64,000 nucleotides of DNA from the NCBI RefSeq assembly GCF_964355755.1, contig NC_092677.1:14468101-14532100 (forward strand), read 5' to 3'. The position numbers were made by a program, and so were the translations under genes. Of this stretch, positions 1-64,000 are shown one piece after another (the stretch's first letter is position 1; the number at the start of each line of letters is the position of its first letter). The notes under the pieces were generated by a model. That model saw only the letters and a list, made by a program, of their open reading frames with translations, did no database searches and was not told the origin of the DNA. This stretch comes from Antedon mediterranea. Taxonomy: Eukaryota; Animalia; Echinodermata.

Positions 1-432
1 ATAAATATATTGTATAATCCGGGTTGTAAAATGAAAACAAACAAATGAAAATGTGTGAACTATTTTAAAACGGGATAGATGATAATGATGATCCTGTCAA
101 GTGTATAACAAAATATAAGAAAATTAATGAAAAAAGGAGTAATACAGAATTCATATATGTAAAAATGTTACTTATGAACTGTAACGACATTTACAAGTTA
201 AATAATACGATTTTATGTAATATGAGATAATATGAATGTGAATAAAAGTGGTGTTTGCGCCACAAAAGAGAAGAAAAAAAAAAGAAGAGTAATATCTTGT
301 GTGGATCTGAGTCCCTGGCGAACAGGGTTATACTTCTGAATTAGTTCCTGTAAATAGACGGGTGCTTAACCATTGATGCAGTTTGTATATGATAATAATA
401 TATTGTTTATTACTTTCCCCCTCGATTTTTAG

Positions 433-3400
433 GAGTCACGCTATACTTCTATGATGGAAGAGGAGGTAGATCAAGATACCCTTCGTCAACTGTACTTAAA
501 GGGAGCCGAAAGTGGTGATCTGGATGCTGTGGAATTCGCTCTTTCTCATTGTGACTTTGATAAAAACTGTACAAACCCAGATGGTAAAAATGCACTAGCA
601 GTGGCAATTAAATCAAACAACATAGGTAAATAGGTGATATATTTTGAAATGTTTCAAACCTTTCTCTAAGTTCTTGCATAAATTGTTATATTGTGTAGAT
701 CAATTAATGATAATTTAATGCAAATAAACGACAAATTAAGGTATATTCCGCTTTTAATAATTTCACGGTACTGCCATTTTCTATATTATGAATTAAAATT
801 CTCTATTCCAAGATGAGCGTCCACCACCCAAATGAAGGGTCATTTGCCTCGACAGCCCCGTTCAACTTTTTTGTTTGTGATTGTCGAAAGATTGAAAATA
901 AAAATAAATAAATAAAATAAGTATCCGAGTAATTACCGATACAATTTTTAAAATTTGTTTAAACTAAACATTCCTCTGAAAGCTCATCTCTTAAATTATA
1001 AAGGTGGTAAAAATGTTTATTTTGTCAACAATGGTTTCTAAAATCAATCCCCTAATTCTTTTCAGAAATAGTAAAAGTTCTTTTACAAAACGATGTGAAC
1101 GTTGGGGACGCACTCTTGCGAGCGGTGGATATGCAGAACGTTAAAGTAGTTGACATTTTACTCGAATATGCTCGATCACCACAGGTAAATATTTTTCGTA
1201 AAATGGAAAGAATAAAATAATATAATTATTTGAATAATAATATGCATAATATCTGTCAAATTAAAATATGTGTTTTTAAGGTAGAGTAAATCATTTATAC
1301 TGTTGCTTAATGTATGTTTAATTATATACTGTACGCTTAATCCCAAAAATATCCATATCTCTTTTTCTTCCAATGTATTGCCCTTTAAAATATAACGGTA
1401 AGTGTCTTCCCGTTTAAATAACACCACAATTTAAATTATCATCATTTATCATCATCATCATCATCATTGTTGTTTGTGTTATATTGTTCAACTTTGTGAA
1501 AATATGCCGTGTCATTAAATTTGTTTGGGTTTCATCTGCAATTTGAAAAACATACGGGTATCAATTTTTATGTTTTTTAAGTCTAACTAATAATGGTAAA
1601 CATAATAAGCATAAATATTTTGTTATGTCAATAATATTCATATTTTGAATAGCTAGCCACGGAAAATGGGTAGGCCTACATTTGTTCGTATAACACCTGG
1701 CTCAAGGTAATAAGACAATATTTCATGACTGTATTGCCTTAATGAATATACTAGTTACGCCAATCTTGGTAGGCCTAACTTTGTTAACACGGTAATACAC
1801 GTTCGTAGTTTTTGTGCACAGTTTTCCTTGTATAATAACATCGGAAGGATTATTTAAAATATTTCATATTTTATCATTATGAAAATACTGATTACGATTA
1901 ATAGCTCTTCGAATACTAACACCTGGTGCTCATTGAATATTGAATTATATTATATTACATGGTTACATAAATAATTTGGTATGTTGCTTCAAGTCATTCT
2001 GAATAGGCCTACTAACGTTTATTTTCAAAATTATTACCTGAAAAAATGTAATTTTAAGCAAAAAATATTGTTTATTTTTTTCTTGTTATAAGTGAAATAA
2101 TTAATTTTTTTGTTGTTTTTTTCTACAAAAGTAAATAACGTTATTGAAACTATTAAAAGCCTGATTTTATTAATTTCATTTTTCATGATTTTGGAAGGAC
2201 AACGCATCTTTAATTTTAGTCTTCATTTTAATTTCTGAGCTTTGATATAGCTTATCAAAGCTTAATACATTATCTAGGGGGTTTCGGATGATGTTTGAGG
2301 AAATGAACTGGTAAAAATTGTCTAAACCTTGCCTAAAATAAAAAGTATAATCATTATTATTCATGTAACCCTTATTTCCCCAACAATTAAATACAATGGC
2401 AGCCAAAAGCTGCAATTAATTATTTTTTAACAATTAAACTATGCTAAAATATTAATTAAATAAATAAATAACAACAATACTATCATATCATTACTGATAC
2501 TAAAAACAATTAATTTAAAAACATAATAAACATAAACAGTACTACTACATTCATATCAATATTATTATTATTATTACAATATTCACAATTTGTAAATTAA
2601 AAATGGATAGGCCTAACTTTATTATTATTGTTAGTTTAACAATCAATTCCATACAATAGAGACAATAGATACATAGAGAAACCCTGCCCAGTCAATACAA
2701 TAGAAATTAATTTATTTGTAAATATTTGTCTGAAGTCTTATACTAATGCACGTGGTTTTGATTAATTAAACTTTCAATTAATTGTACTTTAATTAATTAT
2801 TAATTTATTTAACTTCCTTCATTTCTATATATTTTAATGGTATTTTTCAGGGAATGACACAGAATATGATAAACTCACAAGCTGATAATGAGGATTTTCA
2901 TCCAAGTATCACACCAATTATTCTAGCAGCACACACAAATAACCATGACATCATAAAGGTAAGTTTCATTACAATAATGACGTCACATAGATATCACAAG
3001 ATTAACATCATATAAACATCAAGAAACTTTTATTTTTACCAAAGTATAACACCAATTTATTATTTATTATTGTTGTTTTTACAGATGCTTTTGCAACACA
3101 ATGCTGTCATATCAGACCCGTGGAAGAAGTTAAAAACAAGTCGTCAGAAACATTCCGTACAGTACTCTGTCGGCTTGTTGAATATATACAAAGCATTGAG
3201 CAGTGAGTTCTATATCTCTTTGACCAGTGATGACCCGATTGACAAATCATTTGAACTTTATAAAAGACTTAAACTCTTAGCCCGAATGGAGTACGAGTAT
3301 AAGAATGAGTACGACCAGTTAGCGGAACAGGTAATGTTTGTTCTTATATTAATAAGTAATTTACAATATAATATTAATAATGATATGTTGTATTTTAAAA

Positions 3401-3495
3401 TGTGTATGATCAATATTCTTTCCTCGTTGATCTATTACCATTGCTACTTATGCCGTGTTATTATATATTAGCAGTTAAATTCGTGTCAATATTAT

Positions 3496-3589
<94 letters not shown>

Positions 3590-6500
3590 GATTTATTCGG
3601 ATAAACGCCCAGGGGTGTTCAGGAGGGTTTTTATGGGGCTTTTATTCAAGGGAGGCGTTTAGTTGTTTGGCTGTAATATTATAACATGTATAACCAAATA
3701 AATAGCCTCTAGAAAAATAGTTAGAGAATACAGTAAACTTGTATAAAATGCTTGGTAAATTGTAGATCATGTCAATCAATGAATTCTACTACAAATAGAA
3801 ATGTGTTATAATGCATGCAATATTGTGTGTATAATGTATGTGGCAGGAGGTTTATTCGAGCGAGAATTTATTCCAAATCATGTTCTATGGCCGCGTTTAT
3901 TCGAGTTTGGGGGCGTTTATTCAAAGCTGAGCGTCGATTCGAATAAATACGGTAATATTAAAGAATGGGACTGCGTATTTCCAGTGTACCACTGTTTTCC
4001 TCAGTACCGATATTAATTCATTCAATTTGCATTATATTGCCTGTTGCATCTGAATAAATTATGCATATATAATATTATTGTACAAACATATGGTCGAATT
4101 ATAGTATTAATATACTGTAATGTTGTATGGTTTCCAGGATCTGGTGAAATAATTAAACATAACATTTCTATACATAAATGATTCACCGTACTTTCTAACT
4201 AATAACTAATCGAAATCTACAATTTTGGAAAAACATTTCGTATTTTATAATTTAAAAATCCGAAGTTCACTCATTGCGTTTTACATGTGATACAATGTTA
4301 TATCGTAAACTGTTTATTATTCATTAATGTTTCGTGGCATGACTATTATCTAATTATCTGAAAATCAGGCCAAATTATTTGTCATACAAACCGTAACGCT
4401 AAATATAATGGAATTATAATATTACGCTATATACCTAAATATGTATCTGATTTACATCATAATTATCATTTGAAGGTTGAACTATACGCATCAGAACTCC
4501 TTGGACAAACGAGGAACTCTAAAGAATTGTCTACTATACTCACCCATGATCGTGCAGAGTGGAAGAAAACTCCAGAAGTCATTGAGCTTAAACAACCATT
4601 AAAAGTGTTAAAGGCTGTCACATTTTACCAAAAGAGAGTAAGTATAGAAATCTACTAAAGTAAATACAAATTCAGAATCCAGATAGAGATTAATTATAAA
4701 AAGTACATACTACACTTTATTTCTTAGTGACTTTGCTGAGGAAAAACTGTTCGTGGATACTTTTAGGCCTATAATAAAAAAAACGATTAAGATAAATTAT
4801 TTATGTCCTCAAACTTTCCTTAAATTGAATGATAACCATACTAACAGACGAGAGCTATGGTGGTACACCAAATATTATTTTGAATACAGTTCAAACTTTT
4901 ATTTATTTTTTCTTTTATTTTGTGACTTTAAGTTTGTAGCTCATCCGAACTGTCAGATCCTTTTAACTGATAGGTGGTATAAGGGTCTATCAGCTGATTT
5001 GCGGACCAATCGATCACTAAAGGGACTATTGATGACTTTAACTACTTGTATCTTTTGGCCTATATGGTCAATACTTTATCTGGCCGCACCGATTGGAAGA
5101 ATTTCTACATTCATGCGAACCCCGTAAGTGTAATAAACTATTGTTTCATTCTGAATATAAAGTGTGGGATTAATTGGAAAACTTTTTTTATGGCTGTAAC
5201 TTTTATAAAAACGTATTTACGAATGTCACTATCAATATATCATGTAAATGACATGAACAAATATTGCATTATTTTTTATTCACCGTCTACATCCAATATT
5301 TTTTTAACATAACATTTTTTTAAGTTATCTCTAAATTATAGATTTGAGATACTTTTTATTTTTGGTTAATGACCGTTTAGAAGGTTAACCCTATTACTTT
5401 TCTTAACTGGTTAATTATATCAGTTTTGTATATAACTTATATATCGTATACCTTCAGGAACCGGTTATCAATAATGGTTAGAATTAAACCATCATGTTTC
5501 AAATACTGACTGTGCCGCAATGTAGATTGGTTACAGAAATATATAAACTGTAAACATGTTTAAATATTGAAATACTGCAGATACAGTCCAAACAATTTGT
5601 TATCGGTTCTTTTTATTTTTATAATTAAAGGTATATCAAGTTTCTTATGCACACGTCTTCTTATGTCACATTACTGGTGTTGCTTGGATGCGCAACCAGT
5701 GATGTGCAGATACCGAATAAAGAGGTTTTACGAGAGGAAGAAAATGATACATGTCGGGTATCTGAAGATTTAATACAACAAGAACATGCTCTACGCGTTA
5801 GAGGGCGCAGTCCAACTATTATACAAATATTTATTATGAGTTGGATTCTTGGTAATATTTTAAACTTAATTTTTAATATCTAGAAACCGCGATTTTTAGA
5901 ATTTTTATAATTTAGTACGGCTTCAGCGTTTTAAACGAACAAGAAATACTGAAATTGAAATCAACAGACCAGGCTCTGTTTTTTGCTCGACAACGCTCTA
6001 TCGTTGTTCTGGATGCATCTGCTATCATAATATATATGCCTGACATCATCACATCACATTTCCGACTTATAACCAATATCTATCATAACTTATGATCTTT
6101 GCTTATTCATTGGAGCATAATACAATGTGTTTTGTTAATTAGAAATATCTAGATAAAAAATGCGAAAGTGCAATGAAGTATAATAGGCGTATATTTCTTC
6201 TTTTATTAGGTATGACTTGGCGTGAAGTCAAAGAGTTGTACAGGAATGGAATCAAGGCTTACGTAAAAGATATGTGGAATTTCATCGATTTATTTCAAAT
6301 GATTTTATACTGGTGTTGGATATCTCTCAAGTTTGTGTCTATTAATAAGGTTAGTCCTTGTTTTCCAAGTTTCCTCTTGTTTTGGTTTGTTTTCTTGTCT
6401 TCTTTTCCATTCTTTTCTCTTCTTGTCTTCCTCACTGACACTTTCACATTTCCAATAAATTAAATATGCTGTTATCTTTATATTCTGTATATGCTAGGCT

Positions 6501-9500
6501 AGTGCAGATACAGATGACGTGGACCGCAGTGAGTGGCCTATCTACGACCCAAATCTTGTGGCAGAAGCCATGTTTGCAATGGCAAATATCTTCAGCTTTT
6601 GTCGATCGTTGCGGCTTATTGTTATTAGTGATCAAGTCGGACCGCTGCAAATATCATTAGGAGGAATGGTCGATGATATTACAAGGTAATAAGAATGATG
6701 CGTATTAAAACAACTCGATTTAGGTATTCCTTTCTACTTTCAGCAGTCAGTGTATTTAATAAAAACAAACCTAGATAAGATAATTATAATTTTCATTGTA
6801 GGAAAAATATTTGGAATTTTGCAAGTGTTGTAAATTTTTTTCTACAAATTGAGTGTATTCTTTTTTGCAACAAGAAGACACATTTCATACTGTACTATTT
6901 TGGTTTGTATGACAATATAAGATCTGTATCTGTATCTGTATATTGATGGTGTATATTAATTAATGTAGATATTTTACAGCTGTGTCCATCATGCACCTGC
7001 TAAGTTGCTAAAGAGTTGATGATATAGGCAAAGCGCCTGAATAAATGAACAAGAACGAATTGCCTATCGTGGGAACATCTGACTATTTTGTATATATAGA
7101 TTAGAAACAAACAACCTTCTGATCTGATTAATACACCATGTTTCTTTTAGGTTTTTGTTTATATTTACGTTGGTCTGGGTTGCATTTGCTCTTGGACTTA
7201 CGCAGCTCTATTGGCCATATTCACCAGAGGAGATCATTGAATGTATAGAGGCTGGAGAAACTGAACCAGAGGACTGCAGAGAAATGCCATTTGGCACGTG
7301 AGTTACTATTTTTCTATAGTCATTCCCTTCTACAAAGTTATTCATTACTTGAATTTTAGGTCTTGAAAACGTTAAGGGTACGACGCTTAATGTTATTCTT
7401 TTTTATGAATAGGTCCTGGCCTCTAGAATTGTTATCACTGACAAAATAAAAGAAACATAATGTTCATTGCTTCAATGAAAACTGTACCAACAAAAATTGT
7501 GTCATTTCTAGTAAGATTTAGATTTATCTTTACATTTTAGATTTGGTCACTCTATGGAGACTCTTTTTTGGGCGCTTTTTGGCCTTAAAGACCTTGATGT
7601 ATTGATGAGCAGTTCAACGCATGTCTTCACTGAAGCCGTTGGTCGCTTTATTTTCGCGTCGTATTACGTCATTGGAGTAATTATTTTATTGAATGTTCTC
7701 ATCGCCATGATGAGTAGTACATTTAGTCGAGTTGAGGTTAGTAGAATGTTATTCCTTCTCCTTCCCTTCATTGGTACTGTACCAGTGCTCAAATGATTAT
7801 GGTGATAACATTGTTGGCAGGTGGGCAGTGTCGTTTTAGGTGATGGTAGTAATGATGAAGATGACGAGGAGAATGATGGGTGATAACAAAGAGTGTATGC
7901 TGATGAGAATAATGATGAACATGATGAAGATGATTATCCTAAATGGTCAATAGCAATTATGAAGATAGAAGTGATGGTGAGAAAGTCCATAACGATACAT
8001 TATGTTTACAGAAATACTATTTTGTGCTTACTAGGAAGAAGCAGATATAGAATGGAAGTTCAGTCGTGCTGAGATGTGGATGAGTTACTTTGATGATGCC
8101 GCCACTGTTCCTGTTCCATTTAACCTCGTTCCATCACCAAAGAGTATATGGCACGTGATCAAAGAAATTATGCATTGTTGCTGTTACAAGGATGCGGCTC
8201 AGAAATCTAGAAATGTATGTTTATTTGCATAGATATAACATCTAATTTGAGAATTTGAGGAGCTTTCGATTTCCGACGACTAATGACGTCATCTTAGTTA
8301 ATTGTGCGCATGCGGGAATATTGGGACATGTGTACTTTCGTTTTATTAAGTTTCTTTTTTTGGCTCATTAAAAAAGAAAATTCTATACAATAATAATAAT
8401 TTAAATTGTACTATGCCACACTATGCATAGTATGTTCTTTAAATGTATATAATTCCCTAAATTAATAATTAAACGTTGTTTTGTTTTCAGAAATATGCCC
8501 AAAGAGTAGCAGAAAAAGAGAAGAAATATGATGTAGGTATTATTGATAAAAAAAAATCTTTTCCATTTTGTAGACCGGTACATAATATGTTCGAAACTGA
8601 GTAGGCCTATAAAAATGGTCACTTACAAATTAAAATTTTCGCTACGTTACATTTATGTTATTAGCATGACTACGGTATGCTTTCTCTAAGTTGTCTATGT
8701 GTTTACTCCAATGTTTAACTTCTCTAGCTTGATGACATTTTATTTACACTTTTTTAGGAGGTAGTGCATTTGTTGATCGCGCGTTATATTGCCGAAAAGA
8801 AGTCCGATCAGTATGACACTGAGGGCGCAGTGACGCAGTTGGACATCATTTCGGTTCGTCAAGATATCTCAAGTGTAAAGTAAGTAAAATAATGAATAAA
8901 TTATTATCCTTTCACCTAATATGGTAAATCATATACAAAAATGCCAATGATGCAATAAATATTGAATTTTTGTCACTGTACACAATTTTCACTATTTTAT
9001 TTAAGTATAATATTATACTTAGCCTCACGCAAATAAGCTCTTTGCAATTGCTATTGAGCAAATCAGTGCTTATTCTATTTGTTCTATTGATGAAAAGATG
9101 TATTTATTGATTGAATGGTAAAGAGAGTATTAAACGATTGGAAAACAGTTTATTTAGTTGATAAATCAGCTGATTAATTATCAGAAAATAGGAGAAATGA
9201 GCTTATTGGTACAGATTTGCGTTATACTGTGTAACCAGGATGTACAATAGGGCCTACTGTGAACTTCATCTTTCCGAATTTTCCCCATGAATCAAACCAT
9301 GTATCCAATTGTATAAGTATTCTGGAAAATCTAGTTATTTACATTAGATATACCAAATTTGTAAAGATAGTTCCTAACAACAATACTTGTTTTTATAACT
9401 ACATTAGAAATGAAATCACAGAATTTCTGAGGAAAATGGAAGGAACATTAACCCAGTGTAATGAGAAAATAACAAAGCTTTCAAAACGTGTACACACAAT

Positions 9501-10005
9501 AGAAAAGGTTGTTAAGAATGAGGATCCAGATTCAGAAACAGAGAGTGTCTTGTCAACCATAGATCGAAGACAAAACCGGTTTGCTTCAAAGGGTTTCCTG
9601 TCAGGAGGTGGAATGTTCGGCAGTTTATTTAGCAGCAGTAAAAGCAATTCAGATATAAGACTGCGTGTTCCAAATCCCTCGTACGGCACAGCATCGACAA
9701 TCGCCGCAGATGATGTACTTTCACGCAGTGAAGTTGAGAGCAACGTGGACGATTCGCGCCTAACTGCAGCTACTTCAATTGAGTTGGACTCAACCGATGC
9801 ATCAGACAGCTCGGATGAGGAAGACGGTGGCCTTGATAATGCAGGCTTTGATTTCGATCAACCACCTTACAAAAGAGAAAATGAATTTGGCGAGGAGAAA
9901 TCATCTACGATTGACAGTGAAGCACAGTTAGAGCCTGACCAAAGTCAAAGACCAGAATCGCCCACACTTGTCGGCTCGGTCGTGTCATTTTTCAAAAGAT
10001 TTTAG
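433..10005 (+). CDS. TRPC: Canonical-type transient receptor potential channel (TRPC-like), 15 coding exons, 944 aa from ATG 451 (an upstream exon may lie outside the window)
   Basis: GT-AG exons: 433-625, 1066-1184, 2851-2958, 3085-3330, 4476-4637, 4933-5123, 5631-5851, 6210-6349, 6498-6685, 7151-7297, 7541-7736, 8035-8214, 8491-8532, 8758-8879, 9408-10005. The sum is 2853 nt and the frame is continuous. TRPC motifs: ankyrin GDALLRAV and [47 protein letters not shown], pore TLFWALFG, S6 [12 protein letters not shown] box [25 protein letters not shown]. Subfamily not assignable. Confidence 0.93.
3499..3586. repeat. (TA)44 microsatellite in TRPC intron 4
   Basis: Uninterrupted TA run read directly. 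Confidence 0.97.
3587..3952. mobile_element. Non-autonomous TA-targeting (Tc1/mariner-type) MITE
   Basis: Imperfect terminal inverted repeats (TCGGATTTATTCGGATAAACGC / GCGTCGATTCGAATAAATACGG), TA on both flanks, repeated subterminal GGCGTTTATTC motifs. Confidence 0.65.
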
Positions 10006-10010
10006 TTAAT

Positions 10011-10300
10011 CTCAGATTCAGATTTATTTGGTCCTCATGACCGGCACAATCGCTCACATAAAAATAAAATAACATATAAAATATATATAAATAAAAATAA
10101 AGATACACTATACAATATAGACAACAAGGTCATTCTACAGTATTTTGTCATTGAAGCACGGATGGAAAAAGGGATGAATGAATTTAGATATCTGTTAGTT
10201 CTACATGTGCTTGCTACGTAGTCGTTTTCCTGACCTTAACCATACATAATCTTGGTGTAATGGATGTTTATTATTTAGTATAATGCCCTTTCCTAATACT
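10011..10300 (-). mobile_element. 3' remnant of a Rex1/Babar-like LINE
   Basis: Minus strand reads IILNNKHPLHQDYVWLRSGKRLRS and, after a frameshift, TCRTNRYLNSFIPFSIR, matching the Rex1/Babar ORF C-terminal pattern HPLH...SGRR...RTNR..NSF.P..I. It ends in AATAAA plus a TCTGAA-like tail. Confidence 0.7.
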
Positions 10301-10445
10301 TCTATATCAGGAAGGAGTACAGGATGAACCATGTTGACTAAAAGAGGAAATAGTACATGAAAATGTAATTGGATTTATACAATAATTTTCTTATAATTGT
10401 TTATATATAACAAATATGAAACAGAAATTGTTAGAATTATATAAA

Positions 10446-13013
10446 CTAGATGGCACGCTCGCTTCGCTCGCGTACCATCTAGGGGTGCTCACAGATGGTT
10501 CTCGAATACAGTAGAATCCACGGACGGGGACTTTTTTGGGACACTAAACAAAAACGGAAGTGTCCCCCTAATTGGGGTATTCAGAAATAGAGACAACAAA
10601 ACCAATACTGGATTCCGTAAAGGACAATTAATTTATGTGGATTAAAGAAATTAGGGAGAAATGGAAATGTATGTACGGGAATTGGGCGGCACGTGGTGGT
10701 GGTGATGGAACCGCAGTAATAAAGTTGATTGTATTTATATATTATAAGAACCAAACTAAATAAATAGACCTAGACATTCTGCGAAATGGAAATCGGAAAT
10801 TCAAGCTCCTATTCAGTGAAAAATTAAACTGTAGTCTACCTAAATATTTAGGGCAAATCATCGGTTGTGGTGTTGAAATTTCTGTAAACATTTGTGTGAA
10901 CCAAACTGGGTCGAATTTCTGTCATGAGTAGGCCTACTGATTTGTTGGCCTGTGATTTATGACGCCTAAGGGATCTATCTAGACTTATTTTTTAGAATAA
11001 TGTACGTACCTGTCAGATACAATTGTCTTGTGTCGTATAATAAAAAGTACTGTAATAGTTACTGAAGTTACTATTACAATCTCGTCAATGAAAACACGAA
11101 AATGTATATGCACTTACTTATGAAAACGTATACAGTATTATACTCAGTTATTGAAACAGTAGGTTTAAAAAAGTTTCGTTTGTCTGTAAAATGATGTAAT
11201 CAAGCTGTTTACATGAGTCTTAATTTATAAGCACATCAATAATAAAATAGTTTATCTATCCTGTAATTGGCGAGATTATGGTCGCTGTTGAATGAAATAA
11301 TGCCAATCGGTATCATATTTGTACAGAAACGTTTTCGCGGCCGAAGGGTGTAACCTAAATTCGTTGTATTATCGTCAAGAACTAACTGTAACTAAACTTA
11401 CATAGAAAGTAGGGTATCATAAATTTGGCCTTAGCACTCGGGGGAGTGGCTAAGATGAAGTCCGTGGGACTACTAAATATAAATTGTAATGAACCTCGAG
11501 GGACATAAATAGGAATATTTCATGTTTCATTATCAATGTATAATAAATGGAAACTGTTTACCGATTCAAATAATAGAAATTGGTTTTTAACATTTTCCGA
11601 ACCTATTGCAAGTTTATTCTCAAAGGGCCCATATATTTACCTACCGTATGTGTTAAACCAAGGGCTCATAAATTTACCTACAGTACTTGTGTTAAACCAA
11701 ACTCTGGCAGACTGAGAGATTGGGATGTTCCATTCATCGCAAATCAATACATTTGTATAATCGTATATTAAATCTATCAAAATAGTATTTTTTAAAGAAA
11801 ATCGGCCTGTCTTCAACATTATGATGGTGTACTCTAGCAATCTATCAAAATAGTATTTTTTAAAGAAAATCGGCCTGTCTTCAACATTATGATGGTGTAC
11901 TCTAGCTGTTCAACCGGTTTTCAGCTATTAAAAACAATTATCGTAGGAGGAGATAGGAAAATGCGAAGCCTCCTCGCTATGTAACATTAGGGTTGAGGGA
12001 TGGGAAAGCGGATAGGTACAAAGAGGAACAATTTTTAAATATATTCTTTATCCACTGAGTAACGAAATATTTTGTTCATGTTTTATAGGCCTATAAATAA
12101 TATACCTCTAAATACAGTAGGCCTAAAACATTTGCGATTTAATACTTTGTTAAAACTGTCACTGTCATAATCGATTGAAATATTAAAGTACATGTCACGA
12201 TACACCACTACGACGTTTATATTTTTGGTAATTATTAATTACTACAAACGTTGAGAAGGAACTGTCAGTATAAAGTTTATTTGTATATCTAACAGTAGAG
12301 CCTATCCACAGTCTCAGTAATAAAGTTTATTTGTATATATTTTTATATTACATCTAACAGTACGAACATTCACAGTAAGAAATGTTCGATTCAAATGAAA
12401 AATAGTTAATAGGTATTTACAGTATTGTCAAAGTATTGCAAGTTTATTCTCAAAGGGCCCATATATTTACCTACCGTATGTGTTAAACCAAGGGCTCATA
12501 AATTTACCTACAGTACTTGTGTTAAACCAAACTCTGGCAGACTGAGAGATTGGGATGTTCCATTCATCGCAAATCAATACATTTGCATAATCGTATATTA
12601 AATCTATCAAAATAGTATTTTTTAAAGAAAATCGGCCTGTCTTCAACATTATGATGGTGTACTCTAGCTGTTCAACCGGTTTTCAGCTATTAAAAACAAT
12701 TATCGTAGGAGGAGATAGAAAAATGCGAAGCCTCCTCGCATTTTTTTGGCGGGTATTTTTCAAGATGGACATCCATTAGACAGTGTATACCACGATCGGA
12801 GAACACCCCTATTTGGGGCAAATCGTTGAACCTAAATTCGTTTTAATCGTCAATAACTAATTATCTAACTCAATTTAATTAGTAAACAGGGTTACATCAG
12901 GCGGTTAAAATCAGTACCGAAAGTACGAACCAACTTTACATACCATCGAGTGAAAATTCTAGAAGTAAGGCGCGATTTACCGAATTTTGCCCTTACGTAA
13001 ATTTATATATAGA
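10446..13013 (-). mobile_element. Non-autonomous Helitron (about 2.57 kb)
   Basis: Minus strand begins A|TCTATATATAAA at 13013 and ends in a GC-rich hairpin then CTAG|T at 10446 (plus strand CTAGATGGCACG-CTCGCTTCGCTCG-CGTACCATCTAG). Inserted between A and T with no TSD. No Rep/helicase ORF. Confidence 0.75.
11604..12739 (+). repeat. Near-identical 306-bp direct repeat (11604-11977, 12434-12739); first copy carries a 68-bp tandem duplication (11771-11838 / 11839-11906)
   Basis: Direct sequence comparison. It also explains the twin spurious ORFs 11637-11840 and 12467-12649. Confidence 0.92.
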
Positions 13014-13337
13014 TACTAATAATTAGCAATTAGTGCAATACATTATTCTACAATCTTGGACAATATTCAATTAAGATAGTTAACCGTATTTATTAATTTT
13101 TATTAAATTATAATTTAAAAATGTATTATACTTTATTTCAACACAATTAACATTTTACTGCAAAATATTTCTATAATAAAATTTATTTAAAAGAATAGAA
13201 TCGCTGTAGTTTGTTGATACTATTTTTATTTCATATGTTTAAAAAGTTTTAGATACTAGTGGTTAGTCTATTATACAAGCTTAAACTGCATTTTAAATAT
13301 TACAATGACGTTTTAATTGGTTATATTTTCATTCAAG

Positions 13338-13510
13338 TTACGTTCAAAATGAGTGTTCATTCATAAGGCGTCAGCTAATACGCATGCGTAGAGAAGGATT
13401 TGGAAGACGTAAACATGAATACACACATGCGTACAAGCTGGCGCGTTCGATTCGCGCGAACAAATTCGCCTAGTGGAAAATCGGCTTTACGTTCAAAATG
13501 AGTGTTCATT
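13338..13510. mobile_element. Fragment with a single Harbinger-like end, flanked by a 24-bp direct repeat
   Basis: TTACGTTCAAAATGAGTGTTCATT at 13338-13361 and 13487-13510. The insert ends CTAGTGGAAAATCGGCT|TTA. Confidence 0.45.
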
Positions 13511-14262
13511 TGTATATCCAATAATACATAATTTTATACATTATTTAATATACTTTATCATATCTATTGAGTAGTTAAGTAATTAGATAGTTCAATGAAA
13601 TAAAAAATCATTAACATGCACTGTAGGCCCTACTGTATTCTAGTTTTTATCAGAATGTTTAGCCAAAGGTTGATACTGTACTTTTTTTGTTGACAAAAAG
13701 TGACATATTACATAATAAAAATAATACTGCGGTTAATGGGTCTACACATGTGTTTTAGAGATAACAAAACGTTTACATAACAAGGTGTGTGTATGTACGC
13801 TATTTTAGAACAAGGTAAACTACAGGAATTATTTTTATAAACAAATTTGTATTACCGTTTGTGTATATTGCTAATTAGTTTAACAATTATAAATGTAAAT
13901 ATTAAAATAATATTTTTAGAGGTTTATTTTACCTATAAATGTACATTAATGCTTATTTCCCATTTACCCCAACATTTATTTTGTCTTTTTATAAGTAATA
14001 TTTTCTACGAAATGGCCTATTCACAATCATTTTTCATTTTTTTTTTTTTTTTTTTTTTTGGGAAATACATCGTTAAGAGTTCAATGTGATATGCTTGACA
14101 CCTAAAAGATTATAAGGATTTATTTTCTACTATTTTGTTTAATTTAATCGGTATACCAAACTTGTGTTAACATTTATACAATGTGTTGATATGCATGACG
14201 TCACAGTGCCTGTTAGCTTAAAACTATTTGAATTAATTAAATTTCATCCGAAAAAAATAATA

Positions 14263-14295
<33 letters not shown>

Positions 14296-17200
14296 AATTC
14301 ATTACAAATATCAAACATTAAAACTCACTGAAAAGATGTATGAAGTAATTATGTAGAAAGATGAGACGAGCTCTCCAAAATTCGTTCTCTTTACTGTTCT
14401 TATTATACCTATCCAATGACTTCACTGGATAAGTTATATACAGTATTAGCCGATTGGAATGCTAAGGTACCAACCAACCATTTACACAAAAAAAAGCGTC
14501 GGATAACTTATAAAAGAGAGGAAGTCGGCTGTCAGCAGTGATACTGCATGCTGTATAATGTCACTAGACATGATACCGTGTATCTGGTGGATAGATATAA
14601 TTATGTTTACTAATTGTGTGTTTACAGAAATTTATCCTTTCTGTTATCGTAATCTTTCCTCTCGGCAAACAGCTAATTGCTTCATATCTATTGTCGTAAC
14701 AGACATGTGTATTATCAGCCACATTAACCCAATAGTTTAGTTTAAATACATTAACGATATCAAAGTGTATTTTGTATTGATATCATATCTTATCTTTTAG
14801 TATTGTCTTAAATTGACAAAACGATTTCAGTTTTTCAAAATGTGTCAGAATTATTATTATTTTCATTAAGTGAGTCGCATATAATAAACAAAACATCTTC
14901 GTTACCTTTTGTATATCTCCAATTTGTATCATTTATAACCGGAATTGCGTACAATGAATGGCGCTGCATGTTCCCTTATTATTGTTTGACATTTCAAAAT
15001 ATTCATAATTTTTAAAGAATAGGTTTGTCTTTTTGTACTCCTAAATGAAATTGTTATACTTATAGTATTACCATTCATTCATCAGTGGATTATTTCCATT
15101 TATTGTCATATATTTAAAATATACATAGACATTAGTGTAATTCAAGTTTACGTTTTATTCTCTTTCAAAACTTACGAAAATAATGCTAATGAATAAAAAT
15201 TAGAGTTTTGCTTAATTGCTATTTCGAAAATCGTGCAATCTGTGTGTGACGATTTTTCTTAAACGGTATTGCACTGCACTTAATAATCTGAAGAGAAAAA
15301 AAATACAATTGTCACGACATTGTTTTATTTATATTGTGTGCAAAACTAATTTGTTAATAGACCCTAAATTCATTCTCAAATAGAGTAAGAGGTTTCTTCT
15401 ATAATTAAGTTTCTTTTATAATAAATTTTTCTTTTTGACAGTGCATGTGTTACTGTATCCTATTTTCAATTTTTTTGTGCGCTTAAGATAGACAGAAAAG
15501 GTTTTAGTCAAATAAAAATAAATGAATTTGATCACGTACTTCGATAAGCTGAAGCAGGGATCACTAAAATCAATATTTGACAATCTATCAGCAACAGATT
15601 AACTCCCAGTCAGCCAACAATAAATTTAATATAAACATCATGCCACTATCTTCTATAACCAGATTGTAATAGTGCAAGATAGTGTATACTGCAGCTATTA
15701 GTACGGTTGGAAAGTTGACGGCCTCTATGTCATGTTTTCTAATAGCACTTATGTATGGCAGACAAGTGTTTGGTTGTTTGACATGGTGAGAACTTGTCGC
15801 CAAATTTATCAATTAGAACCATACATCTCACCTTTGTTACCTCTTTTTCTTTATTGGGGATATTAATTTTATCGGATACAATTTTGAAGATGAACCAGAA
15901 TAAATGCTCGTCAGCCACTCCATGGCAGTGTACTAATAGATTGTACTTAATTAATTGTGCGGGTTATGCTAAACATAGCCCCATGCCTCTTCACGTTTAG
16001 TGGTGGTTAGCAGTATGTTGGCTATTAACCGGTACAATACCTGTTTTGGTTCTAGTGAGACTACTAAAGTTGTTAATTTGCTAACTATTCTGTCATGGAC
16101 CCATTATGCATCCGTAAATGGCCAATTGACCAATGACTGATCACTATGTCATTTAACAACTAACTACATAATATTAATAGCCACGTTTTTCTGCATATGT
16201 CACTGTCATGTCGAAATTCAACAGGATTTTGTGTGTCAATATAAGTGTCCGGAGGCGTTATTATAACGCGCATGCAATTTCCATAGAAACTTACAACAAG
16301 TAAATATTTCATACACTTGACTTTATCCTTCTTTATTCCAAAGACAAACAGGTTATATCCTGTAAGCAAACCATACGTAATTCGGTGTCTACTAGACTAA
16401 TAGTAATTTACTGTCAGTCATCATCAGCTCATATGGAGCAGGTCTGGCTTACAGAAACATCAGCATGAAATGAAAGGGCCATCATCATCATCAAATAATT
16501 TAGGTATATGCATTAGGCCTATACTGTTTAAAAATGCAAATGGGCTACAGATAGTAAAATTAAGAGCAGATAGATAGATATTATGTAGGCTTACTGTACA
16601 TGCATCAATTCCACATCATTAATTGATATCTTAGGACCCAGGCTTAGTCTTACCCGTTTAAATTGGTTACTACCATACCAGGAAAGAGTGAAATTAAACA
16701 CTCTTCCCTACCTACACCAAGATATAATTGTTCCATGAAGCCTACAGTACGAACTGACTGAGCCTGGAAAAAGGGCCCAGAGTGTGGAAGATTGAGTAGT
16801 AAAATGTTTCCGCAGAAATCCACAAAGAATTATTTTATTATTTTATCAAAGTTATACTTTTCTCATTATCATCTAAGTAGTAAATGTACCGTAATTGAAA
16901 GCATTCGTATTATTGACCTGTCATCCTTTGATTTACGTCGTTAAAGTTCAAAGTTATAAACCTGGGTAAAAGACAGTTCCCCATTTTCAATGAACCGTGT
17001 TCCCCAAAAGAGGCATTCCAATTGGTCCGCGAGAAAGTGTCGTCTGCCAAGGGTTTTATGGGAGCTGCGGGAGGTAGATTTCAGATACGGATTTTATGGT
17101 AGTATAGCATACATGTAAATAGGTTTTCTTTTTTGTTAATACAATAAATGATAAGGATGTGGTGTGGTGCTATTATGTTTTAGTAAGCCTACTTGTACAG

Positions 17201-18422
17201 TTGTTTTTATACATATCAGCTGTCGTATGTACTGGTCATCAACTAACTACAACTAGGCCGAGCTCAACAGCAACATTGGGATTTCACAGGTATGTAGGCC
17301 TACCAGTTGCAAATTATTTCTAATTTACAGGAAATTATAAAATGAGCCTAAACCATAACACCTGGAACGTATAGACCTACATTTGGTCATATTGGCATGG
17401 CAAATGGGTCTCAATTTTTTAGATTAGATGTCTTAATATTGTTCTATAATACTGTTCCAAATTCAAATTATTATATACAGGTGTTGTGCATGGAATTATG
17501 TAGTCGTGTGTTGAACTGAAAATGTCGTTTTCTTAAACGGTTAAATTATAACGTTTTTTATCTTGCGTTTAAACTCTTTAAAATACCATGAACTTGGTTC
17601 AATAAATATATAATTATTCCATAATGTATTAGTGTGGTACCCTTTTCTATAAATTGACGGTATTTGTTGAAAAATAACAATGATTTATTTAATAATATAT
17701 TAAAAAAATCATCATATCATTTTACAACTACTAGAAAATACAAATACATCGGTTGTGTATATAGTTTTGAAAATATTGTAAGTATAACTTATTTCTAGGC
17801 CTATATTGTATCGCGGTATTTTTTTCAAAGTAGGCCTACACATCGTCGGAAATAAAAACTTTAGGCATATCGTTCAACAATTAAAATCAACATTAGTTCG
17901 GTACACACCCCCATAGTTAGACTGAGATCAAAACAATTACAAATTAAAATAGTTTGCTTTGAGGAATTAACTTTGTAATTTAATAGTTTAAAAAAAATTA
18001 ATTTCTCAGTTGACTTAACTTGATTTTATTATTGTATTTGTTCTGAAAAATAATTATTACTTATTCTGTACGTATCAATTTACATACTCTTAATTAATAA
18101 TGGACATAATTCTCGAGGAAAGGCCAAAGAGATAATGGACCACAAACTGATGCAAATTAAATACGTGACTGTTGAAAACAGTAATGATTTGTGGTGCTAA
18201 TTAAATGAACGTTTACCTTTCATAAATTTATTTTGACCTTTCCTTTAACAATGTTTTAAATCTTTTACATTTTGAATTTATGGTGGAACACTGATATAAT
18301 CATGATAATGTTTAACATTTACGATACCAACATGCCACATTGTATAATTATAATTATTATATTATTTCGATAGAGAGTTTCATAAATGTTGGTAACACTT
18401 CTTAGATGAAAGAACACTGACA

Positions 18423-21400
18423 ATGGAAAGTGGACTCGACTTGCTCCGTTCGGAACGAGTGAGAGAACGTCATCTCCTTATTAACACAACTCAGCAAGTA
18501 GCAGCAAAAGGGTAAGCCAAAAGTTTTGTTTGTCTTTGTTTCATTTATGATAAGCGTTTGTTTTTTTATTATTCATTACTGTATCTAGTATCTGCTTCTC
18601 CTCTGGTTAAGGTTGGCACTGGACGATAGAAGCCCTTGGTCAATGTTAGGTGCTTTAAACAGTCTTGTTCAAAGGACCCCCAACGGAAATAAACCGCCGT
18701 AAGGTTTTATTGGGTCATCCGGAGCTTTGTTTTTTACTTTCAAGTTTATTTTACAACTGTACAATATTGTATTGTTATTTATGTGCTCGAGTAAAATTGA
18801 ATTGAATTGAATTGGTTTAGTCATCATTCAAAGGAATGTAAGACTAATTGACATTGTCGTTTAAGGCATATTATATACTGCATATAACAGGAAACTCTGG
18901 TCATCAACTCCTGCAACCAGACATGATACCAGATTGATTGATTGATTTTATTCGATAGTCATAAAAATAATTAAATAATACAATGTACATAATATTAAAA
19001 AGAATACCAGGATAACCCATTAAGTCGACAAATAAAAAGTAAACTTATTTCCAATGGGGTCCAATCCGTATTAACTGAAAAAGTGAGTGGTTGGGCGTAG
19101 TACAATATAAGATTAAGTTGGACGCAGTAAAAATTGAAAAACAAGAAAATACATATAAAACAAGATAACATCAAAAAACAATATAAAAAAAGTAACTTAG
19201 TTAAACTGATATTCCAAGCTGTTCATTATTAAAATATTCTTTAAGTTTTTTTTTGAAGGTTGCATTATTTTGTATTGGTTTAAGTTGGGTTGGGGAGACT
19301 GTTCCAGTCACGGATACCTAACAAATAAAAAGTCGAATTATTAACGCCAGTAGCCTTAGGAGTGACAACATTATATATTGTACACGAGCAACCTCTCAGT
19401 CTTTACCATGAAAACAATAATTTTTGTTTTTTTTATTACTTTAACATTAATGCATTGGATTATTGAAAATTAATATTAACTCAAATAGTTGAAGTTTGAG
19501 TCCTAAGCCGCAAAAACAGTATGTGAATGTCATAGTTCAAACGTGCACGTGGTGAAAGGAAATTTAATGTATTGTTTATTCTTAATGACGTCTTATAGTT
19601 GTTAGGACGACGACGTATACAAACGGATGTAATCGGGCATTGGTGGCCTCTTCCTACCCCCATTGAACCCCCTTTAGAGCACAAACCGATAAATCATTTT
19701 TAGTAGATCCACGAATCACGTAGTTATCATTTTGTATTATTTGTTTAAAAGGCTCGTTTTACTCGATCAATAGTTTTTTTGTAACATCGTTGCGTTTTAT
19801 AATACTAGAACCAATAAAATCACAATTGCATTTTGTTGTCGTAAGCTTCATAAAATTTAAAGGTGGGAAAGATAAACAGAAAACTGCAATGTTATAACAC
19901 ATTTATTATGTAAGTTTGATATTGAATTACTTACATTATATAACATTTGTGCTTGAATTGGTTTACATAGTCAAACATAAAGACCGGTGTTGTCCATGTA
20001 AAACATCCCATGTAAAGCATTGTTAATGATACAGTCATATGTAGGCCTACTTTACATTATTGTACATAATGCTCATTTTCAAGAATCTTGAAACATAAAG
20101 GCAATCATTTATGTTGATCTTCAAAGAAGAAAACATTTTTTTTTAAAGACGTTTCATATTTAACCCATTTATTTTTGTTATTATTATAATTATCCTTTTT
20201 AGAATTAATTAAGAAATAAAAGAATGATTTTAATTAAACTCCAGTTACATTGAATACATATATCTGTTTGCGATATGGTATTAGCATAAAAGCAAAATGC
20301 GAATTGGCGTTATTATTACTACTGTAATTAAAATATAAATGCATGACATGATGGTCAATAGGAGAAGATAATTATTAGGAGTATCCAAAGTGTGAATTAG
20401 TATTAGACAGAATGAATGAATGATATCTTATTGGTAATAGAGCTTTATAATAAATGTTAAACTTATATCAAGAAATACACAAATGGCACAAAATTAAAAA
20501 ACATGTTGTTATTGAATATATAAATTGTTATTTCATACATAATTTTATTTTTATTATTGATTAGATGTTATTATAAGAGAAAATGTTCCCCTGCGTAGAA
20601 ATATAAGGATAGTTTTGTATTCGTTGGATCAAGCATAGAGGTTTGAAATTAAATAAATCATACCTACATGGATCAAGATTGTATTAGTGGTGTATTTTAG
20701 GACATAATATGATTAGCTTAGTGTCACTAGTAAGAAGATTAGTGTCAGTAGCAACGTATATTGATAAACAACACCAGGCAATACTTATTATGTCTTAATG
20801 AGTTGTACTGAAGACTTAAAAAAAATAACAATAGGCCTACTACGTTATTATTATTACAACCGGTAGATAAGGTAGCATTGATTTTCGCTTTGTCCTTATG
20901 ACCTTCCAACACTATGGTACAATACTAGATCGATTTTGAAATTACATTCGTTCCTTTATAATAATAATAATACTACTATCCATTTATAAACTAGTGTTAG
21001 GCCTACATTGCATTAACGAAACGAAGTCAGAATGTTCCACAATTGCCTCGATTTAATATCAAATTTCTGTCGGTCTTTGCGTTCCATAACACTGGTTTGA
21101 TGGATAGATTAAGTATTTGTATAACAAATAGCTACTAAATAGTAACTAGTAAATGTACTCGCATTGAGAGGGTAGGATTAATTTAGGAATTGACAATGCC
21201 TTAATCTCCATTTATAGAACAGGCCTATGCTAGGCCTATTGCTTCAAGTACGGGATATCAGCGTGTTGATTTGCCCTTGCCGTTGCTGTAGCTAGCCAGG
21301 AGACACATCGTTAGATTCCAACAGAATATTATTATCAGATTTAAGAACTATTTAAACTGACTGTAGGTGTTTTTTATTGTTTGCTTATAAGAACAGCTTC

Positions 21401-24067
21401 GGAAGTTTCAATTATTAAATAAATAACAGAACTACACAATGTGTGTGGTTATTGATAGTAAAGTGCACCTGTTTACAATCACTTCTAATTTCTATTAGGT
21501 TATTTATAGAAAATTGTAATGGAAAATTATAAAATTGCTTGATATTTTTATAGGCCTAAGGTTAATTAAGTGCCGACTTTTTTCGAAGGTTTAGAACAGT
21601 GTTGTCAGGTGGGATATATCTTCTAGTTAGAATAATGTTAAGAAGTGTATTGATTGAATTGTGTGCTTCAGTAACTGATATTAATAATTTGACATGGCCT
21701 ACCGAAGAACCTCTATTAGGTGGACACTATCGGGACCCACCAAATGTGCACATATGTGTGTTTCCTAACATTTTGGCAGTGTACATTATCTATACCATAT
21801 CATTTTCCCACCTATCCCCACACTTATATATAACATTTAATATAATTTATCAAAACTACAAACTAAAGTTATGTTCCTTGTATAAATCTAGATTTATGCC
21901 AGTTATTTCTTCATATTCATTTTCTTCAGAACAGTTGTGTTATCCCACGTTTCACGATTTATAAGTATAAAAACAACAACAAAAAACAAATAACATTCAA
22001 TAATTTGTATAGGCCTACACTGCATTTACAAAGTTCTATGAAATGTTACGTAAATACCCCTTTTTAAATCGACCTTCTGTTCCCTTTGACTGGTTTTGGT
22101 GAACTCAAGCTTGCATTGTAGTTAGTTTTACTCTATATTTACAACATAACGATTGGTACAAATATTTTCTCTCAGAAGTAAGCATGCGTATATGGGATCA
22201 CCATCACGCGTTTCCAACATTACTCGAGAGCAGACAGTAATGATGCAAGTAGCGCGCAGTTTCAACGTAAAAGACGGACAGCTAAGCAGCGTTCTGGCGT
22301 GTGGAAACCCCGCCGAGGAGCGGCGACTTGCCACTCAGCTCAAGAAAATCGAAGATGAAAAAAGACGAAGAGAATCAACATTGGCTTGGAACCAACGGAA
22401 TTTCTTTATTAAGCAGGTATATTTAATTGCTGATAATTGTGTGGTTGTTTGTGTATTTTTCAAGTAAGATGGTACAATATCATAGACCAAAGTACAAAAA
22501 TGTATAGAACTACTTCATGTGAACAAAGGGGAATAGCCTAACTCCGCTCAATCTGATTGGTTTCGAATGGAAACACCTCGCCCCTATCACAAACCAACAT
22601 TTTGAGTGGTAATTGAATGTAGTTTACTCACTTCTTTATCTTCGATGGTTAATGTATTAAAATGAATTTATTATAAATCTAATAATGTTTGTTCTAAAAC
22701 TAATTAAATATCAAATTATATATAGTTATATATGAATATATCCTTTGGTAGGCCTGCTCCATAACCTTGCAGAGTTTCTTTCATTTTCTTTATAAGAAAA
22801 TTACACATTTTAATTTTTAAAATTACGAGAATGTGTATTCTTTTGATTGTGTGAAATGTGAATGGTGTTTGCAAATTGTCTTTATTATTTACAGGTGTTT
22901 GACCAAGATAATGAGTTACGATTTGTGAAAGTGTATGAGCGGCCATCATATCTAAAACAGACCGCTGCTGAAGATGAGTTTGAAGAAACAATACATCTTA
23001 GGCCTAAATCACGATCAGTGGATTTTGGGAAAGAGTCTCAACATGATAGGCCTAAATCAAAACCTCTCAGACGTTCAAAAACAGAGGGCGCACTTTTACT
23101 GCATCGAAAGAAGAAACACATTCTTGAGGATAAGTTTGACAGTTCTAAAATAGTGCAAAACGGGAAGGAAAATGTGGATCAAACTGAACATGTTTTAACT
23201 GATGATTTGCCAAAACTTACTCAAATAGACAGTATAAGAGTTAGTGAAGAAACTAATCCAGAACTCAAAGCGAAAGTAAAGTTTCCACTGTTAAAAGTGC
23301 GAGCCTTGGGTATTTTCGCAGCGTCTTTCAAACGCAATGAACAAAATGCAGGCAAAGAAAACACCAAATTGCCACCACCGATACAAGATGCTTACATCAC
23401 GTCAAATCTTAATGAAAATACCTCAACAACTTCAAATCAATCAAATACAAATGAGAAATATAGTAATAAGAAATATGTCGATACACTCGACAACGGACCA
23501 TTGGTTAATACTACTCACAACGAACAAAACGTAGATAAACATACTCATCAAGTTAACGGGAATGCAGTATCAAAAAATATACATATAAACGGAATAGTAC
23601 AATCAAGCAAAAAATATGTGAAGACAACCGAGTACAAAATAATGGATATAGGCTTAGAATCAACAGACAGATATAGAAATGGTGAAAACACAAGTTCAAA
23701 AGATAACAAATCGCGTGATGTATTAGGAAAGAGAAAGCAACGAGAAGGTAAAGTGAAACACTTCAAAGATCCAGAAAAGGACGAAAAGCTTCAAGTTCAG
23801 CAAGAAAAGGTTCTTCGGAAACTCGTCAGTACGCTACCAACTCACCTTCTTCTGAAGACTCATAAGAGAGAGAAGGAGGCCGGTGGGATATCAACTGATG
23901 AAGTAAGGAGGAAAATGATCGACAAGGCCCGAGCGGGAATGTCACAAAGGGTCTTGAAAGATCCTAGGTTTAAAAACTTAGAGGACTTTCTAAATGCTGG
24001 AAAAAACGCGACATACAATCCTGAAAGTTCCTCTACAAAAATATTGGATAATGATGATGACTATTAG
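18423..24067 (+). CDS. Uncharacterised 500-aa protein (N-terminal coiled coil, long hydrophilic region, C-terminal DPRFxxL motif), 3 coding exons
   Basis: Exons 18423-18511 (ATG, in-frame TAA upstream at 18393, donor GG|GTAAGC), 22176-22416 and 22895-24067. Phases 2 and 0 match and the total is 1503 nt. Contains the 401-aa ORF 22862-24067. Confidence 0.75.
18590..18814 (+). mobile_element. LINE (L2/CR1-group) 3' UTR or LINE-tailed SINE fragment
   Basis: GGACCCC...GGAAATAAACC...GGTTTTATTGGGTCATCC stem-loop-like motif, T-rich stretch and (ATTGA)n tail. Confidence 0.5.
18931..19380 (-). mobile_element. 3' end of a CR1/L2-group LINE
   Basis: Minus strand encodes NSTFYLLGIRDWNSLP (CR1/L2 ORF2 C-terminal WNxLP motif), then a 3' UTR with GGACCCCATTGGAAATAAG...GGGTTATCCTGG, AATAAA and a (CAAT)n tail. 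Confidence 0.7.
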
Positions 24068-24451
24068 ATACAGTGGAATTACATAACCTTTTTATATTGC
24101 GTTCGATTAAATAGTACCTTAAATTTCAGATTAAATAACATGATCACGTAAAAAAGTAATCTATATTTCATATCCGGTTAGCCGTAACTTCCCAAAAATG
24201 TTAATAAAATATTTAATTTAAGTTTTTATTTTCATTATTTTCAATATTGTCTGAATGCTCAGAAAATCAATATGTTAATTTCTGAATAAATACTTTAAAT
24301 GTAAAATAAAATCCAACATATAAAATTAAAAATATATATAATAAAATTAATGTTCATATCTAATAGTCAATATTCCGCCCACGTGATGCTCATTGTTTAG
24401 GACCATTAGCAACTACAACAATAATGTCGCTATTGTCAGCAGTCTAGTGCC

Positions 24452-24669
24452 TACGTCATGATTATATAATTAGAAATACGTAACGTGACGTAAATGACGT
24501 AACATGTGTATGCTAATGAGAATAGCTGATTTAACAAAAATAAACGTAACAACGATTCGACAATATTACGTGTTGGATGTACAAAATGGCGTCGTTAAGT
24601 TTATGTCCTAGTTTTAAACTTGAGGAAATTCGTACTAGATTATTTTTATGTGGATTTGAAAAGGTAAGC
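24452..24669 (+). promoter_or_regulatory. Promoter-like cluster (CRE/ATF-type sites, YY1-type AAAATGGCG) with candidate first exon 24586-24663
   Basis: TACGTCAT 24452, GTGACGTAA 24485, ATGACGTAA 24494. ATG in AAAATGGCG opens 26 codons ending at a consensus donor AAG|GTAAGC. Confidence 0.4.
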
Positions 24670-25995
24670 GTTAAAGCTTAGTTAGGCTATCGTATGCTTG
24701 CAAGTAGGTACACTTTATGACTGTAGGTGTACGGCCTAATTCTGTTATGATCCTTTAATTGCTAAGCCAAATACCGTTATACCGTTTTGATACCAGCATT
24801 CGTCGTGTAAACAAGGTCCGCACGTCACTATATCTCGTATTTGAAACAAATTTATCGGTGAAAATCTCAACTTAAATTAGGAAATATGTCTATTTATATA
24901 TAATATAAACAAATCAAGCAAAGAACAGTAATTCTAAACCGCCCGGTGATATACTGAAATTGCATTAATTAATTATATATATCTTGAAATTCCTTAACAT
25001 AGAAAATAGTGATAACGTGCTATCTTAGTGTGCCTACCCTTATTTTCAAAAAGTATTCAATATTTGAAGTCGATCCATAGCTTGATAACATGTTTTCAAT
25101 GTTTCAATTGAAGTTGACGGTATGCGTCAAATAATGTGACTGAGAAAAAGAATCATGCCTGTATGGACAAGCTATATTCTTAAACAAAATACCGGCTACT
25201 CTCGAAAATATAACATTATTAGTTGGGTTTTAATTTAATGTTATGAATCATAACTTCAACAAAATTTAATAAAAATGTTACGGTTCATTAATTTGTCGTT
25301 TCACAATCAATACATTAATTACAAAATTAAAACCGAAATAGTAAGCTGGGGCGGTTTCCTCTAAAGATAGTTAAGGATGTCTGACTCATGCGGACAAGGC
25401 GTCAATTTCCTTAAGATTGAGGGGCTACATTTTATGTTGTTCTCTAGTATCCTAGCCAGTACTGTGCTATAGATGCTACGCATACTGTAGCTTATAATTA
25501 TAGTGATCCTAGATTACCACAACTAATGTGAATGTGTGTGTTAAAAAATAATAATTTAATTTTAGTCTAAAAGGGTAACTTAAATGTAATCGTGTCTCTA
25601 AAAAGAAACAGATGTATCTGTTAAACACAGTAACTTGTGAACTCAAATATATGAACGTTTACCATATATTGAAATTTACTGCCCTGGAGCTGAGACTTCC
25701 CCCAAGACCTCCGGTATTTAAATAAAATACAATTTAATTTAAATGCGTGTTACAGAGAAAAATTGCATGCTTTAAAAATTGTACCCTTTTCCGTTTGTGT
25801 GAGTAAAATATCCAGCTATTTATTTATAGGTGTGATTATTATTTGTCGGGGTCGGTCGGGATGCTAATCTATCATGTGAAAATTCTTTATCTATAATGTC
25901 TTGACGGTAGTAAAGATCATTCTTATGATTCACGGAATATTGATGTAATTTAATTATAAAGTAATAAGGTCTATCTTGTCAACTTGTCATTGTTG

Positions 25996-26083
25996 TGCGA
26001 CTCTACAGCTCACTATGTCGGTCGGTCGGTTGGTCGGTAAACTCAAAGTTGAGCACGCGACTGCAGCCATATATATGCCCTTG
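25996..26083 (+). mobile_element. DINE-1/HINE-like short element (subfamily 2)
   Basis: GCGACTCTACAGCTCACTATGTCGG-(GTCG)n...GCACGCGACTGCAGCC; similar to 42070-42181. Confidence 0.55.
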
Positions 26084-26621
26084 GTGTACTTCATATTCCT
26101 TCTGGAAATAACATATTTCTGACTTACACAATTATACATTGTAAATTAGTCATTCAAAAATGTTTCTTAAACTCGTCACGCGCCATTAGATCAATTGGGA
26201 AGCATTTACATTATATTATACCTAATTCGAGCAATTGCTAATACAATACGGAACTATTCAAAAGTTTCCAATAAAACTAATTTCTATAAGGTACGTGCAT
26301 TTTGTTTTCAGCTGTGTGTTTATGATTGCTATATTTTTTAAAAGACAGGAGAAAATTAAAACAGCATACACATTTGTAATATTAATTTATCAAATTTCTA
26401 CTTTATTACACAGAAAACATAAAACTGTCATGAGCATGGTTTTTTTTAATTAGCTTCACAAATCACATTTCACTATTTTAATATTTTTTCCAAAAAAAGT
26501 TAGTATTTTACGTAAATGATTTACTGTACGTATCTTCTATTGCTGCGATCGTTTATTTGTGTATGTGATAGTGAACGTTATCTAACCATTTAGAAAGCAA
26601 ATCAGAGGAAAACCTATCTTG

Positions 26622-26794
26622 CAAGCGTCTTTCACACCTGCTCCGGCAAAAATAAAATCGTTCATTTTCATGCGCCAATCGTTTTACTCGATATGCGCGT
26701 AGCCGCATCGTGAAAATGAAAAAGCGTTGTACGCGCAATCTGACGCCACCTGGGAGCCGGAGTCGGACCGAAGCAGGTGTGAATAGATACGGTT
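26622..26794. mobile_element. Probable MITE remnant
   Basis: Inverted repeats CGTCTTTCACACCTGCTCCGG (~26626-26646) and CCGAAGCAGGTGTGAATAGATACG (~26768-26791) enclose a CpG-rich interior. Confidence 0.45.
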
Positions 26795-27061
26795 TAATAC
26801 TCTTCACACAGCTTGTTTTTTTAGTTGAATAATGCCTGAGATAATTTTATTCATAGAAATAAACTTAATTACAATAATATAAAGTATTATCATAGGCCCT
26901 ATATTTAAAAAAAAAGAAATTATAAAATAGCTGCATTTTGCAGTTTGTGCGTTTGTCTGCTCATAACTCAAAATAATGTTCACAATTCGATTCATATTTA
27001 GATTTTTACCAGTCTAAATTTACATACTGGTTAGATCGTTTCCTTCATGTCTCTTGTTAAG

Positions 27062-30000
27062 TTATGGGCCTAAGAAAGCGTTTATATGCATTCTGTGACA
27101 GCCATATATTTGTGGAATCGGAGCAAATTCTGCGTCAAGTTGAAACCCGTTAAATCCTGCGGGTATGCATGAGAATTGTTGCCTAGCTCCGACATCGACA
27201 CACCTATAAATCGAAAAATCAATTCATTAACAGTGTACTAAAGCTGTAACAATTTCCAGATCATTATTATCATTATTTTTTTTATTTCAGCAACATTGAT
27301 TTATAACCGAACATAAATAATGATATACATATACATATAATTGAGCATTAGGCATGTGTTTAAATTAACTTAAGCCGTTATACAAAAACATTAATACATA
27401 CCGGAATATATTATATAATATCAAAGAACTTATAACACAAGAATCTCCTGTTCTTCAATTTGCATTCAAAACACAGTATCGGAAGTACAGGGTTAAAAGG
27501 TCAAACTGGGCGACGCCATTTCACAGCATGGAGCAGCGCCCCCCTCCAAACTAGGAAGTCAATTACTCTACCCCCCCTAGAGCATTAGCAGAACCCCTCT
27601 ATGATTTTGACTTTCTAATTTGATGCGGGCGCCCTACTCCTCAGTCAATTACTCTATACCCCCTAGAGCATTAGCAGAACCCCTCTATGATTTTGACTTT
27701 CTAATTTGATGCGGGCGCCCTACTCCATGGCTCACAATGGCGCCACCCATAGCTCTATTCTATCCCACAATGCCTTTCGAAATTGTTACGCGCTTCGGAC
27801 GAACAGGAGATTCTTGTGTTATAAGTTCTTTGATAATATCAATACTTATATATTTATATAAAATCAAATAAATATAAAATTGTAAAGCTCTTTCTACACT
27901 ATCAAACTTCATGTAACAACAAAATACAATCTGCCCATATATGGTGGACATCATATCACTACCATATTTGGGCACATGACACTTGTTTTCGTTAAACTGG
28001 ATAGTTTAGACAGATCAAGCATTATATGAACACATACCGACAATAGTCATCCCGTCCATCGTGGTTTTTATCTCGCATGTACCATGTGTTTGGATACCCA
28101 GGAACAAATACTCCTGCACCTGTCACGTTATAGTTCATCTCTCCCTCAATTGCTGAACCAGCCAATGCGCATGTGAGGAAATATGAGGCTCCATTTCTTA
28201 TGATCCTGAAAATACGAGTGATTTAAATCAATTACAGTGCAGATGGTACGAATGAGCTAGTCAAATGGCCGAATGGTTAAGACAGGGGCGACCACAGTAT
28301 CGGTATGGATTCGAGGCCGACTCTCTCCTAGTGAAACAGGTCTTCTCAGATAAACCTTAGGTCCGGTGTACACATTTTGTCCGTGTGCACTGTAAAGAAC
28401 CCAGTTCATTATTCGAGACGAGAATAGTACAGACAAAGCTTTAGAGAGATAATAAATATAAATATAATTCACCTGCAGAAATCATTGGCTACTCCCTGGT
28501 CTTGTACGTCAACAAATCCGCTAAACATGGATGGAACTCCTTTGTGTTTAATTCCATATTGTCGAGGCTGAATCTTCGTCCCAAACCTGGGACTGTTTAC
28601 TACGAAAAAATATAAATCAAAACAAATTGAATAACATTAAACTGCACCATCAACATTTAAAATATTTGTATATTCAAAGAATATACATCCGAAGAATAAG
28701 GCAATTCGGATTTTCTGTAGCAATAATAATTTCATGGAGAAGAGCTCAGCATACGTCTGGGTGTATCTGAACCTGTAATGTTGAATTCGAGACTTTCACT
28801 CTCTATTTCCTCCTGAAAACGTGACCGATATTTGTACTGTTTGGGCTAGGGTGCTTCTAAATCTTCGATATTGTGCATTATATATTAGAACCACGAACAT
28901 GTGTTTTACACCAATTTCTACACAATTACACGTCACAAAGTCGCATTGAGGGAAAATACACATGTCTTTTCGTAGGACGGTATCAGCTTTGCTATTTACC
29001 TTGTGGAAGATCCTTAACTGCAATCGATCTGGTTTCAATTGGTCCGTAACCAAGATAGTTCACAGCTCTTATGGTGAATATATAAATGCCTGGTCTTAGA
29101 ACTCCACTGTTGTATTCTGTTCGGGTAACAGATACAACTTCTTTGTGCATTAACCCTGTTTCTGGCCTAGACATTGTTATCTCGTAATGTCGCACCTCAG
29201 TTCTTGTGTGGAAAGGTCCGGTCCAAGTAAGTTTGACTCGATTTCTTTGTACCTGTCCTATCATGAGACTTTTAATTGCCTGAGGTGGTCTTGTCTCTAA
29301 AGAAAAAACACATCCGGTTTTATTTATTTGTGTCTATTAGTTAAATGAATTTTACTATTAACATATTCTAGGTTTTAAAAAAATGGTATGATTTAGCAAC
29401 TTTGGATATGTTTGATTATTGGCATAGTAAAATACTTTTCGTGAATAGTTAGCACAGTATTATCTAATATGATTAATTAAGTTTGTAATTAAACAATGCG
29501 ACAATTATTATCTTTTACCTGCTAAACAGTCATGGTTAGACTTTCCTAAGCCTGGTAGTGGAGTACATGCCAGCTCTTTTGGCCAATCTACTCTAGACTT
29601 GAGCATAGCAACAGCGCATGTTTTCTGAACATCACGGCATGTTTCTCGACATGGAATAAACGATGCACCACCATCACATGCGGGAATGTAGGCTGAGCAA
29701 AGGAAATTTTGAAGTCGATGAGAGCACCCAGAGTCGATCAATTCCCTCCATCTCTCCAATTCACGCGCAGCTTCCTCCTGTGTCTGGTGGCCGAACATAT
29801 TCGGAAAGGAGGTCATGGAGAAGCCTACTTCTTGACATATTGGAACTCGTACTTGTTCACAGAAATCACTGTGTCCTAAAATGAAAAGAAAATGAAGATG
29901 TGGTAATTATTAAAACAAAACTTGAAAAATAAATTCAAAACAAAAGGAAATTGCAGTTATTTCAACGTTGTAAATTATTGATGTATGAAATGCTATTTAC

Positions 30001-33000
30001 AAACAGAGAGAGAGGAAGTTGTGGTAGAATCTAGTCATATAAGTTTGGGTATGTCCCACATTAAGTAGGTAAGTATAATGATGATTATGATATGGTGCTC
30101 CTATCCACAAAAGAAAAAAAAACACTGCTGCTATGTTCCTATTACTTACTACTTCCTGGACGTATACTATGGATAAGATTACGACGATTTAGTGCTTGTA
30201 TTGGTCTGAAGTTGTCAACAATTGATTCAACAGAAGTTCCTTTTATTGCTTTCAACATTCTGAATCGTGACATCTACAAAAGAATACAAAAATTTAAAAA
30301 TTAAACTTCAAACTTCCATCACTTCGGCTTATATATGTAGACAAATCTTCAATGTGTCTCATTTACCATTCGGCACGTCGTTTCGTTAGTTTGTCGCTTG
30401 TTATGAAGCGGCAATACCACGTTGACTACGGACATACCACGTTGACTACGGCCATCATAGCACATTGAAACACCGGTTCTCGGCAGATTACCGAAGTTAG
30501 CTAACGTTGGGTTTGATTGCGTTCTTGGATAAGAGAACGTCGGAGAATATCGGATGCTGTATAAGACCAGAGAGTGATGGTGTAATGATAAGGAATTGGA
30601 CTAGCATGTGATAGGCATAAGGAATGATGCATAGGATGCTGATCTGCATAGAATACAACTATTATACATGACTGTATTCATTATGTTTCTTTTTAAAACT
30701 TTTTAAAAATTACCGTTGCTGGAGAAACACAAATTGGCCTTTTGAAAACAGTCCACACAACACTTTCCCAGCATCCGGGTGTTGTTAGAGAACCATTATA
30801 ACGATAGTAATCATCCATCTTAGCACCTTTGATAAGATCTCCAAGTTTGATGAGTTGGGTCATTGTAACAGGAGTGTCAGCTAAAAAAAAATATTTAGGT
30901 CTTCTTTGTAATTCTTCCATATCCATAAAGAATAAAAGATAAAGATAAAATATACAGATTGAAACAAGCTCTCTTATTATGTAATAAACTGTTTCCAAAC
31001 AACTTAATTCCTAACTGTTCAAGTGTTAGAAAATAGTACATAAAGAGGTTCTTTGTGATTATAATTACTTATCATTACTTTGTCCACAATAATGTGTTTT
31101 TGATAAAGATTGTGTATAAGATTATCAAACATACATTGTCTTTCGATACTTGGTATATCAACGCCAAATTTTTCAAAAGCTGCATTTGTTGGTACGCATA
31201 CCTGCAATGTAAATTATAGTTATTTTTTATATGCATTAATGGTAATTATTACTATAATATTCTTGATTTGTTTAAGCAAGGCAATCTAATAACAGAACGC
31301 TAAACTCGCCCTGCCAAGATAGGAACTCGTTACCAGTCCTTTGATCATGTCTGACTGCGAGAAATACCAACAGTACTGTACTATGTACGGTGTCCAACCA
31401 TTTTGGGAAACCAATAGGTCAATCGGAACTCAATTAAAAAGGTGGGGCGACGTGGAATTGATTGTGTCGCAGCCACAGATAAACCCTTTGATCGGAGCAC
31501 AGCATCATTTGGTTAGATGTTGTGTTGATGTTTAACCATGTATACAGACCAGAAACTGTGTGCATCACTTACATCAATGAAAAATCCGAGTACAGCCAGT
31601 CCTCTTGGTGACTTGATTGCTGTGGCTACATCCGGGTAGGTTGTGTTATCCCAGTGCACAATATGCAACTGAAAGAATGAAATATATATTTAAAAACAAC
31701 CTGAACTAAACATTTTTTTAATGATTAGGTTAATTGTTTCAACATTTTAATTTATCTTACTTAGTAACACTAATAATACCAATTGTTATAAGATAATTGA
31801 TTTTTTTTTATAGTATTTAGTTATTTAAATATTTTAAACATAACAATATTTTATATTTTATACATTATCATAAGAATTCGCGCATTCAATGATATTTTTG
31901 TATATTTTCTATCAACTTTTTTTTTTTCATTTTGGGGGTTTTTTTCCCATGAAAACTTGGTTTATCTGTTTGGTCGGTTCTTAATTGTTTGTGTTGAACA
32001 AATAAATAATTGAAACAAACAAATTAATAAATGGAATTATTTTTAGAGGACATATTTAATTTCATACTTGTGTTTGTTTATGTACGTTTCTTTCTCATTT
32101 TAGTTTCTTTTTTTTGGTATTAATAGTAGTAGTTTTGACTTTTTGACTTGGTCTCAGTGGTCATGAGTTTTGTAATTAATTTGTTATTTAAAATACGGAA
32201 ATAGGCTGCATTAGGTTAATTAAGATAATTGGTAACGAAACACGTACCACTCTGTATCCGTAGCTTGTCATTGAAACACAGTTATAATGTTATAAATAGA
32301 TAATTCGAACAATACAGAACAGTATAAAAGTGGTATGTAAATTGATAAAATTCATTTCTTACTAACATACAGATGCTAGTTATTTAATTTATTTTTGCTT
32401 AAGAACATCAAAGTAAACCGACAAAATGAACATAATTACTAATTTTATTATAAAATAACATATTCCATATACATTAATATTATTATGGTGAATTTAAAAC
32501 TTTGTAATAACAAAGTTATAAGAATACACAGAATATGGGAAGTTCAAAGTTCATGGAATTAAAAAAAAAGTACATTTATTTCACAGTTTGTGTCCATTAA
32601 AGGAACTGGTTAGGCCTATGAATACAATTAGGATATTAGTAAAACTTTATATCAAATGATCTCTTTAATTAGTTTTAATTAATTTAAAGATGTATGGGTA
32701 TGTGTTTGTTTCTTACCTCAGCAGGATAAAATTTAGCGTTGAGGGCGTGTTCTGATCCACGATTATTTTTAGCTCCCCAATGCAAATGAAATTGTAGTGC
32801 TTTGTAAGTACCACCGAGACTGCCACCAGATACAGAATAGTCTTTTAGTAGATCGACAGAGGCTGAGATCAAATGAGAAAACAAACATTTTTAATTACTT
32901 CAATCTATCTGCATTATACATTTAAAAGTTAACTTTGTACTTTAAAATTTGAATTGACTGCTATACCAAACATTGAGTTATCTATTTTTCAATTTTAAAC

Positions 33001-35782
33001 TTACAGGAAATTTTTTTCATAATAATTAGTGCCTTGTATAAGAAAAAAAAATTATATTATGTTTAACATACCTGTATGTCCATTGTTTCTTAGTTTCATA
33101 ATACCTGGCGCTGGGGCATCAAAGTAACCTCCCAACTGGAAGCTGCCCAGGTCAGTTTCCTCTGCTATTGTGTCATCTAGATTTATTGGTGATTGATTCA
33201 GACCACCGCATTGACTATATGTTGTTTTCCAGAAAGAAGGTCCTAAAAATAATATAAATTGTATAAATATTTATATCTAAAAATATTTCATCTCTATTGC
33301 AAATAACTTCATATTCGATTTAAATTATTCATATACTTGTATTTCGTTTAAAATATTCTAAAATAGACATTTTGAAGTGATCTCATTCTATATATTAAAT
33401 TTATTAAACATAGATCATATGCAACAATCTACATAGTTGTGCAGCAAAATAGTAAAAAAAAAATATTTATCGCGAAAATATATTGTAAAACAAGAATTTA
33501 GTGCTATTTACTGTACAATTACTGCTTACTGTAGGTTAAATATATGTTTTACCTTTGTTGTCCGGTCCATAGGTCCAAGTAGCTGCCCCTAAAAAAGTAT
33601 TTTAAAAGAATAATGGTTTTAGATACTATATTTAAGAACTGAATATTCAACAAGATAATTGAATTGTGAGTTGTTGACGAAACTATTTCAAATATTTTTT
33701 TTTTTGTAATATGTAAAGTAGGCCTATTCATACTATATTTCTTAATGACCCAAAATCTTCAAATGTTTATTACTTGATATAGTTTATAGAAATACAGAAA
33801 AATAGCATTTACTACAGTAGGTCTAAAAGTGAAGAAGCATGAGATTCATTTTTGTGATACAAAAGTGAAGTGGAATATAGAATTATTTGAGCTGGCACAA
33901 TTAACTTTAGCTCAATTATGCAACTAATCACTAGGTCAAATGTCATTTATTTTTAGGTCCCCTATCACGTGATTTGTTCGTGTTTTATTAAAGTCTGGGT
34001 TAAGATCCCTTTCTGTCGTATATAAAGGAAATGGAAACGACGTGTGTATGACTAAAATGACACGGACAGATTTTCCCCTGCTGATCGTTCAAAGTTTCTG
34101 TTGGCTTTTTGACATCCTTTATTAACTTCGCCAGAATGACACATCGGTCATAAACTCAGCACATAATCAAACATATCCTTAACACGTGTATTACCGGCAA
34201 AAAATCTAAAAGATTTTTGCAAATTGAAAATAACTTATTTATTCAAATTAAAACGTAAACAGTTTATTTAATGATAATCGGATCTGAATTAAATGATTAC
34301 TGTACATTACTTTAAACTAAACAAGTACCACCACAATACAATTCATATCTATACTTTTATCAAAATTGCTATTCTACAAGAATAGTGAAAGTATACAGGA
34401 TTGTTTGTTTTTTGTGTTATTTTTTGGTAAAACTTTAAAAACATAATTAGTAGGCCCTATTGTTATATTTCTTTATTCTAAATTTTTCGTTAAAATCAGT
34501 GAAGAGTGAACTTCCCTGGTTGACACTGCAGTAAAAATAATTGAATTTGATTTAGTAAATGCAAGTAAACAGAGTTAAATTTTTAAGAACTATTACTTTA
34601 TTCTGGTATTTAAAAAAAAAATTAATAATTAATCACCATTTCCCTATACATGTGTCATCACATAATGTCGTTACGAATGTTTCTACTTTCGTTAAAAAAT
34701 AAACCATATCACTGAGATTAGCAAGTGAAAATAAATGCTTTTTGTTGATAAGTTAAAAGTATAATTGATTCATTTGAGTAATAAGAATGTTTTTAGTTTT
34801 CGTAATTTTTATTGATGATTAAAAAAGGAATCGGTCGGGGGTACTTGTAAGGATATTTTTGGCTAAAAACTGATACAACTAACATTAACAACATCAATAA
34901 AAACATAATTAACTATTTTGTCGCCAGACTGTTATTTGTCTCAATTCTTTGGGTTAAATGATTACTCATTTAGTAATAACTAAAAGTGTATATATATTCA
35001 AAGAATATATTAGACGAAAGCGTCATATTTCTAATGTAACACATTTTAATGTTCAACTAAAAGAAAGAGGAAATGAAGAAGGCTACCTAAATCACCCTTC
35101 CATTACAATAAACCTCTGAGCATACTATTCTTTTTTTTCTACGTGAAAAAGATACACTAATAGCCAATAAAATATACAAAATTAAACATCCTTTTTTTTT
35201 AAATTTGTTGTTTGTATGATCACCTTTTTCCAAATCACACATTAGGCTTGTTATCATTAAGTTCATGATGTTAAATATTATATATAATTCAAGTAATCAA
35301 CGAATTTTGTTTAGAATTAAAATAATAATTACACGTTTTAATAATGTGCTGCATATACAATTTACAACATAATTCTAAACTATTAATATAAATATCTTAT
35401 ATACTGTACAATGAATGCCTTTTTATTAACAAAATTAATCATTTCAAAACATAATTACATTATAATCGAGTAGTGAACTTGATAATACCTAAACTATAAT
35501 CGTTTTTTTTTATATCCTTTTGACAAAAACTTCTACATAATTTTACTATTTGAATACTTGCATGCGAGCATAATGTTACAGTATAGGCCTATTTCAATGT
35601 TGGTCTCTTGTAGAAAACCAAGAAACGTCAAAACATGCCATTATACATAACACAGCAAATTGATGAATGATATTCCAATTCCATAACAGTCAAAATGATT
35701 TTATATTAAAATAATGATATAAACTAAACTTACCAGTTGTGATTGCACAAGTATATAAAGTAGCAAGAATCAACGAGTACAT
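27062..35782 (-). CDS. Secreted mosaic protein: signal peptide - alpha-carbonic anhydrase - Frizzled CRD - fibronectin type III - uncharacterised Cys/Asp-rich repeat domain; 13 exons, 648 aa
   Basis: Exons (minus): 35782-35734, 33588-33553, 33242-33072, 32862-32717, 31668-31573, 31201-31135, 30880-30714, 30273-30150, 29875-29519, 29296-29000, 28599-28473, 28205-28038, 27203-27062. The sum is 1947 nt, in frame. CA motifs: [68 protein letters not shown] with all 10 Cys (CEQVRVPIC...[14 protein letters not shown]...). FN3: LTW...Y...[14 protein letters not shown]. No transmembrane segment. Confidence 0.88.
27422..27832. mobile_element. P-superfamily-like MITE with internal 86-bp tandem duplication
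   Basis: Perfect 32-bp TIR CAAAGAACTTATAACACAAGAATCTCCTGTTC; 7-bp TSD ATAATAT (27415-27421, 27833-27839); internal duplication 27557-27640 / 27643-27726. Confidence 0.8.
27886..28016 (-). mobile_element. PIF/Harbinger-type MITE, family AGCTCTGTCTACACTATCAAA (degenerate copy)
   Basis: AGCTCTTTCTACACTATCAAAC...CATATCACTACCATATTTGGGCAC...GATAGTTTAGACAGA. Confidence 0.75.
28257..28425 (+). mobile_element. tRNA-derived SINE remnant
   Basis: Pol III A-box TGGCCGAATGG (28266) and B-box-like GGATTCGAGGCC (28307), no cloverleaf, non-tRNA body follows. Confidence 0.5.
30409..30563 (+). pseudogene. Degenerate 5S rRNA pseudogene (or SINE3 head) with tandemly reiterated 5' end
   Basis: GACTACGGCCAT...TTGAAACACCGGTTCTCG..GATTACCGAAGTTA..AACGTTGGG...CTTGGAT...GAATATCGGATGCTGTA follows metazoan 5S along its length with many substitutions. 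The 20-nt 5' unit (ATACCACGTTGACTACGG..) is repeated upstream. Confidence 0.75.
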
Positions 35783-35904
35783 ATTGCAAAAAAGTCTTTT
35801 CCACGCCGTATTTAAAACAAAAATTCTATATGTGTAACTGGGTACCTGTCTTACCGACCAGCAGCAGACGATTGTATGAAATGGATTGTTTGCAACGTTA
35901 CCTC

Positions 35905-35916
35905 CCTTTTAATAGT
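35905..35916 (-). promoter_or_regulatory. Candidate TATA-like box of the CA-CRD-FN3 gene
   Basis: GGGACTATTAAAAGGGAGG on the minus strand about 125 nt upstream of the ATG, with GC-rich flanks. Confidence 0.35.
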
Positions 35917-36599
35917 CCCGGTCTCAGATGATATGACCTCAGAAGAAGCGATTGACTCACTCTTTGAGGAAGGAGCTCCTAAATTAAGGTCATGATGTTT
36001 GCATACGATGATGACGATAACTCGAAAAACAAACTAGCATGATAATAAGGTAGATAATGTATAAAATTAATATTGAAAGTTCATGGCCTGAAACCAAAGA
36101 GAAATAACAAACATGTATTATAATTCTGACCAACAGAATCTGCATATTAATTAACAACATTACATAAGTGATAATGAAGATTAAAATGTTGTATAACTGT
36201 TTTGTGACATTAACAGGGATTTGAAACTTAGTCCCAGATCTGATGTTCTATTTTTTATTGTGCTAATGTTTGATAAATTATCGATAGGCGTAGGGACGTT
36301 TGATAATTATCAATATGATCATTGAGACTCAGTTATACGTAAAGCATGTCCGTACGCATGTACCGGTACGTAACCAATGATGTGGGCTTAGACTTGATCC
36401 AAGTAGATGTCTCTGATTTGTCTTTTTGGACCCTGGATTAGTATCCCGGATTTTCTAACTGAAAAAAATAATTGTTTATAATGCTAACGTATTATAAACT
36501 AAGACTGCATGTTATGCAATTAGGATATGTATGATGTTAATCTGTGTCATTCGTTTTGAGCGGTCTAGACATTTTCGCAGGCAAATCGGAGCTTTAATA

Positions 36600-36732
36600 T
36601 TTTTAGTCGCGTGGACGCGACTCTATAGTTCACTATGTCGGTCGGTCGGTCGGTCTGTCGGTCGGTCGGTCTGTCTGTCGGTCCGGTATCACTTTGCGTT
36701 TTAGCACGCGACTTATGGCTGTTGGCCTTGTT
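36600..36732 (+). mobile_element. DINE-1/HINE-like (Helentron-associated) short element
   Basis: T-run, hairpin AGTCGCGT-GG-ACGCGACT, (GTCG/GTCT)n microsatellite, 3' GCACGCGACTTATGGCTGTTGGCCTTGTT. Confidence 0.65.
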
Positions 36733-38824
36733 TAGCAGCACAACAGTTTCCAATGCTTGATTAATTATTCTTTAATTCGTTGATATAAAAAACATTTTAG
36801 AAGTAATATACAGTACTTTTAGTTTAAACACCATACTATCAAAAATAGTGTTTAGTTTTTCCTTTCCTTGTTAATATTCCTCAAACAAGCAAAAGCTATT
36901 ATCGTCTAATTTTTCAACGACTAAGTTAAACAACAAAAACACAAACTTATGTGTATGTTTTAGAATTTTGGAAAGAGGTGAACATCATACAGTCGTCAAT
37001 ATAGTGTTGCTTATAGGAAATCAAAATGTTTTTTGGAAAGAGATTTGACATATACAACAAACGTTTTTCGTACCCGGATCCCTAAACATCTATATAGTAA
37101 AACCTTGATATACAGAAAGTAAGAAAGGGTCACATAAGCTATTAAGCTTTTCAACCAATCCATTACCATCATATCAAGAAAGTAAATTATATACTTGTAG
37201 TTGTTTTTTTAATCACTGAACAATAAAATAATTTCGTAAAATATAGTATTCTGACAACATATCAAAGTAATTTTGTTTTTCATTAAAAATTCATATGACC
37301 ACCGTTATCTCTTTCTCACATAAGCTGCGCCTATATACGTACTTTCACTTAAAAAATAAATGTAACGATTAAGAAAAGTCTTTTAGAAAGTATTGCTTTT
37401 CAATCAATTAACTAATTAAAGGTAATTGTATAGAAAGTGTCTCTTATCTAGGTCCTCTGACGTCATTGAAATGTAGTTCGTTTTCCAAAGTCATAATCAT
37501 GTCTGGAAATAATGATACCGCATTTTTAACTAACCAAATAGTTATATAATTTTATTAATTTTTGTATATTCTCTGCTGAATCTGTCAATTTTGGAAACAT
37601 AGAGAAATTTATTTTTGTTTTCATTTTTATATGTTTAAGACGTAATTAAATGTCTGAAATAAATAATTAATAATATTTTGTAGAATCGACGATTGGGATA
37701 TGACAACATAAGTGTATCTCAGCTAATCAGGACCCCTTTTCAATAATTGTATTGAATCATTTTGATGTGACACAGTAATAAAGATTTTACAATTTTTAAT
37801 GTCAGCACGAATATTATGACTAAAAAATAGAGTTTATCTTACTATAATAAGTTTACAATAAGTATTCACACAATATTAATCGTGTTCAAAGGATGACTAA
37901 TCGTGACGTCAGAAGGATTGTCGTACGCCCTCACTCGGTTACAATAAGTATCCTGGTACAAAAGGGACGGTATTTCTAAATTAATGATTCAGAATTGAAC
38001 AATGAAAAAAAATAAGAAAGAGTAACAATACTGAGAAGTTAGGGGTCGAAATGTTGTATTTTTAAATACATTTTTTAATATTTTGTATTTTTAAATAAAA
38101 TTACCTAATCATGCTATTTATTTATGGACTAGTCCGATCTTTACGGTATATTTGATTTCAACCATTATTAACATAGGTCCTTAATATTGATAACATTATA
38201 ATTACATTACATTTTCCGGTATACCGTTTATTTTTCTAAAAGGTATGGTTGAGACTGCCTTGACGTTGTGTTACGCCGGCTTTTGAATTATTATCATTAT
38301 TTCTAGAGAACTTATTATTTAGTAAATATGAGCTTGAGTATTTGCAAAATCGTACTTTTAAACTAAGTCTTATTTTAGGCTTAGCGAGTGAAGTTAAAAT
38401 AGTTTTGAGTTAAAACCCTGGTTAGGATTGAACCCTGTACCTTAAGATGGAACTGCGTCATTATAAATGTCCCTCATTCGTTTCACAGGAATTTACTGTT
38501 CCATAATTAGAGACGGCCCTTTGGATGCCAACAAAGAGGATTGTAATTATTGCCAGGGCGTCGTCATGATTGAAAACCCATCCATACCCCTAACCAAAAT
38601 CGCATCTGTCGTTGCATGTATGGAATTCACTTATGATTACACTTGACTCAAGTATTTAATAATTGCTATTGTTCCAGACATGTAGACTGCTACAATAGAG
38701 AGAACTAATTGGAATAAATTGCATCAGTTAATTGTTTTGTTTAAATGATACAATTAATGTAAATCATTTTTCCAGCTTTCTTAGTAATGAGTAACTTTTG
38801 ATTAATTTATGGAGTAATGTGCAG

Positions 38825-38941
38825 TTTGGTAGTGATGTGCCCAAATATGGTAGTGATATGCCCAAATGTGATAGTGATGTGACATCCATATGGGCGCAAC
38901 ACATTTTGTTTTCACATGAAGTTGATAGTGTAGACAGAGCT
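38825..38941 (+). mobile_element. PIF/Harbinger-type MITE, 5'-truncated copy
   Basis: GATGTGCCCAAATATGGTAGTGATATG core and terminal TGATAGTGTAGACAGAGCT. Confidence 0.75.
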
Positions 38942-41900
38942 AGCTGTTAGTCGTCTGTACTTTTTGCTACCTAGTCGCCTGAAGACACGAGATCGAGTCG
39001 ACTTTTGCATTTGTAGCTCATAAAATAAATGTAGAATCTTCTTAATTCGCCTTCAATCAAAGTTTTAAAACCCTTTTGAAAACACACTTTTTTTTTAGTT
39101 ATTTGCAACTCAACATGTTTTTATTTAAATTCCATTTTATTTCCAAGCACATTGGGGCATTCTGCTGATTGTCAAAAGCGACATATAAATATCGACAGCA
39201 TTTACCATACGACAAAATTCAGCAATGCATGGAATAATCTAATGTTGATGTAATTACTATTACAATGTATGTATGTATGTACTAATGTTAACAATTATCA
39301 TTTAAAATTAATTGGCCTTGTTGAAAATGATAGGGAGAAAATAGACAAACATTTTACTGAGATTTTTCTTTATGTTTCGCATGGATGATACGATATCCCA
39401 ATCTTATACTTCACCGAAACCGGTAAAAAGCTAATAGCTCGGAAACTTTAGCTTAACTAAAAATGACCACAAATGAATGACTCAATATTAATATCATCAC
39501 TTAGTCAAGTCTCCAGAAAATAACTAATTATCTACATGTTTTTTAAGATTTTGTACTTGACATTTAAGTATGAATAATCTTTAAACGTCCTGAAACCATG
39601 TTAAAATTCCAAACTCCTAACTGTCATCAATTTCTAGCAGACGCGTTGAAGCTTGTTACAGTGAGCATCGTTAATAATTAGTTTCCGGAGCGTGGGTTGG
39701 GGAACTTTTTAAACCTCGAAAAAAAGTTCGTTGGCTTACTAGCAAAGGCCATTTCAAAGAATAAGTTATATAAGCCTACAGTGCATTTTTAAGTTTGAAA
39801 ACAATAATTAATGCGGGGGTTTTGCTTCTGATTTAAATCTTAATGAAGAAATATTATAAAGAAGGGGTTTACAACAACGATTACGAACAGGGAAATTAAA
39901 GTAAAACAATGAAACAAGATCAAAATTAAACTTAGAATTAAGCCATTTAAACAGGAGAGTCCTGTTTTGCTCTGACATCAATCAATTTCTCTTTAATTCT
40001 TTGAATATTCTGGTTATTGTAAAATGTAAAATACTATGTGAATCATCCATGATACAACATTTTGAATCAATTCTCACTGATACTATAATATCGTATAACT
40101 TTTCATGTTCTGAACTTTTACAACTCATGTTTTGACAATATTGTTACAGCACCTGTTAGAAAAAAAACATTACCTTCCGAAGTAAAGTATTCAAACCTCA
40201 CGCTTGTTTGGCCAAGAGAACCCACTAATGGAGTTGGTCGGATGTAGGGGAACTTAGTCATTAATTACCGAAAGTATCAATTAAATCTAAAAAAGGAAAC
40301 GATTTTTAATTGTCCTATTTCCATTCGTCTTCAAAATGAATTTTATATGTTTCTCCTTTACTTTCATAATCTGTGAAGGGGAAGTTTTACATATTTGTGC
40401 CAAACAATGTTATCAAACGTGTTCATCATTACAAATACATTAAATGCTCAAGGTATTTCATTCAACAATTAACTCCATAATGGTAGCCAAATTCTGAAAT
40501 AAATACAATGTTTACAAAGACAAAAAATATTATGTACTTCTTTTAGCATTCTGTCAGCGAAATGAATAGAAAAATATTAGACAATTATTTAGCATTACAT
40601 ATTAGCAATCATCAACTTTACTAATGGTATAGAAATGTTAGAAAACATTTGGTTCGTGCTTTTAGGTAATGAAAGCATTGCGCAAGCAATTCCTATCACA
40701 CTCATCTTCTCTAGATGCACGTAACAAATTCCAGATTACATGATCTTTGTAAGCTTACTTTCAAATTAGAGACAAATTAATTTAAGAGTTATATCTTTCC
40801 AAATAATCAAAATAATAGGAAGAAATCAAAGCCTAGAAGAAGAATAGGGGTCTACTAAATTATATACAATTTACAAACATGCATTTCTCCTTCTCATTTA
40901 CATAATTCAGGTGCAGAACTCTCTTCTAAAAACGATTTCTTCAAGTTTAAAAAAAAAGTAGTATTAGTTTGATATACATAAGGAATGTGTGTAAGGCCAA
41001 GCAGGAAATGTTTTTATCGTTATTGGCGTTGAGTGAGGTGATTTTAACAACTGACAGGTTCTAAGACTAAGCTTCAAACATGGTCTCTATTTTTGAAGAG
41101 GAAATTAATATTCATTTTATTTAGTTAAACTGTAGGCCTAACTCTTCAGGGGCGGTCTATGAAAACCTATAATATAGGCCTATTCGATATGTTTGAGAAA
41201 TTGTATAAACTGTATATTATCAACAGACATTTAAAAACACGTAAATCGAAATGGCCTGGTGAGAAAGTGTATTTTGTCTTGTGTAAGTTCAGCCAGTTCA
41301 TTATAATGTCTACTCGTTGATCTGTATAATGTTAGGCCTGCATTTTCAGCTTTCTTCTTCTGTATACATTGTTACCTTCCATTCTTTAGTCTTCATTAAC
41401 TGTATTTCTTTCAGCAACTCACTTCCTCTCTCCGGTGAATTGGTAAATTATATTACCAAAGTGTCATGCTCAAGGGACGTTTACCAGCAATAGCTTAATT
41501 GGCTTAGATGTGATAAAATACTAAATATTGGTTGGAAAAAAATAGTTTATTTCAATTATTAACTTATAAAAGTGTCGCAATTTATTATTTGTTTGTTTAA
41601 GATATTCATTTTTATGTTTCTAAGAAAATCATATATTTGAGAGAAAGTTTTAAAAAAGTTATTAGGCCTATACATAATTTAGAAAGAAATGTCTAGGTCC
41701 CATGATTTATATTACACTATTCAGCGGATCTTTTCATGGTATATAAATATTCGTTCCAATATGTTTGACGTACGTGGTTATATTGCACGTGGTCTTTTCC
41801 TAATTAATAAGATTAGGCAATATTTGCACTATCATTTTAATTTAAAGAATAAAAAGAAAATGTCTATTCTTTATTATGTGTTTTAGGTGGAACTACTTCA

Positions 41901-42069
41901 TGTTAATAACGGTTGTCAGCTTTCGAAGATTTGGGATTTCACGTACGTCAGCATCCAAACTATTGGAACGAATATTCATACAAGGTACGTAAGTAGACAT
42001 CAATAAACTATTAGCTGTGGACGGCGGCTAAATTGTAAATGATCTCCTTCCTTCTATTTCTATTACTGG

Positions 42070-42181
42070 CTACAGCTCACTATGTCGGTTGGTCGGTCGG
42101 TCCGTTGGTTGGTCGGTCGGTTGGTGGGTCGGTAAACACTTACTTAAGCACGCGACTGCAGCCCTGTATATAGACTTGTTT
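42070..42181 (+). mobile_element. DINE-1/HINE-like short element (subfamily 2)
   Basis: CTACAGCTCACTATGTCGG-(GGTC/GGTT)n...GCACGCGACTGCAGCC...CTTGTT. Confidence 0.55.
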
Positions 42182-42383
42182 GAAAGGAAACGCATTCTCA
42201 CTCCTGAGGACGATCATATAATTTGAAACGCCATATTATTTCACCTTACGTTTAAAAATAAAAGGATAAGAAAAAATAGCTCTACTACTCTAGGTATCTT
42301 TGATGTTTGCATGTTATTTAGTGTCATTCTGTACCATGTACTGTCTTAATTGCTGACTATTATGAATTTCTGATTATATTTTT

Positions 42384-43006
42384 TTAATTTACACGTGCGT
42401 AGCCTGTCACTTTTGACGTGCTCGTATAACGTAATTTCGAGTTGAAAAGTAAGTCAAGAAAACATAAATCGGGCAAAAAGAGTGCGCAACAACATTTAAC
42501 GCGCAGTGCGCGCGCAAAAATCTGCGCACTCATGGCAATTTTGTAAACACTTAAAATTTGCCTGAAACGTACTCTTAATATTTCATCGAAAATAAATGTT
42601 GAAAATTGTAAGCGCACGTACGCATGCGTTACATGCGCTATGCACGTAATTGTATTGCCATATGATGATTTATGCCCTGAAATTTATGAGTATCAAATTT
42701 TATTTAATTGGGATTCATGGTTGTGAAGATATGATTACAAACGTGATTTCGTTAAATCGTGCGTAGACCGCGTAATTTTTTATTGCGCACCGGGAAAACA
42801 TAACCACATCGATTCCTGGCCATAAGGAATATATTGTGAAAAATTGACTTAGCTAGATTAAACTGATATCAAGATAAGGTCAGAAAGCGATAAAACGCAT
42901 AGTGATACCGGACCGACAGACAGACCGACCGACAGACCGACAGACCGACCGACAGACCGACCGACCGACATAGTGAACTATAGAGTCGCGTCCACGCGAC
43001 TAAAAA
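42384..43006 (-). mobile_element. Longer DINE-1/HINE-like element (left boundary uncertain)
   Basis: 42902-43006 is the reverse complement of the 5' hairpin and microsatellite of 36600-36732; a CpG-rich interior continues leftward. Confidence 0.55.
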
Positions 43007-45951
43007 TACGACCGTGTTGAGGAAAAGATAAAAACTTTATAACATAACTTAAAATAAAGTCAAAATATAAATGAACACTAATTAAAAATAACGCCCAATT
43101 GCAACCACACAAAAAGAATTCCTTCCAAAATTGAAATGGAACAAACTGAATCAAGAAGCTGTTGAAGACAGTAATTTGATTTAAGAAGATTATTTCCAAT
43201 TTAGCCACCGCCCACAGGGCATCAGAATTCATTGTGAAGTAATAAAGGGACTAACCACCACGTACCAAGTACAGCACAGACTTGGCTATATTTCAAAGAA
43301 ATGTGTTTTACCAAAATTGTCACGCCAAATTATATTTTGGACCGGTGACCTTGTATAGGGACATTTTCCAATGAAACGGATAGGATTGTATCTTTAATTG
43401 CTGGTAACAATTTATACTGTGTCTAAATACGTGAATGTAATCAGAAAGGATGCTTATTGATGGCGAGTAAAATTGTCCTTTTTAGAACGTCGTTGTTTAT
43501 CGTGTGAGTTTTCCTGTGACTCATGTCTTCTGCGACTTCAATATCTTACTGTTAGCAATTCAGTAAATTGATAAAGTATGTTGTTAATACGTACACTTTC
43601 TTTATTTACTTTTGCCTGTTGTTGTGAATCACATTATTCTGTTATTAAAGAAGTGCTAAATTACGTCAAATGTCCACTTGACAATCCATATTGATTAGAT
43701 CATGATAATGCGATATGTTCCATGATCTACAATTCAAATCATAGCAAAATATACTTGACTGCTACGTGCTAAGGAAACTTCAACATTTTTAAAATAATAG
43801 TAAATACGTAAACAATAGTAGATATGTCTTCCGATGGCAGAATTCTTACTTTTGAGTCATGTTTCTTGTAAGTACCCTGTGTAATCGAGTGTCCATGTTA
43901 TCAAATTCTAGAATCCAGTACCCGCCTCCTGAGTAGTATGCTTCTATAATGTTATTCAACTAGTTTACATGACGCACAAGTCTATTTAAGCTGCTCGAAT
44001 TTCCATAGTAGAATTTTAATTTTTATCACAACAAACACACAATTTATTTTATTACTACTAATTATCTATTTAACTATTAATATTAACTCTCTAAAAAGCT
44101 CATAAATGAAAATCGACTTTTCATTTAGTTTGAATATCATATCGTAACACCTCGGGACTGAAGCATAATATGGACTCCTCCTTTTGCAAACCACAGGTGA
44201 CTTCGTTTCGAGGTGAAATTCTTTTCGGAAACAATTGCCCAGTTGGCTTCTTTTCAAAGTTTTACGGTATATTTCTTGGTCCACTTGATATTTGTTACAT
44301 TCAATAATTCCATCACATTAAGAAAAATAGATAAAATAAATAAATATACTATATAGGCCTATACTGAAATAATCTATAAAAGATGTATAAAACATCAACA
44401 AAATCAATGACGTCATAAATGGCACACGCTCCCTCTACGCAGAATATGCTTACGTAACTATTGTAAACACCATTAACGTACTATCGCCTTTGAATACAAG
44501 GCAAGTTCTTGCAGGATATGACTAAACTGGTTATATGGCAGTCGTGAAATATTGTACCCTAATTTCACGATTTAATATTGATACTGTACCTTTCAGTCAA
44601 TTTGAAAATTTAAAAAGACTTTCTGAAAATAATAATAATGTGATTATTCCATGTCTATTTCCTTGCCACATACTTTGTTTTGTTTAAATATTACCAGAGA
44701 AATTATATGTTATTTTGTGGTACTGACTTATTGGAAATAACTGTAGACACGTCAAACCCGTACAATTAATAAATCTTCTTTCTGAGTTGAAAAGAAAATA
44801 GCAGTAGACCTATATAGAATCATCATTAGGTATTGATATCACCATTTTAGTAGTAGATAGATACGACATAGGCCTACGCGAAGACTTACAAAAAAATGTG
44901 ATTTACTGGAGGTTTGTGAAAATAATTAGTGTACATTGTGTGGTTTTGTACTAGTCGAGTCAATAGGGGGATTAGTTAGCCGCGATGACGTCATTAATAA
45001 TTGTCGAGTCGGATATAAATTGTAAAAAGCTAGGGGTTTGGCATGTGATAAATGTAAAACCATATACAATACAGTACATAATATTGAACACTGAAACATA
45101 ATAGCAGTTATAAATGTTTACAATGTATCTTGCAGTATAAAACTATTTTACCTAAATAAAAGTGTAAGGTGCTAGGCTCGAGCCTAGCTACGGTATTCCA
45201 CCGTGGTTAAAATCTAATATCTCGCAAACAATTATAATTATTTCCTAAACCAAATTCTTTATTCCTCTTAATCTATACTTTCACACTAAATGGTGTAAAA
45301 TAACTTACTTTTTGAAAATGTATCAGAAATTATATTCAGAAATCATAAACCAGGAATTATAAGCTTTAAAACATAAACACTGAGAAGACATTGTGAGTAG
45401 AAAACTTAGCGCCCTCGATGGCTTATTATGATGTATGCTGTTCGCTATTTCCCTCAATTAACTGAATGTTTGTTGAATATTTTTCTCAATTTTTATCATT
45501 TGAAAATGTAATTGATTGAGTGAGACTAAATGAGCCGTAGAGCTACTACGTTTCAGATAGCATAATACATTTATAAATATGTTTTTCTTTTATTAGAGTA
45601 GGCCACCGCGCTTATGAATTTCACTTTCAAAAATCATGTATTTTTTTAAAAGAAAAATCAGGGAGAGATTTATCCATTTACATACATTATATTTCATTTT
45701 CAAATTAAAGATTACCAGTCAAATTCTACTCGATAATCTTATCTTAGTCTTGGACGATGTTCATAAGATTTTTTAGTATTTTCACTTTATTATTATAACC
45801 CTTAAAGCCAACACATTTCGAAAGTTGAAAGGGGCAGTGTGATGTGCCATGACATTAGTGTAAACCATAGATAAAAGAAACTCTTGAATTAATCAATTAT
45901 AATAATTATAATTACAATTTTAGAAATTTTAATTCAGGTGTTTTTAGAATT

Positions 45952-46068
45952 GTGTGATTTGCCCAAATATGGTATTGATATGCTCAAATATGGTAGTGAT
46001 ATGACATCATCATGCCTATATATGGGTAACTCACGTTGTCACATAATGTTTGATAGTGAGGCAGAGCT
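45952..46068 (+). mobile_element. PIF/Harbinger-type MITE, degenerate copy
   Basis: GCCCAAATATGGTATTGATATG...TTTGATAGTGAGGCAGAGCT. Confidence 0.7.
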
Positions 46069-47888
46069 TAAGAGCCTATTGATGTGGAATATTTACATTA
46101 TTTACTTTCCATTATAAGCGTTGTTTGCCAATTGCTATACAATTTTTTTGTGAAGTTGACTAAGGGAGTGTTTATATTAAACCATGGACCGTGGACGTTG
46201 AAAGCTAGTAACATATTTCTTTCTGTCGCCACGAAAAACGTACGATAAACTACAGGCCTACGATTTAAACTTAGGAATAGGTAGGTGTTCTTTTATTGTA
46301 CCTTTCCATTGCATAACGTAATTTACTTCTTATCAAAAAGGTGTAGTTTACTACTTTTGTTCGTTTATTATAACGAAAACTAGCCTATAATGAGAACTCC
46401 ATAACACTATACATATACACTTGTAGACGATTATCTCCTAACTTATAGTGACCAGAGCAATAATGGTAAAGTTTGTTGAGAAACCTTAAGTTTATCAAAA
46501 TCATTTAGTTTGCCTACTTGGTCCAGTAGTTCATTACCCACATTTCAGTGACGATAAAGTCGATCCAACAGCGATGACACACAGAACATTGGATCACAAC
46601 TACAACTACTACGTTTTCTGTGTTTAGCAAGCTAGGACACAAAACAATGTCCATATGATTTGAAATACCCAGTATTTGATGCATATATAGCTATATTATG
46701 TATAGCTATATTGTATACCAGTGAACAGTGGGTAGATTACATAATAGCATTGATATATATATATATATATATCAAAGGAAAATGCAGCTTAAGGTTGTTT
46801 TTTTTTTTCATTTTATTGCATATCAAAATCGCAGCCAATAGCTGAATTACATGATACTTACAAATATAAAAACATTTAAAACAGGCATATAACAGTAAGA
46901 TGATAAACATTCAATTAAACAGATAAAGTAATAAGTAACGCGACAATATAAGAGATAACAAAACGAACAAAGGAGTAAAATAATTAAACGAAGAAGACTA
47001 TACTATCTAATACTATACCAAATAATTAAAAAAAAAATAAAGTAAAACGACCACCACGAAGACCAAAATTAGAACAGAATATAAAAAAAAAACATCTTGC
47101 CCTAAACACAGAAAAATGGAATCAAATCATGGAAAGCGTAAATTATGAATAATGGAAAAGACGTGTAAGAGAGGAGGAGAGGACCTAGTTGGGGTCAACA
47201 ACCCACCTCTTTATTAACATTACTGTATTTGTTTTGATTATTTTCTTTGGCGATATCTCCTTTTTTATTTCTCCAAATCATCACTGTATTGTAGGATTTG
47301 GCATTCATTTCTTTAGGCCTACAACTATCTAGACTTTGATATTGTGCTCTATTACATTTAGATTGATTTTCGATTCCATAGTAAAATAATAATCATACTA
47401 AAATTAGTCCTCTCAGGCCTATGAACCATCTTCCGATAGTTTAGGCCTTAGCATTGTAGTAACGTGATACCCACTATTAGTCGGATAATATGCCTCCAAC
47501 TCCTTTTTTCTCTCTTTTTTGACCTTAGTTGACACGGCAAACATCAACATGTATGTTTAGTCACGAATTCTATTCAAAAGTTAGCAAAGGTATACACCGT
47601 TAAGGAAAATCAATCAAAATTGCCATTCTTCGATTGTTTCTCTTTGAAGTTAGGACATGCACAATAGAAACGGTATGAACTCTTTATATAGCAGGGGACT
47701 CTAGTCCGGTCAAACTGCGGTTCGTTCAAATTTAATTTACCGCAGTCATATTTTAGACAGCGCCCTAAATATTTCGTTGCCGTGCGAAACAGATTTTTAC
47801 TGGCTTACGAATACGTGTGCGTTACGTATCAGTTTTCGTTATCGTAATAACATTTCCATTTTTTTATAAGGTTGACAGGGAACATAGC

Positions 47889-49295
47889 ATGAAGAAAAAG
47901 AAATTTACAATAATCCTTGCATTTGCCATTATTACTCTATACTTTGTTATCTTCCCGGATAATAATGTAACATTTAAAGAATTCCTGCCATCTATCAGTC
48001 AACAAACAGAGGACGAAAGCGAAATATACGATGTTATACGCAAACAATACACTATTGATCAAAGTGTTCAAAATGGATCTATCTGTTGTGGTGAATTTAT
48101 AATCGACGAATCTAAATACACGACTTCTTATCCACCAGACGGATCGTGTTATTTCAAAGATAGTTTAAGAAAGTCTGGGCTACCAGATCTACATTCAGCT
48201 TTTGTTGATACAATTGGAGATTATGTAGTTTTTATTGGATTACAGTTTTCAACAAACAAGTGGAGTTCTCGAACGTTTTTCTGCGAATTTCCAGATGGTG
48301 AAAGAACTATTAACAATCCTATCTTAGAGGATAAATTAAGCTTTGGATGGCTTCCACAATATATAATTGTAATAACTTGTGAATTACCCAAAAAATATAA
48401 AACAAGACTCAATTTTCAGATGAATTTTAGAATTTTGCCAAGTGCAAAAACTAATATAAATAATGTAGAAAGTGGTAGTGAAGACACAGTCGCCTACGAC
48501 AATTTGACGGTTTGTCAAACAGGTTCGAAGCAAAGACACTTCTTATCAATGTGTACAATGGTTAGGGATGTAGATGAATTTATCCCTTCATGGTTACAAT
48601 ACCACAAGTATATGGGAGTAGAGCATGTTTACATATATGACAATGCCGTAAACGAAAGTAACAGCAGTTCTCTGATCACATCGTTGAGGGAGTTTATAAA
48701 TTCAGGATTTGTGACTGTGGTTCCATGGGGGCATACCAAATCACCTTCAAAGACGTATCTGGAAATACAGATTGCTCATGAAAACGACTGTTTGTGGCGT
48801 CATCGACATGATTCCCTATGGATGATTAAAACTGACGTTGATGAATATATCCAACCAATGGATTCGAAAAGACCTAAAATCACCGACTATCTAAAAGATC
48901 CGAAGCTGTATACATTAGGAGGAATAAGGATTCAAAATTGGTTTTTCGGTCGACCTCTAAATTCAACTACCCGCAATGGTACTATAATAGAGAGGAATAT
49001 TTGGAGATCAAAATTGCCTACCATCCTAAATACAGGTCATGATAAAAATATTTTAAGACCAATGAATGTTCACTATTTTAAAATACACGCTATTAAATTA
49101 GGAAGTGGGCATAAAACATTAGATCCTGTGAGTGAGCTGAGAATGGTGCATTACCGTGGAGATAATCCAAGGCATCGCAGCTTTAAACTGCCACCATTCG
49201 ATGTTAAAGATACTACTATGGTAGAGATATGGAAAGCAGTGCTAAAAGATAAAGAAGGTTTGACCATTCCTATGCCTTTAGACAACGAAATATAA
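47889..49295 (+). CDS. Glycosyltransferase family 92 (DUF23) type II membrane protein, single coding exon, 468 aa
   Basis: MKKKK followed by hydrophobic anchor FTIILAFAIITLYFVIF; LSMCTMVRD..FIPSWLQYHKYMGVEHVYIYDN; QIAHENDCLWR; WMIKTDVDEYI (DxD motif); C-terminal MVHYR. Splice acceptor at 47870. Confidence 0.88.
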   Translation: MKKKKFTIILAFAIITLYFVIFPDNNVTFKEFLPSISQQTEDESEIYDVIRKQYTIDQSVQNGSICCGEFIIDESKYTTSYPPDGSCYFKDSLRKSGLPDLHSAFVDTIGDYVVFIGLQFSTNKWSSRTFFCEFPDGERTINNPILEDKLSFGWLPQYIIVITCELPKKYKTRLNFQMNFRILPSAKTNINNVESGSEDTVAYDNLTVCQTGSKQRHFLSMCTMVRDVDEFIPSWLQYHKYMGVEHVYIYDNAVNESNSSSLITSLREFINSGFVTVVPWGHTKSPSKTYLEIQIAHENDCLWRHRHDSLWMIKTDVDEYIQPMDSKRPKITDYLKDPKLYTLGGIRIQNWFFGRPLNSTTRNGTIIERNIWRSKLPTILNTGHDKNILRPMNVHYFKIHAIKLGSGHKTLDPVSELRMVHYRGDNPRHRSFKLPPFDVKDTTMVEIWKAVLKDKEGLTIPMPLDNEI

Positions 49296-49435
49296 AGCTC
49301 TGTCTACACTATCAAACTAGTTTAAATATGGTAGTAATATGCCTAAATATGGTAGGCCTACTGATATGACATCATCGTGTCCATATATGGGCACATCACA
49401 TTTTTTCTGTCACATAAAGTTTGAAATAAAGAGCT
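49296..49435 (+). mobile_element. PIF/Harbinger-type MITE inserted at the GT92 stop codon
   Basis: TAA|AGCTCTGTCTACACTATCAAAC...GAGCT|TAA; the left TSD is the stop codon 49293-49295. Confidence 0.85.
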
Positions 49436-49667
49436 TAATTATGAGTTTTTGATTTACAGAAGGCCTATGTTTACATGAGTATTACATGTGTGTACAGTTG
49501 TAATTAATATGTTAATAGGTCTAAATGTTATTGAATACAATACAAATGCGAAACAAAATTAATAATACTACTATGCTGTGTTGAAATGTTCAAAGAGAGC
49601 AAAAGTTACTGAGTAAATGAAACATTTTATTAAATTAAACTGTTGTTCCTGTTTGAACAATTACACA

Positions 49668-49825
49668 AAAAGTTCAAAAGTTCAAAAAACATTTATTTGT
49701 TCAACAATGGCATTATACAGTATAAAATATAGGTGTGTACATAAATGAAAACATAGTAATAAGCCATCATTTGGGGTCTTCTCTAGAAGAAATCAAGTTT
49801 CTTGTCTCGAGAAAGACCCCAGAAA
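49668..49825 (-). mobile_element. Probable LINE 3' UTR remnant
   Basis: Long hairpin GGGGTCTTCTCTAGAAGAAA...TTTCTTGTCTCGAGAAAGACCCC; AATAAA and a short tandem tail on the minus strand. Confidence 0.4.
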
Positions 49826-52087
49826 CAATACACATACATTTAAACTAATACAATGTACTACTTAAAATAATAAATAAAAACAAAAACGATGAAATAAAAA
49901 TAGATACTTTCAGTGTACTACAATCATAATAATATTAAAATTAAAACACTCTCGTATACAGTATTCCGAAAATACAATATAATCAATTTGGATGTTTTTC
50001 GCATAATAATGTATTTAGACGGGTAATAATTATGTTGTGAAATATCATGTGATCTATTACTTCAATCGTAATTGTGTGTATCTTGATACACGCAGAGGGC
50101 GGTATAGGTACTGTCAGAAATATGATTATTATAAAACATCTGAATGCCTTGTCTGTCCATAATACATAAGAGATTTCCATAAACTACACTTGCATGTTTC
50201 TCGTTATGTTTCATAAAAAAACCTTAGAATTGTAAAATCCTCACAATTAAACATGAGCTTCAATCAAATAAACGTAAATCATGTTTAGAATAGTTTTGTA
50301 TCACAACAGAAAAAGTACATTTTCATCCTTGGAAATGAACAGTGTATTTACTATACTGTGTGAAACGTTGGAAAAACGATCATTTTTAATGATTAATGAT
50401 AATTCGATGGCATAAATAATGTTGTGTTGTTGTTTAATCTGTACACAGTTAGTTCTTTTAATTATTTAATTATTATTTTAATTATTTGTAATTACTTTTG
50501 ATTTGTTGTTTTAAGTTGGATTTTTTATTCCTACACGAGTGCCACCGATATAAAGGTGTCGTTCCAATAAAGATGATTATGGTATTTAGTAAGTAAAATG
50601 ATTTATCAAATTATATTTACGTATGATATGATACTTGTTATACTTATCACCATGAATTGACATTTCCAACGATATTTTATAATAGAATAAATTATTGGTA
50701 GTTAATCTCTGTATTGTTGTAAGGCTATCATTTTGGGAACTTAGTGTGTCGTTTGCTCGTCCCATGGACTTCGAATCCGCCAGCGCCAAAAATAATATGT
50801 CGAGAAATGGAACTGAGAAGCACAGCATGTCCACGTATGCGCATAATTATTATCTATATGTCCTTTCGCATCTAGGTTATCGCAAATAGAAAGATCTCGA
50901 AAATGTCTTATTGTTTAAAAAAATGAATAGGATTCTATAGGAACAATAAAACCACATTATCACAAAGACCCGCGTGAAAAACAAGGGAGGGTTAAACAAA
51001 AGCTCGAGAAAATAGTCTCTCAATTAGGCCTATTATAAGGTCATCGTCAAGTGTCATTTAGAAATTACAAACAAACCCATACTAAAAAAGAGGTAGGACT
51101 ACATCATGTATTCGATGGTTGGTTTTGGATATGTCTACGTCATTTTAATAGAAGACAGCTATTAATTACCAGGTAGGCCTACGTTTAGTATTTATATTCA
51201 AATAGTATCAATGGGTTGCCATAGTTTCATTAGAAAATGTCCATTTTTATTATATTAAGTCGTTTTTCCTGAATAAGGGTGTCTCATGGGTTCTTCTGTA
51301 ACATTAGGCACATAAATAAATTAGGCGTATTAATTACGGTTCCACTTTACTGACACTGTATGCCTACATTTTTATTGAAAGGCTCTCTCTTTAATGTATT
51401 CAACAGAAACAGAGGTTATTTATTGTAAGAGTACTATACAAATAATGAATGTTTATGAGTGTAATTGGGCAAATAAGTATGCATATTGTCAACAACCTAG
51501 TTTAGAAAGGCAAAATTAGCGTTACGAGCAAATTGATAGGCAACTGAAACTGATCTAGGTTAATTCTGTTTTTAATGATTTCTTGTATAGTAGGTTCCCA
51601 TTAATTAATCAAAGTCATACAAACAATCTAAGAGCTTTTTTGTTTAAATAAGTAGTACAAATCGCTCTCCAAAAATGTTTGTTCCGTTCCGATTGAGTGC
51701 CATTTTGAATGTTATTGTTTGTAAGCAAAAAGTAGCCGGCGCTATTGATTTTCCACCGCGGGGACGTTCATCGCCTCCTCTTTTGTTATAGGCCTACAAC
51801 GTGTAAGAAACATTCAGCGCCCAAACAAAATCGCACTCTGATGACGTATTTAAAGGTGCTATGCCATGTGACCCATAATCCTACAATCAAATTACAAGAA
51901 TTTACTTTGGCACGTTATTATTATTTCATACTAATGTTAGGCTTTAGTTCATTAATTTATTGGCAATTATAATAGAATACTAGTATATACAACTCAAATG
52001 AGTACGAAATATATCCATTACTTAAAATGACTTTTTACTGTTTTAACAGGTTGCAAAGCAGTGATAAATGCCATGTGTTAGTGGAAT

Positions 52088-53385
52088 ATGGGACGCCGAA
52101 AGTGATGGTTATACAGCTCTAGACTTTGCTCCATTAACAAAACAGGAATATGGAAGGGCGTTATACTTCCCATTATTGTATGTTTCGCAACTTCTACTTA
52201 CTATAACCACAAGATCGCATTATTAACCAAGATAATACAGAAGTTAAATCAAGAAAAAGATGTGTCTAGAACAAGGGTCATCAAACGCATTCCTGAATTC
52301 ATTTCTGTGTTAGATATAAGGAAAAACGGGTCAGCATATGTTTATTCATCACCACGAAACTCAATGTGTTTCTTCAATCCACTCAATATTTTCAGATCAC
52401 GTGGCAGGAAGCGTCGTCATGGTCGGTGTGAAATTTCAAAAAGACACCTGGCATGAAGATATTTTTAATTGTAAATTTGACAACGGTGATGTTACAGTTT
52501 CAGATCCAATCGTGAACAATTTTAAAAGTTTTGGTTTTCTACCACAATACGTAGTGGTTATTACATGCCCTCTACCAGAACAATACAGTCATAAAAATGG
52601 TTTTACTATGTCATTAGAACGGCTTGTACCTTTTCCAATAGAACACAAATACTCTTACGATAACTTTACTGTCTGCTCTGCCGACGGTTTCCCGCCAAAA
52701 TCAAACTTTTTAGCAGTGTGTACAATGGTTAAAGACGTGGACGATTTCATTCCTTCTTGGATTGAATATCATCATTTTATGCGTGTAGAACATTTCTATA
52801 TATATGATAATCAAATTGAAATTGATAGTACATTAAAAGAGACAGTCGGTATGTTTATTAAAAAAGGTATTGTAACAATCATTCCATGGGCACATAGACA
52901 TTCACATTCTAAGACATATTTAGAAGTACAAATTGCTCACGAGAACGACTGTGTGTGGCGACATAAACACGGCACAAAATGGATGATCAACATTGATGTC
53001 GATGAATATATACAGCCCCTGGATCCATCTAGACCGAACATTCCTGATTATTTTTTGACAAAAGCTTCGAGAAACTAGGATCTATCCGCGTGCAGAATTG
53101 GTTTTTTGGTAGACCAACCAACGTGACGGCAAAAGGTACCATAATTGAGCGAAATACTTGGCGCCCTTCGAATCCTTCGGAACTGAATGCAGGTCACGAT
53201 AAGAACATTCTTCAGCTAATTAACGTACATTATTTTAAGATTCGTGCTATAAAACTAGGAGGAGAAACGCGTTCTGTAGACCCTTGGACAGATCTTAGGC
53301 TTGTTCATTACTTCCGAAGTTCAATGTTAAAGATGCGAGCATGGTGAACATTTGGAAAAAGATTCAGCATAAAAAACAAAAGTGA
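52088..53385 (+). pseudogene. Disabled GT92 paralog (tandem duplicate of 47889-49295)
   Basis: Strong similarity (SFGFLPQYVVVITCPLP, CTMVKDVDDFIPSW, SKTYLEVQIAHENDC, QNWFFGRP, GHDKNIL). Lesions: in-frame TGA at codon 6 (52103), frameshift with deletion at ~52380, frameshift at ~53060-53078, deletion/frameshift at ~53310. Confidence 0.85.
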
Positions 53386-53897
53386 GGGTGCCTGAAAAAT
53401 TAACATTTCTAGTAACACATACTTCTTGTAACTCATATATTGTATAACGCTTACAGGTAAATCAGTAGAGTAGAGGCCTACACAATAATAGTTTAGAATA
53501 CTTGATAAAGACGCCTCAGTTTTACCAAGAAAAATAGCAGCAAGTTGTTCAGTTTGTATCCACTTTTATTATCATATACATTTTATTACAGTTTCCTGTC
53601 GCAATGGATTTCATTTAAATGACATCGTCAACATCTTTCACAAATTGGTTTACTTTTTTTTAAACACATTTTTTATTTGCTGACAAAACCGCTAAGTACT
53701 ACAGTACGCTCATTCCATTTGGGGTATATTTTCTAACTTATATGCTTTTTGAATTGTGTACAACTTAGGCCTAATTAAACAACATTTGTTGAAACTGTGG
53801 ATAATTTTTTCTTGTCTTCTTTTTTATCTAAGTTTACAAACTATGCAGATGGCGACGATAATGGAAGTAGTTTTCTTTTACATAGTAGAACATAAAA

Positions 53898-54028
53898 ACT
53901 CTATTGTTCACTATGTTGGTCGGTCGGTCTGTCTGTCGGTCTGTCTGTCTGTCGGTCTGTCGGTCTGTCTGTCGGTCCGGTATCACTATGCATTGTAGCA
54001 TGCGACTTAATGGCTGTTGGCCTTGTTT
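53898..54028 (+). mobile_element. DINE-1/HINE-like short element
   Basis: Same body, (GTCG/GTCT)n tract and GGCTGTTGGCCTTGTT end as 36600-36732; 5' hairpin missing. Confidence 0.65.
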
Positions 54029-54169
54029 ATCATGGGGGCTACGTTGAAGACATATTTTTAGACCGAGTTTGTGCTCGCTGTTGGATGCGTATGAAGAAAA
54101 AATTTATCTTTTTTGTCTCTTTGTTTCTGAAATTATTCAGTGGAACTTCTGGTATGTTATAACATATAA

Positions 54170-54319
54170 AGCTCTGTCTAAACTATTCAACTAGTTTGAC
54201 AAAAAAGTGTGATGTATCCAAACATGGTCGTGATATGTCTAAATATGGTAGTGATATGACATCATCATGTCCATATAAATGGATGGGAACATCACAAGTT
54301 TGATAGTGTAAAAATAGCT
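54170..54319 (+). mobile_element. PIF/Harbinger-type MITE
   Basis: AGCTCTGTCTAAACTATTCAACTAGTTTG...TTTGATAGTGTAAAAATAGCT, flanked by TAA and TTA. Confidence 0.8.
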
Positions 54320-54844
54320 TTAGTTCTAGTGAAAGCTATAGAATAAGTGTTTTCTATTTGTTATTATATTATTCAAAAGCATATTATTTGAGAAGTAAAT
54401 ATCTATACTGAAGACAATAATGAAAATATGAGCGTCCTGTTAAAGTAGCCTAAAGAGTGCCATTAAAAATAAAGTATGGCCATTATGAAAACTTATGTTA
54501 ATTTCAAATAGAAATAAATATATGTAATGAAGAAAATTAAGGAAATATACATGTGCCTTATAAATAAAAGCTGAAATTACCGTACGTATATTACACATGG
54601 TCCTGTTAAAGTTAAGAGTGCCATTAAATGCAACGTTTATGACCCTTATGGAAACTAATATTATTTTAATGGCATTTCTCTGACTTGGTTCATGTTCTGA
54701 ACATAGTATCTCTTGTTTCTAATTATTTTAAATTCTTATTTAGAAAATTAGGTAAATTATACAATAGAGATATAAGCTTGCAGTAATTTAGTACACATCT
54801 TTTCATCTAACAGCAAGAAACAAACAAATTAACTTTCAATTATG

Positions 54845-57800
54845 CTAATTAATCATAGAAAATCGTTGAATCTTTGCAGGTTTGGGTTTAGTTTTTGGGG
54901 GTGGGGGTGGAGGCGTCTTGTTTGACTCGCAGTTTACGTTAGGACTAAATTGTAGAGGTTTGTGTTGCTCCCTTTCTTCCAAAGATGGACGTGGTACCTC
55001 ACTTTTTGGTCTTGGTTTAGGTTTTGTCCCTGGAGGTTTTTTAGGAACACTGGGTGGTTGTTTATTAACAGGCTGCTGGATGGGAGACTTTTTAGCTACA
55101 ACGGGAGGCTTTTTAGCCACACTGGGAGGATGTTTGGGTAAAGTAGGAGGTGGTTTAAGTACAAAGAGAGTCTGGTTAGGTACAATAGGAGGCTGGTTAG
55201 GTACAAAATGAGACTGCTTAGGCACAATAGGAGGTGGTTTAAGTAGGCCTACAAAGGGAGGCTGGTTAGGTACAATATGAGGCTGGTTAGGTACAGTAGG
55301 AATTTGTTTAAGTAAATTACGAGGTTTGTTTGGTGCAAATTCAGGAATAGTAGGTGGTTGTTTTGATCGAGCCTGATTGCTTGTTACATTTAATATCGAT
55401 AAATCGTTGATTTGTTTCGCTTGCACTGGCGATGCATTTTGTTGCATTTCTGACTTCTCTGACAAGTTTAATGGAGTCCTACCGATGGCAACGTCATTAA
55501 ATGTTCTGGAAGATGGCCTTAAGTTTTCTTTTAATTGTTTTATTAAATCACTAGAAATGCCGACTGCTACTGGTCCTTGAGATTGTGTTGGAGTATTCGA
55601 TTGTTCATGTACTTTTTGAGTCACATGTTGTTCTTTTGGAGACTTTAATCGATTTTCATTTATAACACATTGTAGAAGTTTTTGTGTTATTGGCGGTGGA
55701 TTTGGAATATTACAATGATCAATTTCGTCTGTGTTGCCTGGTAAAGGAATCTCCAATTTAGGGGGTAACGGAGGCGGAGGTTGAGCACTATCTACTACGC
55801 CGTAATTTAAGTCCATCTGTATTTTATCAGTGACATAACATGAATCATTTGCATCATCAAGAGGAGGAGCATCTACTCCGTTATAATTTAAGTCATCAAT
55901 TACATAAATTGAATTTGTGGCATCATCAAGTTCATTCAAGGCTTCTTCTATTCTTTGTTCCAATGCTGGTTCCTCGTATATCCGTTCGTCTTTATCTATT
56001 ATACGACTAATAGAATGTCCTAATTGCCTTTCTGGCAATGCTGGTGGTGTATAGTCCCTTTTCTGTTGTTGTGTTTGTTGATTTTCAAATGTAGCATATT
56101 CGTCTGTGTTATTTTTCAAAAACATAAAATAGTTACCTGCTGCTCCCCTTGGTGTTGGGGTTTGAGCGATACTTGAACTATCAGACATTTTTCTTAAGCG
56201 TAACGACGGTGTATTAGGAACATTTTCCCATTCAGGCCTTCGATTTAAAGATGAGAAGGGATTATATGAAAATGATTTGGAGCCATTAACTGGATTCAAC
56301 TCCTCGTAATACTGGTTTTCACTGTCTGCGTCATCAGTTGTTGAAGAATAGTCCGATGATGTGGTTCTTGTGATGTAATCGTAACTCGTTCCATCATCAG
56401 GTTCAATAGGGATTTCTCTTGGAGACTCCCATGCGGGTTCTGGAACAGCCTTACGTGGTGTTCTGTCTTTAACACGTACAGTATTAGATTCTAGTGGGCT
56501 TTTCGGTTCCTTAATGTCAGCAATCAATGGTTGTGTAAATATCATACCATGACCAACCTTGTCTAGTGCTCCGTAGTCTATTGCCGTCGAAATGTACCGA
56601 CGTTTCTTGTGGTGGGCACGAACATGTCGTTTTGTTTTTCGCCTAATTTCTTTCGTGAATTTTCGAGAAGCAAATTTCGAAATCCGTTTCATATCCCGTT
56701 TTGAATCGAATGCTTTTCCTTTCTGTAATAAAATAAACAATGTGTAAATAGGAAGAATGGAGAATACGAATTGTAACCGTATAATCCAGTTACAACACTA
56801 ACATTGTATAGCAAAAGTATTCCATGTTTGCTATTCCATAACTTACGTTATGACTGATTTCTGCTTTTAGATTGTTTATTTCCTCCGAAGAGGATGGGCC
56901 GATCCTGGAGGTACTGCAATACCAGGCCAACCCGTGGCCAGGATGGAGCAAGCTCCTATTCCATGGCCTAGGTTAAAAAATCAGTTTAATATAGAAGCTA
57001 CTCGATGAGCAGCGTTTCAGATATTAAGCTGAAAAGAACAGATACTACACATGATCTTAGCCAAAAGGCCGAGAAGCGATGCCGAAATTTTAAATTGCAT
57101 AATATAAGAATGACAAACAAATTGTGGATCTATAAATGTCAAAATGCTAAACTGGTCTGTGTCCACCTATATATTGCTAACCGAAAATAGTGTATATTTA
57201 TTTAAAGGCATTTTGATTATATTTTGTTCAATGTGAATTGTTATCATATAAAATGTAATATAAGGTGATATGGACAGGACAGTTTTTATTTTATCTTATC
57301 AATATTCATTAGTTCGTGTAGCGCCCTCTTAGAATGTGCAAAATATGAAATATAAGTGTGAAAATGATAAAATTTAAAATGTAAATTATGTATTTAAATT
57401 ATGTTCAACCAACAAAAGTTTGTATTTGTATCGTTTAAAAGTTATTGGATTTCAATTACATTGTGTTAAAATATGTTTTATATCACATTTTTAAAATGTA
57501 CGGTATAAATGATCAGCTTTGTTTTATTTTGCTTTATCAATATTCATTAGATTGAGTTGCGCCCTCTACTGTATAACGTGCAAAATACGAAATGCAGTAG
57601 CTGGTCTATCATGAAGAAGAATCAAGTTGATCTGATCTGAATTGATGATACTGTACATAGTTCTTGCTTTTTATTAATTTCCCACAAATTAACTGAGAAT
57701 TTGGCTGATATTATTTACTTTTTAACAGGTTTCCACGAACACGAACTATATTTGATTTTCTGACGTCAATAATACAAAAATATATATCTGAATACTTACC

Positions 57801-59220
57801 ATTTCAAGTTGATTAACTTCATAATCCAATATTTTCATTTCATGGACCTCACCCTCTATTAGTGCTTTCAGATCACTTGTTAAAGTATTTATCTGATCGG
57901 CAACACTTGCCAATGCGTTTGTCACGCAGTATTTTGTCTGTTCTGTGACGGCTATTTCCGCTTCTTTATTTTGGGCCTGCGAAAAAAACCCATGAAGAGT
58001 TACATTTTACACTTTAGAGGCATCCGTCGGCAAAAGAGAAACAATTAATTGGTGATACCGTATACCGTAAAGACCTGTTGCATCTTTGTATAATAAAGCG
58101 TCCCATGGAGAGTGACGTACATTTTGAGAGGAGTTATACATGATTTTCCCAATCTTTCTTTTTTCTAAATCTTTTTGCTCATTGTTATAGGAATAATTTG
58201 ATATAAAGTAAATAAAATAGAAGCCATTGAAACAATAATATGCGTGTGTGAGTCGAGGGAAATCACACTCTCGAACTATGTCAACTTCGCTTGCGTCGGA
58301 ATTAGACACTTCGTTACCTCCACCATGTTGTGAATGAAGAGAAGCGAATGTAATGTTGATAACATTCTTAAGCTTTGTCTACACTATCAAACTAGTTTGA
58401 CAAAAAATGGTAGTGATAAGCTTAAATATGGTAGTGATATGACATCGTCATGTCCATATAAAGACATCACATTTTTGTCACATAAAGTTTGATAGTGTAG
58501 ACAGAGCTTTAGCATGTAGGCTATTTTCACTTTGATGGGAACTGCTAAATATCTAAATACGGCGGGACAGATATATGCATAACAATGTTGTAACCCAGTG
58601 TATTGTAATGCCATTGTGTATGTGTTATACAGTTTCCTCTAAAAATAAAATAATAATAAGTAATGCAAATAGTTTTGTTCTTCACAATAGCATGTTCACT
58701 GAAGAATAATTTCTAAATAAAGCAATCATTCAAGCCATGGAAGCATAGAGAGATTATTTCAACCAACCGTGTCCAAAAGTTTCTGTTTAGGTACCGATTG
58801 ATTATAATATTAGACAACGATTTCTCAGTTTATATGTCAAAAGAATTATTAGCGCTAATTTCTCTGTCAAAAGCATATGCCTCTAAACAACCACTTTCTT
58901 TTATTATTACTTTTCATATTACTAGGGCTGCTTTTCGTTGATTAATTTGTGAACAATTATAGACATAATATTATTATTAATTTTCAAAAGCACGGTTTAG
59001 GCCCTTTTTTAACAGGCAATATTCTTGGTATGGTCTCCGCCGTTCATTAAATCTCCTTAGTTTTTACTTCAAAACAATCGTGATATATTATAGGCTATCA
59101 TACCTTTTTAAACGCCTCTTCACTTTGCGTGGCTATTTCACTAAGGTTCCATGAATTATTGATCAGTTTCTCTCTTCCAATCGCAATATCTGAAGTTACC
59201 AGATTCTCTAAATCCTCCAT
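54845..59220 (-). CDS. Divergent Abl-interactor (ABI)-family protein, 3 coding exons, 723 aa, proline-rich tail, no SH3 domain
   Basis: Exons 59220-59104 (MEDLENLVTSDIAIGREKLINNSWNLSEIATQSEEAFKK, cf. ABI1 [26 protein letters not shown]), 57976-57800 (EQTKYCVTNALASVADQINTL, cf. [21 protein letters not shown]) and 56722-54845 (RYISTAIDYGALDKVGHG, cf. Abi_HHR YIRKPIDYTVLDDVGHG). Phase-0 junctions; total 2172 nt. Confidence 0.82.
56860..56873 (-). terminator. snRNA 3'-box-like signal of the U2 gene
   Basis: AATCTAAAAGCAGA about 18 nt after the U2 end, following a CCTC-TTCG-GAGG pre-U2 hairpin. It resembles the GTTTN0-3AAARNNAGA consensus in its 3' part. Confidence 0.5.
56891..57080 (-). ncRNA. 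U2: U2 spliceosomal snRNA gene (full length)
   Basis: Minus strand ATCGCTTCTCGGCCTTTTGGCTAAGATCATGTGTAGTATCTGTTC; branch-recognition GTAGTA; Sm site GATTTTTTAA; GGAGCTTGCTCC stem; loop IV CCTGGTATTGCAGTACCTCCAGG. Confidence 0.97.
58371..58508 (+). mobile_element. PIF/Harbinger-type MITE (complete)
   Basis: TIRs AGCTTTGTCTACACTATCAAAC / GTTTGATAGTGTAGACAGAGCT with perfect TTA TSD. Confidence 0.88.
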
Positions 59221-59593
59221 GATTACTGTAACAATATAACATTACAAGGAAATCCTGACACATTCACAATCTAAGCACTGCCTATAATGACATCCGTTAG
59301 TGTTTTTCCGACAGGAATTTTGGAGTGTATAGGCTACAACCTTATCCGGCCGCTTTTTTAGCACCAGTCTTTATGACAAAAAAAAGGATTCGCTAGTGCA
59401 TTCAAACAACGATATGTATGAGTGAATTTACTGAATATCATTGGGTACCGTTTAGTCTTGGGGATTATATGGGACTTTTACAAATATAGGAACAAAACAA
59501 TTTTAGGCTATATATTGACAATGCACAAAAATAGAAGTGTTGTTATTGTATCATGATGACAGGCATCAAACGGAAAAATGAAAAAATTACTAG

Positions 59594-59757
59594 AGCTCTG
59601 TCTACACTATCATCAAACTAGTTTGATAAAAAAAAGTGTGATGTGCCCAAATATGGTAGTGATATGCTCGAATATGTAGTAATATGACATCACCATGTCC
59701 ATAGTGGGTAACATCACATTTTGTTGTCACATAATGTTTGATAGTGTAGACAGAGCT
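59594..59757 (+). mobile_element. PIF/Harbinger-type MITE (complete)
   Basis: TIRs AGCTCTGTCTACACTATCA / TGATAGTGTAGACAGAGCT with perfect TAG TSD. Confidence 0.88.
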
Positions 59758-60771
59758 TAGGTTAGTTTGGAAAGTAGGCTATAGGGGAGGGATCAGACAA
59801 ATTAGAGGTCGGAGAAATAATAAGTGACATTAAATAAACGATTTAAATGCACATTCTAATTTCAAGTAAAGTGCTTTGAAGGGGAAGGAATAACAACGTT
59901 TATAAAAACAATTCTAAAATTCACTGTATTCTCCACTAGATACAAACAAAATACTACTTGCATTGACACTGGCTCGATGTCAATACGATGTCTGTTAAAA
60001 AAGGTAATCATGTGTAGATAAATTAATATGAAGAGTAGACTCCGAACGAGTTAAATTATGAATATCGACGGGGACCACACGATCACTAATATAATGAATT
60101 GAACACTTACCGTAATTGGTTAATTGAATTTAATTGTGAGGCTTATACAAAATCCGCAATAACATTCTTCCAACATACTTTAGGTCCTCAATTAGAAATG
60201 TTCATTATACATATTTTTACGGGAAAATGACATACATTACATAATCAATATTATAGATCTCATTTCCTCTTTCATAGTATCTTTTACCTTGAATTCCTTT
60301 CATTATCTATAGTTATTAATGTTCAATTACTGTTTTAGTTGTGTTTGAATTATTATTATATTGTTAATGCATGCTCTCTAGCCACTTTAGAACTTATCAG
60401 TGCTTTAGCACTGAAAATGTCATTCAGTATAAAAAGACAAATCAATACATTTCAGCACCGTCAAAAAAGGTGTAGGCCTAATTAAGCTCACATTATCCCA
60501 TTGTTCATTTTGTTTTATTTCATTTATTTATCTTTTTTAATGATCATTTCTCATTTCCATTATGGATTTTTTTAACTTCTTCTTTTGATCACAACTAATT
60601 TGTGTCATCGGGAGAAAGGTTGGCCTTTTAGTGATTTGATCGTTTATTTTGTGAATAGATCTGATATGCTCTTTCTTCACCGTTGGTGGCGGATCAAAAA
60701 GAGGCGTAACTTTTGGTTGGATAATCGGCAAATAATTATTCAAGCGTATAAATTAACCTTTGACATGTTCA

Positions 60772-60784
60772 TTCCGCGCCAAAA
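60772..60784 (-). promoter_or_regulatory. E2F-type site in the POLE promoter
   Basis: TTTTGGCGCGGAA on the minus strand about 90 nt upstream of the POLE ATG; fits TTTSSCGC and an S-phase gene. Confidence 0.55.
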
Positions 60785-60874
60785 ACAAGCTCTGTGTGTT
60801 GTTTTTTAACAAGCCTAGCCTAGGGTAACTTAATGTGTGTTGCCATTAACATTTACTTGTAGAACTATAAAGTA

Positions 60875-63713
60875 ATGGTTCTGCAAAATAGTGGAAGGTA
60901 CAAATCAGATAATAGTGAAAAAGATAAGAAATATGCTGGACGGTAAGCTGTTGGTATTTATTATTGCTATTAATAGTATTATATTAAATAAATAATTATT
61001 AAATATTATTGTATTTTTTGATTGCTGGGTGGGCCGAAACGTCCTGGCTGGTGGTGGTGGCCTTCCCTGTCCTGATTTAATATTCCTTAATGGGGTATAT
61101 AGGCTGTAGGAGAGATGACCTAGGTTATGCCTACTTTAGCAGGCCTAGGCCTATGGGCGCCGGCCTACTGTATGTATGATCTAGGCCTAGCCGAACTAAT
61201 GTTACTCAACAAAGAATCTTGAATATCTTATTATTAATTAATGAAATGAAGAGCCTGACCTTCTTAATCTTAGTTAGGCTTAGCCCTTAGTAGGCTTACC
61301 TTGTCACAAATTAATGCCTTTTTGGACCTGGTCCAACAAGGTTCTAGGCCCCTAATTTATAATCTAGCCTATTATCCAAATATATTAATTATTGTCTTTA
61401 ATAAGCAAATAAAATTAAATACGATTTGTTTTCTCTAATATAGTCAAGATGATTCTTCAGAGGCACGCCTTCAACGATCTATCGTTAACGATGAAATTGA
61501 TGTCAAATATGGATTTGATCGATATAAAGATCCACAAGAACGAGTCGGTTGGCTCATTAACATGCACCCAGTAAGGAAGAGACAAATATGGTGACAGTTG
61601 TACTGTAGCATGATCCTTGATACTGCAACAGCTTGTCTTTCCACAACTTCTGAAATTAGTAGATGATTGATTGTTAAAGTTGCTGTGATGTTGTTAACAA
61701 ATCAAATCTCCTATTAGTATTATATGACCAAGTGTTGTCCCAGGGGGCCTGAGTACGGACTTTGGTTGGATTGCATAAAAAATGAATTACCAGTCAGTGT
61801 CCGGATTTAGTCTAAATTATAAAGGGCTTGTAGGCTTATATTCAGGTTATAATATATCACCCGAATATCCTATGTATACTTTAGTATGTGGTGCATCAAT
61901 TTGTTGCTTCACTTTTCACCACCATGTAATAATGAATTGACCCCTTTTTTTGCCCAAATTATTTTAAATCTTAAATGGGATAATCAGTCATATACTTTTG
62001 CTGCTTCATTTCTTTGGAACCAACTTTATAAATATGTTAAATCTGCAAATTCATTTAAATCGTCATCATCTGCTCAGACTCTTCACTTTTTATTACATGA
62101 TTTTATTCATGCATTGTTTTCATAACTTTATGATTATTATCATAATTATTAATTTAAATATTTTCCTTGCATCTTTAATCATAGTCAGACATTTTGGATG
62201 AAAACAAGAAACTGATCAGCGCTGTGGATTACTATTTCATTCAGGATGATGGTAGCAGATTTAAGGTAAAGCTCTGTCTACATTATCAAACTTGATGTGA
62301 CAAAAAATATATTAACATGATAATGTCATATCACTACTATATTTAATCATATCACTAAAATATTTAGTCACATCGCATTTTTTTTTCACAGAAAGTTTGA
62401 TAATGTAGACAGAGCTTTTGTTTAGAATAAATTTGTAAATTTCAAAAAAGGACCACTCGAAAAATAAATAGCCAAAGTGAATTGAGAGAATATTCACACA
62501 AAATCCTGTTGAATGAATATGCCACATCTTTGTCTTTAGACCTCCCAACTCTCCTCATAATTGCAGGAATTTCTTGATATTTTGAGTCAGCTTGCTCTCG
62601 CATTTTCCACATCTGAAAACCCCTGACATAGATCAATTACACCTAATATTGTTTTTATAGTGCCTTCTATAATTTGATGTATTTCCCAATGTTTAAAAAT
62701 AACAAGTTGGGTCATCTGCATCCTGTCCCATGCTTCTGATGATTTCATATCACTACTATATTTGGGCATATCATTACCATAATTGGGCACATCACAGACT
62801 AGTTTGATAGTGTAGACAGAGTTTAAACCAAATACTCTTTTATGTATCTACAGGTGTCACTTCCTTTCAAGCCATATTTCTACATTGCCACAAGAAAAGA
62901 TTGTGAGAGGGAGGTGTCGTCGTTTCTCACCAAAAAGTTTGTTGGAACTCTTAGTTCAGTTGAAGGTACAAAGAAGGAAGATTTGGATTTGGTGAGTTAT
63001 GACTAAAAGAAGAATAAGAAGCAATAGGCCATTTTTTCAAGCTTGCTTTATCAAAGATATCCCCCTGCTCTAACACTGTCATAGGTCAATAGTTTGTAAA
63101 AATGTAAAAAAAAAAATAATTTTTGCTTAGTTGCATTTATTTTCCTTATAACCTGTTAATCATCAGTACGTTAATACATATTTTTTTGCAGCCAAATCAT
63201 CTTATTGGTCTAAAGAGATCCTATCTGAAACTGTCTTTCACAACAATGAATGATCTGCAAAAAGTACGAAGAGACATCATGCCGTCGGTACGCAAAAATC
63301 GTGAACGAGAGAAGACGCAGAATGTCTACACCAGTATGTTGACGAGGTGAGTTTTTAAAATGGTCTGAAGCCTCAATCAATCATATTATATAATGCTATG
63401 TGTAGATACATTACAGATAATCGTATTCACCTTCAGTTTTGCTTTTCGCATCTGGACCAGAGATTCCGATGAATGAATGAAAGTCTAATTTTTATTCTTG
63501 CAAATCAGTGCATCAACAAATCGCCAACAGACTTTATTAATCTAAATTTGTTACTGTTTCCCCCCATTGTTAAGCAAACTTACCGGTGAAGAAGACAATT
63601 CTTCTTCATATGCCTCAAAGAAGATATCAAACCAGATGGATAACATTGTTGATATACGTGAATATGACGTGCCTTACCATGTTAGAGTTGCCATTGATAA
63701 AAAGATACATGTG
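60875..63713 (+). CDS. POLE: DNA polymerase epsilon catalytic subunit, first six coding exons (gene continues beyond the window; next acceptor at 63998)
   Basis: Exons 60875-60942 (MVLQNSGRY), 61444-61570 (GWLINMHP), 62185-62265 ([16 protein letters not shown]), 62854-62991 (LPFKPYFYI...KEDLDL), 63192-63346 ([16 protein letters not shown]), 63575-63713 ([18 protein letters not shown]). All are hallmark POLE N-terminal sequences. Confidence 0.96.
62270..62416 (-). mobile_element. PIF/Harbinger-type MITE abutting the donor site after POLE coding exon 3
   Basis: AAG|GTAA-AGCTCTGTCTACATTATCAAAC...TTTGATAATGTAGACAGAGCT. Confidence 0.82.
62746..62823 (-). mobile_element. PIF/Harbinger-type MITE, half copy
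   Basis: CATATCACTACTATATTTGGGCAT...CTAGTTTGATAGTGTAGACAGAG. Confidence 0.75.
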
Positions 63714-64000
63714 GTATGTTCTTTAATCTTATTTTCTTTTGAAAAAAGTAAAAACCTTTCACTCATAAAGAATAGTGTTTCGCCATACTACTTTCTATCA
63801 CCAGTTCCTGTCAGATGACAGACGTTAAGCCTTGTTTGGCCTAGTAGAACGTAGATGGGATTGGAGACCGGGGTGCTAATAGACCTTTCAGAGTGTGATA
63901 TCACACAATTGTAAAGAATCATGCGAGAAGTATGGGTGCTTTTATAAAACTTGGTATATAAAAATTGGATCATCTCTTTGATATTAATTTTTTTTTAGGG

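Follow-up and report, generated by a model that had tools for sequence, protein, structure and literature searches.

The receptor phosphatases PTPRG and PTPRZ (the R5 group, with phosphacan) join an N-terminal carbonic anhydrase (CA) fold and one FN3 domain in the same chain; extracts of one account describe R5 CA-like domains that lack two of the three zinc histidines and the proton shuttle, and also the existence of secreted R5 splice forms (PMC11215419). The sea-urchin enzyme Cara7, according to extracts of its description, has a GPI anchor and a glycine-rich region (PMC9546546). A third point of comparison is given by sFRP and Sizzled, secreted-type proteins with a 10-cysteine Frizzled CRD.

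Here we describe a gene of the crinoid Antedon mediterranea, on the minus strand at 35782-27062 of the 64,000-nt stretch of DNA that was analysed (the window), whose product carries, in this order, an alpha-CA, a Frizzled CRD, an FN3 domain and an unnamed C-terminal module of two repeats. We put at about even chances the proposal that this is one spliced crinoid gene for a secreted, active alpha-CA, which would be tethered outside cells by its Fz-FN3-repeat tail for local conversion of CO2 and bicarbonate. If the tether is a shuffled protein tail and not a GPI anchor, the protein is a concrete candidate for extracellular bicarbonate supply in crinoids.

Gene structure and transcripts

The 13 exons are separated by introns that are all GT-AG (12/12), and their splicing gives a 1947-nt coding sequence and a conceptual product of 648 aa with a single terminal stop. 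This translation is letter-for-letter identical to RefSeq XP_071958256.1 of A. mediterranea, confirming both the single frame of 13 exons and the echinoderm host suggested by an earlier reading of the letters without database searches (the sequence-only reading). Pfam placed Carb_anhydrase at 29-280 (E 3e-73), Fz at 291-393 (E 2e-27) and fn3 at 414-491 (E 4e-6; 27.4 bits, cut-off 25), with no match in residues 504-648. No second copy of the gene was found in the window by tblastn, and paralogues elsewhere in the Antedon genome are visible through protein matches only.

Exon 1 (35734..35782, on the minus strand like all features below) encodes residues 1-16 and is followed by a phase-1 intron. 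The N-terminus is hydrophobic (hydropathy 1.34 at residue 1) and stands on an exon of its own both here and in the crinoid Anneissia japonica. From hydropathy and the exon-1 layout alone, residues 1-16 are predicted to be a signal peptide, by which the product would be exported from the cell. A pattern match gives a TATA-like element as putative promoter (35908..35914), some 130 nt before the ATG; the calculated end of a contig of run X1, 35867, lies roughly 40 nt further downstream than this element, and such contigs cannot show a start.

Run X1, taken as RNA by guess, comes from a different study than the DNA runs, one of which is X2. Contigs of X1 show the joints E1/E2 (33586>35733), E9/E10, E10/E11, E11/E12 and E12/E13, the last four of which are absent from X2. 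Of 103 joints, 15 are listed, and the joint from CA to CRD (E8/E9) is none of these. One spliced X1 contig of 1723 nt is as long as exons 1-11 with a further 85 nt would be, and its depth predicts nine of the 16 exon-containing bins with a deviation of at most 1.0, including four over exons 1-7; the remaining seven are higher and none is lower. From this length and depth we infer the CA/CRD joint in the transcript (30150/29875), one of two junctions that the sequence-only reading had marked for checking; the other, 29000/28599 (E10/E11), is seen directly in X1.

A plain CA gene and a neighbouring Fz-FN3-repeat gene might also have been merged by gene prediction. This would agree with the place of E8/E9 outside the joints listed, with the stop that is reached two residues into read-through of the exon-8 donor, and with the presence of the Fz/FN3/repeat tail as separate genes in other animals. 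However, the phase-1 intron 8 has no AATAAA or ATTAAA and only 274 nt, in which a promoter and a signal-peptide exon would hardly find space, the peptide across the junction is kept in Anneissia (11 of 13 residues identical), and both the length and the depth of the 1723-nt contig agree with exons 1-11. The two-gene artefact was rejected on these grounds, and we regard its chance as slight in the extreme.

The carbonic anhydrase domain

The CA domain starts in exon 2 (33553..33588; aa 17-28), with a conserved Trp and the Tyr7 equivalent, and ends in exon 8 (30150..30273; aa 245-285). Between these, exon 3 (33072..33242; aa 29-85) holds Cys40 and the proton-shuttle His84, exon 4 (32717..32862; aa 86-134) the zinc ligands His111 and His113 together with Glu123, and exon 5 (31573..31668; aa 135-166) the zinc ligand His136 and the pocket residues Val138 and Val160. 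Exon 7 (30714..30880; aa 189-244) adds Leu220, Thr221, Thr222, Cys225, Trp231 and Cys239, the last of which forms an extra cysteine pair of this domain with Cys168 of exon 6 (31135..31201; aa 167-188). The three zinc-binding histidines, which we take to be His 94/96/119 of CA II, are found in both crinoids, as are the shuttle His84 (CA II His64), the gate Glu123/Thr221 (Glu106/Thr199) and the pocket Val138, Val160 and Leu220 (Val121, Val143 and Leu198). Cys40 and Cys225 align with cysteines of CA XIV (the equivalents of Cys23/Cys203), and an extracellular disulfide is predicted from this alignment. Antedon and Anneissia are identical at all 18 of the 18 positions checked in the catalytic site, the pocket and the disulfide pair, and every motif that the sequence-only reading had named is present. 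Judged by these residues, the product is likely to be an active alpha-CA; it is also likely to be secreted, and its complete active site would convert CO2 and bicarbonate at a fixed place outside the cell.

The fold, zinc triad, shuttle, Glu/Thr gate and disulfide pair are shared with secreted and membrane alpha-CAs (the CA XIV and CA II references and Cara7/Pl-CAN), and an extracellular location is likewise predicted for the crinoid protein. Unlike Cara7, it lacks both a GPI anchor and a glycine-rich region; a TM anchor is absent as well, and it carries a CRD, an FN3, the repeat module and the extra Cys168 and Cys239. The top 19-residue hydropathy window (1.63, at residue 157) is a buried CA strand common to soluble CA II, so there is no transmembrane segment, in line with the sequence-only reading; by hydropathy, no GPI-type hydrophobic tail was found at the C-terminus.

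The CA fold could alternatively serve for binding or sensing, not catalysis, in a ligand-binding ectodomain like that of PTPRG or phosphacan. CA and FN3 do occur here within one secreted-type chain, isoform X2 of the Anneissia protein is named 'receptor-type tyrosine-protein phosphatase gamma-like' in RefSeq, and secreted splice forms of R5 appear in the extracts of PMC11215419. However, the zinc histidines and the shuttle that these extracts give as lost in R5 are all kept in the two crinoids, the CRD stands between CA and FN3, and neither a TM segment nor the D1/D2 phosphatase domains were found in the 648-aa model by hydropathy and Pfam. Orthology with PTPRG was rejected accordingly, in agreement with the sequence-only reading, and a non-enzymatic ectodomain seems to us very improbable. 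The PTPRG-like name of the Anneissia isoform is a mis-transfer, and this annotation is corrected here.

In the CA tree, made of 49 rows from our own search matches without Cara7, the crinoid CA pair lies on a long branch and groups with Amphiura-type CAs (support 90/87, not starred). This grouping with echinoderm CAs would suit a skeletal-matrix enzyme in the crinoid stereom space, a counterpart of Cara7 that is bound to calcium or mineral via a loop motif of its C-terminal module and provides bicarbonate for calcite. The motif concerned, DxNxDGxDD, is near-invariant in 72 homologues. Extracts of the literature also describe Cara7 as extracellular and required for calcification in the sea urchin (PMC9546546) and as the most abundant CA in four skeletal matrices (PMC2909932), and list two Frizzled-domain proteins in the red-coral skeletal proteome (PMC7853314). 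On the other side, the protein has a basic pI of 8.5, its 648 aa include no low-complexity region of acidic or glycine-rich type, and our literature searches found no crinoid expression or proteome data. The word 'Frizzled' is absent from the text on the Patiria skeletal proteome, from its two supplements and from the main text on the sea-urchin spicule proteome (PMC2909932), and the tail module is common where no link to a skeleton is evident, both among animals and among proteins. We consider this skeletal role unlikely.

The Frizzled CRD and the distribution of the architecture

The CRD and the FN3 domain are each encoded by a single phase 1-1 exon, namely exon 9 (29519..29875; aa 286-404) and exon 10 (29000..29296; aa 405-503), the latter basic with a pI of about 10. 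As the sequence-only reading had proposed, the CRD has 10 conserved cysteines, and both it (PF01392) and the FN3 are matched above the Pfam cut-off. Anneissia has the same four-domain protein, with identities of 82% in the CA, 92% in the CRD, 73% in the FN3 and 67% in the C-terminal module. The CRD is therefore the most conserved domain between the two crinoids, which suggests a specific ligand and would suit signalling no less than tethering. One annotated Anneissia isoform (P0002) is without the C-terminal module, so that the protein may in some cases do without the complete tail. Among the proteins searched, CA and CRD occur in one protein only in Antedon and Anneissia, and no description of a CA-CRD-FN3 architecture was found in literature searches (titles and abstract openings), so that the earlier impression of an undescribed architecture still stands.

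The best matches of the CRD are to Frizzled (FZD10, E 2e-23; FZD4, 4e-23), against 2e-8 for Smoothened. Together with the 10 cysteines, the high identity between crinoids and the four groove positions that are still hydrophobic (W328, L331, M376 and V381), this is what would be expected of an sFRP-like binder of Wnt or lipid, in which the CA would link Wnt signalling to the pH or bicarbonate of its surroundings. However, only two of eight positions are identical to the Fz8 channel list, with Q71, P74, I78 and Y125 replaced by Arg, Glu, Ser and Ser (PMC6873803), and only one of six to the FZD4 groove list, in which single changes block Wnt-induced oligomerisation (PMC5458758). The hydrophobic groove score is 4/7 in Antedon and 5/7 in Anneissia, while relatives, Saccoglossus P0061 among them, reach 7/7. 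The loss in Antedon is modest, since a score of 4 or below is found in 35 of 126 CRDs. Unlike sFRP and Sizzled, the crinoid protein has an enzyme fused to its CRD, a remodelled groove, and FN3 and the repeat module in place of an NTR domain, which was absent by Pfam. Because the lipid groove is partly remodelled, Wnt binding is doubtful as far as the residues tell, and we find the sFRP-like role rather improbable. Of the functions that the sequence-only reading had offered, Wnt or lipid binding is thus weakened and matrix anchoring is favoured.

Because introns 1, 8, 9 and 10 are all phase 1 and many animals have the tail without CA, exon shuffling is suggested; in crinoids, it would have joined a secreted CA of echinoderm type, via such introns, to a Fz/FN3/repeat family that already existed.

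The C-terminal two-repeat module

Exon 11 (28473..28599; aa 504-545) encodes the first D[YF]CR repeat, exon 12 (28038..28205; aa 546-601) the second, with the DxNxDGxDD calcium-loop-type motif at 591-599, and exon 13 (27062..27203; aa 602-648 and stop) the end of the module. The two repeats are FG-GAP-like, unnamed and below Pfam detection. The sequence-only reading had called this domain novel; we found it in 94 proteins, mostly of echinoderms, hemichordates, molluscs and annelids and usually with Frizzled CRDs, and with bacterial relatives, so that its uniqueness was rejected. In all 94 single-copy carriers it lies no more than 35 aa from the C-terminus, and 72 of the 94 carry a CRD. Fz, FN3 and module occur together without CA in Patiria, Saccoglossus and Amphiura. 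Uncharacterised Fz-CRD proteins, some with FN3, Ig or CUB domains (Saccoglossus P0061, Patiria P0051-P0054, Antedon P0056 and Plakobranchus 'Robofrizzled' P0105, a name for which no literature was found), share with the crinoid protein one or more CRDs, often FN3, and a C-terminal module that is about 40-50% identical, and most have no TM segment. Unlike the crinoid protein, all are without CA, and many have a canonical lipid groove.

Related repeats stand in proteins from bacteria or in unnamed metagenomic ones, which have 3-9 of them and are predicted to be propellers (profile matches to PF13517 proteins up to E 1e-51; Atlas features 0.94). An Atlas search with the whole 648-aa protein gave no usable match, a PDB sequence search with the module none (best E 0.44, DDX41, by chance), and Pfam with the module nothing except DUF7057 in one of six at E 0.02. 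In eight of 35 relatives scanned, the repeats are appended to peptidases (M12, M23, S8, M57, astacin) and CHAP, and in P0261 they are fused to an unrelated alpha-CA, 29% identical to the crinoid one. A GTDB scan with P0261 gave at least 68 loci with repeats; among the matches listed, none covers the whole CA domain. Because there is no TM or GPI-type tail and the same repeats are appended to peptidases and to the P0261 alpha-CA, we read the crinoid tail as a tether. It probably holds the enzyme to extracellular matrix or cell-surface partners, and would do the job of the GPI anchor in sea-urchin Cara7.

A full-length AF2 model from three sequences was unusable (pLDDT 34), and the fold of the module was modelled on the homologue P0176, not on the crinoid module, with a pLDDT of about 97 in the core. 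In fold, the P0176 model comes closest, though in each case weakly, to the propellers of integrin alpha, TcB and PVL lectin: Foldseek gave E 0.02 at best (integrin alpha), and the top VIA match had Z 6.8 and an rmsd of 3.3 with 108 aligned, none being at or above Z 8, the tool's common-arrangement level. On this model, the two repeats would fold like blades of a propeller, the second of them holding a calcium loop. The module shares 53-61-aa repeats and a DxNxDGxxD loop with FG-GAP/VCBS propellers (integrin alpha, PVL lectin, TcB and the D[YF]CR-repeat proteins of bacteria), and its predicted fold is propeller-blade-like. Unlike seven-blade propellers, the module has two repeats, closed by six invariant cysteines and terminal motifs, and makes no ring alone.

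Perhaps, although we give it little credence, the module is an animal domain derived from bacterial FG-GAP propellers and reduced to two blades; joined into a trimer, for instance, it would make up a propeller that works as a lectin or adhesin and depends on calcium, and it would serve the secreted proteins of invertebrates in general as a targeting tag at the C-terminus; CA would then have been added independently in crinoids and in a prokaryote-type lineage, yielding a multivalent matrix-bound CO2 enzyme for the crinoid skeleton. Apart from the tethered enzyme that we propose, this conserved, Pfam-invisible, propeller-derived domain, with relatives in bacteria and a place at the end of dozens of uncharacterised proteins that invertebrates secrete, is a by-product of the analysis that may matter more. 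Downstream of exon 13 follows a probable 3' UTR (26500..27061) with AATAAA at 26851 and 26557, which X1 contigs cover to the edge of the stretch examined.

Gene structure and transcript continuity

The window is eukaryotic DNA rich in AT. The gene of interest (27062..35782, reverse strand) was spliced from 13 exons through 12 introns, all of them GT-AG, giving 1947 nt that encode 648 aa with a single terminal stop. Using exon 12 as query (six candidates) we recovered one protein, the RefSeq entry XP_071958256.1 of Antedon mediterranea, which is identical to the spliced model at every letter, and the single 648-aa frame proposed by the sequence-only reading is thus borne out. Since this entry may have been built on the same genome, it backs the choice of exons and is no independent proof of expression. 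Pfam recognised Carb_anhydrase, Fz and fn3 in the 648-aa protein and gave no match for residues 504-648 of XP_071958256.1. Introns 1, 8, 9 and 10 are all in phase 1, and therefore the carbonic anhydrase (CA) block, the CRD exon, the FN3 exon and the C-terminal block are splice-compatible units. High-copy repeats were seen in introns 12, 7 and 5 (27168-28169, 30174-30507 and 31176-31509), with contig depths of hundreds to tens of thousands in sequencing runs X1 and X2.

Five runs are listed, none recorded as RNA; X1, from a study separate from the four DNA-like runs, is guessed to be RNA. Contigs over the gene were compared for X1 and X2, two of the five. Introns 9, 10, 11 and 12 are skipped precisely by X1 contigs and not by those of X2. 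The first 781 nt of an X1 contig of 1723 nt (depth 46.8) consist of exons 11, 10 and 9, and the exon 2-exon 1 joint and an exon 3 variant have that same depth. Exons 11 to 1 total 1638 nt, the remaining 85 nt of the contig being 5' UTR. A depth-46.8 contig over those exons alone predicts 9 of the 16 exon-containing bins within 1.0, including those of exons 6-7, 4, 3 and 1; the other seven lie above the prediction, in several cases through pile-ups of repeats, and no bin falls more than 0.12 below it. The CA-CRD joint itself (exons 8 and 9), which is not among the 15 joints printed of 103, we infer. Intron 8 is 274 nt long and contains no poly(A) hexamer, and the Anneissia japonica orthologue (653 aa) has all four domains, with 11 of 13 residues identical across the CA/CRD junction. 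We are almost certain that this is one gene and not two.

The Anneissia isoform X2 (P0002) terminates after the FN3 exon, and read-through at the Antedon donor at window position 29000 gives a stop after two residues, which makes a shorter form lacking the C-terminal module possible in both crinoids. A low-depth X1 contig also covers intron 11.

The enzyme and its Frizzled domain

Comparison with CA II and CA XIV, in CA II numbering, showed that the zinc triad, proton shuttle, gate residues, hydrophobic pocket and extracellular cysteine pair are all kept, with 18 of 18 checked positions identical in Antedon and Anneissia. This upholds the earlier proposal that the catalytic residues are intact, and by sequence the crinoid protein classes as a secreted alpha-CA and would resemble these enzymes in its working mode. 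Cys168 and Cys239 (exons 6 and 7), extra to this set and common to both crinoids, may form a second disulfide. In a CA tree of 49 rows, drawn from matches of this analysis and without the sea-urchin enzyme Cara7, two Amphiura and five unnamed CAs make up the sister clade of the crinoid pair (support 90/87, not starred, long branch). Two members of that clade, P0017 from Amphiura and P0019, are secreted-type alpha-CAs fused at the C-terminus to a Somatomedin B domain. That secreted CAs carry accessory domains, as in this Amphiura fusion, is a known theme, and nacrein and the fish CA6-pentraxin are other examples. Membership of PTPRG/PTPRZ, as defined in the accessible part of PMC11215419, was rejected, as were membership of the sFRPs and a complete FG-GAP propeller.

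Between Antedon and Anneissia, identity is highest in the CRD (92%), followed by the CA (82%), FN3 (73%) and C-terminal (67%) regions. The CRD, whose closest class is the Frizzled CRDs, appears constrained to bind something. Groove positions were mapped through alignments with FZD4 and FZD10 onto the lists in the accessible parts of PMC6873803 and PMC5458758, yielding R327, W328, E330, L331, S334, M376, S379, V381 and P384; on this mapping, hydrophobic residues occupy 4 of 7 such positions in Antedon and 5 of 7 in Anneissia. Across the family the score is 4 or less in 35 of 126 complete CRDs and 7 in 29 of 126 (22 of 148 CRD segments were dropped for gaps). The CRD announced by the sequence-only reading is present. 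The Wnt or lipid binding attached to it is weakened by this Antedon score and by the Arg, Glu and Ser at groove sites; canonical Wnt-lipid binding is doubtful, and the link of the protein to Wnt is weak.

The C-terminal module and the origin of the fusion

The C-terminal domain had been called novel; it is unnamed yet common. A six-sequence profile matches it in crinoids, sea stars, brittle stars, sea urchins, sea cucumbers, hemichordates, molluscs, annelids and a priapulid, where it sits behind Fz, FN3, Ig, CUB, LDL or SRCR domains, and it stands alone as a 148-aa snail protein. Of 94 compared proteins in which it scores a single match of 100 bits or more (isoforms unmerged), all 94 have the module within 35 aa of the C-terminus, and 72 carry a CRD. 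It comprises two D[YF]CR repeats spaced 53-61 aa apart; over 72 sequences six cysteines are invariant and the DxNxDGxDD loop nearly so. The same profile also matches proteins with mostly 3-9 such repeats; many of these multi-repeat relatives match FG-GAP_3, two named ones come from Acidobacteriota, and loci in GTDB show that cyanobacteria and actinomycetes have the repeats too. Among the best 120 matches, 29 (P0127, P0131-P0158) are environmental proteins. They are about 500 aa long and combine the module and a LamG-type domain (PF13385) with a hydrophobic segment at the N-terminus.

The AF2 model of the module of a homologue, P0176 (72 sequences), was confident. Foldseek returned integrin-alpha chains in all 45 rows listed (best E 0.02), and VIA placed propellers on top; its highest Z was 6.8, and PVL lectin scored 6.5. 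Each fold result is weak on its own; sequence, Atlas features and predicted fold all point to blades of the FG-GAP type. A pair of blades is too few for a closed ring. Oligomerisation, as in the two-blade trimeric lectins, may complete it, or else the module may be a disulfide-closed monomer.

The repeats also occur on other enzymes, with peptidases or CHAP ahead of them in 8 of 35 non-animal relatives scanned. P0261 (650 aa, predicted signal peptide) joins an alpha-CA of non-animal type, His ligands included, to several D[YF]CR FG-GAP repeats; a GTDB scan for this whole fusion in named genomes found none among the loci listed. In these relatives the repeats trail secreted-type enzymes, and the P0261 CA is only 29% identical to the crinoid CA and has a different His motif; this suggests that the two pairings arose independently and that the repeats serve in targeting.

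A whole-protein search (6079 candidates, lengths 356-1134) gave 41 matches, with CA and Fz together in two, both crinoid, and the C-terminal profile met a CA in one of the best 120 of 195 matches. Among 287 proteins compared, CA and CRD are combined solely in the Antedon protein and two Anneissia isoforms. These searches were word-seeded or took top matches alone (the best 150 of 702 in one), and restriction of the pairing to crinoids is likely. Since CRD-FN3-module proteins without a CA exist in sea stars, brittle stars and a hemichordate, the simplest history would be that a secreted CA was shuffled onto such a tail within crinoids. Domain shuffling limited to one lineage is ordinary. P0056, an Antedon protein with nine Fz domains and the module, has a longest contig equal in size to that of the Antedon fusion protein, P0001, and one of two Amphiura CA matches lies on a contig equal in size to that of 11 module-bearing proteins; such equal sizes hint, weakly, at a former linkage of the donor and acceptor genes.

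RefSeq already lists both crinoid proteins, either as uncharacterised or under a wrong name. The literature covered, mostly titles and abstract starts with few subscription journals, contained no description of the CA-CRD-FN3-module architecture, in keeping with the earlier claim, or of the C-terminal module, which, being unnamed as well, raises the interest of the find.

Possible role and neighbouring features

The product has no transmembrane segment and no GPI-type tail, unlike Cara7, which has the latter according to the accessible part of PMC9546546. This makes the CRD-FN3-module tail the obvious candidate for an anchor of the enzyme, which it would keep in place outside cells. Localised CO2 hydration could then contribute to calcification, to acid-base balance or to gas exchange, and the evidence favours none of these. 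In favour of a skeletal role, CAs outside cells have a central part in sea urchins (accessible parts of PMC2909932 and PMC9546546), and Frizzled-domain proteins are listed from red-coral skeleton (accessible part of PMC7853314). However, the crinoid protein is basic, and the word 'frizzled' occurs neither in the text and two supplements of the Patiria skeletal proteome nor in the main text of the sea-urchin spicule proteome, whose supplements may bear on this.

Elsewhere in the window, a multi-exon TRP-type channel gene (433-10002, forward strand) matches Ion_trans (E 1e-8), with an ankyrin-like start below the Pfam cut-off and, near 8035, a TRP-box-like peptide. Two forward open frames, 105 and 401 aa long, lie at 22150-24064; the longer one has no Pfam match. 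Pfam identified a GT92 glycosyltransferase frame at 47769-49292 (forward strand); another at 52320-53344 (forward strand) continues in a different frame at about 53048-53075 and so may be frameshifted or interrupted. A proline-rich open frame of 650 aa (54848-56797, reverse strand) contains short repeats in tandem and numerous Tyr motifs; it matches Abi_HHR weakly, below the cut-off. A repeat with a GACC-type microsatellite recurs near 26000, 36650, 43000 and 53900.
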